From contig JABJGH010000031.1 in assembly GCA_018662365.1 (NCBI GenBank), forward strand, positions 34,468 through 98,467: DNA of 64,000 nt, given 5' to 3'. The notes beneath the pieces were generated by a model. The model had not been told where the DNA came from. It worked only from the letters and a program-made list of their open reading frames with translations, and did not search any database. Each line of letters begins with the position of its first letter. Within the stretch, counting starts at the first letter, position 1. The translations under genes and the position numbers were made by a program. The DNA is from Chloroflexota bacterium (GTDB lineage Bacteria; Chloroflexota; Anaerolineae; Anaerolineales; UBA11579). This document shows positions 1 through 64,000 of this stretch, in pieces.

Positions 1-681
1 TACGTGCAAGATAATTCAGGAAATAACAACCGCTGCGCACAATGCCATGCCCCCACAAATTGGATGCCAAGCATGGATGAGATGCCCGAGAGTTGTTTCT
101 CGTGCAAATTTGAAATTAATGATCCCGACCCTTACATTTCAGAGGAGGATTGGGCGCATATTCCTTGCAGAACATGTCATAAATTAGATAAAAAGGATAA
201 TGTGCTCCCTGAGATCTTTTGGTTAGAGATTGCGCAGATCGATGAATATGCTAGTGTAGCAACAACAGATGAGCTATGCCAAAAATGTCATATTTCTACC
301 AATAAATTCGTGGGGCATCCGGGAACAATTGTTGGGGGGGCACATGAGGAATATCAATGTGTAGGTTGCCATGATGCCCATTCAAACACCGCCTCATGCG
401 GGGCAACTGAATGCCATGATCTAAATGTTGCGGCTGATCCCCCAATTGAAGGACATGACGAAGATCATCAGAATGTTTCTTGTGCTGCGTGCCATGACAG
501 TGGTGATTATGAAGTTGGACCGATGGATGAAGGTCAATGGATCACCTACATTACTGATTCAGAAAATATGGATGAGCTATATCCGTTTACTTCTCATAAT
601 ATTGTTTTAGAAGTTGTTTGTGATCGATGCCATTTCCCGGACAATCCCTGGGGATTATCCGGCGAAATCGTTCAAGAATAA
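1..681 (+). CDS. Multiheme c-type cytochrome, probably 5'-partial
   Basis: Six CxxCH motifs (CAQCH, CRTCH, CQKCH, CVGCH, CAACH, CDRCH) plus CFSCK and CGATECH. The frame is open to base 1 (TAC before GTG at 4) and no signal peptide is visible. Confidence 0.85.
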   Translation, partial: YVQDNSGNNNRCAQCHAPTNWMPSMDEMPESCFSCKFEINDPDPYISEEDWAHIPCRTCHKLDKKDNVLPEIFWLEIAQIDEYASVATTDELCQKCHISTNKFVGHPGTIVGGAHEEYQCVGCHDAHSNTASCGATECHDLNVAADPPIEGHDEDHQNVSCAACHDSGDYEVGPMDEGQWITYITDSENMDELYPFTSHNIVLEVVCDRCHFPDNPWGLSGEIVQE

Positions 682-709
682 AAAGATCAAATAATAAGGA
701 GTTCAAATT

Positions 710-1399
710 ATGAATGAAAAATCAGCTAGAACCTGGAAGATCGTTGCGATTGTATTCATGGGGCTCACTACAGCCATGAACCTCCTTGGAGGCGTAGGCA
801 CGATATGTGCGGCCTTCCTCACCAAACAATATCCTCCAATGTGGGTTTTCATGGATTACCAATGGTTATATCAACCTCTAATGATTCTCACCATTCTGAT
901 CGGTATTGCAGGGGTATGGTCTACGATCCAATTGATCAAGGGTGGAAAAAATGTATTTCGCAACGTGATGATCATTCTGATCGTTGGCACAATATTGGGC
1001 GGCACTCAATACTTTGCATCCTTGGCAATTCGAGGCAAAGGAGTCCCTGCTAATGTGAAGTTTTATGCAAATCTCGCTACATTATTGTTATTCTTGGTTT
1101 TGAATTCTCCCCTTTTCAAAACGAAAATGGATTTTTCAAAGCCGATTAAAAAATCAGATAAGACAATGGCGGGGGGCATGGCTGCCTTTATTTCTGGACT
1201 CATAATTCTCTCTGTGTTTATATGGGCAGGTCCCTCACATACCTACCAGGGAGACAATTGGGTAGAAGTATTCTTGATCCCCATTCTAGTCAATGGCACC
1301 TTCCTAACAGTGGGCGGGTTGATTGCCTTGACCAAAAGTTTTATTCAAATTAAAAAAGAAGATCAAATGAGGGTAACTTCTTCCTCATCTGATGGATAG
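710..1399 (+). CDS. Hypothetical integral membrane protein (about 6 TM)
   Basis: 229-aa ORF with several hydrophobic segments. RBS GGAG upstream; follows the multiheme gene by 28 bp. Confidence 0.7.
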   Translation: MNEKSARTWKIVAIVFMGLTTAMNLLGGVGTICAAFLTKQYPPMWVFMDYQWLYQPLMILTILIGIAGVWSTIQLIKGGKNVFRNVMIILIVGTILGGTQYFASLAIRGKGVPANVKFYANLATLLLFLVLNSPLFKTKMDFSKPIKKSDKTMAGGMAAFISGLIILSVFIWAGPSHTYQGDNWVEVFLIPILVNGTFLTVGGLIALTKSFIQIKKEDQMRVTSSSSDG

Positions 1400-1416
1400 T
1401 GGTTAGGATCTGTTCC

Positions 1417-1456
1417 AAAAAGAGGTCTTATGGCGAAAGCTATAAGACCTCTTTTT
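1417..1456 (+). terminator. Intrinsic terminator
   Basis: AAAAAGAGGTCTTATGGC-GAAA-GCTATAAGACCTCTTTTT hairpin just after the stop at 1399. Confidence 0.85.
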
Positions 1457-1462
1457 GTATTA

Positions 1463-1500
1463 GAAAAAGCCTCCCCATCGAAGTTAATCAATGAGGAGGC
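1463..1500 (-). terminator. Intrinsic terminator for ctaB
   Basis: On the minus strand, GCCTCCTCAT...ATGGGGAGGC followed by TTTTT, downstream of the ctaB stop. Confidence 0.6.
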
Positions 1501-1557
1501 TGGGAAAGGGGAGGAGAATGGAAGAGATTGAAAAAATCCTCTTCCAAACCTCTCTTT

Positions 1558-2457
1558 TTAATTAAGCAGCAATGAAGTAAAAATTAGCATTGACCCAAGC
1601 ATATAAATCGAAGCGAATTTAAACAATCTGAAGTTGAGCTTTTCAGAGGGGTAGATCAAGCAACCAAGGGATAATCCAAACAATCCTACAGATAATAAGG
1701 TAAATAACCATAAAAATCCATTTGTAAGCCCAAGCCCGAGAGTGGCAATTGCCATTGAGGTAATGGATAATACTGAGGAAAAGGCAATAATCCTTTGGGT
1801 AGTTCTCGCTCCATACTTTGTAGGGAAGATTGGAATGCCGACACTATCATAATCTTTTTGATACCTAAGGGTAAATGTCATCATATGGGTTGGAATCCAA
1901 AAAAGAATCGCAAAAGCTAGCAATATGCCCACCCAATCGATATACCCAAGGCCAAGAGCGCGACCGGCCAAGACAGGCATTCCCCCAGAGATGCCTCCCC
2001 ATATAATTGACCATACAGAGGTTCTCTTTAACCACATCGTGTAGACGATGACATCGAAAAACAAACCACCAAGGACTATCAGCCCAAAAAGTTTATTTAG
2101 GGAAAATGCCCATGCAACTCCTGCAAATGAAAATAGAATACCAGTAGCCAAGGCTTTATTCGGAGTGATTTGTTTGCTGGGCAAAGGGCGCCAACAGGTT
2201 CTTTTCATTTCAGCATCGATGTCTCGGTCGAACCACATGTTCAGAATCGTACTTCCACTGATCGCTAGAAACAAACTGCCAGAAAGACTAAAAATATTAG
2301 ACCAATTAAAAGTGGTGGATTTAGCGCTGATATAGCCCGCAATGCCTGTAATCAATAACAGAAATGTTTGCAAGCTTTTTATTAGGGACCAATAATGCTT
2401 AATTGAAGTCCCAATTTGTTTTAGCTTCCCGATAGAGCCGACCATAAGTTTAGTCAT
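1558..2457 (-). CDS. ctaB: Protoheme IX farnesyltransferase (heme O synthase)
   Basis: UbiA-family motifs NMWFDRDIDAEMKRTCWRPLPS, YTMWLKR, GGISGGMPVLAG, FWIPTH, YQKDY. Confidence 0.9.
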   Translation of the reverse strand: MTKLMVGSIGKLKQIGTSIKHYWSLIKSLQTFLLLITGIAGYISAKSTTFNWSNIFSLSGSLFLAISGSTILNMWFDRDIDAEMKRTCWRPLPSKQITPNKALATGILFSFAGVAWAFSLNKLFGLIVLGGLFFDVIVYTMWLKRTSVWSIIWGGISGGMPVLAGRALGLGYIDWVGILLAFAILFWIPTHMMTFTLRYQKDYDSVGIPIFPTKYGARTTQRIIAFSSVLSITSMAIATLGLGLTNGFLWLFTLLSVGLFGLSLGCLIYPSEKLNFRLFKFASIYMLGSMLIFTSLLLN

Positions 2458-2490
2458 TAACTATCCTTTGAAACAAAAACTCCAAATTAT

Positions 2491-3396
2491 CTAATCTCTT
2501 ACGCATCTAAACCCGGTACTTGGGCCGAAATAGTCTGGCTCAGCGTTATTGGTTCCCCAAATTCGAAGATCGTAGGAATAGTTTGCTTTACTTCCTCCAT
2601 GCATATATCGATAGTGCTGATCCTCATATACATTTCCAACCCACTCTTCCACGTTTCCGGCCATATCATAAAGACCATATGGGCTGGCAGAATCCACTGT
2701 CCCAAACCCCATGTAAGTGGTCCCATTGTAGAAACCGACAGGGGAGGTATCTCCCATTTTTCCTATATATTCTTCGAATGGATCTCTACTAGCGTAATAA
2801 TTCGCATTTTCTGGGCCGACCTCATTTCCCCATGGGAACGCTCTTCCATCTGTTCCACGGCCAGCTTTTTCCCATTCATAATCTGAGGGTAAACGAGCAT
2901 CATTGTATTCACAATAGGCTTGGGCACCAAACCAAGTGACCAAGACAACGGGGTGATTCTCGTAACCAGATTTCACGGTGAACTGATCCCCATCAAAGGT
3001 GTATCTGAGGCCTTCATTGCTCAAGTCAACATGCAGCCAGTCTCCGGCAGTGATTTCCACTTCATGTCGGTATTCTCGAAATATATCACCGGGGTAATAT
3101 CCAAAAATTTGTTCATCAACTATCTTTATTGCTCCTTCAGCAAGAGCTTGGTTAAGATACTTTACGAATTGTTCATTGGTCACATTGGTGATCATGATGT
3201 CATATTCATAATCAAGGAGAACTTCTTTATTGAACTGCCCTTGCAAAAACTCTCCAGCGGGAATGGTCGCCCATTGATTTGGATCAATTCCAGGATCCAC
3301 GAGGAGGGGAGGGCCCGCCTCAGTGGAGGGGGAGCCGCAACTTACTAATAAAAGGATTAAACCGATCAATGTGAGGAGTGATTTTTGGGTTCTCAT
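2491..3396 (-). CDS. FGE/SUMF1-fold lipoprotein (NirV-like), lacking the FGE catalytic cysteines
   Basis: Lipobox LVSC; motifs HPVVLVTWFGAQAYC, RLPSDYEWEKAGRG, FPWGN, GLYDMAGNVEEW, GFRC. No CxxxxC after the GGS motif. Confidence 0.85.
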   Translation of the reverse strand: MRTQKSLLTLIGLILLLVSCGSPSTEAGPPLLVDPGIDPNQWATIPAGEFLQGQFNKEVLLDYEYDIMITNVTNEQFVKYLNQALAEGAIKIVDEQIFGYYPGDIFREYRHEVEITAGDWLHVDLSNEGLRYTFDGDQFTVKSGYENHPVVLVTWFGAQAYCEYNDARLPSDYEWEKAGRGTDGRAFPWGNEVGPENANYYASRDPFEEYIGKMGDTSPVGFYNGTTYMGFGTVDSASPYGLYDMAGNVEEWVGNVYEDQHYRYMHGGSKANYSYDLRIWGTNNAEPDYFGPSTGFRCVRD

Positions 3397-4868
3397 TGTT
3401 TCACCTCTTGTTTGATTTCTTCAAGTTCTCTTGACCACTGCCCTCTTTTTTTGAATAAGTCGAATAGCCGCCAAGCCATAAAGCTGCCTAAGGCTACTAA
3501 CAGCGTTCCTAATCCTATTTCAATTAAGATCATGATCGTATCCACCAAGGGTTGCTGAGCTGCTTCGCTGATGAAAAGGCGTTTCATGAAGAAAACAACC
3601 GCCGCACCGAAGGCTAGATTGGAAAAAATGATCACTATCCAACCAAACCATTTCCTCGTTTTTCCCTTTAATCCGTAGAGGTCGGCGATATAAAAGAGGA
3701 GAATCGTCGCAATTATTGTGGCTAGAATATGCCAATGTCCGGCTAGCTCAATTCGTTCTTCTCTAGCGGGCCATTTTCGGATGACCTCATCCAATTTCAC
3801 GGCAAAGAAAATGCCGATGAAGGAGGTGGTGAAATTCATGAAAAGCATTTGCCAGGTTGCACCAAATTTTAGGGGGTCGTGGAGCAAAGCTTTAATTTTT
3901 TGGAAGAAATTAGGTTTTTCTATTCCTTGTTCTGCAATCCTATCTTTGATCAATTGCCCCCATGAGAATATCAGCAAGAATAGGCCAACCAGCAAGATCA
4001 GGGTAGACCCTCCGTAGATGATCATATGAGCGATGAATTGGAAGGGGACAACCATCCAAACCCCAAAGGTGATGATAATGGTGCCAATAATCATTAGGGG
4101 CATTGAAATTTTATGCAATATTCCTCGGAAATTAACCCATTTGCCGACGATTAGGGCACAAGCAATGGCGATTTGTGTGAGCATGATATGCAAATGGCCG
4201 ATAACAGCAAGATCGAGGACATTTTTATTCGGCATTCTGATCGTATTTTCTGCCAGAAATGTTTCAAATCCATTTCCGGTGAGGGAGCCAGGAATTGCCC
4301 CAAACAACACTGACCCGAGAGTGCCCATCGCCATCACGAAAAATGCTACTCTTTCGAGGTCTAACCCTTTTTTGGTTCGAGAATGCTCTTTACTATCGAT
4401 ATAATATTCTTTTTTCCACGGCCACAGGGCGATGGCAAATAATATTCCACCAAAATACATCAGACATTCCCCAAATATAAAGAGCCCATGAAATACGTAA
4501 TTATGTCCAAAATATGCAAACCATAGACCAAAGATCATGGCAAACAAGTACCCAACCGTCACTGTTGCATTGATCGAGCTTCTTTGGCTATCCTTCATTT
4601 TGAGCATTGAGTTTATGATGTAAACTTCGATGGCAATGACCGCATTTGCGATGACATGGTAAAGGATGATGATCCGACCTTCACGTTCAGCCGGTTCTAA
4701 GCTCATTTTTAGGCTTTTGATGATCACATCGCTGATCCCCAACTCAGCCATTGGCCCCGATAACATCCCGAAAATAGCAGAAACGATCGATATCATCGCC
4801 ACAGCCACTAAAATTAAACCCTTTGTAGATAGGAAAAGGAATTTGAATCGTTTTGAAAACTGTTGCAT
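3393..4868 (-). CDS. Unassigned 12-TM His-rich membrane protein with heme-copper oxidase subunit I-like repeat pattern
   Basis: About 12 hydrophobic helices. His at the start of TM2 (LYH71), TM6 (GH225LH227) and TM10 (GH378WH380); extra His in TM4 and TM8. Function unknown. Confidence 0.7.
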   Translation of the reverse strand: MQQFSKRFKFLFLSTKGLILVAVAMISIVSAIFGMLSGPMAELGISDVIIKSLKMSLEPAEREGRIIILYHVIANAVIAIEVYIINSMLKMKDSQRSSINATVTVGYLFAMIFGLWFAYFGHNYVFHGLFIFGECLMYFGGILFAIALWPWKKEYYIDSKEHSRTKKGLDLERVAFFVMAMGTLGSVLFGAIPGSLTGNGFETFLAENTIRMPNKNVLDLAVIGHLHIMLTQIAIACALIVGKWVNFRGILHKISMPLMIIGTIIITFGVWMVVPFQFIAHMIIYGGSTLILLVGLFLLIFSWGQLIKDRIAEQGIEKPNFFQKIKALLHDPLKFGATWQMLFMNFTTSFIGIFFAVKLDEVIRKWPAREERIELAGHWHILATIIATILLFYIADLYGLKGKTRKWFGWIVIIFSNLAFGAAVVFFMKRLFISEAAQQPLVDTIMILIEIGLGTLLVALGSFMAWRLFDLFKKRGQWSRELEEIKQEVKQ

Positions 4869-4965
4869 TGAATTCTCCTAAATCTTGATATTTAATAAAT
4901 TAAATGGAAAGGCGCATTTAATCAGCCTCTTTAGTATAAAATATCACAAATAGGCTAAATAAAAA

Positions 4966-4979
4966 TTGACTTAAGTTAA
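4966..4979. promoter_or_regulatory. Candidate Crp/Fnr-family box
   Basis: TTGAC-TTAA-GTTAA near-palindrome about 100 bp upstream of the 4868 start. A minus-strand TATACT (-10-like) lies at 4933-4938. Confidence 0.35.
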
Positions 4980-5048
4980 GTTAGGAATGAGATGTTATGG
5001 GAAAATAACCCCAAGATTATTGTAGAAATTTCTATGGAAATGTAACCC

Positions 5049-5792
5049 TTATGGGAGGGCAGGTTCGATTTCGATGAGGGTTAAACTATAGAGTTTTTCG
5101 GGCTGCAATATCTCGATCGTAACCCTGTCACTTTCTATTAATCCTTCTTCTCTGAAATCCCCTAAAATTCTGCTAATCACAACTGGTGAAGTTGAAATAT
5201 GGGCAGCCATTTGCTGAATAGATTGATGTTTTCTCTCAATTTTAATCTGTCCATTATCGCTGAGATTGAGTAATAATAATGCAACCCGCTCTCGCACCGG
5301 GCGAAATGAAAGATCAGAATATTTTGAAACCAATTCTCGGTTTCTCTTGGCTAAAATGGGGAGCAAACCAAGGCCCATTTCAGGAAAACAACGAAGTCCT
5401 TCTTGGAATTCACAGGGATTTGCTCGCCAAACAGTACAGTTTTTAAAGGCTATCGCTGTATCAGGATTTACCCCTCCGTCGATCGCAGCAATTTCATTAA
5501 ACATGATCACAGGCTTGATGATCGCCATGATATTTTCTTGACCTTCAGGCCCCATTTTATAGAGGTGAACCTCACCTTTTAGCAATACACAAAGGCCAAA
5601 ATTTGGATCTTCTTCGTAAAAAATTGTTTTCCCTACCGGATAGCGTTTAATTGCCCCAGCTTGCACGATTTTTAATAGATCTCTTTCCGAATAATTCGAA
5701 AAGGGAATAATTCGTTTCATTTTTTGAACAAGGCCAGAAAATTCAAACACTTGATGGCTCCAAATGATTATTTGTGAGAGTAAATCCATCAT
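5049..5792 (-). CDS. Crp/Fnr-family transcription regulator (DNR/NnrR-like)
   Basis: cNMP-binding-like N-domain (GKTIFYEED, GEVHLYK, FNEIAAIDG), C-helix RPVRERVALLL, HTH ending VISR. No FNR-type N-terminal Cys cluster. Confidence 0.9.
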   Translation of the reverse strand: MMDLLSQIIIWSHQVFEFSGLVQKMKRIIPFSNYSERDLLKIVQAGAIKRYPVGKTIFYEEDPNFGLCVLLKGEVHLYKMGPEGQENIMAIIKPVIMFNEIAAIDGGVNPDTAIAFKNCTVWRANPCEFQEGLRCFPEMGLGLLPILAKRNRELVSKYSDLSFRPVRERVALLLLNLSDNGQIKIERKHQSIQQMAAHISTSPVVISRILGDFREEGLIESDRVTIEILQPEKLYSLTLIEIEPALP

Positions 5793-5895
5793 AGCACGGA
5801 TATTACCTGGTAATCAATGGGTGCTTATGGGTATTTCACCCCATTTATCCAATATATTTCGCCTCCTAAATCGCCTCAATATGAAGTAAAATCAT

Positions 5896-6345
5896 GTGAT
5901 GAATTTCAAACCGAGATTACCAAAGATTTGGCTTCATATCGTTGCTGGAACAATGTGGATTTGGGTGGGGTTATATTTAATCTCCCTCACAGTTGATTGG
6001 ATAAGCCCGGAAATTAATTTAATATCGTTTTTAATAATTTTTGCTGGGATCATATTGGCAAGCGCAATCTATTTTTTTGGATTTTCTAAGGTGGCTATAA
6101 AAAATATTAAACGAATTGATTTAATTGTGAGTGAAAGACCCTGCATATTTGCATTTCAAGAATGGAAAAGTTATCCACTGGTTGCTGTGATGATCTCAAT
6201 GGGTATCTATCTTCGGAAGTATTCCCTTTTTCCAAAATCTTTATTAGCGATTATGTATATCGGCATTGGTGGGGGTTTATTTCTTTCCGGTTTCAAATAT
6301 TTCCAAAAAATCATCCAAATTCGAAATGAAAAACCCTTGTTTTAG
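5896..6345 (+). CDS. Hypothetical membrane protein (about 4 TM)
   Basis: 149-aa hydrophobic ORF divergent from the Crp/Fnr gene. Confidence 0.65.
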   Translation: MMNFKPRLPKIWLHIVAGTMWIWVGLYLISLTVDWISPEINLISFLIIFAGIILASAIYFFGFSKVAIKNIKRIDLIVSERPCIFAFQEWKSYPLVAVMISMGIYLRKYSLFPKSLLAIMYIGIGGGLFLSGFKYFQKIIQIRNEKPLF

Positions 6346-6568
6346 GGTCATATAATTTCTGATATCAGTAAAAAACAGAAAAAGTTTAGCGGGTTAAGAT
6401 TTATTTGCACCATTGGGAAAAAATTGCTGATATGCCATTTTCAAAGATCCCAATATAGGTAGAATTGATTCTATCCTTCACATTTTTTGCTTCCTAGAGT
6501 AATATTGAAATGTTGTACCCACAAAGGATAAATTTCCTCTGTGTAGGTTTTCCCCTTACAGAAATTTT

Positions 6569-8473
6569 ATGAAAAAATTATTTACTATCAAAGGTCGTAT
6601 TTCCTTACTTTTAGGTTCATTCTTTCTACTGGTGATCGTGTCAGTAGGGGTAATGTTTTGGAGTGTACGAACCCAAAATAGTGATGCATTGATTATTAAT
6701 TTAGCGGGTCGCCAAAGGATGCTTTCTCAAAAGTTAACCTGGTTAGCGACCACAGATCCAAGCAACCCTGAATTTCAAAGCTCAAAAGAATTATTTGATC
6801 AAAGCCTTTCTGCCTTACAGTTTGGTGGTGATGCAATAGATTCCGCGGGAAATAATGTTGTTCTTCCTGCTCCTCCCGATGATGAAATTCAGGGGCTTTT
6901 GGAAGATGTCTCTCAATCTTGGGTGAGTTTCCAATTGGTATTGCAAAAACCAGATGAGTTTTTAATTGCTCAGGAATCATCCGTAATCCTGGATCAATTA
7001 GATCTTATTGTGACAGCTTTTGAGCTTCGAGCTGAGGAAAAAATCTTACGATTAGAAATAATCCAAATTTCGTTTTTAATTGCCGCAATTTTACTATTGA
7101 CATGGGGATTTATCATCACTCAAGAAAGAATTATCAAACCGTTGTCTGTTCTTAATACTGGCGTAGAAAAAATGGCAGATGGGGATTTACAATGGCAAAT
7201 TCCAACCTTTAAAAAGGATGAACTGGGGGATCTAGCGAAAGCTTTTGAAACGATGCGATCGGAATTGGAAATATCGCGAGGGTATTTAGAAACTCAAGTA
7301 ACCCAACGTACCCGCGAACTTGTATCAGCGTTTGAGTTTAGCCAGGAGATCGTGGCTGAACGAGAGCAAAAGGAATTAATCAGTTCGGTGGTAGAACGAG
7401 CGAGATTATTAATGAATGCTGAATCTGCGGCCCTATGCATTTTATCTCCGGGGGAAAAAGAATTAGAAATGGTTGCTAATAGCGGAAAAACAAAAATTGC
7501 AATCGGTTCGAGAAAAGAGGTAAAACCAGAATTAATATTATCTGTTGTGGGAGATGGGAAAACGGTTAGTGAGAAGACAGGGTGTATTGATTGTGCTTTT
7601 TTGGATGAAAATCCCGATGGACAATGTGTGATCACGCCATTAAGGTCGATGGATCGCACAATAGGTGCGTTATGCGTGCTTCGTACTGATGAAGACCAAA
7701 ATACCGATATTGAATCCTTTGACCCTGATGGGCAGCGGGCGTTGGCTTTATTAGCAAACTCGGCAGCGGTGGCGATCACAAATACCCGCCTGGCAAAAAT
7801 TGAACATCAAAAAGTGGAGCAAGAGGCAGCACTTGCAGAAAGAGAACAACTGGCTGCAAATTTGCATGATGATCTTGCCCAAACTCTAAGTTTTTCAAGA
7901 TTGAAATTAGAACAATTAGAAGAACTGATCGCAGAAACACCAGTCGAAGAAGACCTTACTCACATTGATGAGATCAAAGATGCAATCGATTCAGCTTATC
8001 AGCAGGTGAGAAACGCTCTCACTGGGTTGTTGGTCCCAAATCCAGTGGAGGATGATTTTTATAAAAGCCTATCGGCAAGTGTGGCAGAATTTAATCTGGA
8101 TCAAAAATGTCAGGCGGAACTGGAAATCATTAATCCTTCAGCCCTTGAATTCCCCTCTGAAATTCAAATACAAATACATCATGTCCTCCGAGAAGCGCTT
8201 TCCAATATTCAAAGACATGCAGATGCGTCGAAAGTAATGATCAAAGTGGAAAAGATTAATGGCATGGCTATGTACACTGTTGAAGATGATGGGAAAGGAT
8301 TTGATCCCCAGGCGCCCAATGGCCACAATCATTTTGGGTTGCAAATCATGCAAACTCGAACAGAACGATCAGGCGGGGTATTTGAAATCCAATCTGCCCT
8401 GGGTAATGGTACGATGATCCTATTGTCCTTCCCCTTGGAGCTGAGAAAAAGGTTTATTAGGCAAACAATATGA
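6569..8473 (+). CDS. narX: Nitrate/nitrite sensor histidine kinase, NarX/NarQ type
   Basis: P-box INLAGRQRMLSQK, 2 TM, HAMP (DELGDLAKAF), GAF, HisKA_3 (LHDDLAQ) and HATPase (REALSNIQRHA, DDGKGF). Confidence 0.9.
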   Translation: MKKLFTIKGRISLLLGSFFLLVIVSVGVMFWSVRTQNSDALIINLAGRQRMLSQKLTWLATTDPSNPEFQSSKELFDQSLSALQFGGDAIDSAGNNVVLPAPPDDEIQGLLEDVSQSWVSFQLVLQKPDEFLIAQESSVILDQLDLIVTAFELRAEEKILRLEIIQISFLIAAILLLTWGFIITQERIIKPLSVLNTGVEKMADGDLQWQIPTFKKDELGDLAKAFETMRSELEISRGYLETQVTQRTRELVSAFEFSQEIVAEREQKELISSVVERARLLMNAESAALCILSPGEKELEMVANSGKTKIAIGSRKEVKPELILSVVGDGKTVSEKTGCIDCAFLDENPDGQCVITPLRSMDRTIGALCVLRTDEDQNTDIESFDPDGQRALALLANSAAVAITNTRLAKIEHQKVEQEAALAEREQLAANLHDDLAQTLSFSRLKLEQLEELIAETPVEEDLTHIDEIKDAIDSAYQQVRNALTGLLVPNPVEDDFYKSLSASVAEFNLDQKCQAELEIINPSALEFPSEIQIQIHHVLREALSNIQRHADASKVMIKVEKINGMAMYTVEDDGKGFDPQAPNGHNHFGLQIMQTRTERSGGVFEIQSALGNGTMILLSFPLELRKRFIRQTI

Positions 8474-9165
8474 AGATAGACGGAAATGCTGCTAGGATAT
8501 TATTAGTTGATGACCATGATTTATTTCGAGCAGGATTAAAAGAACTTATCAGTAGTCAGGCAGATTTTGAAGTGGTTGGGGAGGCGCGGGACGGTCTTGA
8601 GGCACTAAAATTAGCTCGAGATCTTAAACCTGATCTGATCATCATGGATATTCAAATGCCGATCTGTGACGGATTGGAAGCAACCCGATTGATCTGTACC
8701 CAACTCCCTGGGTCAAGAATTATTATGTTAACAGTCCGAGAAGAAGACGACAACCTTTTTTCTGCGATCAAGGCGGGTGCCTTAGGGTATTTGTTAAAGA
8801 GTACGGATAAAGCCAACTTTTTTATTGGCATGAGAGAAGTACTCGAGGGAAATGTGGCCCTACCACCGACCTTGGCAGCAAGGATGATCGATGAATTCGC
8901 ACGTTTGATGAATGATCCTCCCAAAAATGTAACCCCTGAAGAGATTCCCGATCTAACTGCAAGGGAATATCAAGTTTTAGAATTTGCTAGCACGGGTGCA
9001 GCAGATAAAGAGATCGCTGTTAAGTTATCCATAAGTATTTACACTGTGAAAAGCCATATGCGAAGTATTCTTGAAAAATTGCAAGTTTCCAATCGAAGGG
9101 AAGCGGCAAGATTAGCAGAAGAATACGGACTTTTGAAGAAAAACAAGAATAATTCAATAATTTAA
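8470..9165 (+). CDS. narL: NarL/FixJ-family response regulator
   Basis: REC domain (LVDDH, MDIQMP, KAGALGYLLK) plus LuxR HTH (LTAREYQVL, YTVKSH). Overlaps the narX stop. Confidence 0.9.
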   Translation: MKIDGNAARILLVDDHDLFRAGLKELISSQADFEVVGEARDGLEALKLARDLKPDLIIMDIQMPICDGLEATRLICTQLPGSRIIMLTVREEDDNLFSAIKAGALGYLLKSTDKANFFIGMREVLEGNVALPPTLAARMIDEFARLMNDPPKNVTPEEIPDLTAREYQVLEFASTGAADKEIAVKLSISIYTVKSHMRSILEKLQVSNRREAARLAEEYGLLKKNKNNSII

Positions 9166-9272
9166 GAACTAGTTCTTTTCGCTAAATTCTGGAAAAACGT
9201 TCATCCTTTTTTCATTCCTCCTTTTATAAACGACCAATATACACATTTTTCTATATTCTGTATGCTTAGACT

Positions 9273-9635
9273 ATGAAGCTGCGGAATATTTTTGTAGTTG
9301 GTGATTCATTATTTGCAGAAACTTTGGTTGAGGTATTAGGCCGAAGTGAGAATGTTACTGTGATCGGGACTGCTCCGACTCCAGAGCTTGCACTTCCTCT
9401 TCTCGAAAGCCATTTTCCAGATGCTGTAATCGTCGCGGTGGCCGATGAAAATGTAAAAGCTACCTTTGCTCCAATTCTTATCGCAAATCCAAATCTTCCA
9501 ATTATTCATACAGATATCAATACAAATCAAGTGCAGGTGATTACTAATCAGTCTATAGATGCGCATATTAATGATCTTTTGGCTGCGATTGCTAGCTTAC
9601 CAGATAGAGAAGCAGGTTCTGGTGATGAGGATTAA
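9273..9635 (+). CDS. Degenerate receiver-like small protein
   Basis: REC-like beta/alpha pattern (IFVVGDS...PDAVIVA...LPII) with Ala at the usual phospho-Asp position. Confidence 0.5.
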   Translation: MKLRNIFVVGDSLFAETLVEVLGRSENVTVIGTAPTPELALPLLESHFPDAVIVAVADENVKATFAPILIANPNLPIIHTDINTNQVQVITNQSIDAHINDLLAAIASLPDREAGSGDED

Positions 9636-9670
9636 AGTGAAACTATTATTCAACCCTGGGAGAAAGTTTT

Positions 9671-10549
9671 ATGGAAGTTAAAAACTTTGACTGGAATTCA
9701 TTAGCGGGAAACTTTATTAAAGTCGTTTTTCTAGCGCTAATCTTATTATTTGCTTACTATACCTTTGGCTCACCGTCTTCTGGCTCTCCGGCTGCAACGG
9801 GTCAGGAAATCTTTGATGCGCAATGCCAATCTTGCCATACCATCGGAGGGGGGAATACAGTCGGTCCAGATCTTCAAGGGGTATTGGTGCGAAGAGATCG
9901 AGATTGGGTTGCACGGTTCATAGCCTCGCCAGATTTTGTAATCGCTGAGGGAGACCCGATAGCGATGGAATTATTAGAAGAATTCAATGGCATTGAAATG
10001 CCTAATCGAGCTTTAACCGATGAAGATGTCGAATTTGTTTTAGTATTCCTTGAAGTGCAGGACAGTCTCACCCAAGCGGCAGAAGATTTACCAACTGGAA
10101 ACGCAGCGGTAGGTGAGAAATTATTTACTGGTGCAAAAATGTTAGAGGGTAGAGGAACTCCCTGCATGGCCTGTCATACTGTGGGCAGTGTGGGTCAATT
10201 CGGTGGGGGAAATTTTGGTCCTGATCTCACACATGTTTATGGACGATATGGGGAAGCGGGATTGACAAGTGCGATGCAGAACATTTCATTCCCCACAATG
10301 AAAAACGTTTATTTAGGGAAAGCACTCACTGCCCAAGAGGCAGCTGATCTGCTTTCCTTTTTCGATGAGGCTGCTATCCTTGACGGTGAAGATCTAGCTG
10401 AATCTAGCACTAACATTTTTTGGGGTGTTGGTTCTGCAGGAGCCTTATTCCTCTTCATCATCATGGCGTTTTATTGGCCACGACAAAGTAAAAATCAGAC
10501 AGAAAGATTAAGAAACAAGGCAGATGCTGATTCAAGGAGAAATTCATGA
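9671..10549 (+). CDS. narC: Membrane-anchored diheme cytochrome c (NarC-like)
   Basis: CQSCH...GPDL and CMACH...GPDL domains, N- and C-terminal TM helices. The stop overlaps the narG start. Confidence 0.8.
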
Positions 10550-13500
10550 AAAAATGGGCCCTAGAAAAAACATCTTCAACTGAACGCAAGTGGGAGGAGT
10601 TTTACCGAAATCGTCATCAACATGACCGACGCATTCGCACCACTCATGGGGTGAACTGCACCGGTAGTTGTTCTTGGGAAGTGTTTGTAAAAGATGGCAT
10701 TGTTACTTGGGAAATGCAGGCCACCGATTATCCTCAACTAGAAGAAGGATTGCCCCCCTATGAACCCCGCGGATGCCAAAGGGGAATCAGTTATTCCTGG
10801 TATCTCTATAGCCCGATTCGGGTGAAATATCCTTATGCGCGCGGCGCATTGGTTGATCTATATCGTGAAGCTAAAGCAATCTATAATGATCCAGTAGAAG
10901 CATGGAAAGCAATCATGGCTGATCCGGTCGCTCGAAAACGGTACCAAACTGCGCGAGGTAAGGGTGGTTTTCGACGAATTTCTTGGGAAGAATCTCAAGA
11001 GATCATTGCGGCTTCTATGATTTACACCACTAAGAAATATGGACCTGACCGCATCGCGGGTTTCTCACCGATTCCTGCAATGTCACAAATTAGTTATGCA
11101 GCGGGCAGCCGATTTATGAGTCTTATGGGCGGCGTGATCATGAGTTTTTATGATTGGTACTGCGATCTCCCACCTGCCAGTCCAGAAATTTGGGGTGAAC
11201 AAACAGACGTCCATGAATCAGCAGATTGGTTCAACTCACGTTTTATTGCAGTGATGGGTTCAAATCTAAACATGACCCGCACCCCAGACACGCATTTTAT
11301 TTCTGAGGTACGACATGCAGGTGGAAAATTAACTGTCTTTTCTCCTGATTTTTCTCAGGTAGCAAAATTTGCAGATTATTGGATTCCTGTTCATGCCGGG
11401 CAAGACACCGCCTTTTGGATGGCAGTCAATCATGTAATTTTGACTGAATTCTACGTCCAAAAAGAGGTGCCTTATTTTACAGATTATCTAAAAATCTACA
11501 CAGATATGCCATTCTTGGTTGAAATTGAAGGCAATAAACCAGGTAAATATCTCCGAGCAAACGCTGTAGACACCTATAAAGATGTAGAAAATGGGGATTG
11601 GAAATTATTGATCTGGGATGCGCTCAGCAAAAAAGCGAGAATGCCGAAAGGAACATTAGGATTCCGATGGGCGGATAAGGAAACGGGGAAATGGAATCTT
11701 GAACCTAAAGATGGTTTGAATGATGATGAACTAAGCCCTCAGTTGAGTTTTGCAGAGGATTACGAGGACGTCATTGAACTCGAATTTGATGATTTCTCCT
11801 CTGATACAACAAACCTACGGGGTGTTCCCGTTCGTTACATCGAAACACCAGATGGAAGAAAAGCAGTCACCACAGTCTTTGACTTAGTCATGGCCCAGTT
11901 TGGTGTGGACCGCGGATTATCTGGTGCTTACCCTGAAAATTACGAAGATGCAGACGGAGTCTATACGCCTGCTTGGCAAGAAAAATACACCGGCATCCAT
12001 GCCGATACCTGCATTAAATATGCTCGAGAATGGGCAACCAATGGTGAAATGACGAATGGTAAGAATATGGTCATCATTGGTGCCGGAGCGAACCACTGGT
12101 ATCACAATAACTTGCTTTATCGATCGGCAATTGTTGCCCTGATGCTCACTGGAAGTGTGGGTGTGAATGGCGGCGGCCTGGCTCACTATGTCGGTCAAGA
12201 AAAATTGGTTAATGTCGGGTCTTGGGCGCAAATCGCCTTTGGTCTCGATTGGGGAATGGCACCACGCCATCAAAACACCCCTTCATTCCATTATGTGCAT
12301 ACCGATCAGTGGCGTTATGAGCGTGGTTACACCGCATATGATGAATTGCCCAATAAACCGGAAAAAGACCATACTATTGACCATCAAGTTCGTGCGGTTC
12401 GACGTGGATGGCTCCCTTTCTTCCCGCAATTCAAACGTAATTCAATCGAGGTTGCTCAAGATGCAATCGATGGTGGGGCAAAAGATGATGCGGAAATTGT
12501 GGATTATGTGGTTGATCAAATTAAAGAGAACAAGATGCCACTCTCGGTTGAAGACCCTGATGCTGAGGAAAACTGGCCTAGAGTTTGGATGATCTGGCGT
12601 GGCAACGCGATCGGCACTAGTGCGAAAGGACATGAATATTTCCTCAAACATTATTTAGGAACACATAATAATGCAATTGCCGGTGAACAGGCATTGGGTC
12701 ATACCAATGAAGTGGTTTATCACAAGAATGCGCCAGAAGGCAAAATGGACTTGGTGGTCGACCTTAATTTCCGGATGGATACCTCGGCCCTCTACTCAGA
12801 TATCGTCCTGCCGGCAGCAACTTGGTATGAGAAAGATGATCTTAATACGACTGACATGCATACCTTCATTAACCCCATGCAAGCCGCAATTCCCCCTGCA
12901 TGGGAATCGAAATCTGATTGGGATATCTTCAAATCATTAGCTAAAAAAGTGAGTGAAATGTCTGAAACTCATCTCTCAGAACCTATGAAAGATGTGGTGA
13001 TGCTGCCATTGAAACATGATACCCCAGATGAAATGGCTCAGCCCCAAATAGTGGATTGGAATACGGGTGAAGTTGAACCTATTCCAGGGAAAACAATGCC
13101 CCATTTCAAAATTGTGGAACGAGATTATACAAGTATATATGAAAAATTCATCAGTCTCGGAAAGGGCGTTGAAAAGAATGGTATTGCTGCCCATGGTTTG
13201 AGAATTCCTGTGGCAGATGAGTACGATTATCTGAAACGGGTACAGCCTCGTGAGTATGGAAAACATGGTGGAGATGTAGATCAAGAGGGTGATACCTATC
13301 CTTCCCTAGAATTTGGCATACAGGTATGTGACACAATTTTGCGCTTAGATCCTGCTTCTAATGGCGAATTGGCTCATCGAGCCTTCGAAGCTGAAGAGAA
13401 GAAAACAGGACTTTCCCTAACCCATCTTGCGGCGAATAACAGAGATACGCGAATAAGTTTCTCGGATCTGATCAGTCAGCCTCGAAGAGTACTCACAACA

Positions 13501-14172
13501 CCCACTTGGTCAGGGTTAATCAACAAGGGCAGAGCTTATTCACCCTTCACGCTTAATGTAGAAGAAAAGGTGCCTTGGCGGACTTTGACCGGCCGACAAC
13601 ATTTTTATCTCGATCATGAAGGATATCTAGCCTGGGGAGAACATTTGCCAGTCTATAAGCCACGCCCAGATCATACGATGCTAGATGAGACTGAAAACAG
13701 CATGGCTGAAGCTCAGGGCAAGATGATGAATTACATCACCCCGCATGGTAAATGGAGTATCCATTCCACGTACTCAGATAATCATCGCATGATGACATTA
13801 TCTCGAGGAAACTACCCGGTCTGGCTCAATAATAAAGATGCTGACGAGATGGAAATCAAAGACAACGATTGGGTCGAGGTTTATAACGATAACGGTGTAT
13901 TCGTTCAGCGAGCAATCGTATCCGCTCGCATTCCTGCTGGCACAGTTTTTGTGTACCATGCCACGGAACGCACGATCGGGATCCCAAAATCTCCACTCCG
14001 TAAAAATAAGCGAGCGGGCATGAACAATTCATTGACCCGTGCTCGACTAAAACCAGTGTTGATGTCTGGTGGTTATGGCCAATTTACTTATGCCTTCAAC
14101 TACTGGGGACCGACCGGCGTGAATCGTGACACATTTGTCTTTGTGCGAAGAATCGATAAACCTAATTTCTAG
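10546..14172 (+). CDS. narG: Respiratory nitrate reductase alpha subunit (no Tat signal, cytoplasm-facing type)
   Basis: [55 protein letters not shown] motifs; 1208 aa. Confidence 0.97.
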
Positions 14173-14226
14173 ACCTCACCTTCATTTCACCAAGATTGAG
14201 GGTGAACGAGGGTCAAGGAGTAATTT

Positions 14227-15735
14227 ATGAACGTAAGAGCACATATGAGTATGATCTTCCATCTCGATAAATGTATTGGTTGTCATACTTGCTCGGTTGC
14301 ATGTAAAAATTTATGGACAGACCGGAAGGGTGCAGAGTACATGTGGTGGAATAATGTCGAAACCCGCCCGGGTACTGGATATCCCACCCAATGGGAGGAT
14401 CAGGAATATTTCAAGGGGGGATGGGAGAAAAAAGGAAAAGGTCTCAAGCTGAAGTTACATTCCAGGCTTCAAGGACTAGCCAATTTATTTTTCAACCATA
14501 AATTACCTGATCTAAAAGATTATTATGAACCCTTTACTTTTCGCTATCAAGATCTTTTTAATTCCCCTGAAGGAAAGGACCAGCCTACGGCCATTCCGAT
14601 CTCCATGATCAATGGAAAGCCGATAGATATTGATGGGGGTCCGAATTGGGACGATGACCTGGGTGGTTCTGGCATCTATGCAAATAACGATTTGAATATG
14701 GCAGATGTTCCAGAAGAAACTCGTCAACAGATGCAGGAACTTGAAAGACTGGTGTTCAATTATTTACCCAGAATATGTAATCACTGCCTAAATCCATCCT
14801 GCGTTGCGGCTTGCCCATCGGGTGCGATCTATAAACGGGCGGAGGATGGGGTCGTACTCGTCAATGAAAATGAATGCAAGGCATGGCGCATGTGTGTGGC
14901 TGCCTGTCCTTATAAGAAGGTTTATTACAACTGGAACACAGGGAAATCAGAAAAATGCATTTTATGTTTCCCGAGAATGGAAACAGGTCAGGCTCCAGCA
15001 TGCGCACATTCTTGTGTGGGACGCATCCGATATATGGGCGTGCTTCTTTATGACGCTGACCAGATACCAGACGCAGCCAATGTAGCTGATGAGGATTTGG
15101 TCGAAGCGCATAGAGCAATAATTCTAGACCCCTTTGACCCAGAAGTTATCGCTGGCGCAAAAGCGAATGGCATCGACGATGGGTGGATCACATCTGCCCA
15201 GCAATCTCCTGCATATAAATTCGTCAAGGAATGGAAATTGGCCTTACCGTTACACCCCGAATTCCGAACTATGGTAATGATGTATTATATTCCGCCATTA
15301 TCCCCGGTGGTAAGCGTGACAGAAAATGGCTTATACCAATTAGATATTGAAGAAAATAATCATGATTTCGAGATATTTAAAAGATTGGATGCCGCTCGGT
15401 TGCCGGTTAAATATTTAGCAAACCTTTTCTCTGCTGGAAATGAAACAGTAATGCGGGAAATCTTGAAGAAACTTCTTGCCGTTCGGGTGTATATGCGCCG
15501 AAAAACAGTAGTAGGAAAGGTAGATGAAGTTGCATTAAATGCACTCGATGAAGCAGGATTAAGTGAACATCAGGCTATTGCTATCTATAAACTGACTACT
15601 TTACCCACGATCGAAGAACGATTTGTCTTTCCTCCGTATCACAGAGAGATGGACATTGAAGCCAGTATGGACCCATTGGCCCATAAAGGCGAAGTGGGTT
15701 TGGGATTCATTCAACCCCCTAAGAGGAGTTCCTAG
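14227..15735 (+). CDS. narH: Nitrate reductase beta subunit
   Basis: DKCIGCHTCSVACK, RICNHCLNPSCVAACP, CVAACPYKK, EKCILCFPR, LPLHPEFRT. Confidence 0.97.
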   Translation: MNVRAHMSMIFHLDKCIGCHTCSVACKNLWTDRKGAEYMWWNNVETRPGTGYPTQWEDQEYFKGGWEKKGKGLKLKLHSRLQGLANLFFNHKLPDLKDYYEPFTFRYQDLFNSPEGKDQPTAIPISMINGKPIDIDGGPNWDDDLGGSGIYANNDLNMADVPEETRQQMQELERLVFNYLPRICNHCLNPSCVAACPSGAIYKRAEDGVVLVNENECKAWRMCVAACPYKKVYYNWNTGKSEKCILCFPRMETGQAPACAHSCVGRIRYMGVLLYDADQIPDAANVADEDLVEAHRAIILDPFDPEVIAGAKANGIDDGWITSAQQSPAYKFVKEWKLALPLHPEFRTMVMMYYIPPLSPVVSVTENGLYQLDIEENNHDFEIFKRLDAARLPVKYLANLFSAGNETVMREILKKLLAVRVYMRRKTVVGKVDEVALNALDEAGLSEHQAIAIYKLTTLPTIEERFVFPPYHREMDIEASMDPLAHKGEVGLGFIQPPKRSS

Positions 15736-16238
15736 TGGATACGCTATCGATGTTTGCTGAAGCTTTTCAATATCCGTACCCCGGTCAAATAGATGCTCTA
15801 CATGCGCAAACAAAAGAATTGAAAGATACACCTGCTGAGAGAGAATTATCAAAATTTGTTGAAAAAATCGTCCCTCTTTCGCTTTCGGAGCAGGAAGAAC
15901 TATTTACCCGTACTCTAGATTTAAGTCCTTTATCTGCCCCCTATGTGGGTTACCACGTTTGGGGGGAGAGTTACAAAAGAGGCGAGTTTATGGCTGCACT
16001 AAATAAGGAAATGAAAGAATTAAATGTAGACCTTGATGGCGAGCTACCGGATCATTTGCTCCCCATCTTGCGTTATCTTCATGCCACCGCTACACCCATG
16101 CCAGAATTGATGAGCGTATTGGATCAATCACTAAACTCGATGATCAAATCATTGAAAAAGGGTGAAGAGCATAACCCTTATGTTCATCTATTTGAAGCTC
16201 TTGCGTTTTCATTTGGTGCTGTGAAAATAGAAGCATAA
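15735..16238 (+). CDS. narJ: Nitrate reductase molybdenum cofactor chaperone
   Basis: EELFTRTLDL, PYVGYHVWGESYKRG, ELPDHLLPIL, NPY; lies between narH and narI. Confidence 0.9.
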   Translation: MDTLSMFAEAFQYPYPGQIDALHAQTKELKDTPAERELSKFVEKIVPLSLSEQEELFTRTLDLSPLSAPYVGYHVWGESYKRGEFMAALNKEMKELNVDLDGELPDHLLPILRYLHATATPMPELMSVLDQSLNSMIKSLKKGEEHNPYVHLFEALAFSFGAVKIEA

Positions 16239-16271
16239 AAAAATAGGAATCAAAGTTTTTGGAGTAAACCT

Positions 16272-16967
16272 ATGGACTGGAACCAATTTTTATTTGTGAT
16301 TTTCCCATATATGGCCCTGACCTTATTTGTTGTGGTCACAGTTTACCGAGCGATTTTTCGGCCCTTTACCATTTCGAGTTTGTCCTCGCAATTACTGGAA
16401 CGGAAGCAGCTCTTTTGGGGATCAATCTCCTTTCATAATGGAATATTGATCATTTTACTCGGCCACCTTTTGGCATTGCTTTTTCCTCAAAGTCTAGTGC
16501 TTTGGAATTCGGTACCTTTCAGGCTTTATTTACTTGAAGTAACCGGATTGGTTTTAGCACTTTGGAGTTTTGTGGGTGTCTTGATCCTGATCGTGAGGCG
16601 CATTTCCGTGTCAAATATTCGGGCAGTGACCCAGCCTACAGATATGGGCGTTTTATTACTTTTGATGTTATCCGTCCTATCCGGAATCATCACCGCCACT
16701 GGATACCGGTTTGGATCCACTTGGTTTACGGGAGTATTTTCCCCTTATCTATGGTCGATCTTAACCTTCGCCCCTAGACCTGAATTGGTTGCGCCATTAC
16801 CCTGGACGATCCAATTTCATGCGTTCAACTTTTTTATCTTATTAGCTATTTTTCCTTTCACAAGGTTGATCCATATTATTACCTATCCGCTGAGCTACCT
16901 CTTCCGCCCCTGGCAGATCGTGATTTGGGTGAGGGAACAGAGAAAGCAGAACGAAGGCCGGTCCTAA
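16272..16967 (+). CDS. narI: Nitrate reductase gamma subunit (cytochrome b)
   Basis: FPY, SSQLLE, FHNGIL...GH, FHAFN, FPFTRLIH motifs. Confidence 0.95.
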   Translation: MDWNQFLFVIFPYMALTLFVVVTVYRAIFRPFTISSLSSQLLERKQLFWGSISFHNGILIILLGHLLALLFPQSLVLWNSVPFRLYLLEVTGLVLALWSFVGVLILIVRRISVSNIRAVTQPTDMGVLLLLMLSVLSGIITATGYRFGSTWFTGVFSPYLWSILTFAPRPELVAPLPWTIQFHAFNFFILLAIFPFTRLIHIITYPLSYLFRPWQIVIWVREQRKQNEGRS

Positions 16968-16993
16968 AAAATACATTCTGAGGAAAAGAAATT

Positions 16994-18466
16994 ATGAAAG
17001 AGCAAAAAACAGCCTATACCGTATTAGCCCTAAACACCCTTGCTTTCACAGTATGTTTTGCAGCATGGATGTTAAATGGTGTTTTGGTCACATTTTTGGT
17101 AGACAATGGGGTGTTCAATTGGGATGCTGCCCAAATGGGTGTGTTGATTGGTATTCCCGTTCTGACCGGTTCGATCATGCGCCTTCCATTAGGCGTATTA
17201 ACCGATAAATATGGTGGGCGGCCAGTCTATGCAATTCTGATGCTACTTAGTGCAATTCCAATGTATTTGCTAGGACAGGCAAATTCTTATAATGAATTCT
17301 TAATCTACAGCTTGGGATTCGGTATGACCGGTGCTTCTTTTGCCGTGGGTATCGCTTTTAGTTCGGTGTGGTTTTCCAAGGAAAAACAAGGTACGGCTCT
17401 TGGAATTTTCGGTGCGGGGAATGCTGGTGCAGCCTTAACTACGATGGGTGCTCCCAGTATATTACGCAACCTAACCGATGGCGGTGCCAATATTGAAGGC
17501 TGGCGTCAATTGCCCCAAATCTATGCAATAGCTTTGGCAGTTATGGCGGTAATATTTTATATCTTTAGTACCAACAAAAAACCCGCCAGCGGGCAGCGAA
17601 AATTGATTGAGATGTTAGCCCCCTTAAAGAATGTTCGAGTCTGGCGATTTGGCCTCTATTATTTCTTAGTATTTGGTGGATTCGTGGCACTCGCACAGTG
17701 GCTAGTGCCCTATTATGTAAATGTTTATGCGATGTCGATTGTTACCGCAGGCCTGTTGACATCGATTTTCTCTCTGCCATCAGGCCTAATTCGGGCAGTG
17801 GGAGGGGTGCTGTCAGATCGAGTGGGGGCTAGGGTGGTGATGTATTGGGTGTTGGGTTCAATCGCAGTCTGCACTTTTCTTTTATTCTTCCCCAAAATGG
17901 AAATCGAATCCCCAGGTAGTGGCATTATGGCTCGGCGGGGAGGAACTGTCACCGCTGTCTCAGAGACTGAAATTCATGTTGGAAATGATGTGTATACCCT
18001 TGATCCAGTCCTAGTAAGAGATGTGGATGATACGGAATTGATCTTATTGCCAAAGGTAAATTCATGGCACGAAGCCAAAGTAAGTGTGGGCGATCAGGTT
18101 CTGAAGAAAGAACTTTTGGCGCAAGGCATCACGCATATTTATTTCCAGGCCAATGTCTGGGTCTTTACAGTGATGGTGTTTGTGATTGGTATTGCGATGG
18201 GGATTGGAAAGGCGGCAGTCTACAAATATATCCCAGAGTATTTCCCCGATGAGGTGGGCGTTGTGGGTGGGATTGTGGGTGTGGTCGGTGGTCTTGGTGG
18301 ATTTGTAAGCCCAATCATTTTTGGTAGATTGCTTAAATCTATCGGTCTGTGGACAACAACTTGGATGTTCTTTTTCCTCATCACTCTGACTTGTTTGATC
18401 TGGTTGAGTATCGTTGTTCGCAAAATTACTAAGAAAGATACGAGAATTGAAGCTTCAGCATCTTAG
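16994..18466 (+). CDS. narK: NarK1-type nitrate transporter with a soluble insertion
   Basis: MFS NNP family: TGSIMRLPLG, DKYGGR, GIFGAGNAG, FGLYYFLVFGGF, GIGKAAVYK, GGLGGF. Confidence 0.9.
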   Translation: MKEQKTAYTVLALNTLAFTVCFAAWMLNGVLVTFLVDNGVFNWDAAQMGVLIGIPVLTGSIMRLPLGVLTDKYGGRPVYAILMLLSAIPMYLLGQANSYNEFLIYSLGFGMTGASFAVGIAFSSVWFSKEKQGTALGIFGAGNAGAALTTMGAPSILRNLTDGGANIEGWRQLPQIYAIALAVMAVIFYIFSTNKKPASGQRKLIEMLAPLKNVRVWRFGLYYFLVFGGFVALAQWLVPYYVNVYAMSIVTAGLLTSIFSLPSGLIRAVGGVLSDRVGARVVMYWVLGSIAVCTFLLFFPKMEIESPGSGIMARRGGTVTAVSETEIHVGNDVYTLDPVLVRDVDDTELILLPKVNSWHEAKVSVGDQVLKKELLAQGITHIYFQANVWVFTVMVFVIGIAMGIGKAAVYKYIPEYFPDEVGVVGGIVGVVGGLGGFVSPIIFGRLLKSIGLWTTTWMFFFLITLTCLIWLSIVVRKITKKDTRIEASAS

Positions 18467-18480
18467 TACCTAAGGAGTCA

Positions 18481-20034
18481 TTGATGGATCGTACAATTGA
18501 AAAATGGGAAGTAGAAGATCAAGATTTTTGGAGTTCGACAGGGTCTAAGATCGCTTCACGGAACTTATGGATATCCATTCCAAGTTTATTGCTTGCTTTT
18601 GCAATATGGATGGCATGGAGTGTGATCACGGTCCAAATGAAAAACCTTGGTTTTCCCTTTGATACCGTCCAACTCTTTACATTATCAGCAATTGCAGGGT
18701 TATCCGGTGCGACCCTTCGCATTCCGAATTCTTTCTTAATTGCAATTGCGGGTGGAAGAAATGTGATCGCATTTACAACGGCCTTATTGCTTCTCCCTGC
18801 GATTGGTTTAGGGATCGCCTTACAGAATATTGAAACGCCCTTTGCCACATTTACCATTTTAGCGGCTCTTTCTGGCTTGGGTGGTGGAAATTTTTCCTCG
18901 TCTATGTCGAATATCAGTTTCTTTTTCCCCAAAAAGATGCAAGGCCTATCCTTAGGATTGAACGCCGGATTAGGCAATATTGGGGTCAGCGTGATGCAAT
19001 TATTGATCCCCTTTGTGGTTACCTTTGGCTTGTTCGGTGCGCTGGGTGGCGGAGGTTTGCCGCTGGTAGTGGATGCTGGAGGAAATCCGGCAGGAACAAT
19101 TGCTTTTATTCAAAATGCAGGATTGGTTTGGGTGCCTTTATTACTTCTGCTTGCAATCGCAGCATGGTTCGGCATGAACAATTTATCGAAAGCTACGCCT
19201 AAACTTGGATCCACGATGACCGCATTGGCCAAGATTTTTGGATTACTGATGATCGGAGGGGTAGGTGCTGCCGTTGGGTTATATCTTTTATTGAGTCTCG
19301 AATTAAATATGTGGTTGGTTCTGCCAATCACTATAGTATTGACAGTGCTAATGTTAAAGGCTATTCCGGGTGAGATAAAGGAAAATCTCAATACTCAATT
19401 TGTAATTTTTAAGAATAAACATAATTGGATCATGACCTATTTATATACGATGACCTTTGGGTCATTTATTGGTTATTCTGCAGCTTTTCCACTGCTTATC
19501 CGAGTGGTCTTTGGGGAACTTCCCGACGGAAGCATCAACCCCAATGCCCCTAACCCTTTTGCGTATGCCTGGTTAGGACCATTAGTAGGCTCCATTGCTC
19601 GACCCATTGGGGGATGGATCTCAGATAAATGGGGGGGCGCAAAGGTGACCCAATGGGACACAGTGGTGATGATCGCATCTGCATTGGGCGTTGCTTATTA
19701 TGTGAAAGAAGCCAGTAATTCTCCCACCCCAGAAGCATACTTTATGCCATTTCTGATTCTTTTCTTAATTCTTTTTATTACTACTGGAATTGGAAACGGT
19801 TCCACATTTCGGATGGTGCCAATCATCTTTAAGCCCTCTGAGGCTGGACCAGTATTAGGTTGGACCGCTGCAGTAGCAGCTTACGGTGCATTTATTATTC
19901 CAAGAATATTTGGTCAACAGGTAAATGCAGGCACACCAGAATTTGCCCTTTATGGTTTTGCTTTTTATTATCTGACCTGTTTGGTATTGAATTGGTATTA
20001 CTACGCAAGAAAAAATGCTGAGATCGTTTGCTAG
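18481..20034 (+). CDS. narK: NarK2-type nitrate/nitrite antiporter
   Basis: WEVEDQDFW, RNLWISIP, GGGNFSSSMSNISFFFPK, GLNAGLGN, YTMTFGSFIG, GIGNGSTFRM. Confidence 0.92.
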   Translation: MMDRTIEKWEVEDQDFWSSTGSKIASRNLWISIPSLLLAFAIWMAWSVITVQMKNLGFPFDTVQLFTLSAIAGLSGATLRIPNSFLIAIAGGRNVIAFTTALLLLPAIGLGIALQNIETPFATFTILAALSGLGGGNFSSSMSNISFFFPKKMQGLSLGLNAGLGNIGVSVMQLLIPFVVTFGLFGALGGGGLPLVVDAGGNPAGTIAFIQNAGLVWVPLLLLLAIAAWFGMNNLSKATPKLGSTMTALAKIFGLLMIGGVGAAVGLYLLLSLELNMWLVLPITIVLTVLMLKAIPGEIKENLNTQFVIFKNKHNWIMTYLYTMTFGSFIGYSAAFPLLIRVVFGELPDGSINPNAPNPFAYAWLGPLVGSIARPIGGWISDKWGGAKVTQWDTVVMIASALGVAYYVKEASNSPTPEAYFMPFLILFLILFITTGIGNGSTFRMVPIIFKPSEAGPVLGWTAAVAAYGAFIIPRIFGQQVNAGTPEFALYGFAFYYLTCLVLNWYYYARKNAEIVC

Positions 20035-20048
20035 AAAAGGATATATGT

Positions 20049-20699
20049 ATGGAGATGGATCAAAGCTTACTGAAAGGAATATTTGAAAAAGCAGCTTCTT
20101 CTCATAACAAGATTTGTCCTCGTGTTGTGCTGGGGGGGCGCATAGGATTGGCGGGTGCTGAAGTGATGGGAATGGAAGTGCCACGCCATGATAAACGCTT
20201 ATTGATCATATTGGAAACAGATGGCTGTTTTGTAAGTGGTATTGAAGCTTCCACAGGCTGTTCCGTCAATCACCGCACTTTACGTGTTGAGGATTATGGA
20301 AAAGTAGCGGGAACTTTTGTGAATGTGAAGACGGGGGTGGCTGTACGAGTCGCACCACGAAGAGGCGTTCGCGAAAGAGCTTTGAATTATGCACCCGAAG
20401 AAAAAAAACGATATTTCGCCATGCTAAAGGGATATCAAGTGATGCCATTGGACGAACTTTTGACGATCGAAGATGTTGTACTCAGCAAACCAATAAACTC
20501 GATTATTAGCCGGGCAGGGGTCCGAGTAAATTGTGAAAATTGCTCTGAAGAAATCATTAATGAACGGGAAATCCTCCAGGATGGAAAAGTTTATTGTCAA
20601 GCATGTGCAGGACCAGCCTATTATCAGACGAGTCCAAATGAACCGATTGCAACAGAACTCATAATCAATCATGGAATGTCCTCTGGATTAGGGGATTAG
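20049..20699 (+). CDS. FmdE-family protein with C-terminal C4 zinc finger
   Basis: HNKICPRVVLGGRIG, ETDGC, TGCSV; C-terminal CENC...CQAC. The ATG at 20049 is preferred over the ORF-track TTG at 20028. Confidence 0.8.
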   Translation: MEMDQSLLKGIFEKAASSHNKICPRVVLGGRIGLAGAEVMGMEVPRHDKRLLIILETDGCFVSGIEASTGCSVNHRTLRVEDYGKVAGTFVNVKTGVAVRVAPRRGVRERALNYAPEEKKRYFAMLKGYQVMPLDELLTIEDVVLSKPINSIISRAGVRVNCENCSEEIINEREILQDGKVYCQACAGPAYYQTSPNEPIATELIINHGMSSGLGD

Positions 20700-20731
20700 A
20701 TGGTTGTTGGATCAAGAATGAGGAGTAAGGA

Positions 20732-22798
20732 ATGGTAAATAAGCGATATCAAGTGACAATTCCTGATATTGAACATTGGCGAGCGATGGTCAAATGCCAA
20801 GCAGCATGCCCGGTGAACACTGATGCCCGAGGATATGTCACTGCTATGGCAAGGGGAGATCTGGCTCTGGGATATGAAATTGCTCATGACCCAAATCCCA
20901 TGTCAACTATTTGTGGGCGAATTTGTGGCGCACCCTGTGAGGTGGCTTGCAGGCGTGGAGACATTCATGATACACAAAAGAGTATTGCAATCCGCCCAAT
21001 TAAAAGGGTACTGACAGAAAGACATGGCCCCGAATCTGAGGATATCGTTCCAGATCGAGATCAACAATCGGGATTAATCTCTCCCGACTTACAGGTGATA
21101 CCTAAAGATGAGAATTTCTTTTCGGCAGGTGCAGGATTACAATCTACAGAATTAGATGTTCCCGGTACTGGGGCGAAAATGTCTTATTCTTCTGCAAGAT
21201 GGTCACGGAGAGAATTGAAACGATTGAGCAATCAGCCAGGACATAAAAAAGGAAAGATTGCGATTATTGGGGCCGGTCCGGCAAGCTTGTCAGTAGCCTA
21301 TGATCTTGCAATTCTTGAACACGAAGTCACAATATATGAAGCAGGTCCAAAAACGGGCGGGATGATGCGCTATGGCGTTCCTGTTTATCGTTTTGATCAA
21401 CAAGCAATGGACTTGGAAATTCAATCGATATTAGATATGGGTGTAAATATCTATTTTGATACACCCATTGGTAAAGACATCACCCTCCCAGATCTCCGCA
21501 ATGATTATGATGCCGTATTTTTAGGGATCGGATTGATGAAAGGTCGCGACCTAAATATTGAAGGCCATGATCTAGATGGCGTAATTAAGGCAGTCGATCT
21601 ATTGCTCAATTACAACTTGGGATACAAGGTTAGTTTAGGTAAAAAAGTGATCGTGATCGGGGGTGGGGATGTGGCAATGGATGCTGCAAGAACTGCCTTA
21701 CGATTGGGACAAGTAAGTGATGAACAGGCAAATGCCTTATCGGATTCAGATGCTCGAGCTGAAGAGGAATCGGAGACTGTGAGCACAGCCCTGGATGTAG
21801 CCCGCACCGCATTGCGTATGGGTGTTGCCGATGTGCAAATGATCGCATTGGAAGATTGGGATGAATTGCCCGCGTCAGATTTTGAAATTGAAGAAGCCTT
21901 AGAAGAAGGAATAAAACTATTTCCTCGGGTTGGTCCTAATAAAGTCGTTGGAAGAGATGGAAAGGTCACCGGTTTAGAGGTCATTCAGGTGACATCTGTA
22001 TTTGACGAAGAAGGACGGTTTAGTCCAAAATTTACACCAAAAACTGAGCGAATTATAGATTGTGATACCGTGATCTTGGCGATTGGCCAGCAAGCTGATC
22101 TGAATGTCTTGGGTGGAGCGGACGATGTAATCATCTCTCCCCGTGGTTTGGTAGATGTCAATCCTGAGACGGGAGGGACTTCTGCGCCAGACGTATTTGC
22201 AGGGGGAGATGTGGCCTACGGACCTCGGTTGATCATTGATGCAGTCAAGCATGGACATTTGGCAGCTTTGGGTATGGATGAATATATCCAAGAACAGCAA
22301 TTAACCGTCGATATAAATACCGAATGGACCGAATTGCCAAATCACGTCATGTTTGAAAATTGGACAGAACAACAACGAATTAAACCTCCGGTTTTGCCAA
22401 TTGATCGCAGAACGGGTATATCTGTCGTGGATCTGGGGTATACAGTGGAAGAGGCGAAGGAACAAGCACAACGTTGTTTGGAATGCAGTGTAAACACCGT
22501 TTTTAATGGCAAATTATGCATCCTTTGTAACGGATGTGTCGATGTCTGCCCTTGGGATTGCCTGAAGATTGTTTCCCTTGCAGAAATAGAGGGCAGTGAC
22601 ACACTCGATCAGGTTGTAAATGTACATACCGGAGTTTCTTTGGAAGCAATTCAAAAGGGTCAAAAGGTTGGCATGGCGGCAATGTTAAAAGGTGATGCAG
22701 CTTGCACACGATGTGCCCTTTGTGCGGATCGCTGCCCCACCGATGCGATTACTATGGAAGCCTTCCGATTTGAAGAAACTCTGACTTATGAGAAATAA
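20732..22798 (+). CDS. NfnB/GltD-like FAD/NAD(P)-binding Fe-S oxidoreductase with C-terminal 2x[4Fe-4S] domain
   Basis: CQAACP...CGRICGAPCEVAC, IIGAGPA, VIGGGDVAMD, VFAGGD, RCLEC, CILCNGCVDVCP, CTRCALCADRCP. Confidence 0.88.
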   Translation: MVNKRYQVTIPDIEHWRAMVKCQAACPVNTDARGYVTAMARGDLALGYEIAHDPNPMSTICGRICGAPCEVACRRGDIHDTQKSIAIRPIKRVLTERHGPESEDIVPDRDQQSGLISPDLQVIPKDENFFSAGAGLQSTELDVPGTGAKMSYSSARWSRRELKRLSNQPGHKKGKIAIIGAGPASLSVAYDLAILEHEVTIYEAGPKTGGMMRYGVPVYRFDQQAMDLEIQSILDMGVNIYFDTPIGKDITLPDLRNDYDAVFLGIGLMKGRDLNIEGHDLDGVIKAVDLLLNYNLGYKVSLGKKVIVIGGGDVAMDAARTALRLGQVSDEQANALSDSDARAEEESETVSTALDVARTALRMGVADVQMIALEDWDELPASDFEIEEALEEGIKLFPRVGPNKVVGRDGKVTGLEVIQVTSVFDEEGRFSPKFTPKTERIIDCDTVILAIGQQADLNVLGGADDVIISPRGLVDVNPETGGTSAPDVFAGGDVAYGPRLIIDAVKHGHLAALGMDEYIQEQQLTVDINTEWTELPNHVMFENWTEQQRIKPPVLPIDRRTGISVVDLGYTVEEAKEQAQRCLECSVNTVFNGKLCILCNGCVDVCPWDCLKIVSLAEIEGSDTLDQVVNVHTGVSLEAIQKGQKVGMAAMLKGDAACTRCALCADRCPTDAITMEAFRFEETLTYEK

Positions 22799-22816
22799 AA
22801 GAGAGGAAAAAAAGAT

Positions 22817-23569
22817 ATGCTGAGAAATAATCCCCTTGTGCAAAAGCTTGTCAATTCAAGTGTATGGAAATCTATTTTCCGTCATGGCTGGCCAGATAAT
22901 CCTTTGGATCGTTCCTTGATCATGACACAAAATGTATTCTTGCATTTGCACTCAGTGAAGGTAAGTAAGAAGAGTTTAAAAGCTACATATTCCTTTGGTT
23001 TAGGCTTGCTCACAACCTTTTCATTTTTAGAACTAACCCTCACAGGTATTCTGTTGATGTTCTATTATGTGCCTTCAGTGGAAAGGGCCTTTGTGGACAT
23101 TGTTGAACTTCAAACAACGGTACCATTTGGGCAACTTTTGAGAAATATGCACAGATGGGGCGCTCATTTGATGGTGATCGCGGCAGTGCTTCATATGGTG
23201 CGTGTCTTTTTTACCGGCGCATATAAAAAGCCAAGAGAATTTAATTGGATCGTAGGGGTGATCTTACTATTACTGACATTAGGGGCAAGTTTTACCGGCT
23301 ATTTATTACCCTGGGATCAACTTTCATTCTGGGCGATTACCGTAGGCACCTCAATTGCGGGTTACGCACCAGTCATTGGCCCCCCTATGCAGAAAATATT
23401 ATTAGGGGGTGCGGAAGTGGGACAAGAATCTTTAGTGAGGTTCTATGCATTACACGTCATGGTCATCCCCACATTTCTCCTATTATTGATTTCCATACAT
23501 TTATGGAGAGTGAGGAAAGATGGTGGGATGGCCGCATCAGAAATTAGTGATGAGAATGAGGCAGCATAA
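22817..23569 (+). CDS. qcrB: Cytochrome b, N-terminal (b6-like) subunit of a Rieske/cytb complex
   Basis: LRNMHRWGAH, HMVRVFFTGAYKKPREFNW, FTGYLLPWDQ, RFYALHV, IHLW. Confidence 0.9.
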   Translation: MLRNNPLVQKLVNSSVWKSIFRHGWPDNPLDRSLIMTQNVFLHLHSVKVSKKSLKATYSFGLGLLTTFSFLELTLTGILLMFYYVPSVERAFVDIVELQTTVPFGQLLRNMHRWGAHLMVIAAVLHMVRVFFTGAYKKPREFNWIVGVILLLLTLGASFTGYLLPWDQLSFWAITVGTSIAGYAPVIGPPMQKILLGGAEVGQESLVRFYALHVMVIPTFLLLLISIHLWRVRKDGGMAASEISDENEAA

Positions 23570-24351
23570 TGACAGAAGAAAAAGATAAAGACGAAAAAGA
23601 AGCTTTTGAAAAATCCTCCGGAAAAACGTATAGCCTAGTTGAGATGGTCAAAGCCCCGCTTACGATGGTCGACAAGGGACCAGACGATAGTATTTTCTCA
23701 TTTCCAATTGTAGCTATTTGGGAAGCGATCCTATTCTTAGGAATGATGGTTTTCTTGATCGGTTTTTCGTTGATCAAGGATGCACCTCTAGAAGAATTGG
23801 CAAACCCACTAATAACTACTGACCCGGCAAAAGCTCCTTGGTATTTTATGGGCTTGCAAGAATTGTTGGAGCATATGCATCCCTTCTTTGCGGGTGTAGC
23901 TCTCCCTGGAGCCCTGGTTGTTTTCTTGTTACTGATCCCTTATCTGGACCAAAGCAAGGCGGGCATTGGGAGATGGTTCACTTCTGAGCGAGGAAAATTG
24001 ATCACGAAATGGAGCTCAATCTATGCCATGATTGTTTTTCCTGCATTTGCCGTTATAGACTATTTCTTTCCTCCTAGAGAAATCTTCAGGGATGTATTTC
24101 CTTCCTGGGTGACTCAATCTCTAATTCCGGTGACGATTCTCGTTGTCTTGGCATTTCTCCCAGTATTTTATGTATGGAAAAAAGGGGAAGGGAAAGCCAC
24201 CGCGAGGGAATTAATCATAGCACTCTTTACAGTGATGATCGTCGCAGGATTTGCCCTAACAATAATTGGGTTCTTCTTCCGTGGCCCAGGCTTTGAGATG
24301 TTTTGGCCATGGGACATGCCGGCGGGATATAGTCCCTTAGATAATTTATAA
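23569..24351 (+). CDS. Cytochrome b C-terminal (subunit IV-like) subunit
   Basis: APLEELANP...DPAKAPWYFMGLQELL, IPYLD; translationally coupled to the cytochrome b gene. Confidence 0.85.
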   Translation: MTEEKDKDEKEAFEKSSGKTYSLVEMVKAPLTMVDKGPDDSIFSFPIVAIWEAILFLGMMVFLIGFSLIKDAPLEELANPLITTDPAKAPWYFMGLQELLEHMHPFFAGVALPGALVVFLLLIPYLDQSKAGIGRWFTSERGKLITKWSSIYAMIVFPAFAVIDYFFPPREIFRDVFPSWVTQSLIPVTILVVLAFLPVFYVWKKGEGKATARELIIALFTVMIVAGFALTIIGFFFRGPGFEMFWPWDMPAGYSPLDNL

Positions 24352-24376
24352 AAAATGGTGATCGAGGAGAATTCGT

Positions 24377-24868
24377 ATGACCGAAAATCAAAATAAAACA
24401 AAGCTCAGTCGCCATCAATTTCTTGGAATCGCATGGTTTGGTGCCTTAGCAACCCTGGTGGGAGAATTTTTTGCCGGACTTCTCGTTTTTATTCAACCCA
24501 ATCTAGAAGGTGGATTTGGCGGAATTGTTCGTGCCGGAAAGGTGGAAGAATTTTTGCCTGGATCGGTGAATCTAGTCCAAGCGGGAAGATTTTACTTAGT
24601 GAGAAATGGAGAAGGTGGCTTTATTGCGTATTGGCAGCGATGTACCCATTTAGGATGCTCAGTACCCTATGAAGAGGAACAAGCAGCTTTCCGCTGCCCT
24701 TGCCATGGGTCGGTATTTGATGAACATACCGGTGAAGTTACAGGAGGACCAGCCCCACGCCCCATGGATATTTTTCCAATTGAGATTACGGATGGAGAGG
24801 TATTTGTGGATACTGGTAACCCGCAAGAAAGAAGCGCTTTTTCTGATGATCAGATCGCTTACGGATAG
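24377..24868 (+). CDS. qcrA: Rieske 2Fe-2S protein
   Basis: CTHLGC and CPCHGS boxes, GPAPRP, N-terminal anchor LSRHQFL. Confidence 0.95.
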   Translation: MTENQNKTKLSRHQFLGIAWFGALATLVGEFFAGLLVFIQPNLEGGFGGIVRAGKVEEFLPGSVNLVQAGRFYLVRNGEGGFIAYWQRCTHLGCSVPYEEEQAAFRCPCHGSVFDEHTGEVTGGPAPRPMDIFPIEITDGEVFVDTGNPQERSAFSDDQIAYG

Positions 24869-24877
24869 GAGCAAAAT

Positions 24878-26023
24878 ATGCAAAAGGAAAATTACGAGAA
24901 ATATATTATTGCAGGCCTGATCCTTACCGTAATTCTATTGGCAAGCTTTAGTATTGCCTGGATCAAAGAACCCGCCCGAATGGAGCATCTCAGCGAAGAA
25001 ATCTTTAAAGAGAGTGCCCTGCGGGGGAGAGAAATTTATGGAGAGCAATGTGCATTTTGTCATGGTTCGACCGGACAGGGTGGAGTGGGCCCCGCATTAA
25101 ATAGTAAAAATTTCTTAGAGACTGCAAGCGACCAGATATTATTTGAGACTGTGAGTGCTGGCCGTCCAGGAACGATCATGCCTTCATGGGCACAAAAAAA
25201 TGGCGGTCCATTAACGGATGAAGGTATCCGTGATCTGGTCAGTTTCATGCGTTTTTGGGAAGAAAATGCCCCAGAAGTCGCTGGGGAAGATTTTATCCCT
25301 GATGCAGTAAGAGGATTAACCCTATTTAATAGTTCCTGCTTTATTTGTCATGGTGAAAATGGCCTAGGCGGTTCTATTGCGCCAGCAATAAATAACCCGA
25401 GCCGATTAACCAGCTTAGACAATGACTGGTATCGCGGTGTGATTTCCTTCGGTCGTCCCTCAAAGGGTATGCCCACTTGGGGCACGGTTCTCGCACCAAA
25501 TCAGATTGAAGACCTACTTGCTCTAATTGATGCGTGGCGAAATGGTGAAGCGATTGAATCAAATATTTCTGTCTCTGCAATGATCAATTCAGCAATATTT
25601 GAATTGAGTCAAGGTGAGATTGAAGACACGATGTTTTTCCTAGACAGAGCTGAAAAAGGCGCGTTTGGTCCGATAGTGGAAGAATTTGAAACGGTCCGTT
25701 CCCTGTTAGATGAGAATGATGTGGATGAAGCATTCGACCAACTCGTTCGATTGAGTGCGGATTGGCCAATTGGCGTTGCAGAAGAAGGTGAAGATGTCTA
25801 TGCAGATACCTGTAGTGTCTGCCATGGTTCAGAGGGAGAAGGCAATGAAGGATCACGTCTAAACCCCAACGATTTTGTAAACTCCAGTAGTAATTCAGAA
25901 TTATTGGCCTTTATACTATCTGGTCGTGATGGTACCGCAATGGGAGGGTTTCAAGACCGATTAACGGAAGAACAGATCGCTCATGTGATTGCATTTATCA
26001 GGGAGTGGCAAGATGGAGAATAA
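24878..26023 (+). CDS. Membrane-anchored triheme cytochrome c
   Basis: CAFCH, CFICH and CSVCH class I domains, each with a downstream Met (MP/MG); N-terminal TM. Confidence 0.9.
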   Translation: MQKENYEKYIIAGLILTVILLASFSIAWIKEPARMEHLSEEIFKESALRGREIYGEQCAFCHGSTGQGGVGPALNSKNFLETASDQILFETVSAGRPGTIMPSWAQKNGGPLTDEGIRDLVSFMRFWEENAPEVAGEDFIPDAVRGLTLFNSSCFICHGENGLGGSIAPAINNPSRLTSLDNDWYRGVISFGRPSKGMPTWGTVLAPNQIEDLLALIDAWRNGEAIESNISVSAMINSAIFELSQGEIEDTMFFLDRAEKGAFGPIVEEFETVRSLLDENDVDEAFDQLVRLSADWPIGVAEEGEDVYADTCSVCHGSEGEGNEGSRLNPNDFVNSSSNSELLAFILSGRDGTAMGGFQDRLTEEQIAHVIAFIREWQDGE

Positions 26024-26073
26024 GGTAATTTCAAATATGGATTCTTTCCACCCTGAAAATTAGTCAGAATTTC

Positions 26074-26109
26074 AAAAGATTACCCTTTCTACAAAGGGTA
26101 ATCTTTTTT
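26074..26109 (+). terminator. Intrinsic terminator closing the nar-bc run
   Basis: AAAAGATTACCCTTT-CTAC-AAAGGGTAATCTTTT perfect stem plus T tract. Confidence 0.88.
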
Positions 26110-26241
26110 ATCCTTAAAAAAACTAATATAGCTGCAGTTTAGTTTGATAAAGATATGAGGATGAAATTGGAGTAAGATAAATGGATTATAATCACTGCAA
26201 AAAATTATCAATTTAAGGGAAAAAAAGTTGAGGATAAGTTT

Positions 26242-27126
26242 ATGAATTTGGTTACAAAACTTTCAAATAATGATGTCGTTGTTGAAATAAAACGAACGGG
26301 ACCAACGGTTGTTATTGGTGAAAGAATAAACCCAACCGGTAGAAAAAAGGTATTGGCAGCTCTGCAAGCAGGTGATTTTGATATTGTGCGCAAAGATGCA
26401 ATCAAACAAGTAGAAGCGGGTGCGGCTGTATTGGATGTGAACGCCGGAGTTCCTGGGGCAGATGAAGTTGCCTTATTATCCGAAGTGATGAAAGTTGTAA
26501 TGGATGTGGTGGATGTGCCTTTATGTATTGATACTGCCAATCCTGAAGCATTGGAAGCAGCCCTGAAACTTTACCCCGGGAAGGCATTGATCAATTCTGC
26601 CAATGGAGAAGAAAAATCTTTATCCTCAATTTTGCCTCTAGCGAAAGAGTATAACGCCGTAGTGATTGGATTATGTATGGATGATGATGGCATTCCCCCA
26701 ACCCCTGAGGGACGATTGGAAGTAGCGAAAAAAATCATCCAAAGAGCAACCGATCTAGGGATTCCGGTAGAAGATATTGTAATTGACCCATTAGCAATGA
26801 CAATGGGTGCCGATCATCTCGCAGGATCAGTAGTCTTGGAAACCACAAAATTATTGGTCAAAGAACTTGGTGTGAATATTACAATGGGGTCGAGTAATGT
26901 TTCATTTGGGATTCCAGATCGAAAATATTTAAATTCAGCGTTTATGGCAATGGCCATCCAAGCTGGGATGACCTGCCCCATTACGAACCCATTAACAACC
27001 GAAGTTAGGACCGCTGTTCTAGCTGCAGACCTTTCATTAGGTCATGACGAATACGCTATGCGATGGATACAAGATTTCAGAAAGAGAAAAAAGGCAAAAG
27101 AAGAAAAAGAAGCACAAAAGGCTTAA
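26242..27126 (+). CDS. Methyltetrahydrofolate:corrinoid methyltransferase (AcsE / MetH pterin-binding domain)
   Basis: IGERINPTG, LDVNAG, PLCIDT, LINSANGE, IVIDPL, SNVSFG. Confidence 0.88.
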   Translation: MNLVTKLSNNDVVVEIKRTGPTVVIGERINPTGRKKVLAALQAGDFDIVRKDAIKQVEAGAAVLDVNAGVPGADEVALLSEVMKVVMDVVDVPLCIDTANPEALEAALKLYPGKALINSANGEEKSLSSILPLAKEYNAVVIGLCMDDDGIPPTPEGRLEVAKKIIQRATDLGIPVEDIVIDPLAMTMGADHLAGSVVLETTKLLVKELGVNITMGSSNVSFGIPDRKYLNSAFMAMAIQAGMTCPITNPLTTEVRTAVLAADLSLGHDEYAMRWIQDFRKRKKAKEEKEAQKA

Positions 27127-27815
27127 TGTCAAAATCATTGCCACTCATATTCCTTTCTTGTGAAGTATTCAAAGGAATCATCAATACCAATAAGATGCCT
27201 GAAGCCAATTCCCAGGTGCAATTCTTGGATGCAGGCTTACACGCCACGCCCAAAAAACTACAATCGACCGTTCAGGAACAAATAAATTCGATTGATCAAC
27301 CAAGTGTGATCGTTTTAGGGTACGGGCTTTGCGGCAATGGATTACACGAAATTCACTCTGGCATCCATACCCTTATCATCCCAAAAATGGACGATTGTAT
27401 TGCAATGTTTATGGGGGGTCGAAAGATTTTTTTAGATGAATTTTACGCGAACCCAGGAACCTATTATCTAACAAAAGGTTGGCTCCAGGCGGAAACACAC
27501 CCATTGGCAGAATTCACGCGTTATATCGAAAAATATGGCGAGGAAACCGCCTATTACCTGATGGATCAGCAGTACCGCCATTATTCGAAGCTGGTTTTTG
27601 CGGCACATTCTCAAGAAGATCTAGATGAGTATCGCCCAATTGCTACCCAGGTGGCTGAGTTTTGTAAAAGATGGGACATGAAATTTGAAGAATATCTGGG
27701 AGGGACAGATTTTATTCAAGATCTCGAAGATACAATCATAAATCCTGAACAAGTTCCTGGTTCTTTTATTACGATTAATCCAGGTGAAATTCTAGATCAA
27801 GAGATGTTTAGGTGA
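27126..27815 (+). CDS. DUF1638-like protein
   Basis: FLDAGLH..P..L, LGYGLCGNG, DDCIAMF, PGTYYLTKGW. The ATG at 27126 overlaps the upstream stop. Confidence 0.8.
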   Translation: MSKSLPLIFLSCEVFKGIINTNKMPEANSQVQFLDAGLHATPKKLQSTVQEQINSIDQPSVIVLGYGLCGNGLHEIHSGIHTLIIPKMDDCIAMFMGGRKIFLDEFYANPGTYYLTKGWLQAETHPLAEFTRYIEKYGEETAYYLMDQQYRHYSKLVFAAHSQEDLDEYRPIATQVAEFCKRWDMKFEEYLGGTDFIQDLEDTIINPEQVPGSFITINPGEILDQEMFR

Positions 27816-29395
27816 ACAAAGTAACCATTTTATTCGGTGAAAAAGTCACAAACCTCGACGCCTCAGATGGCGATCTATTAGGGGATGTGATCGCATCCGT
27901 AGACCTGCCTGTCGAGCAACCCTGTGCGGGGAGGGGAACCTGCGGCCGATGCAAAGTGATGGTAGAAAAAGGGGCAAGTGGGCCAGATGAAATTGAGCTG
28001 GAATACCTCACAGAAAGTGAACTAAGTGTGGGTACAAGGTTGGCATGTCGAGCGACAATAAGTGGTGAAACACAAATTGTTTTATCCCCGATAGAGGTGT
28101 ATTCCAACAAGGTTTTCAAAGCAAGCTCTCGGCATAAAAGAGAAAAAGATGTTCCTCTTGGACTTGCCATTGATCTGGGCTCTACGACTGTTGCAGCCTA
28201 TCTGACCCTGCTAGATAATGGTGAGGTTGTCGCTGGGGGGGCTTCGCTAAACCAACAACGAGTTTATGGGGCAGATGTGATATCACGTTTATCTGCTGCT
28301 ATGCAAAGTGAGGAACATCGAGATCGTTTAGGTCGATTGGCAATCGCCTCGATCTATCAAGCGATCGATTCTCTCAAATTATCGAAGAACATTCTAAAGC
28401 GCATACAAACCGTAAGCATTGTCGGGAATGTGGCCATGCACCATCTATTGGTCGATCTTCCAGTAAAAACCATTGGGGTAATGCCTTTTCAGCCCTTCTC
28501 CAAAAAATCGATACGAAATCAGAAAGGTTTACTAGATGGTGTTTTTGGTGAGCATGTAGAAGTAAGGATTCCCCCATTAATAGGCGGTTTTGTAGGCTCA
28601 GATTCTCTGGCATGTCTGGCATATTTTGGCTTTTATGAGTCCCAAGAACCCATTTTGGCAGTGGACCTTGGTACAAACGGGGAAGTGATGCTTACAAACG
28701 GAGATGAGATTGTCACAGCCTCTACTGCTGCTGGACCTGCTTTTGAGGGCGTGGACATTTCTTGTGGGATGCGAGCATTGGATGGCGTGATCGTAGATGC
28801 AGAATTAAAAGGGGATCATTTCGAATTTGAAACTATCGGCGATGAACCACCAATCGGTTTAACTGGATCAGGTTTGATGAAAGTTGTAAATGAACTTGTT
28901 CGTGCAGGTATTGTGGATCACAGCGGACGACTTTTGGATAATGAGAAAAATCTATTGGGTCCTATCGATAGGATAAATAATATTAATAGGATATATCTAA
29001 CCCCCGAAAAAAATATTTGGTTAACGCAAAAGGACATCCGAGAATTACAAAAAGCAAAGGGTGCGATTCGCGCAGCAATTGAGATATTACTCCGTGAATT
29101 GAAGATGGATGCCTCCGAATTGAAGAGGGTAATCTTAACTGGGTCTTTTGGCGGTCAATTAGACATTGATTCGGTGATCAAATTAGGGATGATCCCAAAT
29201 GTGTCCCCCGATATTGTTGAAAACACACCGAATGGTGCGGGGATGGGCGCAGCAATGTTTTTAAACGAGGTAGGTTTCTTGCTTGGAGAAAAATTGGCAG
29301 AAAAGGCAGTTCAGGTAGATTTGGATCAATCTGCTGATTTTCATCGGGAATTCGTCGAAGCACTCCAATTTAGGAAGGAAGGTCTATTGACATGA
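27812..29395 (+). CDS. ASKHA-type reductive activator of corrinoid proteins (RACo/DUF4445) with N-terminal 2Fe-2S
   Basis: CAGRGTCGRC...RLAC, AIDLGSTT, YGADVISR, VDLGTNGE, AGPAFEG, TQKDIRELQKAKGAI. Confidence 0.9.
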   Translation: MNKVTILFGEKVTNLDASDGDLLGDVIASVDLPVEQPCAGRGTCGRCKVMVEKGASGPDEIELEYLTESELSVGTRLACRATISGETQIVLSPIEVYSNKVFKASSRHKREKDVPLGLAIDLGSTTVAAYLTLLDNGEVVAGGASLNQQRVYGADVISRLSAAMQSEEHRDRLGRLAIASIYQAIDSLKLSKNILKRIQTVSIVGNVAMHHLLVDLPVKTIGVMPFQPFSKKSIRNQKGLLDGVFGEHVEVRIPPLIGGFVGSDSLACLAYFGFYESQEPILAVDLGTNGEVMLTNGDEIVTASTAAGPAFEGVDISCGMRALDGVIVDAELKGDHFEFETIGDEPPIGLTGSGLMKVVNELVRAGIVDHSGRLLDNEKNLLGPIDRINNINRIYLTPEKNIWLTQKDIRELQKAKGAIRAAIEILLRELKMDASELKRVILTGSFGGQLDIDSVIKLGMIPNVSPDIVENTPNGAGMGAAMFLNEVGFLLGEKLAEKAVQVDLDQSADFHREFVEALQFRKEGLLT

Positions 29396-29883
29396 AGAAT
29401 TTTTTTATGATTTTTCAAGAGTTTCTTTATGATATTGCGCATAATTTTCTTAAACCTTTTTCTGGGTTATTCAAAAAAAACTCTGTGGTGGAAAAAATAC
29501 TGATTGGTTTAGAAAAAGTCGGAAAGGGGGCGGTCTATAATTGTCAGATGTGTGGGGAATGCATTCTCCATAGTACTGGAATGGTATGCTCAATGAATTG
29601 TCCTAAAACTTTAAGAAATGGTCCTTGTGGGGGGGTCAGATTAAATGGAAATTGTGAAGTTAAACCCGAAATGAAATGTGTATGGGTGAGGGCCTTTGAA
29701 AATGCAACCCAAATGCCAAAATATGGCAGTGAAATGATGTGGATCCAAGCCCCCGTTGACCGAACAATGAAAGATTCATCCGCATGGGTAAACATCTACC
29801 AAGAAGTTGATCCTAAAAAAATGAGCAATTGGCAAACTGAAGAGGATAATCTCCGTCTTCAGGAAATGTGGAGAGTTGAATGA
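29392..29883 (+). CDS. metV: MetV-like Zn-finger partner of methylene-THF reductase
   Basis: CQMCGECILHSTGMVCSMNCPKTLRNGPCGG...CEV...CVW. Confidence 0.88.
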   Translation: MKNFFMIFQEFLYDIAHNFLKPFSGLFKKNSVVEKILIGLEKVGKGAVYNCQMCGECILHSTGMVCSMNCPKTLRNGPCGGVRLNGNCEVKPEMKCVWVRAFENATQMPKYGSEMMWIQAPVDRTMKDSSAWVNIYQEVDPKKMSNWQTEEDNLRLQEMWRVE

Positions 29884-30818
29884 GAAACACAAATTTCACG
29901 GAGACCCAATTTGAAAGAGTATTGAAGTCGGGGAGATTCGCGATCACCGCAGAACTCAACCCGCCCGATAGTGCCGATCCGGAAGAGGTTTACCGGGCTG
30001 CACTGATCTTGGCTGGTGTTTGTGATGGAATTAATGCAGTGGATGCCTCCGGGGCAAATTGTCATATGTCGAGCTTATCCATTTGTGCGTTGTTGACAAA
30101 GGTAGGCTACGAACCTGTTTATCAAATATCTTGTCGTGATCGGAATCGAATCGCGATTCAAGGGGATATTTTAGGGGCAGCGGCTTTAGGGGTGCGAAAC
30201 TTGTTATGCATTACTGGCGATGATGTCAGTGCAGGTGACCACCCAGGGGCAAAAGCAGTATTCGATTTTGATTCCATTCAATTATTACGTACTGCCCGGA
30301 AGATGAGGGATGAAAGTATGTATCTGAGTGGGCGAAAGATTACAAAAAGCCCAGACCTGTTCTTGGGAGCTGCTGCCAATCCCTTCGCCCCTCCTTATGA
30401 TTGGCGTCCACAAAGACTGGCAAAAAAAGTGGCAGCGGGTGCTCAATTTATTCAAACCCAATATTGTTTCGATGTGGATAAATTTAAGGAGTATATGCGC
30501 CAAGTCAGAGATCTCGGATTGCATGACCTAGTCTATATTCTCGTAGGAGTGGGGCCATTGAGATCGCATCGTGCGGCAGAATTCATGCGCTCAAAAGTGC
30601 CGGGTGTTGTGATTCCTGACAAGATCGTGGAAAGATTAAAGAAAACTCCTAAAAAAGAGCAGCAAAAAGAGGGGAAGTTAATATGTATGGAAATTATTGA
30701 TGAGGTGAAGGATATCGAGGGGGTATCTGGGATACATATCATGGCCTACCGACAGGAAGAATTAGTATCCGAGATCGTGCTGGAATCGGGGTTTTTACCA
30801 AGACCCATAAAGAAATAA
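29880..30818 (+). CDS. metF: 5,10-methylenetetrahydrofolate reductase
   Basis: AELNPP, SCRDRNRIAIQ, LCITGD, GAQFIQTQY, GIHIM. Confidence 0.93.
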   Translation: MRNTNFTETQFERVLKSGRFAITAELNPPDSADPEEVYRAALILAGVCDGINAVDASGANCHMSSLSICALLTKVGYEPVYQISCRDRNRIAIQGDILGAAALGVRNLLCITGDDVSAGDHPGAKAVFDFDSIQLLRTARKMRDESMYLSGRKITKSPDLFLGAAANPFAPPYDWRPQRLAKKVAAGAQFIQTQYCFDVDKFKEYMRQVRDLGLHDLVYILVGVGPLRSHRAAEFMRSKVPGVVIPDKIVERLKKTPKKEQQKEGKLICMEIIDEVKDIEGVSGIHIMAYRQEELVSEIVLESGFLPRPIKK

Positions 30819-30865
30819 AAATTTTGAAGATATTTTTATATAATCATTTAGCCTAAAAATGAGTT

Positions 30866-30910
30866 AACAGGTGGCTGGAGAAAAAGATTATTTCTCCAGC
30901 CACCTGTTTT
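30866..30910. terminator. Intrinsic terminator between convergent genes
   Basis: AACAGGTGGCTGGAGAAA-7nt-TTTCTCCAGCCACCTGTT then TT. Confidence 0.88.
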
Positions 30911-30966
30911 ATTGCAGAATTACCCGGTCATAGATGCATCTGTGTGAGGCATGCCTTAACCCTTTT

Positions 30967-31149
30967 CTAAATAAAATTTAGGCTGGTTAAATACATGCCC
31001 CCATAAAAAGAAACTTCGTTGACGAATCCTTCTTTGGCTTCTGCTTTAGTATGTTCTGACCACCAACTTGCGATCCCTTCTTGTTCGGTGATTGCTTTAA
31101 AAACTGCTTCTGGTGAGGCTTTTATTTCTACTTGATGTAATGAGTCCAT
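30967..31149 (-). pseudogene. Truncated SRPBCC-domain gene
   Basis: Good RBS (AGGAG) and SRPBCC N-terminus HQVEIKASPEAVFKAITEQEGIASWW, but it stops after 60 aa and no continuation was found. Confidence 0.65.
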
Positions 31150-31292
31150 GATCTTTCTCCTATAATTTGCTTGTGAATATTGGATATAATTTAGACTTTA
31201 TGTCTAGTTTCAAACTAGTTAATAATTTGATATGAATTCACATCTATCTCATTGGGGATAGCAGTAATTTTTCTCCTATGGGGTTAGATGTT

Positions 31293-32045
31293 TTATGAAA
31301 CAGCATTTTCAAAATGGCCGAGAATTGATTCCCAGCCTAGTAGATGGCTATCCCTTGAACCTTCGTCCAAGAATTTTTTATGAAATAGGTCGATGTTTGT
31401 GCCGTTATCAACTTTGGTGAAATTTAACGTAACTGTAGAGCCGTCCACAGAGAAGGGGGATTCCCAGGTGAACACTATTTCTGTAAAAGGAGCTAGTTTT
31501 TTATATTCCCCGTCATGAGGTAATTCTTGATCGCCTGCTACCATAATGATCGAAAATCGGCCGCCTTCGCGCGGATCGGTCTCTGCCTTGGAAACGACCA
31601 TGCCCTCTCCAGCGATCATAAATTTTGCAAGAAGGGTGGGGTTAAGCCAAGTATTATATTTAGTTTCGATGGGTGCTTTGCTAGTATGTGAGCTGTTTAG
31701 GGACAGTTCAGACATTTTATAATCCTCCAGTAAAAGTTTTTCTAGTTTATCTAGTTGAATTTCCCAAATCGAGCGTAAATTTGAGAACCATTTATCAATT
31801 TCTTTGATCGGCTCCAGATTGGCTTCAATAAAGTGTTCCCTGCCAATCTTTTTTCGGGATATTAACCCGACGACCTCCAACAATTTGGTATGTTTGGAAA
31901 CGGTGTTTAAGTTCATGTCGTAATATTTTGCCAGATCGGTTACCTGGGTAGGTCCTTCTTGCACCAAAGTGGTCAGGATCTTTCTTCGGGTGATATTGCT
32001 TGTCACCTTTAATATCTTTGAAAGATGGCTTTCTATTTCATTCAT
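31293..32045 (-). CDS. ArsR HTH fused in frame to an SRPBCC domain
   Basis: N-terminal ArsR (TRRKIL, VSKHTKLLE.VGLI); C-terminal SRPBCC (GGRFSIIM, IVFTWES). Internal GGAGGA + ATG at 31715. Confidence 0.75.
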   Translation of the reverse strand: MNEIESHLSKILKVTSNITRRKILTTLVQEGPTQVTDLAKYYDMNLNTVSKHTKLLEVVGLISRKKIGREHFIEANLEPIKEIDKWFSNLRSIWEIQLDKLEKLLLEDYKMSELSLNSSHTSKAPIETKYNTWLNPTLLAKFMIAGEGMVVSKAETDPREGGRFSIIMVAGDQELPHDGEYKKLAPFTEIVFTWESPFSVDGSTVTLNFTKVDNGTNIDLFHKKFLDEGSRDSHLLGWESILGHFENAVS

Positions 32046-32049
32046 ACGC

Positions 32050-32065
32050 TCAACCTTGGGGTTGA
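32050..32065. promoter_or_regulatory. Candidate ArsR operator
   Basis: TCAACC-TTGG-GGTTGA palindrome 5 bp upstream of the 32045 start. Confidence 0.55.
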
Positions 32066-32096
32066 AAATAATTACTGAGGAGTAGATTTTGATGGC

Positions 32097-32125
32097 TTGA
32101 CAACTGGATCGGAATCGTGTATATT
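32097..32125 (+). promoter_or_regulatory. Sigma70-type promoter
   Basis: TTGACA-17 bp-TATATT with TG extension, 35 bp before the ArsR start. Confidence 0.65.
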
Positions 32126-32134
32126 ATCAGTTAG

Positions 32135-32158
32135 TTATATAACCATATGGTAAAATAA
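32135..32158. promoter_or_regulatory. Candidate ArsR operator
   Basis: TTATATAACCAT/ATGGTAAAATAA, a 12+12 inverted repeat with 2 mismatches, directly before the start codon. Confidence 0.6.
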
Positions 32159-32160
32159 AA

Positions 32161-32514
32161 ATGACTGAGAACACTACGGATACTTTAAGCAGAACCTTTC
32201 ATGCTCTGGCAGACCCTACTCGTCGTCAGATCTTAGCTCAATTGGCAGATGGCGCTCTCTCAGTTACTCAACTTTCTGAGCCATTTGAAATGACCCAGCC
32301 GGCAGTTTCGAAACATCTAAAGGTGCTTGAGAAGGCAGGGTTGATCATCCGCAGCCGGGAAGCCCAATGGCGGCCAGCAAAGTTACAAGCCGCTCCGTTG
32401 CGGGAGGCTGCAGATTGGGTTGAACAATATCGCAAAAATTGGGAAGAAAGTTTTGATCGCTTAGATGCTTATCTGAAAACAATTCAGAAAGAGGAACAAG
32501 GATCAAATGAGTGA
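32161..32514 (+). CDS. ArsR/SmtB-family regulator
   Basis: FHALADPTRRQIL, MTQPAVSKHLKVLEKAGLI, REAQWR. Confidence 0.92.
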   Translation: MTENTTDTLSRTFHALADPTRRQILAQLADGALSVTQLSEPFEMTQPAVSKHLKVLEKAGLIIRSREAQWRPAKLQAAPLREAADWVEQYRKNWEESFDRLDAYLKTIQKEEQGSNE

Positions 32515-32592
32515 TTTACATTGTGATTACCAATCACAATGTTCAACATGAAATAATTTTATTGACCAGAATTCATAGTAAAGGATATAGAA

Positions 32593-33051
32593 ATGGACCC
32601 ATTAGAAGAAAAACTTATTGAAGCAACTCGTGTTTTTGACGCCCCCAAAGATTTATTGTGGAAGGCATGGACCGAGGTTGAACACTTTATGCAATGGTAT
32701 GGCCCTCAAGGATTTACCATCCCCGTTTGTAATATTGATCTGAAAGTTGGTGGACGTCATTTATGGAGTATGCAATCTCCGGATGGAAAACAAATGTATT
32801 TCACTGGTGTATATAAAGAAATCTCGCCCATGGATCGTCTCGTATTTACAGACACATCTTCCGACGCGGAAGGTAACGAGTTGGGAATGGGGGAGGGGAT
32901 GCCTAAATTTATGGACGTAACCGTCACCCTGGCTCATTCAGATGGCAAAACTACCATGACTGTCAGCCATTTAGGCTGGGGTCCAGGCGCCGAATACGCA
33001 AAAATGGGCTGGGAGCAAGCTTTTGAGAAGCTTTCGACAGTATTGGGTTAG
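32593..33051 (+). CDS. SRPBCC/AHSA1-domain protein
   Basis: TRVFDAPKDLLWKAWT, WYGP, DLKVGG, RLVFT, GWEQAFEKL. Confidence 0.9.
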   Translation: MDPLEEKLIEATRVFDAPKDLLWKAWTEVEHFMQWYGPQGFTIPVCNIDLKVGGRHLWSMQSPDGKQMYFTGVYKEISPMDRLVFTDTSSDAEGNELGMGEGMPKFMDVTVTLAHSDGKTTMTVSHLGWGPGAEYAKMGWEQAFEKLSTVLG

Positions 33052-33076
33052 CATAAAAATAATTCCAATAAATAGT

Positions 33077-33112
33077 AAAGAACAGTTACCTAAAAGTAAC
33101 GGTTCTTTTTTT
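33077..33112 (+). terminator. Intrinsic terminator
   Basis: AAAGAACAGTTAC-CTAAAA-GTAACGGTTCTTT plus T tract. Confidence 0.7.
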
Positions 33113-33223
33113 AAGCAGATATCCCTTCTCTCTAGCGAATTTTCTAGAACTATAGAATGAGCTACATTTTTATTGGACTATAAATGTCTTAATAATTATT
33201 TGCAGATCTCCAAAGGAATTTTT

Positions 33224-34210
33224 ATGAAATCAATAGCATGGACAAAATATGGACCTCCAGAAGTCCTCAAACTTAAAGAGATCGAGAAGCCGATTCCAAA
33301 AGATGATGAGGGATTAATAAAAGTAATTGCGACGACGGTTACAGCTGGGGATTGTGAAATGCGAAGATTGGATTTTCCCCTTTACTTATCTTTTCCGATG
33401 CGAATATATATTGGATTTTTCAAGCCCAAAAGAATAAGGGTTATTGGCCAGGAGTTAGCTGGGGAAATTGTTGAAGTAGGAAAAGATGTAAAATCGCTCA
33501 AAGTAGGGGATCAAGTTTTTGGGACGACTGGCTTTAAATTTGGCGCATATGCAGAGTATATCTGTTTGCCTGAAAAATCTAAGGATATGTCAGGACCGCT
33601 CACTCACAAACCTACAAATATGTCCTTTGAGGAAGCCGCAGCTGTCCCAACTGGGGGATTGGAAGTATTGCATTTTCTAAGAAAAGGAAATATTAAAAGG
33701 GGAGAGAAAATATTGATCAATGGGGCAGGGGGAAGCATAGGAAGTTTTGGGGTCCAGTTGGCAAAATACTTTGGTGCGGAAGTTACAGCTGTGGATAGTG
33801 CGGAAAAATTAGAAATGTTGGGCTCTATTGGAGCAGACCATGTGATCGATTATGCTCAAGAGGATTTTACCGAAAAAGAAAACACCTATGATGTAATATT
33901 TGACGTAATTGGTAAAAGCTCATTTTCGGGTAGTTTGAGATCATTAGGGGAAAATGGACGGTATCTAATCGCCAACCCTAATTTAATAAAAATAATCAGA
34001 GCGCTATTAAATGGTGGGAAGGGGAATAAAAAAATTGTGACAGAGACGACCATACAAAAAACGGAAGATCTCCAATTCCTCAAAGAGCTAATTGAAGTAG
34101 GAAAATTAAAAACCATTATTGATCGGAAATACCCAATGGAAGAAATCGTTGAAGCGCATCGATATGTTGAAACCGGTGAAAAAATTGGGAATGTGATCAT
34201 TACGCCATAA
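33224..34210 (+). CDS. MDR-family NAD(P)-dependent oxidoreductase (Zn-independent, quinone-reductase-like)
   Basis: YGPPEVL, GQELAGEI, GAYAEY, LINGAGGSIG, YDVIFD. The ATG at 33224 is preferred over 33173. Confidence 0.88.
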   Translation: MKSIAWTKYGPPEVLKLKEIEKPIPKDDEGLIKVIATTVTAGDCEMRRLDFPLYLSFPMRIYIGFFKPKRIRVIGQELAGEIVEVGKDVKSLKVGDQVFGTTGFKFGAYAEYICLPEKSKDMSGPLTHKPTNMSFEEAAAVPTGGLEVLHFLRKGNIKRGEKILINGAGGSIGSFGVQLAKYFGAEVTAVDSAEKLEMLGSIGADHVIDYAQEDFTEKENTYDVIFDVIGKSSFSGSLRSLGENGRYLIANPNLIKIIRALLNGGKGNKKIVTETTIQKTEDLQFLKELIEVGKLKTIIDRKYPMEEIVEAHRYVETGEKIGNVIITP

Positions 34211-34341
34211 AAAGTGGGGATGAAAAGTGATTTGATTCGTTATTTCGACAATAATTGAAGAAATTGCCCTTAATAAAATGACTGGTCAATTGACCAGCTA
34301 TTTTTGTATTACAACAATATTAACTTATTTGACCCAGTTGC

Positions 34342-34815
34342 CTATTTTTCAGTTTTCTCGATATATTTTCCAAATACGATATCCCAGCCACTGTTATACC
34401 CCTCACGATATTTTTGAGCATCTTCGCCCCGTGATTCCCAGCCACTATGGGTCAATTCGACCAATGTGCCACCATCAGCAGTTGAAAATTGAATTTCTAG
34501 ATAGGTGGCAAGCTCACTAGAATTCCCTGGATGCCAGGTCGTCGCAAAAAGATAGGGGGGATTAAAGGTTTGAACTGTTCCCCATAAAGATTCAGTGCCG
34601 TCTTTCAGTGTCTCAATAAACCTTCCCCCAACCCATCCTTCGATGCTACAGGTTTCAGTTTCGGATTTTTCCCCCACAGAATGATTGCCATCCAGCGGCC
34701 ACCAGGTGTTGACACCCTCAGTAAAAAGTTTGAAGGCTTCCTCCACTGGTAAACTGACCTGGGCGGATTTTACTACCGGGGCAATTGTCGATTTTGAGTC
34801 TTTATCTTTGATCAT
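34342..34815 (-). CDS. SRPBCC-domain protein
   Basis: AFKLFTEGVNTWWP, GGRFIE, WHPG, TLVELTHSGWE, GWDIV. Confidence 0.85.
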   Translation of the reverse strand: MIKDKDSKSTIAPVVKSAQVSLPVEEAFKLFTEGVNTWWPLDGNHSVGEKSETETCSIEGWVGGRFIETLKDGTESLWGTVQTFNPPYLFATTWHPGNSSELATYLEIQFSTADGGTLVELTHSGWESRGEDAQKYREGYNSGWDIVFGKYIEKTEK

Positions 34816-35129
34816 TGTGAATCTCCTTTTGATTGGTCATCGGCGGCTTGTTTGAAAGCTTGTAAAACACCTCCCCACATACTGTCAAAATAAGCGTGCA
34901 GCTCAATAAGTCCATTAGGAGCAAGGCTGTGAATCCGTTTCGTGCCATCCCTTTCAACTTCAACTAATCCGGCGTCTCTCAGTACACGCAAATGCTGCGA
35001 AACTGCAGGTTGACTAATGGGGATCACCTTTGTGATTTCGCCAACAGTGCTGGGTCCCTGAGCAATCTTTTCAATGATCGCCCGGCGGGTGGGGTCAGAA
35101 AGGGCTTCTAAAACATAAGCATAAGTCAT
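34812..35129 (-). CDS. ArsR/SmtB-family regulator
   Basis: LEALSDPTRRAII, SQPAVSQHLRVLRDAGLV. The ATG at 35129 is preferred; the stop overlaps the SRPBCC start. Confidence 0.9.
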   Translation of the reverse strand: MTYAYVLEALSDPTRRAIIEKIAQGPSTVGEITKVIPISQPAVSQHLRVLRDAGLVEVERDGTKRIHSLAPNGLIELHAYFDSMWGGVLQAFKQAADDQSKGDSQ

Positions 35130-35134
35130 AACTA

Positions 35135-35154
35135 ATATAAGTAAATACTTATAT
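35135..35154. promoter_or_regulatory. Candidate ArsR operator
   Basis: Perfect ATATAAGTA-AA-TACTTATAT palindrome just upstream of the 35129 start. Confidence 0.65.
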
Positions 35155-35345
35155 AAAGAATTTGTCAAGAGTCTTATAAATAGTAAGGTTTGAAATACAA
35201 AGAGTACTCAATCCTTGAGCATGTTTTTTTGATAAATAGAAAAATACTTCATCAAAGAAAAAACATCAAAAATATTTAATCGATTAAAATTATATTCAGA
35301 CCGTAATGCCGAATCTGTTTTTAATAATTACTTTTGGGAGAATAA

Positions 35346-38264
35346 TTGATTACTCAACATCCACAAGCGATTAATGCAACAAAAGAATTAATTCATGATC
35401 TTGAGGCTGCCCTCTCAGATGTTTCATTTGATCAAATGACGCGTTTGCTCTACAGCACCGATGCGAGTATATACCAGATGTTGCCGGTGGGGGTTGTCAA
35501 ACCACGTGACACAGACGAAATTGTCGCCGCGGTTGAAATTGCCAAAGCTCATCAAGTGCCAATATTGCCTAGGGGTGGGGGAAGTAGTTTAGCCGGACAA
35601 GCTGTTGGACATGCCTTGATCTTGGATCTATCTCGCTATATGAATAATGTGATCGAGATCAACGCTGAGGAAAAAACTGTCATTGCTCAACCTGGCCTCA
35701 CCCTAGGAAAACTCAATTTACACTTGCAGGAATATAATTTGCTCTTCGGCCCTGACCCAGCCAGCGCTGACCGTGCGACCTTAGGGGGTATCGTTGGAAA
35801 TAACTCTACGGGTGCCCACTCAATTATTTATGGCATGACGCATGACCATACCCTTTCGGTGGATACCGTATTGGCAGATGGTAGCAGGGCTAAATTTTCT
35901 TCCATTGAAAATGAATGGGATGTTCGAGGGAAACTGTCAGGTTTAGAAGGTCAAATTTATCGAAACTTACCAGAAATTTTATCTAGTTATAAGGATGAAA
36001 TTTCTACTCGTTATCCAAATACATTTCGTCATGTTTCTGGTTATAACCTTCACCTCTTATCAGGGATGGAACAGCCAAACCTAGCCTCCTTAATCGTTGG
36101 CTCAGAAGGGAGTTTATCCGTCGTCTCTGAGATGACCTTAAATCTGGTGCCCATTCCCAAAGTTAAGCGACTGGCAATGGTTCATTTTTCTGATCTCCGG
36201 GAAGCCATGGATGCAGTACCCGTGATATTAGAGAGTAACCCAACCGCAGTAGAAGTGATCGATAAGATGTTAGTTGATCTCATGCAAGATCGAATCGAGC
36301 ACCGAAAACTGCTCACTTTTGTGGAAGGTCATCCTGAAATTATTTTACTAGTGGAGTATGCTGGTTCGTCTGATTCAGAGTTAGATGCGGGCATTCAAAA
36401 TCTTAAAAGAAAACTAAACCAGATCAGACATAAAGATACCGTAGTGATTATTTCAGGGAAAAAAGAACAAGCAAATGTTTGGTATGTGCGCAAGCTTGGC
36501 TTAGGCATTTTAATGAGTATTCGTGGGGATGCGAAGCCAATTCCATTTATTGAAGATGCTGCCGTTCCCGTAGAGCACCTTGCCGACTACGTCACCCAAA
36601 TTTACGATTTTGCCTATTCCACTGGCATTGAGCGAGTGGCAATGTATGGGCATGCCAGTGCAGGCTGTCTTCATATTCGTCCAATGGTCAATCTTAAGAA
36701 AGGGGCGGGTGTGCGCCAGTTGCGCCAAGTAGCCGAAAAATCCTTAGAGCTAATCATCAAATATGGCGGGACGATGAGTGGAGAACATGGCGATGGGATT
36801 GTCCGGGGGGAATTTCTTGAAAAACAATTTGGAAAGAAAATGGTCGAGGCGTTTAAGGAAGTTAAGGCTACATTTGATCCCACTAATATGATGAATCCAG
36901 GCAAGGTGGTCAATGTTCCCTTGATGGATGACCAGAGTTTATTGCGATTTGGCACCAATTATTCTGTGCCTTTAGAACCGGTTCAATCAAAATTCAATTT
37001 TGACAATGATGGTGGTTTTCTAAGGGCCGTTGAGATGTGTAACGGGGCGGGGGTTTGCCGAAAATTGGATCATGGGGTGATGTGTCCTTCATTCAAAGTT
37101 ACCCAGAATGAAATGCATAGTACCAGAGGGAGGGCAAACGCTTTACGATCAGCAATGATGGGCATGTTAGGGGATGATGCGATGAGTTCTCACGAACTTT
37201 ATGATGTTTTTGATCTCTGTATATCTTGTCATGCCTGTCATAGTGAATGCCCCTCCGCAGTTGACATGGCAAAAATAAAGTCAGAGTTTTTATATCAATA
37301 TTATCAATCCAATTCAACCCCTTTGCGTTCTCGGGTTTTTGCAAATATTGGAAAGATTAACAAGCTTTTTCAACCCTTTGCGTCGCTAATCAATTGGTTG
37401 CTTAACGGACCAGGGAAATTGGGTCTTTCACTTTTAGGGATTCATCCAAAACGCTCCCTACCCAAGTTGGTAAGACAAACCTTTAGTGCATGGCATAGTG
37501 GGCAAAATGATAGAGAGAAAATCAGCCATAAGCAAGAGAAGCAAGTTGTTTTCTTCCACGATACTTTTATGGAATTCAACGATCCCCAAATTGGCCGGGC
37601 CGCAATTAAGGTGCTCAAAGCAGCGGGATATCAACCGATAGTGCTCAATAACAAGGTGGATTCGGGGCGGCCAGCTGTTTCTAAAGGATTGCTAGATGAA
37701 GCAGAGCGACTAGCCCGCCATAATATGGCGTTATTAGCTCCCTATGCAAAACAAGGGATCCCGATCGTCGGTTGTGAACCCAGCGCAATGGCGATGCTAA
37801 TTAAGGAATATCCTGAACTCATTCCCGGTGAGGATACAAAAATCATCGCCGAAAATACGCTGATGATCGATCAATTTTTAGTGCAAGAAGTAGAGAATAA
37901 GGATATATCTTTTGAATTTGATGGTGAACCCCGAAATATCTTGTTTCATGGACATTGTCAACAAAAAGCCTTCTTCGGAACCGAATCTGTGCATAAGATG
38001 CTTGAACTAATTCCCAATACTAAAGTTGAAGAAGTTGAGACCAGTTGTTGTGGCATGGCGGGGTCTTTTGGGTATGAAAAAGAGCATTATAAATTGTCGA
38101 TCCAAATGGCTGAATTATCCCTCGCCCCGGCGGTAAGATCAGCAGGTGAGAAAACGATTATCTCAGCAATGGGCACCTCTTGTAGAGATCAAATAAAGCA
38201 TACTGCAGAAAGTTCATCCCTTCACCCAATCGAAATATTTGCGGACGCACTATTAATCGATTGA
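35346..38264 (+). CDS. FAD-binding / Fe-S / CCG-domain oxidoreductase (GlcD-GlcF or YdiJ-like fusion; hydroxy-acid dehydrogenase family)
   Basis: PRGGGSSLAGQ, ATLGGIVGNN, GHASAGCLHIRP, SGEHGDG, CNGAGVCRK...CPS, CISCHACHSECP, HGHCQQ, CCGMAGSFG. Confidence 0.9.
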   Translation: MITQHPQAINATKELIHDLEAALSDVSFDQMTRLLYSTDASIYQMLPVGVVKPRDTDEIVAAVEIAKAHQVPILPRGGGSSLAGQAVGHALILDLSRYMNNVIEINAEEKTVIAQPGLTLGKLNLHLQEYNLLFGPDPASADRATLGGIVGNNSTGAHSIIYGMTHDHTLSVDTVLADGSRAKFSSIENEWDVRGKLSGLEGQIYRNLPEILSSYKDEISTRYPNTFRHVSGYNLHLLSGMEQPNLASLIVGSEGSLSVVSEMTLNLVPIPKVKRLAMVHFSDLREAMDAVPVILESNPTAVEVIDKMLVDLMQDRIEHRKLLTFVEGHPEIILLVEYAGSSDSELDAGIQNLKRKLNQIRHKDTVVIISGKKEQANVWYVRKLGLGILMSIRGDAKPIPFIEDAAVPVEHLADYVTQIYDFAYSTGIERVAMYGHASAGCLHIRPMVNLKKGAGVRQLRQVAEKSLELIIKYGGTMSGEHGDGIVRGEFLEKQFGKKMVEAFKEVKATFDPTNMMNPGKVVNVPLMDDQSLLRFGTNYSVPLEPVQSKFNFDNDGGFLRAVEMCNGAGVCRKLDHGVMCPSFKVTQNEMHSTRGRANALRSAMMGMLGDDAMSSHELYDVFDLCISCHACHSECPSAVDMAKIKSEFLYQYYQSNSTPLRSRVFANIGKINKLFQPFASLINWLLNGPGKLGLSLLGIHPKRSLPKLVRQTFSAWHSGQNDREKISHKQEKQVVFFHDTFMEFNDPQIGRAAIKVLKAAGYQPIVLNNKVDSGRPAVSKGLLDEAERLARHNMALLAPYAKQGIPIVGCEPSAMAMLIKEYPELIPGEDTKIIAENTLMIDQFLVQEVENKDISFEFDGEPRNILFHGHCQQKAFFGTESVHKMLELIPNTKVEEVETSCCGMAGSFGYEKEHYKLSIQMAELSLAPAVRSAGEKTIISAMGTSCRDQIKHTAESSSLHPIEIFADALLID

Positions 38265-38460
38265 AATAAAATTTTCTGGTATTTGTCTCAAGTTGAAAAA
38301 AGTCGTTGAAAAAACCAATTTTTTAGCTATATAACCAATTCACTGTATAATAAATTTAAGAAGTTTTTATCAGTGAATATCTTGAATAATACCCTATAGG
38401 GCAGCTCTTTACTGAATTTAAAATCTAAAATTATAGGTTATGTATCTTTAAGGAGTAGGT

Positions 38461-38675
38461 ATGAACAATTCTCAAATGACTGACTGCATTGTGTGCCGAA
38501 AGCATCGTGGCATTGAGGTTGCTCCCGGGGGTGCCATTTATCAAGATGGCCTAATTTACATCTCATATGCAAGTCTGTGGGGCGACGAAACTGACCATTA
38601 TTGGGGCACATATTTGTCGAACCAAAGAGGCACGTAACTGGCCTTGGGGGTCTCACCCAAGAGTATTGGCTTTAG
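38461..38675 (+). pseudogene. Frameshifted, truncated HIT-family gene
   Basis: RBS AAGGAG; CIVCRKH...PGGAIYQD, then in a shifted frame near 38601 LGHIFVEPKRHVTGLGGLT and an early stop. Confidence 0.55.
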
Positions 38676-39095
38676 ACGCCTATGACTCCCACCGAGTTAC
38701 GGCGCTTGGTTTAGACAGCTCAATGGCGATCGACCCGATCTTTGCCGACAGTTTTGAAAGTGAAGACATGACCGCTTGGGACGCCTCCGTAACCGATAGC
38801 GGCGACCTGGATACAACCCTGGAATCATAACTACGGTCTTTATCCTCATTCCATTTATTGTGGTGGTGTTGTCGGTTAGTTTTACACAAGGTATTCTTGG
38901 GCCGGTGGGCTGGATAATTTCTTGTGTGGTAGGTTTTGGTGGTATAGTGGCACTGATTTGGTTCTCAAACTCTTATAACCGCCCGAGCTAAAATTTTTTG
39001 CGGTTGGAAATTGTATGTTCACCAAATATCATTTTCGAACTGCTAGTTACTAACCTCTAGAGAATTATTCTTCGCAAAACCCTCATAAATTCAAT

Positions 39096-39115
39096 AACCG
39101 CCGAAAGGCGGTTTT
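39096..39115. terminator. Terminator-like hairpin next to the tRNA-Arg fragment
   Basis: AACCGCC-GAAA-GGCGGTT flanked by A/T tracts, immediately 3' of the tRNA fragment on the minus strand. Confidence 0.7.
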
Positions 39116-39121
39116 TGAATT

Positions 39122-39164
39122 GTGCGCCCGGAGGGACTCGAACCCCCAGCCAACTGATTCGAAG
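39122..39164 (-). repeat. tRNA-Arg(TCG) 3' half (att-like direct repeat)
   Basis: Matches the 3' part of the tRNA at 56576-56648 (anticodon loop through acceptor) with 4 mismatches; no D-arm or 5' acceptor strand. Confidence 0.8.
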
Positions 39165-39240
39165 TTATGCACTTCTTTGTCTACCCTGTCTACGGGGGCC
39201 TAATATATCTACAGTGTAACAAATATGGGAGTAAATAAGG

Positions 39241-39263
39241 CTATTGTGTCCATAATTTCTACC
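39241..39263 (+). repeat. 23-bp motif, copy A (att-arm-like)
   Basis: CTATTGTGTCCATAATTTCTACC; 21/23 identical to copy B and 20/23 to copy C. Confidence 0.6.
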
Positions 39264-39423
39264 TAGCTAGCACAATGTTTACGCCCTTAGGACAAGAGGG
39301 GAAGCCTGCGAACATCCATTAAAAATATATATAACCTTTTACCATAGTTAAAAAGGTCAACTGAGGTATTAATTTTGAAATTTCATCTAAAGTTGTATCA
39401 GTTTCACCGGAAGCCCCCTAAAA

Positions 39424-40791
39424 TCAATGGGAATTAGCAACCACAACTTGGTCACGACCAGCCTGTTTAGCTTGGTAAAGGGCCTGGTCTGCAAGCTGAA
39501 TAAGGCTTTCTGCATTAGTCTCATGTTTTGGATAAAGGGAAATCCCACAAGACAGGGAGATTGAACCCAATAACTGACCGCTGTTTCTAACAGACATCTG
39601 TTTAACTTTGACGCGCAGGTTTTCTGCACGTTCTTGAACGACTTCTAGCGGCGTCTCTGGCAGGATTAATATGAACTCTTCCCCACCATAGCGGCAGGCA
39701 ATATCGGTCACGCGGCTATGGTTCTTTAGAAGTATGCCAAATTCTCGCAATACAGCGTCTCCTGCATCATGCCCGAAGGTGTCATTGAATTGTTTAAAAT
39801 GATCAATGTCCATCATGATGACTCCCACATCTTTTTTTGTTCGCTCTGCTCTCGGGAGTTCACGTTCTAAAGTTTCCTCCATATAACGTCGATTGAACAA
39901 GCCAGTAAGCGGGTCACGGATGGATTGGAAGCGCAATGTTTCCCGAAGCCGCAGATTTACCAATGCTAATGAGACTTGTTCAGTTAAACTCACTGCTAGG
40001 CGTTCTACTTCTTGAACTGACGCAGAATTGTCTTCCAAGTGATTCTGTAGTTGAAGGTAGAGTACTCCAAGAGTTTCTCCATGAGCTGACATTGGTACAC
40101 AGATATGACCACATCCTGGTGATGGATCATGGCGGCAAACAGAAACAGTACTCTGATCGGTTTCTACTCTTATTCGGCCAAGCCTTAATGCCCAACATTC
40201 GTCGTTGGGAATAACTTGGGCCTGAAAATCATCAGGCCAATCGCCCCATGAAGCTTGGGCTTCCAAGTCAGTACCGGATGGATTTCGTAAAAAAAGTGCT
40301 CCTGTTTGATTTTTAAACAGTTTTCCGGCGAACTGCGCAATGACGAAATAGGCTTCATCGGTAGTTTTGCTGGCCTGAAATAAATCTCCCATCTCCTTCA
40401 GCAAGCTCGCCTCAAGGTTGCGTTGTTCCAGTTCAGCTGTGCGCTCTATCACACGCTGCTCCATTTGATCATGTTCACCTTGTAAAGCAGCCTCAGCTTT
40501 TTTGCGCTCTACGATACGCCGGGACAAAGGTAGGAACATAAAAAAGTGCAGAGCAGGAGATAATAATAAAACCAGCAAAATTGAATTGATTAGTGCTTCA
40601 GCAAGTCGAGAAAAATCATGCAGAGGCACAAATAGCATAATCATCATTTCGAACAAGCCAGTCATCGCTGCAATGATAAGCAAATTACGAACCGGGGATT
40701 CCTTAAGGAATATCGACGAGATGAATCTAGAACCCATTTGCTGATCTTTTTCTTTTGTTTTTGTCATTACTTCTCCAATTGGGACTAGCAT
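39424..40791 (-). CDS. Membrane-bound GAF-GGDEF diguanylate cyclase
   Basis: 2 TM, GAF, RDPLTGLFNRR, DIDHFKQFND, RVTD I-site and RYGGEEF. Confidence 0.92.
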   Translation of the reverse strand: MLVPIGEVMTKTKEKDQQMGSRFISSIFLKESPVRNLLIIAAMTGLFEMMIMLFVPLHDFSRLAEALINSILLVLLLSPALHFFMFLPLSRRIVERKKAEAALQGEHDQMEQRVIERTAELEQRNLEASLLKEMGDLFQASKTTDEAYFVIAQFAGKLFKNQTGALFLRNPSGTDLEAQASWGDWPDDFQAQVIPNDECWALRLGRIRVETDQSTVSVCRHDPSPGCGHICVPMSAHGETLGVLYLQLQNHLEDNSASVQEVERLAVSLTEQVSLALVNLRLRETLRFQSIRDPLTGLFNRRYMEETLERELPRAERTKKDVGVIMMDIDHFKQFNDTFGHDAGDAVLREFGILLKNHSRVTDIACRYGGEEFILILPETPLEVVQERAENLRVKVKQMSVRNSGQLLGSISLSCGISLYPKHETNAESLIQLADQALYQAKQAGRDQVVVANSH

Positions 40792-40811
40792 TCATCTATT
40801 TGTACTCAGAG

Positions 40812-41843
40812 TTACGAACTCTCAGTAATTATGTTCAGAAAAACTTCCACCACTTGTGGATCAAACTGTTTCCCGTTCTGATGTTTAATTTCATTTAATG
40901 CCTCTTCATTAGTCCAGGCTTTCTTATATGGTCGCTCATGGATTAATGCATCAAACACATCTACAACGGTCACTATTCGACCAGGTAGAGGAATCTCTTC
41001 CCCTTTCATGCCAGCATAACCATTGCCATTCCAGTGCTCATGATGAGTCAATGCTATCTTCTCAGCCATATTCAAGAGGGGGGATTGACTCCCCGAAAGG
41101 ATTTTGGCACCAATGGTGGTATGTGTCTTCATCACTTCCCACTCTTTTGGCGTGAGTTTCCCTGGTTTGAGCAGGATTGAGTCGGGGATGCCGATTTTTC
41201 CGATATCATGCAGGGGAGCAACCTGCCTGATTATTTCAACTTGATCCTCAGAAAAGCCCAACCCCGCAGCAATTCGAGCCGACAATTTTCCCACACGTAG
41301 AATATGTTCGCCGGTATTATCGTCGCGATATTCCGCAGCTAATGCTAACCGTTCTAATATCTCGATCCGAGATTCGTTGAGTTGTTGAGTTCGTTCTTGC
41401 ACTTTTTGGTCGAGGGTTTGGTTCTGATTCTGAAGCTGCAGGTGCAGTGATCGTGTCTGGAGCAAGTTGCGGATGCGAAGGATGACCTCGGTTGGATCAA
41501 AAGGTTTAGTCAGAAAGTCGGTAGCACCCTCCGAAAGGGCATGCTGTTTTGCCTCAGAAGTAATATCGGCAGTCAAAACCAGGATTGGTAGAAATGAATT
41601 TTCTGGGATGTTTTTTCGTAATTGTTTCATCACGGCATAACCATCCATATGCGGCATATGGAGATCCAATAGGATTAGATCTGGTTTGAAATTCAGAAAA
41701 GAGGTCAGGGCTTTTCTAGAGTCCGTGATGCTCAAAAAGTTTTCAAAATTTTCTTCCTGTAGAATACCCTCTAATAAAAGGGTGTTGGGAACCTTATCAT
41801 CGATGATTAGGAATTTTGGATCAGTGAAAGTATTTTTAGCCAT
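40812..41843 (-). CDS. REC-HD-GYP c-di-GMP phosphodiesterase (RpfG-like)
   Basis: LIIDD/LLDLHMP receiver; [35 protein letters not shown]. Confidence 0.92.
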
Positions 41844-44800
41844 TTAGTTTACATTTCCTTTCATCAGTTTTTCAATAAGTTTGATGAAATCTTCTATGTT
41901 GAGCGGTTTCGTCAAGTATGCTTCTGCTCCCAGTTTCATCAGTTCCTTGATCTTACTAGGATTAGCATCAGCACTGTGCATTATCACTGGGATAGCCTTA
42001 GTTTCCTTATCACTTTTCAGATGACGCATCGCATCTAACCCATTCATGCCCGGAAGTTGCATATCAAGTATTATTAGGTCTGGTTTCTGCTGACGGGCAA
42101 TTTCTATACCTATCTCAGCTCGAGTTTCACCTAGTAGTTCAATCTGGGGATACTCGGTTAGTATTTGTCGGACCAATTCAAAGTTTGCCGGATTGTCTTC
42201 GATGTACAGGATTGAAAAGATCTGTGCAGGAAGCTCGACCAACGATTTTTCCTCATCTTTTTTGATCAGGTATTCAAGCGGGTCGTTTGTTATTGGCAGC
42301 TCGACCCAGAATGTGCTGCCCTGCCCAACTTCACTTTCCACGCCTATTTTCCCATCCATCAGCTCCACCAGACGTTTGGATATTGAAAGGCCCAGCCCCA
42401 CTCCCTCTACCTCACTAGTTTCTGCGCCTAGGCGTTCAAAAGGTTTAAATATTCGTTCTATTTGATCAGGTGACATACCATTCCCAGTGTCTGTCACCAA
42501 GATGCGCAGATAGCCGTTCGGGCGTTCCTCATGAGTGACAGTCACTCGTCCACCCTGACGGGTGTATTTGACAGCGTTACTCATCAGGTTCAGGCATACC
42601 TGTTTCAATCGTTGATGGTCGGCTAATATGTACAGGTTTTCACCTGGCTCAGTCGGAATTACTATTTGGATATCTTTCTGGTCCGCCAGTGGTTTTATTA
42701 GCTCACACGCTTCTCTTTCAGCACTCTGTAACTGCACAGGTTCTGGTGAGATTTCCAAGCGGCCAGCCTCAATCCGTGAGAGATCCAAGATTTCATTGAT
42801 CAGGCTGAGCAGGTGCTTCCCCCCTTGAATAACTTGATTGGTACGTTCTCTCTGGCTGTCTGACAGGGGATCTTTCTTGCTCATTTCCATTAGCTGTGCA
42901 AAACCCAGGATAGAGTTCATCGGCGTGCGAAGTTCATGGCTCATTCGGGAGAGGAACTCAGATTTGGCCTGATTGGCAACCTGGGTTTCCTTAAATAATT
43001 CCGAGACCCGGATAGCACTTGCTACTTGGCTAGCAAAGACAGAGAATGTTGAGATATCATTTTCTTTAATATTTTCACCCCACACCACTAACACTCCAAT
43101 TACTTCTTCATCGGCGAATAATGGTAAATAGATGGTTGAAACATTTTGCTTCATTCCCGCCAACCTAGCAAAGCTTTTGACCAAAACTTCAGGAAATTCA
43201 GGCAGCATTTTTTCTATCACTGGAAGAATATTCTTGAAATACTGGGGTTTTTTTTGTTTAACAAGATCTTCATAGACCGGGAAGTTCTTGCGTGGTATAG
43301 AAAAACCCTGTGAGCTTACACCAGCCAGTTTCTCAGCCGCCTTTAGCGCTTTTGATCCCATAGCAACATATTTCAAAATCATATCTTGTCCTTCGGGATC
43401 TAAAAAAGCGACAAAATAGTTAATACCTTGTTGGGTTAACTCGTATTCTAGAATCTTGTATATCTGTTGAGGATCTAGGGTTGTTTGGACTTTGCTAGCC
43501 ACTTGGTTCAAAGAAGAAATCAGATTATATGAATTCATCATGGCGATTGACTGATTCTTCAGATTCTCTTCATTTTTTTTACGTTTAGTGATGTCTTGTT
43601 TGACAGCGATGAAATGTGAAATTTCACCCCTTTGGTTTTTCACAGGTGTGATCGTTATTTCTTCTGTATAAAGGCTTCCATCCTTCCGCTTATTGATTAT
43701 CTCATTATGCCAAACTTGCCCAGATTTGATCGTATCCCATAAAACGCTATAGAAAACTTCATCGTGTTGGCCTGATTTGAGGATATTGGGCTGGTTCCCC
43801 ACAGCTTCCTCTTTCATATAACCGGTCAGGCGGCTGAAGGCCGGGTTTACCCAGGAGATCATACCGTCAAAATCAGTGATGATGATCGCATTGGCGGAGG
43901 CCTCCAAGGCGGCATTTTGCAGCTGCATCTCCCGATCGTCGAGCATGTGTTGGGTGATTTCTTGACCAAAAGCCTGTATTTCTTTAAGCTCACCATTTTT
44001 ATTGAATATACCGCGATCTGTCCATGTTTCCCAACATTCTTCATCATCAGAACTGATAGTATAGAATTCATCAGTGAAAACAGGATTTGTAGGTGTCAGC
44101 TTAGCAAGCTTTTTTCTAAACCGCTTCTGTTCTTCCTTTGAGAGTTCATCGATAATCCTGGTTCCTATTAAATCATCCTCAGATCTGCCCATATGACGGC
44201 TGTAACTCTGGTTGACGAAGGTGCGGGTCGTATCGGGCAGATAGCGGACCAAAAATTCGGTTTGATCCTCTACTACAGAGCGGTATTTCTCCTCACTCTG
44301 TTTGAGAGCTTCCTCCATATTTTTTCGATCGGTGATATCCCAGCCCATAGATTGGATCGCTATCAACTGCCCCTCTTCATCAAAAGTTCCCCGATCAGTC
44401 CAGTGATACCATCTACCCGCTCTATCTCCCTTGGTTCCGAGATATTCATCGGTTTGAATCGGTTGTTGTGGGGTGAGGGTTTTGATTCTCCGCTTGATTA
44501 TCTTGGCAGCTTTTGAGGAAATTAATGAAAAAAAATTGATTTTGATAAATTCTTCACGGGTCTTTTGAAATAATTTTGCATATTGTTCGTTCACGAAAAC
44601 AATGGTTCCATCCGGTTTCCATCGATAGATTAGTTCAGTCATGTCTTCAAGAATGGATCGAAAACGATTTTCGCTTTCTTGAAGTTCCTTGGTTCGCTTA
44701 TTGACGCGATCCTCCAGTTCTTCGTTTAGTTTTTGGATCTCATCTTCGACCTGTTTGCGTTCTGTGATATCGCGTATGGTGGCAGAGATCAACGAGCTGT

Positions 44801-45128
44801 CTTCAGTTTTCAGAAAACTTAGACTAATATCTATGGAGAACTCAGTGCCATTTTGCTGCAGGCCATACAAATCCAAACCCTCTCCCATGATACGTTTCTG
44901 TGGATTGGCAGCAAATTTTTCCCTGTTTGTGGGATGAGTCGTGAATCGCTGTGGAATTAGAACTTCCACAGGTTTACGAATCAGTTCTTCTGCTCGGTAA
45001 CCAAACATTTTTTCGGCTTGAGGGTTAACCAATAAGATTTCACCGTCTAAATTGGTGATGATGATCCCATCTGGGGATGAGCTAAAGAGATCAATAAAGG
45101 ATAAATTATTTTCAAGAGCATTATCCAT
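41844..45128 (-). CDS. Multi-PAS, GAF, hybrid histidine kinase (HisKA-HATPase-REC)
   Basis: Four PAS/PAC repeats, KSEFLSRMSHELRTP, NAVKYT, GVGLGLSI, C-terminal receiver LDMQLP. Confidence 0.92.
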   Translation of the reverse strand: MDNALENNLSFIDLFSSSPDGIIITNLDGEILLVNPQAEKMFGYRAEELIRKPVEVLIPQRFTTHPTNREKFAANPQKRIMGEGLDLYGLQQNGTEFSIDISLSFLKTEDSSLISATIRDITERKQVEDEIQKLNEELEDRVNKRTKELQESENRFRSILEDMTELIYRWKPDGTIVFVNEQYAKLFQKTREEFIKINFFSLISSKAAKIIKRRIKTLTPQQPIQTDEYLGTKGDRAGRWYHWTDRGTFDEEGQLIAIQSMGWDITDRKNMEEALKQSEEKYRSVVEDQTEFLVRYLPDTTRTFVNQSYSRHMGRSEDDLIGTRIIDELSKEEQKRFRKKLAKLTPTNPVFTDEFYTISSDDEECWETWTDRGIFNKNGELKEIQAFGQEITQHMLDDREMQLQNAALEASANAIIITDFDGMISWVNPAFSRLTGYMKEEAVGNQPNILKSGQHDEVFYSVLWDTIKSGQVWHNEIINKRKDGSLYTEEITITPVKNQRGEISHFIAVKQDITKRKKNEENLKNQSIAMMNSYNLISSLNQVASKVQTTLDPQQIYKILEYELTQQGINYFVAFLDPEGQDMILKYVAMGSKALKAAEKLAGVSSQGFSIPRKNFPVYEDLVKQKKPQYFKNILPVIEKMLPEFPEVLVKSFARLAGMKQNVSTIYLPLFADEEVIGVLVVWGENIKENDISTFSVFASQVASAIRVSELFKETQVANQAKSEFLSRMSHELRTPMNSILGFAQLMEMSKKDPLSDSQRERTNQVIQGGKHLLSLINEILDLSRIEAGRLEISPEPVQLQSAEREACELIKPLADQKDIQIVIPTEPGENLYILADHQRLKQVCLNLMSNAVKYTRQGGRVTVTHEERPNGYLRILVTDTGNGMSPDQIERIFKPFERLGAETSEVEGVGLGLSISKRLVELMDGKIGVESEVGQGSTFWVELPITNDPLEYLIKKDEEKSLVELPAQIFSILYIEDNPANFELVRQILTEYPQIELLGETRAEIGIEIARQQKPDLIILDMQLPGMNGLDAMRHLKSDKETKAIPVIMHSADANPSKIKELMKLGAEAYLTKPLNIEDFIKLIEKLMKGNVN

Positions 45129-45486
45129 ATCTTACATACCTTCCATTAGAATGGAAACAATTAAATTTAACATCTCCCAGTTTTTATCATGTCCAGGGAA
45201 GTGTTATCCGTATTATAGCCTTCAATTTTATGGATTTCCCAATCCAAGTTGAAATTGATATAAAAGTTACTTGAAAAGTTCGATAATAATAACATAGTTG
45301 GCTAGGATTTCTGAGCATGAAATGTTTCCCCCAAACGAAAACAATCATAACTAATTAATCCTTTAGAAAAGTCTAAATTAATTATATAGTCATACAGTTT
45401 TTCCTGCAATATGTCGCATAACCTTTTTTTTTATTAATTTGGTTGACTGGGTGCACCTCAAATAGGCACTATGAACTACAATAATC

Positions 45487-45536
45487 ACTGAGTCTTAATC
45501 AGTAGGTTACAGGTTCGATTCCTGTGCAGATCACCA
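45487..45536 (+). repeat. Degenerate tRNA-Lys(CTT) 3' half (att-like)
   Basis: ACTGA-GTCTTAA-TCAGT anticodon arm, ACAGG-TTCGATT-CCTGT T arm, ends in ACCA. No 5' half upstream. Confidence 0.7.
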
Positions 45537-45579
45537 TAGATGTGGAGGTTTCATGAAAAGTGACCGATACATTTGCCGT

Positions 45580-45993
45580 TTAATTGGGTTTGTTTAGTGG
45601 GGAATTTTCTAAGCTGTTGCCAATCTGTTGCCATTTTGACGGAATTGGGATTACCAATTCATCCATAAGCTCTGCGGCTTCCTTTTGAATGACTGGTAAA
45701 AAGTGGCTATAGATGTCTAAAGTGATACTTGGCTTTGAATGACCTAACCATCTAAGTACCACCATTAGAGGGATGCCATTCATCAACATTAAGGTTGCAG
45801 CAGTATGCCTTAGATCGTGAAAACGAATATTCGACAGACCGACTTTCTCGAGCAACGGTTTAAAGTAACGATGCGATTTACCTTGGTCTGTGGGGCTCCC
45901 GGAAGGGGTCGGGGAAATCAAATCATTCTCTTGCCAGTCTTTTCTATGGCGTTCTAATTCCAGGTGTTTGTAATTTTCTATAAGTTGATACAT
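45580..45993 (-). pseudogene. Tyrosine integrase C-terminal remnant
   Basis: IRFHDLRHTAAT, LGHS, TLDIYSH catalytic motifs. The N-terminal part, including the first catalytic Arg, is absent; points toward the tRNA-Lys fragment. Confidence 0.85.
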
Positions 45994-46032
45994 TGTTCAA
46001 GTAAATCTATGACTAACTTTTGCTGGGCAACA

Positions 46033-46854
46033 CTAGCTAATCTCTCGCCCCAAAGCAGCCGCCACTTTCCCAACCTCTTCAAACCACTGCGGTAGCATTT
46101 CAAGCGGCAAAGCCTGATCGCCATCGGATAAGGCTTCGTCAGGTTTGGGGTGAAACTCGACCATCAAGCCATCAGCCCCGGCAGCAACCGCGGCTCGTGA
46201 TGCCGGAATGATAAGATCACGCCGTCCGGTAGCATGGCTGGGATCACCGATGACGGGATAAGGGCTAATCTGCTTAAGGAGTGCAATGGCGCTTGTGTCA
46301 AAGACATTGCGGGTGGAATGATCAAAGCTGCGGATGCCACGCTCGCATAAGATAATATTCTCGTTGCCGCGGTTGGCAATATGCTCAGCGGCCATCAACC
46401 ATTCCTCGACAGTGGACATAAAGCCGCGCTTAAGCATGATGGGCTTATTCATCTCGCCGACAGCCCACAAGAGCGGGAAATGCTGCATATTGCGACTGCC
46501 AATCTGAATGATATCAGCATACTCAGCGACTAGTTCAACCTGCTCGATGCCTAAGGCTTCCGTGACGAGGGCGAGACCAAATTCATCGGCGACATCGCGC
46601 AGAATTTTGAGGCCTTCTTCGCCTAAGCCCTGGAAGGCATGCGGCGAAGTACGCGGCTTAAATGCGCCGCCCCGAAAAATCTTAATGCCGATCTCAGCGA
46701 CGGTCTGCGCTACCCGTCGGGCCTGTTCGTAGCTTTCCGCGGAACACGGCCCGGCGATGAGAACGACTTCGTCACTGCCAATGGTTAGGCCTTCTCGGAT
46801 TTGAACTTGGATGTCTGTTTTTTCTTTAGCCATAATCATTAATGCACCATTCAA
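46033..46854 (-). CDS. aroF: DAHP synthase, type I-beta, without N-terminal regulatory domain
   Basis: IAGPCSAES, RGGAFKPRTSP, QIGSRNMQ, LKRG, LCERGIR, DPSHATG, EFHPKP, SDGDQ. Confidence 0.9.
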   Translation of the reverse strand: MNGALMIMAKEKTDIQVQIREGLTIGSDEVVLIAGPCSAESYEQARRVAQTVAEIGIKIFRGGAFKPRTSPHAFQGLGEEGLKILRDVADEFGLALVTEALGIEQVELVAEYADIIQIGSRNMQHFPLLWAVGEMNKPIMLKRGFMSTVEEWLMAAEHIANRGNENIILCERGIRSFDHSTRNVFDTSAIALLKQISPYPVIGDPSHATGRRDLIIPASRAAVAAGADGLMVEFHPKPDEALSDGDQALPLEMLPQWFEEVGKVAAALGREIS

Positions 46855-46856
46855 AA

Positions 46857-48386
46857 TTAAATAATTGATTCTCTTTCCGTCAAACTATCTATACTTGCCA
46901 GCACGAGCTCACATACCTTACGGCGTTGGATTTTACCGGAAGCGGTTAGCGGTAGACTTTCATAAAAGATAATCTGGCGCGGGATTTTGTACCCAGCCAA
47001 ATGCTGACGGCAAAAAGTATCAACTAGTTCTCTGGCTGAAACATGCTGGCCGGGTTCCAGCACAACGGCAGCAGCGACCTGTTGACCCCATTCCTCATCT
47101 GGTAAGCCAACAACACAGGCCTGGGCGACGCTGGGGTTGGATAGCAAAACCTTCTCTACCTCGGAAGGATATATATTCTCACCACCGCTGATGATTAGGT
47201 CAACCCGGCGCTGTACGAGCCAAAGATCGCCATCCAGATCGAGGTATCCAAGGTCGCCAGTATGCAACCAATCATTTTGAAAGGTTTTGGAAGAGGTTTT
47301 AAGCTGAAGATAATAACCCTGCATGAGGGTCGGTCCGCTAACCAGGACTTCGCCGATCTCACCTGCGGGCAAAACAGACCCACCTTGATCGACAATCTTG
47401 ACGCTGGTCCCGACAAGCGGCTTGCCAACCGTGCCTGGCTTATGGCGGGTTTCTTCCGGTGTGGCAGTAGACACCTGGGAAGCGGCTTCGCTGAGACCGT
47501 AGGTAAGCCCCACTTTTAAATCAAGAGCAGCGGCTTGGACCAAAAGCTGTTCGTCGGCAGCGGCGCCACCCAATAAGATCAGGCGTAGGGTTTGCAGACT
47601 AGCTGCAGATCGAGAGATGCTTAGCAGGCGGGCCAGCATGGTGGGAACCAAGGAGATAATCGTAGCTTTCTGAGCGTCAATAGCATCCAATACAGCCCTC
47701 TCATCAAAACCCCTAAGCAGGATTGTAGCAGTACGGTAAAAGCAGGAACGCAGCAAGATCGCCATTCCACCGACATGGTAAAGGGGCATACAGAGCAACC
47801 AGCGGTCGTTGGGCTGGGTTCCCAGACGCTGGGCGGAAGCCTGGGCGCTGGCAGAATGGTTGGCGTAACTCAATGCGGCGCCTTTAGGAAAGCCAGTGGT
47901 ACCGGAAGTAAAGACGATAGATTGAAGGGCATTCGGGTCAAAGGCGGGCAAATCCCAATTGGCAGTATCGTCAGGTGTGAGAGATTGAAGCTGCTCCAAG
48001 CTGATGGCCTTGGCTATGCTGCCAAGGCCATGGATCTGGACAGTAGTGCTATCATCAAAGATGACAAAAGTGGTTTCGGCATAAGCAGCTTGCCAGGAAA
48101 GTTCCTCGGCAGTAAGGCGAATGTTCAAAGGAAGCAAGACAGCACCAATACGTGCCAGGGCGTGGAGCAAGAAAACCCACTCCGCCCTGTTGGGCATCAA
48201 AACGCCAATATGCTGGCCGGGACGAACGCCTGCAGTGAGCAAACGCCCAGCCCAACTAGTAACGGCCTGATCAAGGGCAAGATAGTCCCATGACTGATCA
48301 CCATGAATTAATGCCAATTGTTGAGGAGCCTCTTGGGCGGCCTGTTTGAGCCAATCTTGTTTTGCTTTCATTCGACCTTTATCCAT
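46857..48386 (-). CDS. menE: O-succinylbenzoate-CoA ligase
   Basis: FTSGTTGFPKG, PLYHVGG, YGLSEAASQV, TGDLGY, LIISGGENIYP; men-cluster context. Confidence 0.9.
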   Translation of the reverse strand: MDKGRMKAKQDWLKQAAQEAPQQLALIHGDQSWDYLALDQAVTSWAGRLLTAGVRPGQHIGVLMPNRAEWVFLLHALARIGAVLLPLNIRLTAEELSWQAAYAETTFVIFDDSTTVQIHGLGSIAKAISLEQLQSLTPDDTANWDLPAFDPNALQSIVFTSGTTGFPKGAALSYANHSASAQASAQRLGTQPNDRWLLCMPLYHVGGMAILLRSCFYRTATILLRGFDERAVLDAIDAQKATIISLVPTMLARLLSISRSAASLQTLRLILLGGAAADEQLLVQAAALDLKVGLTYGLSEAASQVSTATPEETRHKPGTVGKPLVGTSVKIVDQGGSVLPAGEIGEVLVSGPTLMQGYYLQLKTSSKTFQNDWLHTGDLGYLDLDGDLWLVQRRVDLIISGGENIYPSEVEKVLLSNPSVAQACVVGLPDEEWGQQVAAAVVLEPGQHVSARELVDTFCRQHLAGYKIPRQIIFYESLPLTASGKIQRRKVCELVLASIDSLTERESII

Positions 48387-48461
48387 ATACTTATTACCAG
48401 ATATCTCTAGTGTTTTGATAATGATAAAACCAATAGCTGTATCAGGTTGGTTTCCTCGACA

Positions 48462-48525
48462 AAGCCAAGTGTTCCGTCATTGGCTACGTTAATACTTGAA
48501 TGAGGCTTGACAGAACACTTGGCTT
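48462..48525. repeat. 18-bp inverted repeat with 28-bp spacer in the menB-menE gap
   Basis: AAGCCAAGTGTTCCGTCA ... TGACAGAACACTTGGCTT (17/18 complementary). Confidence 0.65.
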
Positions 48526-48582
48526 GTAAAACTATCCAATCTATCGATTGAAATAACCTCAATCAGGCCCCTGTAGTAAATC

Positions 48583-49428
48583 CTACGGACGCCAGGGGTA
48601 CTTGCGGAATTCAGGTTTGCGTTTTTGCAGATAAGCATCACGGCCTTCTTGTCCTTCTTCAGACATGTAAAAGAGCATGGTAGCATTGCCAGCCAATTCC
48701 TGGATGCCAATCTGCCCATCGGTTTCAGCATTGAAGGCAACCTTCATAAATCGGATGGCAAGGGGGCTTTTCTCCATGATTTCTTTACCCCAAATAACAC
48801 CTTCCTCTTCAAGCTCCGCCACGGGAACTACCTTGTTAACCATCCCCATCGCTTCAGCCTCTTCGGCGCCGTACTGACGGCAGAGATACCAAATCTCTCG
48901 AGCCTTCTTTTGGCCGACGTGACGGGCCAGAAAGCTGGCACCCAACCCAGCATCAAAACTGCCGACTTTAGGACCAGTCTGCCCAAAAACGGCATTATCG
49001 GCAGCAATCGTTAGATCACAAACAACATGAAGAACGTGCCCGCCGCCGATGGCATAGCCGGGGACGAGGGCAATTACAACTTTAGGAATCGAGCGAATGA
49101 TTTTTTGCAGAGTAAGGACATTCAGGCGGGCAACGCCGTCGTCTCCAATATAGCCTGCTTCCCCGCGGACGCGCTGGTCGCCACCGGAACAAAATGCATA
49201 TTTGCCATCCTTGGCGGGGCCATTGCCTGTCAAAAGAATAACGCCAATCCGGGAATCTGCCCAGGCATCGTTGAAAGCATCGATCATCTCATCAATGGTT
49301 TGGGGACGGAAAGCGTTACGAACTTCCGGGCGGTTGAAAGCAATACGAGCTAGTCCCTCCTCGCATTTGTGGTAAGTAATATCCTCATAGGATCTGGCCT
49401 CTTGCCATTTTACAGATGAAGTTTCCAT
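48583..49428 (-). CDS. menB: 1,4-dihydroxy-2-naphthoyl-CoA synthase
   Basis: [48 protein letters not shown]. The ATG at 49428 follows the menD stop. Confidence 0.97.
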
Positions 49429-49429
49429 T

Positions 49430-51223
49430 TTATTCAGTATTCCTTTTAATTTTTTGCTGGACAATTTCCAGTATGGATTGATTTAGTTGGGCATCCAATT
49501 TTTGGCGAGTCGCTTCGTGGAAACTAGCATCGCCACGCACTTCGATGAGAACCGCAACCTGCTTGGCGAGCGCACTTATAACTGCTTCCTGATATGCTTT
49601 CGGTGTTTCTACCTGGTGGTAATCAAGCCCGAATAGCTCAGCCGCGGGGCCAAATTCCAGACCGTGAGGGGTGAGAAATAATTTGGTGAACTGTGGCTCA
49701 TATCCGGCGATCGGCAAGCGTTGGAAGATGCCGCCACCATCATTGTTGATTAAAATAATTGTTAATTTAAGATCATATTTTTGGATAAACAGCAGGCTAT
49801 TTAGATCATGGTAGAAGGCCAGGTCTCCAATCAGTAATGTGACATGCTCCCCACCTGCGGCAGCCCCAAGTGCGCTAGCAATGATACCGTCGATACCGCT
49901 GGCACCGCGATTGGAGAAGACATGGATGTCCATATTACGAGGACGCGCAAACTGATCTAGATGACGAATCGGCAAACTGCTCGCAATATAACAGAGGCTG
50001 TCTTGTGGAAGCTGGTCAGCTAACTCGGCGGCAATGCGTCCCTCAAACCATTCTTCGGCGAAGAGGGTTTCAATGTGATCCCAGGTGAGTTGCTCGACGG
50101 CCTGCCAAGCAGCAAGCCAAGATGATGAACTGTCTCTAATAAGCGCATCTGCAACCCCGGTACAGAGAATAGCCTCATCACACTGATAAACATGCTGCAC
50201 CAAGTAGTTTTCGTCCATCCATAAGCCACTAGAACTGACAGCGATACGCTCGGCGTTTGGGATTCGGGTCAAATAATTATTCAAATTATTTGAAATCGGG
50301 GACGCACCGAATTGAATAATAAGATCAGGGGGATCTAACTGTTTACCAAGTTCGGTGGGCAAGAAAGTTTCATAAGCGCCGATGATATGTTCATTGACCA
50401 AGGAATTGAAACGTAAACCAGAGAGACTATCCGCCAAGATCGGGGCACCCAAGAGTTCTGCTAGCCGCATAACAGCTGAGGGAAAATCATTGCCAGGACA
50501 ACGGGGGCCGCAAACCAACAAGGGACGTTCGGCGGCAGTCAAGATCTCCACAAACTGCGCATATTGCTCGATGGTTGGCTGGGTTCTGCCGCGCTGGACA
50601 AGACCTCTCCCGTAATCGTTTTCCGTTAAGATGGATTGCCAGAGATCATCGGGGACATCACCATCTACGGTAATTGGTCCTAGGGGCTTTCTGAAGGGAA
50701 TATTTAAATGCACCGGGCCGGGATGTTCTCCCAAGGACTTGGCAATGGTTCTCCCCCCCATACCAAGCAGATAACGCACAAGCTTGAGATCTGGGGCAGC
50801 TTCCGGGAGAGGTAAATCAACGAACCAGCGAACATGATCGCCATATAATTTTATTTGGTCAATAGTCTGGTTTGCACCACTGTCCCGCAGTTCTTGGGGG
50901 CGGTCGGCGGTCAGCACGATGAGGGGGACACCGGCATAGTTGGCCTCTACGACGGCGGGAAAATAATTGGCAGCGGCAGTGCCAGAAGTGCAAACCAAGG
51001 CAGTCGGTTTACCAGAACGGAGGGCTGCCCCTAAAGCAAAATAGCTCGCCCCGCGTTCGTCCAAGAGGACATATTCTTTAATATCTGGATGTTCAGCAAA
51101 GGCTAACGCTAACGGTGTCGAACGAGAGCCGGGGGATATGCAGACTGTTTCCAACCCGGCTCGGGCGAAACCTTCAACAAGTAAATAGCTCCAGAGCAGA
51201 TTGCGGTTGGACGGTTTAATCAT
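49430..51223 (-). CDS. menD: SEPHCHC synthase
   Basis: [64 protein letters not shown]. Confidence 0.97.
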
Positions 51224-52625
51224 CTAGCTCGACTCCTAAGGCGTCCAGCAAGGGTTTAAATTTAAGGTCGGTTTCCCCCCATTCTTTTTCCGGCTCGGAA
51301 TCTGACACAATACCCGCCCCGGCAAACAAATAAGTGTCCACTGAGCAGTTCAAGCCAGAACGGATGGCAACGGCAAAAACACCATCACCGGCAGCATCGA
51401 CCCAACCGACCGGGGCAGCATACCAGCCGCGCTCAAAAGGTTCCACTTCACGGATATAAGCCAAGGCTGATTGGCGAGGTATACCGCCCAAAGCGGGAGT
51501 TGGATGGAGACGTTCCAACAAAGCAATCGCAGTTGTACCATGGGAAAGGATGCCATTCATCGGGGTTTCCAAATGCTGAATGTTCTTTAAGCGGCGTAAG
51601 CTGGGTGTATTAGCAACAGTTAGCTGGGAGGTGATCGGGGTAAGTTTATCGAGCATCATATCAACGACAAGCTGATGCTCATGGCGGTCTTTGGCGCTGG
51701 CGAGCAATGCGGCGCCCAGGTCAGCATCCTCGGCGGGGGTCGCACCGCGATTGTTCGAACCAGCCAAGGCGGCGGTGGTAAAACTACCGGCGGAAACATC
51801 GATCAGGGTTTCCGGTGTAGCGCCAAAGAAGACCCTGCTGCGCTCAGGTTCAATCAAGAATTTGGTGCAATCAGGATAATTGGCAGTGAGATACTGCATG
51901 ACATTGGCAAAATCAGGCGATGATGTCCCAATGAGGTGGGCAGTGCGAGCGAGAACAACTTTGTCCAAATGGCCTGTTTGCATATGAGACAAAGCGCCAT
52001 TGATGATCGCGTCCCACTGATATTTTTCCATATCGGCTTCAAAATCAACAGTTGGGGAAACAAATCCGGTATCATCATCGCAGGGTCTCTCACTCCCCAG
52101 CTGATTCCAATCTTCGATATGTTGACTTTCATGGCGAGCGAGTTCCTCGGCTTCTTCTTGATGAGCAAAAACATTAACGGTTAGCCAGCTTTGACCCTCA
52201 AGTTGTATTATTTGGTAGTGAGGCAGGCCAAACCAAGCAGCAGGAAAACCCTGCCAGCGTTGGCCGTCAACTTGATCCCAAAATGAAAAACCACCAAAAA
52301 ATCGGGGCCGAATCTCATCTGGCAGATCGTGATCAAGGAGGATGATCTTGTTTAAGAGGGTCTTAGTTCTTTCCTCTATATGCCAAAAACGCTCCAGGCC
52401 GCTAGCCTTGATGGTGGTGGCCCAGCCTAACCCGGCAATCTGCATAGCGTCTCCCTGCCCAGCCCAATAAAGACGCGGCAGAGTTGGTTGATGGGTTAAA
52501 AAGTGCCAGATCGAAAAATGCTCAACGCGGCGAGTATAGCTTACCAGAACCTGGTCTGCTGGCCATAAGTCGTCATTTTTAGCAATGTAGTGATTCACCT
52601 TGGGAAGAGTTTTCATAATTGTCAT
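51216..52625 (-). CDS. menF: Isochorismate synthase
   Basis: KVVLAR, GATPETL, ALAGS, KDRHEH, IQHL, HPTPALGG, RGWYAAPVG, AGAGIV. Confidence 0.92.
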   Translation of the reverse strand: MTIMKTLPKVNHYIAKNDDLWPADQVLVSYTRRVEHFSIWHFLTHQPTLPRLYWAGQGDAMQIAGLGWATTIKASGLERFWHIEERTKTLLNKIILLDHDLPDEIRPRFFGGFSFWDQVDGQRWQGFPAAWFGLPHYQIIQLEGQSWLTVNVFAHQEEAEELARHESQHIEDWNQLGSERPCDDDTGFVSPTVDFEADMEKYQWDAIINGALSHMQTGHLDKVVLARTAHLIGTSSPDFANVMQYLTANYPDCTKFLIEPERSRVFFGATPETLIDVSAGSFTTAALAGSNNRGATPAEDADLGAALLASAKDRHEHQLVVDMMLDKLTPITSQLTVANTPSLRRLKNIQHLETPMNGILSHGTTAIALLERLHPTPALGGIPRQSALAYIREVEPFERGWYAAPVGWVDAAGDGVFAVAIRSGLNCSVDTYLFAGAGIVSDSEPEKEWGETDLKFKPLLDALGVELDD

Positions 52626-52631
52626 TCTGTT

Positions 52632-53252
52632 TCAATTCAATGTTTTCAATTTTTCTTCTGAGATGCCAATGCTACGAAGGAGCATGGTATGCAAGGTCGG
52701 GATGACACGCTCCGGTTCCGGATCGCCAGTGCGCACCCAACGCATAACAACATCGTTGATGGCTCCCATCCAGATGAAAGCAGCGACCTCGGTATCGATA
52801 GGAGCAATATCACCCTCCTTAACGGCTTGATCGAGGTGTTTTTGGATCATGCGAGCAAAGCGGGTATGAATTTCAGCCTGCTTGATTTCAAAGCTTTCGC
52901 CAAGTCCGGTGGCCTGGACTAGAAATATTTTTGCGAGATTACCATATTTTTGGAAGGTTTCAAGGCAAGTACGCAAAGCAACATCAACGCGCTGGACGCC
53001 GTGTTCTTCACGGGCGATGGCCGCTGAAAGATTTCGTTCCAGAACTTCCACAAACTGCTCAATGATGGCAAAAAAGATCTTTTGTTTGCTGGGAAAATGA
53101 AAGTAAACCGCACCCTTGGAGGTTTGCGAGGCATCGACAATTTCATCAACGCGTGCATCATGATAACCTTTATCAGCAAAGATGTTGACAGCAGCATCCA
53201 TGATTTTTTTCCGGGTTTCTTTGGCTTTGTCTGGGGAACTGGATATATTCAT
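52632..53252 (-). CDS. TetR/AcrR-family regulator
   Basis: RKKIMDAAVNIFADKGYHDARVDEIV...SKGAVYFHFPSK. The ATG at 53252 is preferred over the GTG at 53279. Confidence 0.92.
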   Translation of the reverse strand: MNISSSPDKAKETRKKIMDAAVNIFADKGYHDARVDEIVDASQTSKGAVYFHFPSKQKIFFAIIEQFVEVLERNLSAAIAREEHGVQRVDVALRTCLETFQKYGNLAKIFLVQATGLGESFEIKQAEIHTRFARMIQKHLDQAVKEGDIAPIDTEVAAFIWMGAINDVVMRWVRTGDPEPERVIPTLHTMLLRSIGISEEKLKTLN

Positions 53253-53270
53253 AAGCGCCTTTATTGTGCA

Positions 53271-53308
53271 TATATTCACAACAGACTGACTAGTCTGTTG
53301 TGAATATA
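53271..53308. promoter_or_regulatory. Candidate TetR operator
   Basis: Perfect 17-bp inverted repeat TATATTCACAACAGACT-GACT-AGTCTGTTGTGAATATA between tetR and the divergent menH. Confidence 0.75.
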
Positions 53309-53418
53309 GTAATCCAAAAGGGGGATTTTTTCAATAACCTTGGCTATCAAAAACTATCAGGCCTGACCCACTTCCTGCTTGATTTGTATTCACTGTAACT
53401 TATATAATTCGGTACAAT

Positions 53419-54258
53419 ATGCCTATGGATATAATTTGGCCCCATCTAACTTTTGGCAATGCGCAAAAACCACCGATTATATTCTTGCATGGATTTATGG
53501 GCAGAGGGGAGGATTGGCGGGCAGTCTGTGAGATGCTGGCAGGAGACTTTTATTGTTTGGCGCCCGATCTGCCGGGGCACGGCGAGAATACGAAACTACC
53601 GCTGGATGCTCCGATTATTTTTAATGACTTAGCAAAGGGTGTACTAACTTTGTTGGATGTCTATGCCTTACCCCTAGCGGCATTGGTTGGATATTCAATG
53701 GGCGGGCGGGTTGCACTACATACAATTATTAAGCACCCAGCGCGATTTCGAGCGCTGGTTTTGGAAAGTGCCAGCCCAGGGTTAAAAGAGGAAAAAGAAC
53801 GTCAGGAGCGGTTGGAAATTGACGGGATGCGGGCAAAAAATATCTTGCAGAATGGTCTACCTTCTTTCTTGGAAAAATGGTATCAGGCTGAGGTGTTTGC
53901 TTCGTTGCAAAGCCGTCCGAAAATCCTAGATTCGATAAAAACTGCCCGCCGGCAAAATGAGGCAGCGTGGATGGCAAAGATAATCATTGACCTCAGCCCA
54001 GGACAGCAGCAGCCACTATGGGAGGAACTGCCCAACCTAGCGCTGCCAAGCCTAATCCTGGCAGGCGAACTAGACGAAAAGTACAGTCTAATTGCAACAA
54101 AAACGGCAGGGGCTGTGGTCAATGCACAATTACAATTAATCCCGGAGACGGGGCATAATATCCATACGGAGGAGGCAGGGGTGTTTGTGAAGGAGGTGGA
54201 AGTATTTTTGAAGAGAACTAATGAGGTGCACCCAAATTTCTGTACCACCCAGAATTAG
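53419..54258 (+). CDS. menH: SHCHC synthase (alpha/beta hydrolase); C-terminus runs into the IS end
   Basis: FLHGFMG, PDLPGHG, GYSMGGR, LESASPG, GELDEKY, GHNIH. The last 12 codons lie within the IS inverted repeat. Confidence 0.9.
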   Translation: MPMDIIWPHLTFGNAQKPPIIFLHGFMGRGEDWRAVCEMLAGDFYCLAPDLPGHGENTKLPLDAPIIFNDLAKGVLTLLDVYALPLAALVGYSMGGRVALHTIIKHPARFRALVLESASPGLKEEKERQERLEIDGMRAKNILQNGLPSFLEKWYQAEVFASLQSRPKILDSIKTARRQNEAAWMAKIIIDLSPGQQQPLWEELPNLALPSLILAGELDEKYSLIATKTAGAVVNAQLQLIPETGHNIHTEEAGVFVKEVEVFLKRTNEVHPNFCTTQN

Positions 54259-55130
54259 ACTGTAACTTGATTTTGATGATCTAGCAAGGGAATTTTTGAA
54301 TGCTTAGCTGCAAAAGTGGAAGGGGGAAGATAGTCTAGCGCACTATGGGGGCGAATATGATTGTACTCATCTCGCCAAGTTTCAACAATTGTTCGCATTT
54401 CTGGTAAAGTGAAAAACAAATAACGATTAAGACATTCCATTCTAAATTTACCAAGAAAACTTTCGATATAGGAATTCTCCCAAGGACTACCCGGGTGAAT
54501 ATAAAGTGTCTTGCAGCCCTGTTCGGCAAACCAACTCTGAATATTATGAGCAATAAACTCTGGGCCATTATCACTACGCATATATTTAGGGGGCCCATAA
54601 ATGCGAAATAGCCAATCTAGCAGATGAATAACTTTTTCTGATGTGAACGAGCGATCCGCCTGGAATGCAAGAAATTCTCAAGTGTACTCGTCGATAATCA
54701 CCAAAATACGTGTTCGTTTTCAGTTCTGCAAGCTCTCTTCCAGGAAATCATAACTCCAGACATGATTGCGAAATTCTGCCTTGTGGATCACATCTCCTTT
54801 GGGTCCATAGTGTCTCTTGCGAGTATTTCTCCGAGGAAGCTGTAGTCCTTCCACCTGCTGCCAGACACGTTGTACTCGTTTGTGGTTCACCTGTGAGCCC
54901 TCCCGCTTCAGCACCACTGCGATCCTCTTCGGTAACCATACCCAGGATGTCGATGAGCGAGTTTTCGAACACTTTGACTAAATGCCATTTCCTCTGGATC
55001 ATCTTTGGAAATATATCGAGTACTCGAACGATTCATCCCTATCAACTGACAAGCACCACGTTCTGAATAACTGTGCTCTGATATCAGGTATTTTTACCAC
55101 CCTTCGCTTTGCTTGAGGACTCACCAATCT
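54255..55130 (-). pseudogene. IS3 OrfB DDE transposase, multiply frameshifted
   Basis: Fragments GYGYR, VNHKRVQRVW, NHVWSYDF, RSDNGPEF, PGSPWENSYIESF, YNHIRPHSAL in different frames. Confidence 0.85.
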
Positions 55131-55387
55131 TTTCCCAACAAATCTTTCATACTATCCAAATCAAGTACTTGTTGGGCAACAATCTTCTTCAAACGTGTAT
55201 TTTCTTTTTTCAATCCCTTGAGTTTCTTCAAAAGAGGTTTGCCCATCCCCCCATATTTGTTCCTCCATAGGTAGATTGTAGATCTCCCAACGTTGTGCTC
55301 TCGATACAAATCATCAACACTTTTTCCGTTTTCAAACTTTTCCAAGATTTTCACAAGCTGTGTTTCACTAAATTTATTCCTTTTCAC
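55121..55387 (-). CDS. IS3 OrfA (HTH)
   Basis: KFSETQLVKIL, TIYLWRNKYGG, ENTRLKKIVA; G-GGA-AAA slippery site just before the stop. Confidence 0.85.
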   Translation of the reverse strand: MKRNKFSETQLVKILEKFENGKSVDDLYREHNVGRSTIYLWRNKYGGMGKPLLKKLKGLKKENTRLKKIVAQQVLDLDSMKDLLGKDW

Positions 55388-55476
55388 AATAACTACCTCC
55401 TGAATCTATTTACTAATTTTGTCTAATTCAGGTTGGTACAGTTTTTGGGGGTCACGTCATATACTGTCCATTGAGT

Positions 55477-55499
55477 CTATTGTGTCCATAAATTCCACC
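55477..55499 (+). repeat. 23-bp motif, copy B (att-arm-like)
   Basis: CTATTGTGTCCATAAATTCCACC, 17 bp from the IS end. Confidence 0.6.
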
Positions 55500-55658
55500 C
55501 TGTTTGTACCAAGATTGCACCGGAAAGGCGATTTGGATTTCAAGAAATAGCTTACATCAGAAACATAATCTTCTCATTCCTCAATAATTGTCTCTTTTCT
55601 ATTTTGATATGCAGGATTGTGCTTATTTATTTTGTCCCATTTCCCTGAAGACATACAA

Positions 55659-56237
55659 TTACGAGCGATCTCCAACCAGGGTCGTAGCGAGATAGTATAC
55701 AACTCCTGGTTTTAGGTTGCCCTTTAATTTGCTTGCCACATCGACCAGCATGGAGCCGATGAAGTGGATATTTTTTGGAAAGATCTCGGCGGCCTGAGCC
55801 CGAAACAATACCGTGGCGTTCAGGGTATCGCCTTCAATATAGAAATGAATCTCACGCATACATTTGGCTTCCACATCCGAACTGTGGTGTGCCCTGGCGG
55901 TGTTGGGAATGGTTAAGACAGCTCGTTTCGATTCCGGAAACTTTTTGAGGCAGTCAACGACATTGGAAAGTTTTGATTTCATTCCGGCTCGATAATCGCC
56001 CTGAGATCCGCCCCGATGATCGGAGAAGTAGGCCTGTATGTTTTCTTCGGAAATATCTTGTTCCAAATTCCAAGCTGAATAAACCATTAAAGCTTCAATA
56101 GGAAACAATTCAGTCTCCACTACAAAGTCATCCATTCGAATGGTTTGTTGAAAGTTTCGAATTGACCCATGCTTGCCTGTAAGCTGAGTCATGATCTCCC
56201 AGGTCTCTCTACAGCTCTTTATCTCATCTGTTCCCAT
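55659..56237 (-). CDS. Divergent thymidylate-synthase-fold protein
   Basis: SKRAVLTI, KCMREIHF, LNATVLFRAQ, FPKN, GVVYY align with ThyA core elements. The ATG at 56237 is preferred. Confidence 0.6.
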   Translation of the reverse strand: MGTDEIKSCRETWEIMTQLTGKHGSIRNFQQTIRMDDFVVETELFPIEALMVYSAWNLEQDISEENIQAYFSDHRGGSQGDYRAGMKSKLSNVVDCLKKFPESKRAVLTIPNTARAHHSSDVEAKCMREIHFYIEGDTLNATVLFRAQAAEIFPKNIHFIGSMLVDVASKLKGNLKPGVVYYLATTLVGDRS

Positions 56238-56345
56238 AGTTTTCTCCCGGGTAATCTTCGCGTGTCTAATCTTATCCTTAGTATAACCGAGGAGACAATT
56301 AATCAAGCAAATCTGAAGCCTAACTCAAAATCCCCGTACATACTG

Positions 56346-56386
56346 TGACCCGCCTGGGAATCGAACCCTGAAACTACTGGTTAAGA
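56346..56386 (-). repeat. Degenerate tRNA-Lys(CTT) 3' half (att-like)
   Basis: Minus strand TCTTAACCAGTAGTTTCAGGGTTCGATTCCCAGGCGGGTCA; similar to 45487-45536; no 5' half. Confidence 0.65.
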
Positions 56387-56450
56387 ATCGGTTGGAAAAC
56401 CGTCCACCCTGTATATAGTGTCCACAATGTCCATCACGTCTCCATTACGT

Positions 56451-56473
56451 CTATTATGTCCATTGTTTCTACC
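56451..56473 (+). repeat. 23-bp motif, copy C (att-arm-like)
   Basis: CTATTATGTCCATTGTTTCTACC, preceded by short GTCYA repeats from 56401. Confidence 0.6.
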
Positions 56474-56545
56474 TATATTGCCCCAGAAATGAAATCTTGC
56501 TTTTTTAGCAAGTGGAATAATGGCGAATACAGGTCATTAAAAGAG

Positions 56546-56570
56546 AAATACCCCTATCGCTAGGGGTATT
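56546..56570 (-). terminator. Terminator after tRNA-Arg
   Basis: AATACCCCTA/TAGGGGTATT hairpin followed by TTCTCTTTT on the minus strand. Confidence 0.7.
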
Positions 56571-56575
56571 ATCAG

Positions 56576-56648
56576 CGCACCCGGAGGGACTCGAACCCCC
56601 AACCCACTGATTCGAAGTCAGGCACTCTATCCATTGAGCTACGGGTGC
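56576..56648 (-). tRNA. tRNA-Arg (anticodon TCG)
   Basis: GCACCCG/CGGGTGC acceptor stem, D arm GCTCAATGGATAGAGT, loop CT-TCG-AA, GGGGG-TTCGAGT-CCCTC T arm; 73 nt; CCA not encoded. Confidence 0.93.
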
Positions 56649-56710
56649 ATTTTGCTTAATTTCTAAGCCCTGCAATTATACCGCAGGCAGATAAAATTTC
56701 CAATCTTAAG

Positions 56711-57643
56711 CTACTTACCCTCCCCAGATTTTAGACCTAATTGTGAAGCGATCAGCACAATTGCAAACCAGACTGCCGCTGCCAGAGCAACGTGAGTGCC
56801 CATCAGCCACACTGGAAATTGCAAGCTAACCTTTAGACCTCCGACCGCAGCTTGCGAAAGGTAGAGGATCACAAACCATAGAATAGTCGTGTTCAAACCT
56901 TTTGATAAATCACCATTTTTTCTTGCCTGAAGGTAGAGCCTAATCACCCAAACAGATGTGATCGCCACCAGCAACCTGTGGAACATATGGATCCATCCCA
57001 ATATATGTGTGGGGATCAGCCGTCCATTACATAGAGGCCAACCACTACAGGCAAATGTAGAACCACTCCCCGCTGTATACGCCCCAGTTACCAGCACAAC
57101 AAAGATCATGATCATCGTCCAAAGTGCTAACTTTTCGAAATCTGCCTTAAAGGCTATCCTGGGTTGTTCTTGAGGGTTAGTGATCAATTTGTCGACGGTC
57201 ATCCCGGCCAGAATGATTAAGCCCAAAATGACCAGCGCGTTGCCCATATGCACCGCTACCAGATCGGGCGGGGTTTCGAGCAAGACCACCACACCGCCCA
57301 AAAGCCCCTGTACACCCAACAAGAACATCGCCCATAGCAAAGTATTTTTGATCAATTTAACCTTGCGATATTTCCACCAACCAATGAATGCTGAAGCTAA
57401 GATCAAAGGAGAAGTAAGTGTTGCCACCAAGCGGTGAATATATTCGATGATCGCATCCGCTCTCATGGGGGGGATCCACTTGCCGAAGCATGTGGGCCAG
57501 TCTGGGCATCCCAACCCTGAGCCTGTAACCCGCACGATTCCACCGACAACGATCAACAAATAGGTGAATACCATCGTCGTCACCAATAATTTCTTATATC
57601 TATTCAGTGAGACTTCACTGTAAGATTTATCTAAGTCAGCCAT
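56711..57643 (-). CDS. ctaA: Heme A synthase (COX15/CtaA)
   Basis: SGLGCPDWPTC, IEYIHRL, AVHMG, ACSGWPLC, HMFHR, GTHVAL. Confidence 0.92.
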   Translation of the reverse strand: MADLDKSYSEVSLNRYKKLLVTTMVFTYLLIVVGGIVRVTGSGLGCPDWPTCFGKWIPPMRADAIIEYIHRLVATLTSPLILASAFIGWWKYRKVKLIKNTLLWAMFLLGVQGLLGGVVVLLETPPDLVAVHMGNALVILGLIILAGMTVDKLITNPQEQPRIAFKADFEKLALWTMIMIFVVLVTGAYTAGSGSTFACSGWPLCNGRLIPTHILGWIHMFHRLLVAITSVWVIRLYLQARKNGDLSKGLNTTILWFVILYLSQAAVGGLKVSLQFPVWLMGTHVALAAAVWFAIVLIASQLGLKSGEGK

Positions 57644-57766
57644 TCTCCAATCTCCTCAAATTCATTTGTTCAATTAAATACAATTATAATCGATTCAGTT
57701 TTTTTATAGCAAAAATTTCTAATTAATTTTCCGTATTGACATTTCCTATTTTCCAATATTACGAAT

Positions 57767-57798
57767 AAAAAAAACTCCCACAGAGGATCTTGTGGGAG
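57767..57798 (-). terminator. Intrinsic terminator
   Basis: CTCCCACA/TGTGGGAG stem followed by an 8-T tract on the minus strand. Confidence 0.75.
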
Positions 57799-57837
57799 CA
57801 AATTTTCTTTCAGGAGAGGTATACAGAATTCGTATTC

Positions 57838-58473
57838 CTAGGCGACTTGCCCTTCCTCTTCCTCAAAATATTCACCGTTATGTTCAGCTTGGGCACGGCG
57901 ATAAGCAATTTCCATTGCGGTGAGAATCGGTTTTTGCACCTTTACTTCTTCTACCTCTGCAACTGGAATTTCTTGCAAAGCCTTGAGACTAAGTTTAATC
58001 TGTTTCTTGCGGCGGTTGAGATCGATCACTCTAACTTCGATTTCATCGCCAACTTTTACAGCATCTTCAGGAGTTCGCACATAATCGTGGGTGAGTTCAC
58101 TAATGTGAGCTAAGCCCGGGCGTTCTGCGCCGATCTCAACAAAGGCACCAAATTTTTCTAAGCGCACGACCTTTCCTTGCACGGTCATACCCTTTTTGAT
58201 CTCACGCCATTCCAAAGGAAGGGGTTCAATCATGGTCAAGTCGATATGTTTTGCGTTTTGGTGCAAACGGCGCACCCACACATCCACCTCTTGACCAACC
58301 TGAACAACATCTTCAACCCGTTTGGCGGGGTCGCTGCTCAAGTTAGAAATGTGAACGATGCCAGGAAATTCTTGGCCTACATCCACAATTGCACCAGCTA
58401 AGGTGGTCTTAAGTACCTTGCCTTTGAAGTGCATTTTTCGCTTTAATTCGGGAGTTGTGATTGTATCACTCAT
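57838..58473 (-). CDS. Protein with two S1 RNA-binding domains
   Basis: GAIVDVG...GIVHISNL and FGAFVEIG...GLAHISEL, IKLSLK. The ATG at 58473 is preferred. Confidence 0.88.
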   Translation of the reverse strand: MSDTITTPELKRKMHFKGKVLKTTLAGAIVDVGQEFPGIVHISNLSSDPAKRVEDVVQVGQEVDVWVRRLHQNAKHIDLTMIEPLPLEWREIKKGMTVQGKVVRLEKFGAFVEIGAERPGLAHISELTHDYVRTPEDAVKVGDEIEVRVIDLNRRKKQIKLSLKALQEIPVAEVEEVKVQKPILTAMEIAYRRAQAEHNGEYFEEEEGQVA

Positions 58474-58651
58474 AGTATACCTCTCATATTTGTATATGTT
58501 TTCACACAAGACTGTATTCTACTCTCTAGTGCCGTTTTTGTAAAGATATAATGGAAAATTGATGCCAATTTAATGAAGAGAAACGATATTTTACGAGGGA
58601 TATCTATGATTCATTATACATGAAAAAAGTCTTAGATTATAATGGTCCATT

Positions 58652-59149
58652 ATGGATGAACGATTGGAAAGAAAAATTTCAAGATATTTGCTAGAAGAAA
58701 AGCTTACGCTTGCCACTGCTGAGTCCTGTACTGGGGGATTGATCGCTCACCGGATTACCAATATCGACGGATCTTCCAGATATTTTTTGGGCAGTATCGT
58801 AGCCTATGCCAATGATGTAAAAATGAAATCCTTATTTGTGAAACTAAAAACGATTGAAGATCATGGCGCGGTCTCCGCAGAATGTGTCGCTGAAATGGCT
58901 TTGGGGGTTTGCAATGCAATTGGAGCGGATATCGGGGTTTCGGTGAGCGGTATTGCCGGGCCGGGAGGGGGAACCGAGGAAAAACCTGTTGGCTTGGTCT
59001 ATTTTGGCCTTCACACGCCTAAAGGTTCCTGGACTTCTAAGCAAAACTTTGAAGGCAACCGAGAAGAAATTAAGCAAAAAGCCGCAGAATTTGGGCTAAG
59101 CTATTTGTATAAATATTTATCTGGAGAATTCCCTATCATGTCATCTTGA
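58652..59149 (+). CDS. pncC: CinA C-terminal / nicotinamide-nucleotide amidohydrolase
   Basis: LATAESCTGGLI, GSSRYFLG, HGAVS, SGIAGPGGG, KPVGLVY, GNREEIK. Confidence 0.9.
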   Translation: MDERLERKISRYLLEEKLTLATAESCTGGLIAHRITNIDGSSRYFLGSIVAYANDVKMKSLFVKLKTIEDHGAVSAECVAEMALGVCNAIGADIGVSVSGIAGPGGGTEEKPVGLVYFGLHTPKGSWTSKQNFEGNREEIKQKAAEFGLSYLYKYLSGEFPIMSS

Positions 59150-59172
59150 TAGTTTCTTTGCAATCGCTTGCC

Positions 59173-60051
59173 CTACACTTTAGAGAATTTATCCCTTAGG
59201 AAATTCAACGCTTCCAAGTCGATCTCATCTTCTTTTCCCGTCCATCTTTCTTCGAGATTTTCCGTACCAACCAATGAGAGCAGTGCCTTTCTCGTTACAT
59301 CATCAAAACTTCCATTTATTTTCCCGAAATAATTTCCTGTTCGCGTGAGCATCTCCTGGAGTTCAGCTGCAACCTCAGACAAAGGTACAGTATTTCCTTC
59401 GATCATTTTGCCAAAAAATAAATGGTGGATCGCTAATATTCGTTTTAATTCCTTAATCGGCATGGGGTGGTCATCCACCCTTAGGTCTAAATATCGATCG
59501 TTATTCCCGCCATATCCACCACCTTCTCTGACAACTAATACTGCGGCAGATTGTCTTCCTCGGGAATCCCCACCGGCTTCTTGTCCCGCTAAGAGGGATT
59601 CTACAAGCCAATCTGCCAATTCGCCTTCACCTTCTCGAGCTTCTTCAAAACGGGTCGCCATCGCCTCAATTGTCCCAGGAACTAAGATGTTCCCCTGACA
59701 GGCATAGCCTTCTCCAATGAGATGTCCCGCCCAATCTGAACAACCTGCCCCAGTGTAAGCGAAGGCTTGACCATTTTTGTCAATCATCCCCACTTGCCGC
59801 TGGTCTCTGCCATCATCAGCTGCGGTTAAGAATTCAATCGTTTCTTTTGCCGCACTGCCCTCATCCATCATTTTTAATCCATCAGGACCATACATCAAAT
59901 TTGCATAAGATTGGGTGGCTACTGCCCCGATCCCCGCCTTCGCTGCAGGAACAACTGCACCAACCCCTAAAAATTTGGATTGAACCGCCACACCCCATTC
60001 TTGGTTCTTTGGGTCATAGGCAACGATAGAAAAAGTAGCAATTACTTTCAT
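59173..60051 (-). CDS. DUF1028-family (Ntn-hydrolase-like) protein
   Basis: TFSIVAYD, GVAVQSKF, VATQS, RQVG, QGNIL, AGGDSRGRQSAA, DLRVDDH. Confidence 0.88.
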   Translation of the reverse strand: MKVIATFSIVAYDPKNQEWGVAVQSKFLGVGAVVPAAKAGIGAVATQSYANLMYGPDGLKMMDEGSAAKETIEFLTAADDGRDQRQVGMIDKNGQAFAYTGAGCSDWAGHLIGEGYACQGNILVPGTIEAMATRFEEAREGEGELADWLVESLLAGQEAGGDSRGRQSAAVLVVREGGGYGGNNDRYLDLRVDDHPMPIKELKRILAIHHLFFGKMIEGNTVPLSEVAAELQEMLTRTGNYFGKINGSFDDVTRKALLSLVGTENLEERWTGKEDEIDLEALNFLRDKFSKV

Positions 60052-60148
60052 TAGATTCTCCACTTTAAATGTTTATTTTCCCCTTCAATCTTAACATAAA
60101 AGAAGACACGAATAAATATGTTTTGGGACGTTTCGTATTTTATTTTTT

Positions 60149-61018
60149 CTACAATTGTCCAAAAGTGCCAGATTGAAGATCGAGAAATGTCTGGCGAATT
60201 TCTGCTTCGGTGTTCATCACAAAGGGTCCGTAAGGAACGATATCTTCCTTAATTTGTGCCCCTGCGATCAGCATAAAACGCACCGAATGATCTTTCCCCG
60301 TTTGGACGAAAATACTATCCCCGTCTTCATAGATCACCATATTTATTGCAGGCACATTTTGACCCCCATCCCCATCAACGATCCCAAATTTGCCTTCCCC
60401 TTCAAAAACATAGGCCACGGCGTTATGTCCTTGAGGAATCGGAACAGAAAACTCCTTTTCTGGAGAAACGGAAATATCCATATACAAAGGCTTTGCAGCA
60501 ATTTCGGTTACGGGCCCCTGCACCCCCGAATATTCTCCTGCAATGATCTTTACCTTGACACCATCATCCTCTACAGTGGGAATATTTTCAGAAAGAACTC
60601 CCTGATACCTAGGATCTGTCATTTTTTGAGCGGCGGGTAAATTGACCCAGAGTTGAAATCCATCGATGATCCCACTGGGTCCCCGTTTGGGCATTTCCTC
60701 ATGCATGATGCCCCGCCCACTGGTCATCCATTGAATATCCCCTGGTCCGATCACATCGGAATTTCCTAAACTATCTCGATGGCGCACATTCCCTTCGATC
60801 ATATAGGTGACGGTCTCGATACCCCGATGGGGATGGTTGGGAAATCCGGTCGGTGGACCTTCAGTGGGTTTATCAAAAGCAAAATGGTCAAATAATAAAA
60901 ATGGATCAAAAAGGTTTTCTCGGCTGGGTCCGAAAGAACGTCTCAGTAAAACCCCAGCCCCTTCAATTGCATATTGTGGATCGATGATCTCTTTAATTTT
61001 TCTTGAATTATTAGCCAT
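60149..61018 (-). CDS. Pirin-family protein
   Basis: DPFLLFDH, HPHRGIETVTY, HRDSLG, QWMTSGRGIMHEE, QLWVNLP, YGPFVMNT. Confidence 0.95.
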   Translation of the reverse strand: MANNSRKIKEIIDPQYAIEGAGVLLRRSFGPSRENLFDPFLLFDHFAFDKPTEGPPTGFPNHPHRGIETVTYMIEGNVRHRDSLGNSDVIGPGDIQWMTSGRGIMHEEMPKRGPSGIIDGFQLWVNLPAAQKMTDPRYQGVLSENIPTVEDDGVKVKIIAGEYSGVQGPVTEIAAKPLYMDISVSPEKEFSVPIPQGHNAVAYVFEGEGKFGIVDGDGGQNVPAINMVIYEDGDSIFVQTGKDHSVRFMLIAGAQIKEDIVPYGPFVMNTEAEIRQTFLDLQSGTFGQL

Positions 61019-61106
61019 TTTATATTCTCCTAATCTATGGACTTCTAATTATAGCCAATTATTACCAAATTAGGAAAATATACCAAATTATCTGCTCAGA
61101 TGGGTT

Positions 61107-61163
61107 AAATAAAAGAACGCTCGGGGATTTGGAATATTGTGATCAAGATGAACCCGAGCGTTC
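61107..61163 (-). terminator. Intrinsic terminator after metG
   Basis: GAACGCTCGGG/CCCGAGCGTTC 11-bp stem with long loop, followed by TTTTATTT on the minus strand. Confidence 0.6.
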
Positions 61164-61216
61164 GTAGATATTATAACTATAGATTTATAGTATTGAAAAT
61201 AAATTTCCCATAAAAA

Positions 61217-63010
61217 TTATTTCATTCGCTCCCGCTCACTTTCAGCGATCTCAGGGTCATATTTCGTGAAAAGGGGACTTGGTTTTTGGAATGCTTTTCC
61301 GGGTTCCAAAGTTCCTGGTGACCAATCTCCGCCAGTTTCTGTTGATCGATATCGAAGCGCAGTGTGTTCCCCCAATCCATCTTTAAGGGTTTCAGTGAAT
61401 TGTTCACCAAATAGCGTGTCAGTATATCCAAGATATTGATGGAGTTTTTCGCTCGAAAAGGGTACGAAGGGTGCGAAAATAATCTTTAAGTGGTCAATAC
61501 ACTGCATTGCCGTATAAATGATCGTGGCTGCTGCTTCTTTATCTGTTTTCACCTTTCCCCAGGGTGCAGAATCTTCCAGATATTTGTTCACTTCTGAAGA
61601 AACCACTAAGGCTTCTTTCAGGGCGGCGCGCAATTTTACCTGGTCCAAGAGGTCGCCAACTTGATCAAAACCTTTTTCTACTTTGGCTAAGATTTCTTTT
61701 TCTTCTGGTCCGAGCTCACCGGGGGTAGGGATGATCCCTTCCCAATGTTTGTGGGCGAAGGAAAGTACCCGGTTAGCTAAATTCCCCCAATTGGCGATCA
61801 GGGAACTATTATTACGGGTCACAAATTCGTCCCAATCCCAGTTGCTGTCTCGCGTTTCAGGCATATTAATAGTTAAGTAGAACCGCAGGGCATCTGGTTC
61901 GTATCGGCTAAGAAAATCTAATCCCCATACACCCCAATTGGCACTGCCAGAGATCTTTTTGTCTTCCATGTTCATAAATTCATTGGCGGGCACATCATAG
62001 GGTAAGGTCAAATTTTTATCTTCGGTCTCATCAAATATCTTGCCAAACCAAGTACCTGCGCCTTTAAGTTGAGCGGGCCACATAATAGCGTGGAAGGGGA
62101 TATTGTCCTTCCCAATAAAATAATAGGCCTTCGCATCCGGGTTGTACCACCAGTTATGCCAATCTTCCTTGTCTTCGGTCAGGGAGGCCCATTCTATCGC
62201 TGCGGAGAGGTAACCAATCACTGCCTCAAACCATACGTAGAGTGCTTTTCCATCCCATCCTTCCACTGGCACGGGCACTCCCCAGTCAAGATCTCGAGTA
62301 ATCGGTCGGCCATGGAGTGGGTTGGCACGGATAGACCCCAGAGATTGTTTTCGGACGTTGGCACGCATATATTCTTCTCTGGCTTCCAGAAATTCAATGA
62401 TCCCTGGTTCAAGCTTGCCGAGGTCTAAAAAGAAATGCTCGGTTTCTTTAAGTATAGGCGTACTGCCATCATTCTTTGATCGAGGGTCGATCAATTCATT
62501 TGCTTCCAAAAGACTTCCACAATTATCACATTGGTCTCCCCGCGCATGTTCAAAGCCACATATATAACAAGTGCCTTCTACATATCGATCGGGAAGGAAA
62601 CGTTTTTCTGATGGCGAATACCATTGATTTTGAACTTCTGTATAAAGATATCCAGCTTCTTTTAATGCGAGAAAAATGGACTGAGAGACCTTCTCATGGT
62701 TTTCTGTATGCGTGGTTGTAAAGAGGTCGTAATTCAACCCTAATTGTTGAAATAGGTCTAGAAACCCTTCGTGATATTGTTTGTATAATTTTTCCGGAGT
62801 AACCCCTTCGGCATCAGAGCGAACAGTGATCGGGGTACCATGTGCGTCCGAACCAGAGACCATTAATACCCTATTGCCTTTTAGTCTGTGATAACGCGCG
62901 AAAATATCTGCAGGCAAATAAGAGCCAGTGAGGTTTCCCACATGGATCTCCGCGCTGGAATATGGCCATGCCACAGCCACAAGAATATGTTCAGGATTTT
63001 TTTCTGTCAT
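61217..63010 (-). CDS. metG: Methionyl-tRNA synthetase
   Basis: AWPYSSAEIHVGN, SGSDAHG, Zn knuckle CYIC...CDNC, YVWFEA, GKDNIPFH, KISGS. The ATG at 63010 follows GGAG. Confidence 0.96.
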   Translation of the reverse strand: MTEKNPEHILVAVAWPYSSAEIHVGNLTGSYLPADIFARYHRLKGNRVLMVSGSDAHGTPITVRSDAEGVTPEKLYKQYHEGFLDLFQQLGLNYDLFTTTHTENHEKVSQSIFLALKEAGYLYTEVQNQWYSPSEKRFLPDRYVEGTCYICGFEHARGDQCDNCGSLLEANELIDPRSKNDGSTPILKETEHFFLDLGKLEPGIIEFLEAREEYMRANVRKQSLGSIRANPLHGRPITRDLDWGVPVPVEGWDGKALYVWFEAVIGYLSAAIEWASLTEDKEDWHNWWYNPDAKAYYFIGKDNIPFHAIMWPAQLKGAGTWFGKIFDETEDKNLTLPYDVPANEFMNMEDKKISGSANWGVWGLDFLSRYEPDALRFYLTINMPETRDSNWDWDEFVTRNNSSLIANWGNLANRVLSFAHKHWEGIIPTPGELGPEEKEILAKVEKGFDQVGDLLDQVKLRAALKEALVVSSEVNKYLEDSAPWGKVKTDKEAAATIIYTAMQCIDHLKIIFAPFVPFSSEKLHQYLGYTDTLFGEQFTETLKDGLGEHTALRYRSTETGGDWSPGTLEPGKAFQKPSPLFTKYDPEIAESERERMK

Positions 63011-63100
63011 GCTGTTGTTCTCCAATAATTTTGATCCAAAGCTAATTGTAGTTCTGTTTACAGGTGGCGTAAAGCATAAAATGAGAGAACTTCTTTAAAC

Positions 63101-63130
63101 AAAGAAAAAGCTACCTGTCAGGCAGCTTTT
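63101..63130. terminator. Bidirectional terminator-like hairpin upstream of metG
   Basis: AAAAGCTACCT-GTC-AGGCAGCTTTT with A/T tracts on both sides. Confidence 0.5.
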
Positions 63131-63202
63131 AGTCAATTCAAAAGGAATTATTTAAGGGCTCATCCTTTGAATTTGGCTACTTGTGTAGGCAAATGAAGAG
63201 TA

Positions 63203-63216
63203 TTGATGCACATCAA
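63203..63216. promoter_or_regulatory. Perfect FNR/DNR consensus box
   Basis: TTGAT-GCAC-ATCAA in the metG/nfuA divergent intergenic region. Confidence 0.55.
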
Positions 63217-63370
63217 CGGGGTTAAGGAAATAATGTATTCAACATAAATTAGTGTCTGGATCATAGAATTTAGTTTACAAGTTGGGGGAGGGGAGAGGGC
63301 AAAAAGAGTGTGGAAATCTTTTAAAATTCTTACATAAGTTTAGGAAGGCAAAGGGTATACTATTGGAGAT

Positions 63371-64000
63371 ATGAAAAATCAAGAAGAAAAATACATAGAA
63401 ATTTCAAAATCTGCGGTTGATAAGATTGCTGAGTTGATGGAAGGGCGAAAAAGAGGCCCTATGGCTATTCGGGTGGTGCTTCACGGTCGCATTCCAGGGG
63501 GGGGATATCAAAGTGAGTTTAAATTGGTTGCCCTTGACGACAAACAGGATGATGATATCTCCCAAGATACAGGTACTTTTCCAGTTTATTTAGATCCTGC
63601 CTCAGCCGAAAGCATCAAAGGGGCCAAAGTCGATTTTGATGAGAATCGTTATTCCGCTGGTTTTCATATCGAGTATCCTGAACAGATCTTTGACCATTCC
63701 GCTCCTACACGAAAAGATTGGGAAGATCCCACCGCCATCGCGGTCCAAGAAGCGATTGACAAGGAAGTAAATCCATCTTTGGCAGGTCATGGGGGCTGGG
63801 TGGCATTATTAGAAGTGAAAGAAGATTCCGCCTTTATTGAAATGGGGGGAGGATGCCAAGGTTGTGGCCTCTCAGAAGCTACCTTGAAGCAGGGTATCGA
63901 GCAGATCATCCAAAGAAAGGTGCCAGAAATCCAAAAAGTATTAGACGTCACCGACCACGCCGAGGGGAAAAACCCCTATTATTCGGGGGAATGGCAGGGT
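63371..64000 (+). CDS. nfuA: Fe-S biogenesis protein NfuA-like, 3'-partial
   Basis: Own translation from the ATG at 63371 (RBS GGAG): A-type-like N-domain, then INP-like VNPSLAGHGG, MGGGCQGC, VLDVTDH. Runs off the window. Confidence 0.88.
   Translation, partial: MKNQEEKYIEISKSAVDKIAELMEGRKRGPMAIRVVLHGRIPGGGYQSEFKLVALDDKQDDDISQDTGTFPVYLDPASAESIKGAKVDFDENRYSAGFHIEYPEQIFDHSAPTRKDWEDPTAIAVQEAIDKEVNPSLAGHGGWVALLEVKEDSAFIEMGGGCQGCGLSEATLKQGIEQIIQRKVPEIQKVLDVTDHAEGKNPYYSGEWQG

Follow-up and report, generated by a model that had tools for sequence, protein, structure and literature searches.

Based on structure prediction, profile comparisons and conserved gene order, we propose that a 491-aa protein with 12 TM helices, encoded in a Chloroflexota bacterium, probably forms, if with modest confidence, the core subunit of a hitherto undescribed membrane oxidoreductase that works with heme or possibly with heme and metal. 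We read it as a new heme O-dependent redox enzyme with the fold of the heme-copper oxidoreductases (HCOs), for which O2 or NO is our leading guess at the substrate. The window, i.e. the entire stretch of 64,000 nucleotides that was analysed (GCA_018662365.1 JABJGH010000031.1:34468-98467), holds the following features at and around the gene.

1-681: multiheme cytochrome c gene, preceding the M229 gene
710-1399, plus strand: M229, a 229-aa multi-TM protein with homologs recurring beside the module
1558-2457, minus strand: heme O synthase, a UbiA prenyltransferase of the CtaB/CyoE clade (TIGR01473)
2491-3396, minus strand: FGE-sulfatase-domain lipoprotein with lipobox LLVSC (Pfam PF03781, 5.6e-34)
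3393-4868, minus strand: 12-TM protein of 491 aa with a 3 x 4-TM internal repeat and a predicted HCO fold (AF2 and Foldseek)
5049-5792, minus strand: Crp/Fnr-family regulator
5896-6345, plus strand: M149, a 149-aa 4-TM protein and recurrent optional neighbour

The four co-oriented minus-strand genes were found exactly where a sequence-only reading of this DNA had placed them. The lipoprotein and 12-TM genes overlap by 4 nt, and the Crp/Fnr gene lies 180 bp upstream of the latter. M229 is encoded after the multiheme cytochrome c gene and converges on the operon, and the M149 gene is divergent from the Crp gene. A nar operon (narXL, narGHJI) and multiheme cytochromes are located in the same window.

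The 491-aa protein matches no Pfam or NCBIfam model, and its family profile returned noise only against PDB sequences. Together with 16 distant relatives, it gave no COX1, COX15-CtaA or NnrS (PF05940) match in Pfam/NCBIfam up to E 10. The roughly 12 TM helices read from the sequence appear as 12 long helices in the AF2 model, and the topology is N-in/C-in, as judged from the K+R content of the loops (22 inner, 7 outer). The histidines had been located exactly (71, 122, 127, 225, 227, 252, 281, 378 and 380), with two further ones at 162 and 330. Conservation, for which the reading had asked, holds for seven of them: H71, H127, H225, H227, H281, H378 and H380 are unchanged in 129/129 homologs from Bacteria and Archaea, and so are Y70, E371 and W379; H122 and H252 are not conserved. 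By topology, all seven invariant histidines reside on even-numbered helices (II, IV, VI, VIII and X), in the outer half of each, preceded by the conserved arginines R62, R65 and R372. The helix VI motif reads GHLHIML and contains no Tyr.

The earlier match between RIIILYH and RIELAGH is not a chance resemblance, as the 4-TM blocks are homologous by profile-profile alignment. In hhalign, block 2 against block 3 gives E 3.8e-9 (probability 96%), block 1 against block 3 gives E 3.5e-6 (88%) and block 1 against block 2 gives E 2e-3, with reversed-sequence controls at E 3e-3 to 0.4. On this sequence evidence, we show that the protein is composed of three homologous 4-helix units. HCO subunit I has a pseudo-threefold architecture, which the 3 x 4-TM repeat fits. 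The best internal-repeat E in an HCO alignment of eight sequences (E. coli cyoB and genes carried on plasmids) is 1.4e-3, as against about 4e-9 in the 12-TM family. According to the internal repeat, H71 corresponds to the second rather than the first His of the HxH motif, setting the helix II His in another register than the HCO heme ligand.

AF2 models were obtained for the window protein (pLDDT 81, pTM 0.85) and an Asgard homolog (pLDDT 91). In Foldseek searches of the PDB, both matched only HCO subunit I (ba3, bo3, aa3, cbb3, cNOR and qNOR; TM 0.44-0.59, probability 0.66-1.0, the best matches reaching 1.0). All non-HCO matches had TM <0.3, and CtaA structures were absent from the top 50 matches of either model. 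The two independent models thus agree with the HCO-like fold claimed previously, and the 12-TM protein is predicted to have HCO subunit I architecture. At the sequence level, PF00115 found no match in 17 diverse family members up to E 10 (hmmscan), and hhalign aligns the family colinearly with the eight HCO sequences across 435 columns, with an E of 0.024 that is not significant against the reversed control (0.13); block 3 against HCO TM9-12 gives E 0.013. In every hhalign run H378/H380, invariant in 129/129, pair with CyoB H419/H421, and thereby match the helix X HxH that ligates the high-spin and low-spin hemes of HCOs. H227 pairs with CyoB H284. H281, at the start of helix VIII, pairs with CyoB H333 only across an 8-residue gap, and H71 aligns 7 residues after CyoB H106, the helix II low-spin heme ligand. 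Alignment and sequence also bear out that the helix VII His-His pair (CuB/FeB ligands) and the cross-linked Tyr (helix VI HPEVY or equivalent) are missing from the protein. A subunit II gene (CuA, cupredoxin or cytochrome c) was not recognised beside the 12-TM gene in 89/92 loci; as had been noted for the operon, a gene for an FGE-like lipoprotein follows instead.

This lipoprotein gene immediately follows the 12-TM gene in 76/76 loci (80 species genomes), and one natural 12TM-FGE fusion was detected (P0123), which carries an extra TM helix; both observations sustain the lipoprotein as a partner. Among solved structures, the lipoprotein comes closest to pFGE/SUMF2, which is non-catalytic (1y4j, E 5.8e-18). 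The segment aligned to the catalytic Cys pair (human C336/C341) reads KANYSY, without Cys, and no Cys occupies the FGE active-site positions in 79/79 lipoprotein partners. Catalytic FGE activity was therefore rejected.

The ORF at 1558-2457 scores 217 bits with the heme o synthase model TIGR01473 (cutoff 210.3), and at most 54 bits with other UbiA families. The link between the 12-TM protein and the co-oriented ctaB, suggested at the outset, is strongly backed by synteny: the heme O synthase gene follows the FGE gene in 68/70 Anaerolineae loci, and UbiA follows the 12-TM gene in 3/3 Asgard loci and one intermediate locus. The Asgard loci retain the pair of 12-TM protein and heme O synthase without FGE, with synthases 38-44% identical to ORF 1558-2457, compared to 31% for E. 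coli CyoE. In one distant clade, comprising L101 and L102, a heme O synthase is lacking within 10 kb.

M229 and M149, which did not figure in the sequence-only reading, belong to the module. M229 homologs adjoin the cluster in L001-L005 and in 32/42 full-flank loci, and recur in both Bacteria and Archaea (Asgard homologs L092_235 and L091_228). M149 is present in 10/42 full-flank loci, with homologs of 46-50% identity inside the cluster in L003, L004 and L005. Homologs of M201/M206, from other genomes, were found in Asgard loci. The predicted Crp/Fnr regulator indeed has cNMP_binding and HTH_Crp_2 domains, and is without an N-terminal Cys cluster. Crp-family genes are located upstream of the module in L001, L004, L090 and many of the 80 loci; L003 has two of them on the other strand, about 4 kb upstream. 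Counted strictly, with a requirement of at least 35% identity and a location within 2.5 kb, they are present in 16/59 loci. In the Asgard loci the putative regulator is of HxlR type.

Among some 186,000 species genomes, at least 569 carry the family, which is accompanied by a heme O synthase in hundreds of Anaerolineae and in Asgard archaea, and a full-text search of the searchable literature found no description of it. For the idea that the system serves N-oxide metabolism, the support is only indirect, and comes from genes for gNOR-like, YgbA_NO and hemerythrin proteins that neighbour the module in other clades. Adjacency to narXL/narG occurs in only 1-2/80 loci, and was rejected as a conserved feature. 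Overall, redox and oxidant-stress neighbours of the homologs include gNOR-like HCO, hemerythrin, YgbA_NO, rubrerythrin and nitroreductase, and in L040, L101 and L102 a gNOR-like COX1 occurs nearby together with a putative cupredoxin partner of 140-169 aa.

Taken as an enzyme, the module may operate as follows. The seven invariant histidines, with the conserved R62, R65 and R372 ahead of them, would serve as ligands of two or three hemes or of a heme-metal centre, and the heme propionates would point to the outside. A prenylated heme, as dedicated cofactor, would come from the heme O synthase of the operon, in the way that cyoE provides for cytochrome bo3. Having lost the FGE active site, the lipoprotein may be a structural extracytoplasmic subunit that stands in for subunit II, and M229 and M201/M206 could be additional subunits or assembly factors. 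Electrons would be provided by menaquinol or periplasmic multiheme cytochromes and passed to a small oxidant, O2 or NO, under control of a Crp/Fnr-type regulator in bacteria and an HxlR-type regulator in Asgard. The hosts are mostly anaerobes, and the role is perhaps scavenging or anaerobic respiration.

In CtaA/COX15 proteins a 4-helix unit is repeated and His residues are placed on helices 2, 4, 6 and 8, and their genes are typically located next to ctaB. As a functional analogue of CtaA, the 12-TM protein might instead be a heme-handling or heme-modifying factor that takes heme O from the adjacent synthase and converts, stores or delivers it to other oxidases, e.g. a gNOR-like HCO. The near-obligate pairing with heme O synthase, the lack of a recognisable electron-input subunit and the His pairs on helices II/IV and VI/VIII are all compatible with such a factor, as are the canonical gNOR-like COX1 adjoining the 12-TM gene in L040, L101 and L102 and the SAM methyltransferase gene directly upstream of it in the distant clade. 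Synteny of HAS and HOS is also reported to be common (PMC12808453). We nevertheless judge this alternative unlikely, since the fold is that of HCO subunit I, with neither a CtaA structure among the top 50 Foldseek matches nor a Pfam COX15-CtaA match, a canonical HCO is nearby in only 1 of 80 close loci, and the dedicated extracytoplasmic lipoprotein and the Crp/HxlR regulation suit an enzyme more than a chaperone.

More doubtful still is a non-redox protein on the 12-helix scaffold, i.e. a channel for metal (Cu, Zn, Fe) or a small molecule, or a sensor with a His metal relay. In its favor, HCO sequence homology is not demonstrable, the conserved residues are all on the outer side, and a Cu-ATPase and a YHS protein are encoded near the L101 gene and an HMA ATPase in L004. 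Such a protein would leave the tight heme O synthase link without a role, and the helix X HxH aligned to the HCO heme ligands, with its preceding conserved Arg, is typical of heme sites. The HCO-like fold and the narXL and narGHJI genes adjoining the operon in the window could also indicate that the protein belongs to one of the known HCO families (an A, B or C oxidase, or a NOR) as an ordinary if divergent representative, serving in denitrification together with the neighbouring nar operon. This we regard as highly improbable: a PF00115 match is absent, while the gNOR-like COX1 neighbouring a 12-TM homolog gives 2.2e-61, the set of ligands is a different one, no more than 1-2/80 loci have nar genes near the cluster, and none of the 12 HCO families catalogued in PMC11214002 fits.

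Returning to the preferred reading of a membrane heme oxidoreductase, we tentatively consider a further-reaching possibility, to which we give less credence than to the enzyme itself. The family could be a deep sister lineage of the whole HCO superfamily in which the ancestral 4-helix triplication is still readable. The symmetric triads H71/H225/H127 and H227/H378/H281, and H380 alone, would then place heme O, heme B or metal in each of the three pseudo-symmetric pores, an arrangement never seen in HCOs, and the 12-TM protein and heme O synthase would form a mobile module common to Anaerolineae and Asgard archaea.

HCOs and NO reductases are the enzymes behind aerobic respiration and N2O production. 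The 12-TM family is widespread and has the same predicted fold, a threefold repeat that can be seen in the sequence and another set of invariant ligands; it would be a direct handle on the question of how their 12-helix catalytic subunit arose and on the chemistry that the scaffold can support. The abundance of the family is comparable to that of eNOR, counted in 547 GTDB genomes (PMC11214002). Moreover, in the genomes of Anaerolineae and Asgard archaea, most of them anaerobes, a 'heme O synthase' gene is not necessarily the mark of a canonical oxidase, a point that bears on oxygen-metabolism inferences for Asgard archaea. The lipoprotein partner would represent a new use of the FGE fold.

Among known systems, the closest is HCO subunit I (PF00115), with T. 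thermophilus ba3 (3s3b_A), E. coli bo3 (6wti_A), aa3, cbb3 CcoN, cNOR NorB and qNOR as nearest structures. Common to both are the 12-TM core with its helix order, 3 x 4 layout and N-in/C-in topology, the helix X HxH, the aligned helix VI His and the position of the ligands in the outer half of the membrane, and the operon resembles cyoABCDE in including a heme O synthase. In contrast to HCO subunit I, the 12-TM family is without significant sequence or profile similarity to it and has an internal repeat that is detectable in sequence; the protein has no helix VII His-His, cross-linked Tyr, subunit II or subunit III, carries further invariant histidines, namely on helices IV and VIII and as a second residue on helix VI, and is partnered by an FGE-fold lipoprotein. 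The qNOR and gNOR enzymes (PMC11214002) likewise have no redox-active subunit II, non-standard active-site ligands and no Tyr cofactor, but are clear PF00115 members with a helix VII His-His pair. CtaA/COX15 (PF02628) shares the repeated 4-helix units and a gene location beside heme O synthase, but has 8 TM helices as compared to 12 in the present protein, which does not match PF02628. Finally, the lipoprotein resembles pFGE/SUMF2 and PorK/GldK in its FGE fold without the Cys pair, and PorK/GldK also in being a lipoprotein, probably with a structural subunit role, but differs from all of these in its obligate coupling to, and in one case fusion with, an HCO-fold membrane protein.

[quoted passage not shown] It is encoded in a cluster of four co-oriented genes, in which the lipoprotein gene overlaps the 12-TM gene by 4 nt:

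5049-5792, minus strand: Crp/Fnr-family regulator (Pfam/NCBIfam matches cNMP_binding and HTH_Crp_2)
3393-4868, minus strand: 491-aa membrane protein, unmatched in Pfam and NCBIfam
2491-3396, minus strand: 301-aa FGE-sulfatase-domain lipoprotein with lipoprotein signal LLVSC (FGE-sulfatase, 5.6e-34)
1558-2457, minus strand: 299-aa UbiA-family protein (heme o synthase TIGR01473, 217 bits)

The TIGR01473 cutoff is 210.3 bits, and the best family other than heme O synthase gave the UbiA protein only 54 bits. These domain matches agree with the sequence-only reading, which had placed a Crp/Fnr regulator, an FGE (formylglycine-generating-enzyme-fold) lipoprotein and a heme O synthase around the central ORF. 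The 12-TM family profile found no match among PDB sequences. A perfect inverted repeat (ATTTAAT-TT-ATTAAAT, 4890-4905, minus strand), with a TGTGA half-site further upstream, lies 22-37 nt 5' of the 12-TM start codon, and could be a candidate operator or an AT-rich chance occurrence.

The AlphaFold2 model of the window protein (42-sequence alignment; pLDDT 81, pTM 0.85) consists of 12 long helices, as anticipated from the sequence together with three four-helix blocks, which proved mutually homologous. The best Foldseek matches of this model in the PDB are exclusively HCO subunits I, i.e. ba3 (3s3b_A, E 8e-3, TMq 0.59), cbb3, mitochondrial COX1 and cNOR. The Asgard homolog P0278, modelled from a separate 50-sequence alignment (pLDDT 91, pTM 0.91), has only HCO structures among its top 29 matches (bo3 6wti_A, E 1.4e-4; TMq 0.44-0.58), including ba3, aa3, cbb3, cNOR and qNOR. 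Since non-HCO matches (GPCRs, MATE, MurJ and others) all remain below a TM-score of 0.3 for both models, we consider the predicted HCO fold robust at the structural level, in support of the fold originally suggested. No heme A synthase structure is found among the best 50 matches of either model. Lys and Arg number 22 in the predicted inner loops versus 7 in the outer loops, and the topology is therefore N-in/C-in; the conserved histidines all fall on even-numbered helices, in their outer half.

At the sequence level, the relationship is less certain. Using hhalign, the 12-TM family is colinear across 435 columns with a reference alignment of E. coli CyoB and seven plasmid-borne subunit I genes. 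H378 and H380 pair with CyoB H419 and H421, and H227 with H284; H281 pairs with H333 only across an 8-residue gap, and H71 falls 7 residues past H106. In CyoB, H419 is the proximal ligand of heme o3, H421 a heme b ligand, and H284 and H333 are CuB ligands. With a score of 27.6 (E 0.024), the comparison does not clearly surpass its reversed control (22.0, E 0.13), and thus homology to HCO is plausible, though the sequences do not demonstrate it. Block 3 alone against HCO TM9-12 gave E 0.013 (control 0.68). Neither the canonical His-His pair of helix VII nor the Tyr motif of helix VI occurs in the family, an absence already remarked upon and now confirmed in the alignment.

We found no description of the 12-TM family in a full-text literature search, and none of the 12 HCO families of PMC11214002 corresponds to it. 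The family draws matches from more than 3,200 90%-identity clusters, all named 'hypothetical', and is present in at least 569 GTDB species genomes, the great majority of them Anaerolineae/Chloroflexota. An exhaustive HMMER search yielded few 50%-identity clusters (285 hits, mostly fragments) along with distant full-length relatives at 25-40% identity, the profile of which retrieved homologs from Asgard archaea (Hodarchaeales, Kariarchaeaceae, Heimdall-, Thor- and Odinarchaeota) and from further MAGs labelled Anaerolineae. Across 129 sequences from all clades, H71, H127, H225, H227, H281, H378, H380, Y70, E371 and W379 are invariant, and R65, Y119, E207, S37 and P39 nearly so. All nine histidines listed in the sequence-only reading are present in the window protein, and seven of them belong to this invariant set; H122 and H252 are not conserved.

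The partner genes persist in a set of 80 species-representative loci. An FGE-like gene lies directly 3' of the 12-TM gene in 76 of 76 loci with enough flank and heme O synthase follows in 68 of 70, bearing out the suspected co-occurrence. In the metagenomic homolog P0123 (785 aa), the 12-TM protein is naturally fused to an extra hydrophobic helix and an FGE domain; the extra helix places this domain outside the membrane, where the signal of the unfused lipoprotein would also put it. The nearest solved relative of the lipoprotein is the non-catalytic pFGE/SUMF2 (E 5.8e-18), and Cys is missing from the FGE catalytic sites in all 79 partner proteins. The lipoprotein would serve as an extracytoplasmic structural subunit. 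An intermediate relative (40% identity) has the order Crp, 12-TM, UbiA with no FGE, and three Asgard loci have HxlR, a 213-235-aa membrane protein, 12-TM and UbiA. The UbiA partners of these loci match the heme O synthase model best (177-222 bits; other models at most 72 bits), and those of Asgard are 38-44% identical to the window UbiA, versus 31% for E. coli CyoE.

Small membrane proteins also recur with the module. M149 (window 5896-6345) is one of them, and M229 (window 710-1399) has Asgard homologs. M206 and M201 are paralogs that occur together in many Anaerolineae, have homologs 5' of Asgard 12-TM genes, and are absent from the window. A multi-TM family of about 200-225 aa, which has no Pfam match and no copy in the 64-kb window, shows one conserved His-bearing helix with the motif HGxAGL or HIPSGL; in Anaerolineae a paralogous pair flanks the cluster (L001:7281-7901 and 11252-11857), and in Asgard loci a member lies upstream of the 12-TM gene (L091:6185-6826; L093:6311-6985). 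At the left window edge, a 5'-truncated multiheme cytochrome c gene (1-681, plus strand) precedes M229 on the same strand, with a gap of 28 nt; this pair (1-1399) converges on the operon, as it does in L004 and L005.

Elsewhere in the window are genes for a two-component pair resembling NarX/NarL and for a Rieske/cytochrome b module, together with a narGHJI operon that includes a c-type cytochrome gene and two NarK genes. On the plus strand (9671-26023), the cytochrome gene overlaps narG, and narHJI and the NarK genes are followed by genes for an FmdE-like protein, an Fe-S flavoprotein, a split cytochrome b, a Rieske protein and a multi-domain cytochrome c. The N-oxide context drawn from the nar genes does not generalize, as such genes neighbour the cluster in just 1-2 of the 80 loci. 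Multiheme cytochrome c genes are found close to it in 10 of 80, and are so a possible electron partner. Of the close loci, only L040 has a canonical COX1 near the 12-TM gene, immediately upstream of it; the two distant-clade loci examined, L101 and L102, each have one as well:

L040, 3041-5202: COX1 gene and neighbour
L101, 14868-16944: COX1 gene and neighbour
L102, 4716-6789: COX1 gene and neighbour

In these, the helix VI CuB histidine is replaced, with Asp residues nearby (GLDMVAD), and both the His-His and the HxH motif remain. The neighbour (140 aa; 169 aa in L040) is putatively cupredoxin-like and lacks Cys, and hence a CuA site. This COX1 fits gNOR, a putative quinol-dependent NO reductase, as described in PMC11214002. 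Also encoded in L101 are hemerythrins, YgbA_NO, rubrerythrins, a nitroreductase, a Cu-ATPase and two Crp regulators; a nitroreductase is present in L001 and L002 too. Together, the neighbours point to an O2/NO-responsive redox role. In the L101/L102 clade, a SAM methyltransferase gene sits immediately 5' of the 12-TM gene, and there is no heme O synthase within 10 kb. L101 (1-19923) resembles an O2/NO-stress island, further encoding encapsulin, ferritin, glutaredoxin and a YHS protein, with DUF166 downstream of the 12-TM homolog.

The main rival to an enzyme is that the 12-TM protein would process or deliver heme O, by analogy to CtaA. An obligate link to heme O synthase and the gNOR-like COX1 neighbours speak for such a factor; however, the match to the HCO fold and the presence of a dedicated outer subunit count against it, and the redox enzyme is the better-supported reading.

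For the proposed enzyme, the internal repeat offers one view of the cofactors. When residues 1-160, 161-322 and 323-480 are aligned profile to profile, based on the 129-sequence bacterial and archaeal alignment, the three blocks prove homologous: E 3.8e-9 for blocks 2 and 3 (probability 96%), 3.5e-6 for 1 and 3 (88%) and 2e-3 for 1 and 2 (14%), with reversed controls at 3e-3 to 0.4. A single register common to all three equates H71, H227 and H380, as well as H127 and H281, and block 1 lacks two residues at precisely the place of the first His of the HxH in blocks 2 and 3. By this symmetry, the seven invariant histidines may form two triads, H71/H225/H127 (helices II, VI and IV) and H227/H378/H281 (helices VI, X and VIII), leaving H380 alone. 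Alternatively, judging from the HCO alignment, H71 and H380 could ligate a bis-His heme and H378 a high-spin heme, H227 and H281 could form a non-heme site, perhaps with H225, and H127 would be left unassigned, perhaps as a partner of H225 in the third pore. The same repeat test on the 8-sequence canonical HCO alignment gave a best E of 1.4e-3, against 3.8e-9 for the 12-TM family.

Follow-up and report, generated by a model that had tools for sequence, protein, structure and literature searches.

At the 3' end of a narCGHJI-narK1K2-fmdE operon, the 64,000-nucleotide stretch of Chloroflexota DNA analysed here (the window) carries an added module of five genes, encoding an Fe-S flavoprotein, a cytochrome b6-type subunit, a subunit IV-like protein, a Rieske protein and a triheme cytochrome c. 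The explanation that we consider probable, though by no means secure, is that these genes specify a b6-type Rieske/cytochrome b quinol oxidase with a flavoprotein at its cytoplasmic face, a Chloroflexota version of complexes from anammox bacteria, here joined to nar. By homology, the module is the Chloroflexota counterpart of the anammox complexes termed R/b-2 and R/b-3. It is real and widespread in Chloroflexota, and its tie to nar is rare.

Gene order and transcriptional layout

Table 1. Features of the nar operon and the appended module (window coordinates).
Feature	Position	Strand	Basis
NarX/NarQ-like sensor histidine kinase	6569..8473	+	PilJ-like sensor, HAMP, GAF, HisKA_3, HATPase (Pfam)
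NarL-like LuxR-type response regulator	8470..9165	+	Response_reg and GerE; top NCBIfam match NarL, 3e-47
Receiver-like small protein, 120 aa	9273..9635	+	Weak similarity only (8e-07)
NarC, membrane-anchored diheme cytochrome c	9671..10549	+	CxxCH at residues 52 and 165; N- and C-terminal TM helices
narGHJI, cytoplasm-facing respiratory nitrate reductase	10546..16967	+	NCBIfam
narK1 and narK2, nitrate/nitrite MFS transporters	16994..20034	+	NCBIfam TIGR00886 NarK family, under curated cut-off
FmdE-like protein, C-terminal CxxC...CxxC zinc ribbon	20028 or 20049 to 20699	+	PF02663, 1e-22
NfnB/GltD-type Fe-S flavoprotein, 688 aa	20732..22798	+	Pfam and NCBIfam matches; cytoplasmic, no TM helix
Cytochrome b6-type subunit, four-helix (N-terminal half of cytochrome b)	22817..23569	+	PF00033, 1e-46
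Subunit IV-like protein, five predicted TM helices, Qo motif APWY	23569..24351	+	PF00032
Rieske [2Fe-2S] protein, N-terminal anchor, degenerate Tat motif (SRHQFL)	24377..24868	+	PF00355
Triheme class-I cytochrome c, membrane-anchored	24878..26023	+	Three Cytochrome_CBB3/Cytochrom_C domains
Intrinsic-terminator-like hairpin and T run	26074..26107	+	15-bp stem, 4-nt loop, tail TTATCCTT

The five module genes lie on the forward strand at the positions, and with the identities, that the original prediction had given them, as judged from Pfam and NCBIfam matches and from alignments. Gaps between them measure 18, -1, 25 and 9 nt, and a Shine-Dalgarno-like GGAG precedes each. They had been described as following narK2 with gaps of 32 bp or less; the gaps hold, but the gene next to narK2 is the FmdE-like one, and the flavoprotein gene comes after it. 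The 32 nt that separate the FmdE-like and flavoprotein genes form a tight gap, leaving no space there for a promoter or terminator. No gap exceeds 54 nt over the 16.4 kb between position 9671, where narC starts, and position 26023, where the cytochrome c gene ends, and the 3' end of narC overlaps narG by 4 nt. The terminator expected at 26074 was recovered, as the sole intergenic terminator-like hairpin on the forward strand, within the 218 nt between the cytochrome c gene and the next gene; it likely marks the end of the transcription unit. With this spacing, the module is most likely co-transcribed with the nar operon under the NarX/NarL-like pair. Nor is the adjacency an artefact of assembly: a protein identical to the window's recurs on at least 24 contigs (67 blocks of the collection list it), nar and the module have the same gene order on the one displayed, and the 23 others were collapsed into it because most of their neighbouring genes agree.

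Upstream, the histidine kinase has NarQ and NarX as its top NCBIfam matches and is the likely regulator of the nar operon. The 120-residue protein gave no match in a Pfam search and resembles a 120-residue protein that relatives encode 3' of a LuxR regulator and upstream of oxidase/module clusters. NCBIfam scores for narG, narH and narI (1488, 630 and 114 bits) all exceed the cut-offs; NarG bears an 11-letter protein motif. A diheme NarC anchored by TM helices and a NarG that lacks a Tat signal make the operon Thermus-type, as foreseen. The FmdE-like gene may start at the ATG at 20049 (an independent assembly's gene call gives 216 residues); it also occurs 3' of narI in two nar-only relatives (L125, L126), and is a nar accessory lying outside the Rieske/cytochrome b module.

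Predicted subunits and their known relatives

The cytochrome b6-type subunit aligns with spinach b6 (7.6e-48) and retains the four heme histidines; Cys35, the heme cN cysteine, is replaced by Gly61 here, and the cysteine is absent from all 31 Chloroflexota orthologues. Its N-terminal extension carries His23, His43 and His45, within an FRHG...HLH motif that is common to relatives and anammox homologues; His43 has been proposed to ligate an extra heme b (Hauser et al. 2025, PMC12954380). In subunit IV, APWY stands opposite the PEWY of b6f subunit IV and is identical in anammox homologues. The Rieske protein has the cluster boxes CTHLGC and CPCHGS-x-F, and its top PDB match (9rk4, 3.6e-16) is 95% identical to the Rieske gene product of a Kuenenia locus. 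The cytochrome c has CxxCH at residues 58, 154 and 312 and a single N-terminal TM helix, and all 25 of its 25 orthologues have three hemes.

The flavoprotein comprises Fer4_20, Pyr_redox_2 and a C-terminal 2x[4Fe-4S] ferredoxin domain; its N-terminal Fe-S domain is followed by one for FAD and one for NAD(H), in which a helix is duplicated and an acidic stretch inserted. PDB sequence matches were to the A subunits of NfnABC/StnABC, NfnB and GltD; an AlphaFold2 model (pLDDT 66, core >80, with low confidence at the NAD(P)-domain insert, residues 328-363, and in the Fe-S regions) retrieved 9bov_A, 8oh5_C, 9n5u_A and 5jca_L as top Foldseek matches (E 1e-31 to 1e-36). With these closest sequence and fold matches, which include DPD N-terminal modules, it shares the N-terminal Fe-S domain, the FAD domain and a nicotinamide domain containing GGGxxAMDxART; it departs from the NfnB/GltD group in its added C-terminal domain, its duplicated helix, the replacement of both arginines of YRR and its genomic partner, a membrane cytochrome b. 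Unlike the electron-bifurcating NfnABC/StnABC, it is accompanied in the window by no NfnA, StnBC or catalytic partner. Because ALED stands where the NADPH-type YRR motif would be, the sequence suggests NADH rather than NADPH as cofactor, narrowing an original prediction of NAD(P)H.

The closest known systems are the anammox R/b complexes, Kuenenia Kuste4569-4574 (R/b-3) and Kustd1480-1485 (R/b-2) (Kartal 2013; de Almeida 2016; Hauser 2025, PMC12954380), and the parallel, previously only suggested, reflects real homology. All four core subunits (flavoprotein, b6-type cytochrome b, five-TM subunit IV and Rieske protein) are homologous, with 47-52% identity for cytochrome b and 29-39% for the full-length flavoprotein; the adjacency of the flavoprotein, cytochrome b and subunit IV genes, the signature motifs, 16 Fe-S cysteines of the flavoprotein and the Rieske serine that hydrogen-bonds the cluster are common to both, and a second anammox flavoprotein type (L074, L076, L080) matches the duplicated helix and non-YRR site. 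The anammox systems differ in retaining the heme cN cysteine, in placing the Rieske gene first rather than 3' of subunit IV, in having 6-8-heme cytochromes and an HAO-like partner instead of a class-I triheme cytochrome c, in the NADPH-type YRR of Kuste4570, and in a flavoprotein shorter by about 100 residues, which in the window's protein make up two disordered inserts. The genomic partner here is nar (an oxidase in relatives), not anammox machinery.

The original prediction knew of no characterisation of this combination. Dibrova et al. (2013, 2017; PMC5600118) had already described co-occurrence of 'subfamily G' cytochrome b complexes with NAD(P)-binding Fe-S oxidoreductases, the 2017 paper noting proximity of oxidoreductase and cytochrome b 'in many other cases' beyond planctomycetes; its text names Ktedonobacteria and contains neither 'Chloroflexi' nor 'Anaerolinea' nor any nar link. 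The window matches subfamily G in its short cytochrome b with subunit IV and its neighbouring large, Cys-rich NAD(P)-binding oxidoreductase, and we infer membership from resemblance to the anammox complexes rather than from placement on the Dibrova tree; that paper correlates short cytochrome b with a CxGG motif, whereas the short cytochrome b of the window has none.

Other systems are more distant. Thermus thermophilus narCGHJIKT and nrcDEFN (the 'nitrate respirasome', PMC7694296) also encode, along with a NarC-type heterotetrameric Nar, a dedicated membrane module of flavo-Fe-S type that is linked to NADH, nitrate induction being known for Thermus and a Nar-Nrc supercomplex proposed, not proven. 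Nrc, however, is a succinate-dehydrogenase-like/NDH-2-like quinone reductase without Rieske protein, cytochrome b6 or cytochrome c, whereas the window's flavoprotein is NfnB/GltD-like and would be mounted on a Rieske/cytochrome b complex that oxidises quinol; the two systems are analogous, not homologous. Haloarchaeal NarB/NarC-pNar and Methanoperedens (PMC4683180) provide precedents for a Rieske/cytochrome b donor route to a Nar-type enzyme, as does Streptomyces Nar1-bcc-aa3 (PMC7931247); archaeal pNar faces outward without NarI, whereas the window's Nar faces the cytoplasm and has NarI and NarK, and an NAD(P) flavoprotein appears in none of these systems. The cytochrome b scores 277 bits with NCBIfam ExtP, under the 290 cut-off, and subunit IV matches ExtQ; the Geobacter cluster concerned (ExtOPQ; extHIJKLMNOPQS, PMC5877670) encodes a Rieske protein, cytochrome b, membrane protein, multiheme cytochromes and porin, without a flavoprotein.

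Dispersal of the module and of nar

The synteny survey suggested with the original prediction bore out the module and much less its tie to nar: the five-gene order is kept in 33 of 34 related loci, far beyond chance, but only three besides the window (L012, L022 and L027) are nar-linked. L012 and L022 have the window's arrangement; L027 has a different order, with its triheme cytochrome c gene about 18 nt from narC, and the tree indicates at least two separate nar associations, that of L027 having arisen separately. The module lies 3' of a heme-copper oxidase cluster in about 15-18 of the 34. Fusion of the cytochrome c to a cd1 NirS (PF02239, 3e-129) occurs in L012, L022, L002 and L029; a NirS domain is lacking from the window's cytochrome c, which is nearer the oxidase-linked type (51% identity) than the NirS-fused type (32%).

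Six nar-only relatives from the same order have the arrangement HK-RR-narCGHJI(-narK)(-fmdE) without the module, which is therefore an add-on. Among 201 genomes of this order, the flavoprotein occurs in 15 and NarG in 12, and both occur only in the window's own; NarC-Nar thus needs no module, the module needs no Nar, and any coupling between them is facultative. Neither was found in the sampled genomes of the same family, so both are accessory in this lineage. A nar-dedicated supercomplex is accordingly only partly supported: the single-operon layout under the NarX/NarL-like pair agrees with it, but the module is not nar-specific.

Proposed electron paths and competing explanations

In the mechanism we propose, the Qo site, with its APWY motif, would oxidise menaquinol, passing a first electron through the Rieske protein to the triheme cytochrome c, the predicted high-potential outlet of the complex, and thence to a periplasmic or outer-face acceptor used in nitrate respiration, for which NarC/Nar, an octaheme nitrite reductase or caa3 oxidase are candidates. 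The second electron would enter hemes bL and bH, from which a possible extra heme on His43, about four Fe-S clusters and FAD may lead on to NAD(H), probably NADH; gene order and published anammox complexome/AlphaFold3 work suggest that the flavoprotein is docked on cytochrome b. NAD+ might be reduced, by the kind of quinol-based bifurcation that has been proposed for anammox; alternatively, NADH would be oxidised and its electrons would enter the b hemes or the Qi site. Against this mechanism stands the absence of the heme cN cysteine, a residue on the electron path proposed for anammox. The genome also encodes complex I and a second bc complex of conventional type; why the cell would need the module is not obvious.

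Alternatives differ mainly in the outlet. The one apparent operon, and the separately arisen abutment of triheme cytochrome c gene and narC in L027, would suit a dedicated nitrate respirasome, with electrons running from triheme cytochrome c through NarC, NarI and NarH to NarG, and supporting Q-cycle nitrate reduction or a nitrate sink that drives NAD+ reduction; by our own estimate it would yield about four charges per two electrons instead of two. NirS, NirK, NrfA and NOR were not found in the genome; the periplasmic NarC of Thermus interacts with NarI (PMC7694296), and Streptomyces Nar1 relies on a bcc-aa3 supercomplex (PMC7931247). We nevertheless find this doubtful, as at least six relatives have NarC-Nar clusters without the module, NarG and flavoprotein fail to co-occur elsewhere in the order, Thermus NarC is thought to take electrons out of Nar rather than in (PMC7694296), the operon has NarI, a quinol oxidase in its own right, and the genome holds other acceptors (caa3, Otr-like and HAO-like octahemes).

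Those octahemes, an HAO-like 8-heme protein (PF13447) and an Otr-like protein (PF11783, 7e-60), could instead make nitrite reduction the outlet, nitrite produced by Nar being reduced in the periplasm with quinol electrons. Such an outlet would mirror Kuste4574 of anammox R/b-3, the HAO-like octaheme within Kuste4569-74, and the NirS fusions, which include the closest nar-linked relatives. The octaheme genes lie on other contigs, however, with putative function, the Otr-like gene adjoins its own cytochrome b561/multiheme quinol dehydrogenase, and the window's cytochrome c is of the other, oxidase-linked type; we think this explanation, too, unlikely.

That cytochrome type, the oxidase linkage of most orthologous modules, the caa3 oxidase of the genome and the accessory status of both NarG and flavoprotein would equally fit adjacency without a mechanistic link to Nar, the module mainly serving caa3 under micro-oxic conditions, or acting as a general second complex III, among respiratory genes clustered or co-acquired. 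The 32-nt gap, the persistence of the arrangement in L012 and L022 and the separate association in L027 make this distinctly improbable. NarC-type nar clusters resemble Nitrobacter NXR (PMC7694296), as would befit a reverse, nitrite-oxidising mode in which NarC-NarGHI is a cytoplasm-facing nitrite oxidoreductase and the module lifts cytochrome c electrons to quinone and NAD+. This we regard as very improbable: NarG scores as a respiratory NarG equivalog, and NarX/NarL-type control, many multiheme cytochromes and kinship to nitrate-reducing Ca. Desulfolinea point to an anaerobic nitrate reducer. An acetyl-CoA synthase, making autotrophy possible, and the caa3 oxidase would suit this mode, but the Wood-Ljungdahl pathway is oxygen-sensitive.

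Returning to the preferred reading, a flavoprotein-bearing quinol oxidase joined to nar, the module seems to be a portable quinol:cytochrome c unit, linked to NAD(H), that partners terminal reductases and would have been recruited here to nitrate respiration. An uncultured Anaerolineae-type bacterium thus carries, directly 3' of its nitrate reductase operon, a complex-III-like module with its own NAD(H)-type flavoprotein, a design hitherto discussed mainly for anammox bacteria.

Gene order and extent of the nar-linked module

The original prediction had placed genes for an Fe-S flavoprotein, a split cytochrome b, a Rieske protein and a triheme cytochrome c behind a nitrate reductase operon, and all five genes of this module (window 20732-26023) were confirmed with those identities at the positions assigned to them. 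It had also set the module directly behind the second narK gene with gaps of 32 bp or less; the gaps stand (18, -1, 25 and 9 nt within the module and 32 nt ahead of the flavoprotein gene), but the direct adjacency does not, as an FmdE-like gene intervenes. From narC onwards the largest intergenic gap is 54 nt, and a GGAG-type ribosome-binding site precedes each gene. Module and nar genes are packed closely on one strand, downstream of regulators of the nitrate type. The terminator reported at 26074 was borne out as a hairpin lying 51 nt past the stop codon and ahead of a 218-nt gap; every other terminator-like match on the + strand is intragenic.

Genes and terminator of the nar-module block (window coordinates)
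Feature	Position	Strand	Attributes
NarX/NarQ-like kinase	6569-8473	+	
NarL-like regulator	8470-9165	+	
120-aa receiver-like ORF	9273-9635	+	after NarL-like regulator
narC	9671-10549	+	two CxxCH motifs; N- and C-terminal TM helices
narG	10546-14172	+	Tat signal absent; narG equivalog, 1488 bits
narH, narJ, narI	between narG and narK genes	+	
two narK genes	16994-20034	+	
FmdE-like zinc-ribbon gene	20028 or 20049 to 20699	+	C-terminal CxxC...CxxC zinc ribbon
flavoprotein	20732-22798	+	688 aa; Fer4_20 + Pyr_redox_2 + C-terminal 2x[4Fe-4S]
cytochrome b6-like	22817-23569	+	four TM helices
subunit IV-like	23569-24351	+	five TM helices
Rieske	24377-24868	+	CTHLGC and CPCHGS boxes; PF00355 match
triheme cytochrome c	24878-26023	+	CxxCH at 58, 154, 312; one TM anchor
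terminator-like hairpin	26074-26107	+	15-bp stem, T run

The nitrate reductase genes are of the Thermus NarCGHJIK type, with a diheme, membrane-anchored NarC encoded upstream of a Tat-less NarG, together with NarH, NarJ, NarI and NarK. Six nar-bearing relatives have the order HK-RR-narC-narGHJI(-narK), with fmdE in two and the module in none, which upholds the earlier description of the module as appended to a nar operon and assigns fmdE to nar rather than to the module. Anaerolineae nar clusters (loci L012, L022, L125 and L126 of other genomes) keep an FmdE family gene behind narK or narI, and its product may be a molybdoenzyme accessory factor. An identical flavoprotein occurs on at least 24 contigs (67 collection blocks), the place displayed having the same nar-module order and 23 more being grouped as similar; because this order is repeated, the junction is not an assembly artefact. 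The base composition of the window revealed no clear island.

As a separate observation, the receiver-like protein has a weak homologue (E = 8e-07) encoded after a LuxR-type regulator upstream of the oxidase and module clusters of relatives (L014:1185-1547), and one regulator pair may serve nar-type and oxidase-type clusters alike.

Subunits and their anammox counterparts

By both sequence and fold, the nearest solved relatives of the flavoprotein are the NfnB-like subunits of electron-bifurcating transhydrogenases, with GltD and DPD next; Foldseek E-values were 1e-30 to 1e-36 to NfnABC (9bov and 9n5u), StnABC (8oh5), NfnI (5jca) and NfnB (4ylf). In the AlphaFold2 model (mean pLDDT 66) the FAD and nicotinamide core exceeds 80 and two inserts are disordered. 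This NfnB/GltD/DPD fold is accompanied by the FAD (GxGxxG) and nicotinamide (GGGxxAxD) fingerprints, IIGAGPAS and IGGGDVAMDAART, and by an N-terminal cysteine-rich Fe-S domain with invariant Cys22, 26, 61, 65, 69 and 73. Lacking both a TM helix and a signal peptide, the protein should be cytoplasmic. Some sources name it a glutamate synthase or formate dehydrogenase beta subunit, which we rejected, since adjacent GltB or FdhA is absent and the conserved partner is cytochrome b.

NfnB/GltD/DPD-type enzymes with a YRR motif use NADPH, and under the Rossmann-fold rule an acidic residue ending strand beta-2 indicates NAD, and arginines NADP. All five templates aligned carry YRR after strand beta-2 (VYRRS, LYRRT, IYRRT, VYRRT), and V/I-YRR occurs in NfnB, GltD, NfnABC, StnA and Kuste4570-type proteins, whereas the window protein reads IALED and all Chloroflexota orthologues have ALE[DSN] at this position. 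By the same rule NADH becomes likelier than NADPH, and, judged from the sequence of the site, the flavoprotein is likely to use NADH. An insert of about 40 aa after GGGxxAMDxARTA duplicates a helix across an acidic linker (MDAARTALRLG ... LDVARTALRMG); it occupies window 21719-21823 (flavoprotein residues about 330-364), is disordered in the AlphaFold2 model, and is present in all Chloroflexota orthologues and, in a shorter version, in one anammox paralogue type. The helix duplication recurs in a second anammox flavoprotein type (L074, L076, L052, L080, L097 and L088), where the site is CLES.

The cytochrome b matches b6 of plants and cyanobacteria (E = 1e-44 to 1e-48) and is predicted to have four helices; it keeps the ligands of hemes bL and bH, equivalents of His86, His100, His187 and His202, in the alignment to spinach and cyanobacterial b6. 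Subunit IV is encoded by a separate gene, its APWY aligning opposite the PEWY of b6f subunit IV, and has five TM helices vs three in the b6f type. The Rieske CxHxGC and CxCHxS boxes read CTHLGC and CPCHGS in all orthologues. ExtP/ExtQ of Geobacter was rejected as a family name, the score falling under the equivalog cut-off and the Ext cluster lacking a flavoprotein.

Anammox loci were retrieved with a fragment of 9rk4, the nearest solved relative of the window Rieske protein and 95% identical to the product of the Rieske gene at a Kuenenia locus; motif alignments set the window proteins beside 31-34 orthologues from Chloroflexota and 13 sequences from anammox bacteria. In Kuenenia (L038, of the Kuste4569-4574 type) the order is Rieske - flavoprotein (581 aa) - cytochrome b (256) - subunit IV (240) - six-heme c - HAO-like. 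The proposed parallel with anammox Rieske/cytochrome b complexes bearing an NAD(P) oxidoreductase proved to be one of homology in all four core subunits, with identities of 47-52% for cytochrome b, about 44% for the N-terminal half of subunit IV, 31-36% for the Rieske protein, and 29-39% over the full length of the flavoprotein (E = 1e-70 to 1e-119). Common to the window and the anammox R/b-2 and R/b-3 complexes is a flavoprotein gene adjoining that of cytochrome b (an 18-nt gap in the window), an adjacency seen in 33/34 Chloroflexota loci as well as in anammox loci. Both groups also share the subunit IV string PAKAPWYF and 16 flavoprotein cysteines, namely those of the N-terminal domain and Cys582, 585, 596, 599, 602, 606, 658, 661, 664 and 668.

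Also common to both is the cytochrome b N-terminus FRHG...N[VI][FW]xHLH, in which His43, a putative heme ligand, holds the identical position in the two phyla. His43 of Kuste4571 has been proposed as a ligand of an additional heme b at the dimer interface, bridging to the flavoprotein (Hauser et al., PMC12954380). The motif is absent from the long cytochromes b without a flavoprotein in loci L107-L117. As a strict marker of flavoprotein linkage it holds only in part: it is kept in anammox loci L070, L092 and L099, which have no adjacent flavoprotein gene, and the second cytochrome b of the window's genome has a single His at the equivalent position. At these three anammox-type loci, which encode Rieske, cytochrome b and subunit IV, the FRHG...HLH and CxGG motifs are complete, and the Rieske gene is followed by that of cytochrome b with no flavoprotein gene intervening; they may represent a third complex type, or their flavoprotein may be encoded elsewhere.

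Beyond the nucleotide site, two features separate the Chloroflexota form from its anammox counterparts. The CxGG attachment site of heme cN (ci) is missing, Cys35 of b6 corresponding to Gly61 in the window, and the site reads [FLM]GLG in 31/31 Chloroflexota orthologues vs WC[ML]GG in 13/13 anammox sequences, which leaves the whole clade without it. In place of a cytochrome c of 6-8 hemes, the window encodes a class-I triheme protein, whereas Kuenenia has six-CxxCH and HAO-like proteins.

Distribution in the Chloroflexota

Close relatives of the flavoprotein (57-74% identity) were found at 34 loci, all but one in Chloroflexota (one genome per species scanned), with hosts among Anaerolineales, Ardenticatenaceae, Promineifilaceae, Caldilineales and a Limnocylindria-type 'Aquidulcis'. 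Surroundings were read by clustering neighbouring ORFs. The synteny survey called for in the original prediction vindicated the five-gene unit, the order flavoprotein-cytochrome b-subunit IV-Rieske-cytochrome c recurring at 33 of the 34 loci, and found nar beside the module at only three of 34. Two of these, L012 (Ca. Desulfolinea nitratireducens) and L022, have the gene order of the window, fmdE included; in the third, L027, the module lies ahead of nar, with its triheme c gene directly next to narC. About 15-18 of the 34 modules lie behind a heme-copper oxidase cluster comprising SCO1, CtaA, PCuAC, CtaB, a small cupredoxin-type COX2, a 551-aa COX1, a 776-aa fusion and a monoheme c. Four loci, L012, L022, L002 and L029, encode the cytochrome c subunit fused to cd1 nitrite reductase (PF02239, 3e-129) in a 783-aa protein. 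The four-subunit core is thus a standard conserved unit in many Chloroflexota, partnered by heme-copper oxidase, Nar or fused cd1 nitrite reductase, and with such varied terminal enzymes its function cannot be anammox-specific.

In many Chloroflexota the heme-copper oxidase genes are separated from the module by the gene of the 776-aa protein (L018:6675-9005; cluster c9, 15 loci), whose domains are those of a cytochrome b N-terminus, a 2x[4Fe-4S] ferredoxin, FlpD (MvhD-like) and, C-terminally, a cytochrome c. The 783-aa protein (L012:14152-16503) joins a membrane anchor, c-type heme domains and cytochrome cd1 nitrite reductase, a composition that would give a complex III incorporating its own NirS and that recalls the HAO-like protein associated with anammox Kuste4569-74.

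In a concatenated tree with an anammox root, to be read cautiously since this root sits on a long branch, the window comes first and L012, L002 and L022 second, ahead of an oxidase-linked clade that is supported by an SH-aLRT of 95 and has L027 nested within it; nar has accordingly become associated with the module at least twice. Among 201 genomes sampled evenly from the window's order, the flavoprotein (E <= 1e-100) occurs in 15, seven of them, counting the window's own, at 63% identity or more and the rest at 45-49%; NarG occurs in 12, and the two coincide in a single genome, that of the window. Both are absent from all 17 other sampled genomes of the same family, and homologues of the flanking proteins (window 3393-4868 and 27812-29395) lie on different contigs in 21 same-family genomes, so that flank synteny is not conserved there.

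Proposed electron path and significance

The window's genome (2.79 Mb, 94% complete) holds a second, conventional set on another contig (C64:32170-36360; L035:8170-12362), with Rieske, a long fused cytochrome b of 570 aa and a diheme c; the cytochrome c genes of this set number two. It further encodes an A-type caa3 oxidase, two copies of NuoD, which indicate complex I, and more than a dozen multiheme cytochromes, including an HAO-like 8-heme protein. NirS, NirK, NrfA, NOR and a second heme-copper enzyme were not found in it; a weak COX1 match on contig C59 is an ABC-transporter permease, and a cupredoxin on C35 is a small isolated protein. Other heme proteins noted were an Otr-like octaheme beside a seven-heme/cytochrome b561 fusion partner (C3:13669-17573), a 574-codon open frame with 23 CxxCH motifs (C30:50471-52195), and a six-heme ORF running into the window start (1-681). 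Past the terminator, window 26242-30818 encodes a corrinoid/methyl-transfer set (Pterin_bind/CdhD-like, DUF1638, RACo activase, MTHFR C-terminal-like and MTHFR), which with the acetyl-CoA synthase encoded on C64 indicates Wood-Ljungdahl-type C1 metabolism, as in anammox bacteria.

From the gene order here and the published co-migration in Kuenenia, the module proteins would form one complex with the flavoprotein on its cytoplasmic side. Such co-migration of the flavoprotein with membrane subunits is, so far as is known, confined to Kuenenia, from complexome work that PMC12954380 and PMC5600118 cite. The Qo site would oxidise menaquinol, one electron leaving through Rieske and triheme c, and the b-heme chain would be joined to NAD(H) through the Fe-S clusters and FAD; NarC/Nar, an octaheme nitrite reductase and caa3 are candidate acceptors. 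An argument by elimination for NarC as the acceptor, built on the absence of NirS, NirK, NrfA and NOR, was dropped, as multiheme cytochromes, among them HAO-like and Otr-like octahemes, are present. The partner of this one module varies from genome to genome (an oxidase, Nar or a fused NirS), which points to a generic role, and we therefore regard the module as an NAD(H)-linked quinol:cytochrome c unit rather than a Nar-specific device. Routing of nitrate reduction through a Q cycle and back over the membrane by way of NarC and NarI is thermodynamically allowed by the menaquinol-nitrate gap of about 0.5 V and, as a rough estimate, could double the charge yield (4 vs 2 per 2 e-).

Electron flow at the flavoprotein might run towards NAD+ or away from NADH. 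In favour of NAD+ reduction, the Ser that hydrogen-bonds the cluster is retained in the window Rieske protein, just as in the Kuenenia proteins of +303 and +335 mV, one of which also lacks the Tyr; against it, complex I is present in this organism, and gene content gives the impression that the module's hosts mostly bear oxidases. The putative supercomplex of NAD(P)H, menaquinol, cytochrome c and NarC/Nar first put forward is a minority reading. We also give a low probability to nitrate-driven quinol bifurcation, whereby the high-potential electron of menaquinol would pass over Rieske, triheme c and NarC to nitrate (or nitrite) reductase while the low-potential electron passed over hemes b, an extra His43-bound heme, four Fe-S clusters and FAD to yield NADH in a Wood-Ljungdahl organism. 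In that case the form ancestral in Chloroflexota would have been tied to N-oxide respiration, as the early branching of the nar- and NirS-linked modules suggests, and most of the phylum would later have co-opted it for oxygen.

To our knowledge, the reaction of Rieske/cytochrome b complexes with an NAD(P) oxidoreductase has never been measured, and their discussion is almost confined to anammox bacteria. No published description of the module, whether in Anaerolineae or next to nar genes, emerged from our literature search. What sets it apart is the missing heme cN site, the NADH-like nucleotide site and a triheme c of class I, along with an operon partner, Nar, that faces the cytoplasm. Already known are flavoprotein-cytochrome b pairing, in anammox and, as Dibrova et al. 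(PMC5600118) remark, 'in many other cases' among cytochromes b of 'subfamily G', and Nar-Rieske/cytochrome b links elsewhere, for outward-facing archaeal Nar (PMC4683180) and, functionally, Streptomyces Nar1 (PMC7931247). Thermus pairs NarC-Nar with an unrelated NADH dehydrogenase, Nrc (PMC7694296). Architecture descriptions set Nrc apart as an NDH-2-like NrcN, an SDH-like Fe-S subunit and a polytopic NrcE that reduces quinone, in contrast to the NfnB-like flavoprotein, Rieske, cytochrome b6 and cytochrome c of the window, and the likeness is one of functional analogy only.

The Chloroflexota form provides a natural panel of variants for the published model of the electron path, in which His43 is kept, heme cN is lost and an NADPH-type site is replaced by an NADH-like one, and its nar-linked version offers a concrete, putatively nitrate-inducible setting for asking whether quinol oxidation couples to NAD(H). 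If nitrate-driven bifurcation were true, the anammox-type mechanism would be a general and portable 'complex III that makes NADH'.

Follow-up and report, generated by a model that had tools for sequence, protein, structure and literature searches.

The stretch of DNA analysed here (the window, 64,000 nucleotides of a Chloroflexota genome) carries a TetR-family regulator gene at the head of a menaquinone operon, preceded by a perfect inverted repeat. This arrangement raises the question of whether menaquinone supply has a transcriptional regulator of its own, and of what such a regulator would sense. The transcriptional control of menaquinone synthesis is poorly understood, and enzyme-level feedback makes up most of what is known. 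Full-text searching, with incomplete coverage of journals, found no described dedicated transcriptional regulator of men or mqn operons. The comparisons presented below indicate that the TetR protein is very probably a previously undescribed regulator dedicated to menaquinone supply.

Organization of the tetR-men locus

The operon is encoded on the minus strand and begins with tetR (53252 to 52632), whose product is 206 aa long when counted from the ATG. Genes were assigned with Pfam and NCBIfam profiles by comparing each bit score with the curated cut-off, as follows:

53419–54258, plus strand: menH, SHCHC synthase, divergent from tetR (TIGR03695, 235.5 bits against 208.6)
52632–53252, minus strand: tetR, TetR-family regulator, first gene of the operon (Pfam TetR_N, 57.1 bits against 24; TetR_C_24, 32.1 against 26.4)
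51216–52625, minus strand: menF, isochorismate synthase (TIGR00543, 341 bits against 225)
49430–51223, minus strand: menD, SEPHCHC synthase, with an 8-bp overlap with the end of menF (TIGR00173, 446 bits against 244)
48583–49464, minus strand: menB, DHNA-CoA synthase (NF005637, 466 bits against 380)
46857–48386, minus strand: menE, o-succinylbenzoate-CoA ligase (TIGR01923, 386 bits against 330)
46033–46854, minus strand: DAHP synthase of type I-beta, last gene of the cluster (NF006421, 385 bits against 335)

The products MenF, MenD, MenH, MenE and MenB each score above a curated NCBIfam equivalog or subfamily cut-off. The profiles and coordinates bear out the gene order given by an earlier reading of the sequence alone, in which tetR was the first gene of tetR-menF-menD-menB-menE-aroF (aroF being the DAHP synthase gene), a 6-bp gap separated the tetR stop from the menF start, and menH was divergent. 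A family search of the same genome located MenC at C4:21450-22412 (360 bits against 200.65) and MenA at C33:44612-45436 (168 bits against 102); neither gene is linked to the men operon. The classical pathway is complete in this genome, since these two enzymes are encoded elsewhere. A DAHP synthase gene also terminates many orthologous men operons, and the operon of the window is an ordinary, well-supported member of the regulon with an unusual, derived operator.

The operon is otherwise tightly packed, with the exception of a 196-bp non-coding gap between menB and menE (48387–48582), which possibly holds an internal promoter or another element. The men cluster is bracketed by mobile-element remnants, as a 137-aa C-terminal fragment of a tyrosine integrase (45580–45993) lies just downstream of the DAHP synthase gene and a 108-aa transposase fragment (rve_3, 54255–54581) lies just after menH. 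A signalling cluster is also found on the minus strand at 39424–45128 of the window, encoding a multi-PAS histidine kinase of 1094 aa that includes a receiver domain, a 343-aa response regulator whose output is HD-GYP-like, and a 455-aa GGDEF protein.

Conservation of the tetR-men linkage

Orthologues of the regulator with 52–68% identity are encoded in six of 40 relatives from the same order, and in all six the gene immediately precedes menF-menD(-menB-menE) and is read in the same direction. In a scan with one genome per species, 331 genomes encode a relative of this TetR, and the best 80 loci were taken for comparison. All of these belong to Anaerolineae-type Chloroflexota MAGs except for two contigs labelled Nitrospinota and Pleurocapsa. 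Among the best 80 of the 331, tetR is followed by menF-menD-menB-menE at 52 loci and by other genes at 23, and the remaining five run off the contig end. The sequence-only reading had named a linkage unique to this genome as the finding that would count against it; linkage and operator are instead conserved across many Chloroflexota families.

In an even sample of the phylum, searched with a match threshold of E <= 1e-30, the regulator was found in 112 of 401 Chloroflexota genomes (59 of 218 genera), nearly always as a single copy. Forty diverse loci with 31–60% identity to the TetR of the window were selected to represent the phylum. Twenty are classical men operons, seven are futalosine operons encoding PF02621 (MqnA/D) together with MqnC/E-type radical SAM enzymes, and four to five are UbiD/UbiA late-step modules joined to an ABC importer of the type described below for the importer-linked loci; the rest are contig ends or unclear. 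The neighbours of tetR are men, mqn, UbiD/UbiA or ABC importer plus menA genes in at least 31 of the 40 phylum-wide loci and in 74 of 75 close loci. About one in four of the sampled Chloroflexota genomes has this regulator with its operator at the head of genes for menaquinone synthesis or putative precursor uptake.

One distant Chloroflexota locus, counted among the 20 men loci, encodes an apparent repressor-enzyme fusion (L186:9042-11129). It is a single ORF of 695 aa in which the TetR_N/TetR_C domains (residues 15–192) are in frame with a chorismate-binding MenF domain (residues 430–682). Several further genomes of the phylum sample have open frames of 430–715 aa at the tetR match.

The perfect inverted repeat and the family operator

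The intergenic region between tetR and menH contains the following predicted elements:

53306–53334, minus strand: predicted sigma-70-type tetR/men promoter, TTGAAA-17-TACTAT (9/12 match)
53271–53308, no strand: perfect 17+4+17 inverted repeat, of which the inner part alone is conserved in relatives
53281–53302, no strand: operator core in the family register, ACAGACTGAC-TA-GTCTGTTGTG

The arms of the repeat, 53271–53287 (TATATTCACAACAGACT) and 53292–53308 (AGTCTGTTGTGAATATA), are 17 nt each, 100% complementary and separated by 4 nt, which confirms the perfect repeat described earlier at 19–56 bp upstream of the tetR ATG. The repeat occurs once in the 2.79-Mb, 66-contig genome, and our own arithmetic (64,000 positions x 21 loop sizes x 4^-17) gives a chance expectation of about 8e-5 for such repeats in 64 kb. 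The window contains two more perfect hairpins with arms of at least 15 nt, at 30866–30908 (18-nt arms, 7-nt loop) and 26074–26107 (15-nt arms, 4-nt loop), and arm length alone is therefore not special. The repeat stands out because it is sited between genes that start in opposite directions and because relatives share its core. The hairpin at 26074–26107 resembles a terminator (AAAAGATTACCCTTT/AAAGGGTAATCTTTT).

As expected for the TetR family, a predicted palindromic operator is present at the regulator's own promoter, in a derived form in the window. Of the best 80 of 331 loci, 79 have its family pattern, wAGACYGAC-NN-GTCRGTYTw, in the 250 bp that precede tetR. The conserved operator is 18–22 bp long, with AGACYGAC-NN-GTCRGTYT as its 18-bp form and ACAGACCGACCAGTCGGTCTGT as an example of the 22-bp family form. 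Many of the 40 diverse loci carry operator variants that retain the CGAC-NN-GTCG centre. Thirty of the 34 genomes searched contain the exact pattern roughly once each, and a reversed control pattern gave three matches. The best sigma-70-like -10 hexamer has its end at -1 to +13 nt relative to where the 22-mer begins in 73 of 76 loci; this distance check is constrained and only indicative. With the -10 box beside the 22-mer, the operator is placed over the transcription start. A site over the transcription start is the classical position of a repressor.

In the window, the left half-site of the core is canonical and the right half reads GTCTGTTG in place of GTCRGTYT. This right half would fit either two substitutions or the loss of one GTCN unit from a tandem GTCG-GTCT. 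The change makes a new dyad, ACAGAC-N6-GTCTGT, with an axis 2 bp off the family register. Scored with a PWM derived from 78 orthologous sites, the core in the window reaches 12.0 bits, compared with 22–33 bits for the training sites. Relatives with a 92%-identical TetR (contigs L116 and L117) have only CAGACTGGCTAGTCTGTTG in common with the repeat. The core CAGACYGRCYAGTCTGTTG is also present in L116 and L117 and in a sister lineage (G009/L032), and the operator variant is therefore clade-specific. L116 and L117 lack the outer 10–11 nt of both arms (TATATTCACA and TGTGAATATA), which means that arms pairing perfectly over 17 bp are a trait of this genome alone. Of the proposal that the 17-bp palindrome is the operator, the core holds, as the family operator aligns with it, and the full perfect arms do not. 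By these alignments, the perfect 38-bp palindrome is a form, derived in this lineage, of an operator that is itself conserved widely. The arm extension sets TATATT -10-like boxes symmetrically, one per direction, and may be the product of quasi-palindrome correction, as an alternative to selection.

The operator core begins 3 nt past the -10 box of the predicted tetR promoter, so the expected transcription start is covered. The -35 and -10 elements of this promoter are the same in L116 and L117. The recognition-helix sequence of the TetR protein, TSKGAVYFHFPSKQ, is unchanged in this clade, and the protein is therefore expected to recognise the canonical half-site, with possibly weaker binding to the site as a whole. 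Given the 12-bit site, repression in this lineage could be weak or altered. The best promoter match for menH, TTGATT-18-TATAAT at 53379–53408, lies 71 bp beyond the palindrome and does not overlap the operator; control of menH by the operator is uncertain. An Rfam scan of the tetR leader for a riboswitch or other RNA element gave no family match, with sub-threshold noise only.

Two genomes separate the operator from the gene arrangement of the window. In G060 (L120:2520-2620, G060:C38), the operator CTAGACCGACTGGTCGGTCTGG directly follows a TTGACG-17-TATGCT promoter and precedes menF by about 65 nt. The menF locus of this genome has no tetR, and the regulator is encoded on another contig with the importer and menA. 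From this arrangement, G060 appears to be a natural case of regulation in trans. Genome G050 has two tetR copies, each with its own operator, one heading a full men operon and the other heading the importer. These arrangements indicate that the operator belongs to the men promoter and does not serve tetR autoregulation only.

The suggestion that a regulon could be reconstructed from the palindrome succeeded across genomes, where men, mqn, UbiD/UbiA and importer loci were recovered, and failed within the genome itself. There the PWM from 78 sites recovered the window site and one intragenic site, the window site being the sole intergenic one, and no operator was detected near menA or menC. The intragenic site is the best family-operator match in the genome (G000:C13:219137-219158, L114:6138-6159; ATAGACCGACCAGTTGGTTTTG, 20.3 bits) and falls within an 836-aa ORF, in its 3' part. 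By a rough estimate about four such matches are expected by chance, and it was taken as a chance match and not as a regulon site.

Importer-linked loci

At 21 of the 23 loci with other downstream genes, tetR is followed by genes for an NMT1/SsuA-like substrate-binding protein, an ABC ATPase and a permease, which make up a NitT/TauT-type importer. The binding proteins bear lipoprotein signal peptides. Their nearest solved relative is SsuA (E = 2e-7), a match that gives no clue to the importer ligand. In seven loci menA directly follows the importer in convergent orientation, with 306–320 bits against a cut-off of 264:

L055:10622-13173: importer under TetR and operator, menA convergent after the permease
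L059:10605-13269 and 13320-14222: the same arrangement
L034, L047, L048, L056 and L075: the same arrangement

A UbiA-family prenyltransferase is encoded between tetR and the importer in L058 and immediately after tetR in L066. In L087 (6860-10600), genes for the substrate-binding protein, ATPase and permease are located immediately upstream of tetR-menF-menD-menB-menE-menH on the same strand, placing synthesis and putative uptake genes side by side at one locus.

Whole-genome searches of the 23 importer-linked genomes, which are MAGs and possibly incomplete, did not find MenB in 21, and MenD was likewise not found in the same 21. MqnA/D (PF02621) was found in none of 29 genomes tested, MAGs that may likewise be incomplete, and the positive controls were detected. 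MenA was identified above its curated cut-off in 21 of the 23 genomes, and the other two hold a UbiA-family gene in the tetR operon. Judged by gene content, these genomes would be able to prenylate a naphthoate without any known way to make one.

The importer-linked regulators are close to the men-linked ones. In a tree of 81 TetR sequences, the men-linked radiation encloses both of the clades into which the importer-linked copies fall, and no column of the alignment separates the two groups. The groups share the same residue at 36 positions of the ligand domain that are conserved to at least 90%; identity across this domain is 57% between the groups and 60–67% within them. On these genomic grounds, the odds are roughly even that the SsuA-like ABC system imports a menaquinone precursor, for example one of the DHNA type. 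According to Ravcheev and Thiele (PMC4746308), the importers that take up soluble menaquinone precursors "remain to be annotated", and a 2023 study describes quinone uptake pathways as "yet to be identified" (PMC10746273).

The TetR protein and its nearest known relatives

The TetR_N match of the regulator (PF00440) covers a helix-turn-helix at residues 17–63. The AlphaFold model (pLDDT 86.5) is all-helical with 10 helices, and Foldseek matched it with probability 1.00 to many TetR structures (TM 0.7–0.76), in keeping with the two-domain fold of the family. The nearest solved structures by sequence and fold are AibR (5k7f), FadR of S. acidocaldarius (6el2) and FadR of B. subtilis and B. halodurans (3whb/5gp9), with 18–24% identity. 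A search for the ligand by structure was set aside, as Foldseek matches to FadR, Rv0078, QacR and EthR2 are near-equal in score and allow no pocket inference.

The FadR-type TetR proteins, namely FadR (YsiA) of B. subtilis and B. halodurans and others (3WHB, 3WHC, 5GP9, 6EL2, 3ANP), are the best fold and sequence matches, and JGI names relatives of the regulator "fatty acid metabolism regulator". Like FadR, the protein is predicted to be a one-component TetR regulator with an N-terminal helix-turn-helix, a helical ligand domain and a palindromic operator at its target promoters. Unlike FadR, with which it has 18–22% identity, it has menaquinone genes and not fatty-acid degradation genes as its targets, and an acyl-CoA effector is disfavoured by the spread of genomic contexts. 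The curated models for FadR (NF053878, 67.4 bits against 200) and ScbR (NF041196, 81.7 bits against 150) both score below their cut-offs, and no fatty-acid degradation regulon was found among the 40 phylum-wide and 75 close loci.

BioQ is a TetR-family repressor of biotin synthesis and of the bioYMN uptake genes in Corynebacterium and Mycobacterium. It resembles the present system in being a local TetR with cofactor synthesis and importer genes under one palindromic operator, and it differs in pathway, phylum and operator. BioQ may be the closest functional analogue among those known to us. Enzyme-level control of the classical pathway takes the form of allosteric feedback of DHNA on MenD. The proposed regulator would likewise bring a signal from the naphthoate stage onto early steps; unlike the feedback on MenD, it would act on transcription and would also reach the futalosine route and the uptake genes. 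QsrR, YodB and CatR are regulators of the MarR/DUF24 type that sense quinones by thiol chemistry and control detoxification genes. A proposed response to quinone-type molecules is common to these and to the TetR, which belongs to another protein family and has menaquinone synthesis, not detoxification, as its target. TetR local repressors are already known as a kind; what appears to be new, from the gene neighbourhoods, is one with menaquinone supply as its target pathway.

Proposed mechanism and effector

Regulator, operator and the position of the operator at the promoter are conserved between genomes, and comparative genomics points to action in trans in at least one genome. The association is exclusively with genes for menaquinone synthesis, its late steps or putative uptake of precursors. 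We consider it likely that the protein is a TetR-family one-component repressor dedicated to menaquinone supply, as regulator, operator and operon together suggest. A TetR dimer would bind the palindromic operator starting 3 nt after the -10 box of its own promoter. The bound operator would cover the transcription start and shut off a single transcript comprising tetR, menF, menD, menB, menE and the DAHP synthase gene. As the first cistron, tetR would also be regulated by its own product.

The effector would be a molecule common to the classical, futalosine, late-step and importer contexts. Candidates are a naphthoate head group (DHNA or its 6-carboxy isomer) or demethylmenaquinone, menaquinone or menaquinol, and we put the chance of a naphthoate or quinone effector at about one half. 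Because the regulator occurs in all of these contexts, OSB-CoA and DHNA-CoA, both confined to the classical route, are disfavoured, and so are futalosine-specific intermediates. Chorismate is irrelevant to importer plus MenA modules, which argues against it more weakly. End-product feedback, in which the ligand favours DNA binding, would be the logic that accounts most coherently for targets in synthesis as well as in uptake. Few TetR proteins are known to work with a co-repressor (DesT, FabR). End-product feedback is favoured loosely, because it is uncommon in the family, and classical ligand-induced release is the alternative.

Among the alternatives, the protein might sense a classical-pathway CoA-thioester, with OSB-CoA or DHNA-CoA releasing it from DNA in the manner of FadR, KstR2 and AibR. 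The acyl-CoA sensors AibR and FadR are its nearest solved relatives by sequence and fold, and the TetR_C_24 match of the C-terminal domain and the JGI name agree with such a role. However, the identity to these proteins is low, the fold E-values do not part FadR from QacR or EthR2, and the NCBIfam FadR model reaches 67 bits against its cut-off of 200. Moreover, an equally conserved ligand domain and the same operator are found at futalosine operons and in importer plus menA genomes without MenB and MenD, where these thioesters are absent. We regard thioester sensing as improbable. The sequence-only reading had listed OSB-CoA and DHNA-CoA with DHNA and quinone status as possible ligands; the two thioesters are now unlikely, because the regulator, with no group-specific residues in its ligand domain, occurs in importer plus MenA and futalosine genomes that are without MenE/MenB chemistry, and DHNA-like head groups or quinone status are viable.

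Equally improbable in our judgement is a substrate-inducible repressor released by chorismate or isochorismate, by which menaquinone synthesis would be turned on when the precursor is plentiful. Both the classical and the futalosine route begin at chorismate, a DAHP synthase gene is present in many of the operons, and ligand-induced release is the usual TetR logic. Chorismate is, however, not a substrate of the importer plus MenA modules in genomes without a de novo route, and the late-step UbiD/UbiA modules are far from it. It is highly improbable that the palindrome is no operator, that is, a hairpin or terminator, a mobile-element remnant or a product of quasi-palindrome correction beside a generic tetR placed there by chance: the outer arms unconserved even with a 92%-identical TetR, the flanking transposase and integrase fragments, the other perfect hairpins and the poor matrix score would all suit such an origin, but the repeat is flanked by the starts of two divergent genes and by no gene end, the operator present in 79 of 80 orthologous loci aligns with its core and is equally far from the -10 box, no Rfam family matches the repeat, and the operator pattern is essentially unique per genome.

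Significance for menaquinone supply in Chloroflexota

The main value of the repressor reading is the family-level pattern, with a candidate menaquinone sensor on one side and a candidate precursor importer on the other. The conserved regulator-operator pair is a direct handle on menaquinone gene control, and as a genomic marker it points to the ABC importer as a candidate for menaquinone-precursor uptake. DHNA cross-feeding is relevant to gut, oral, food and sediment communities. We propose, tentatively and with more doubt than confidence, that this TetR family represents the first transcriptional sensor dedicated to the menaquinone pool, acting by feedback from a naphthoate head group or (demethyl)menaquinone, and that the lipoprotein-anchored SsuA-like ABC system is the missing importer of a soluble precursor such as DHNA. 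If this is true, vitamin K2 synthesis, its late steps and its salvage would all be marked by one regulator throughout the Chloroflexota.
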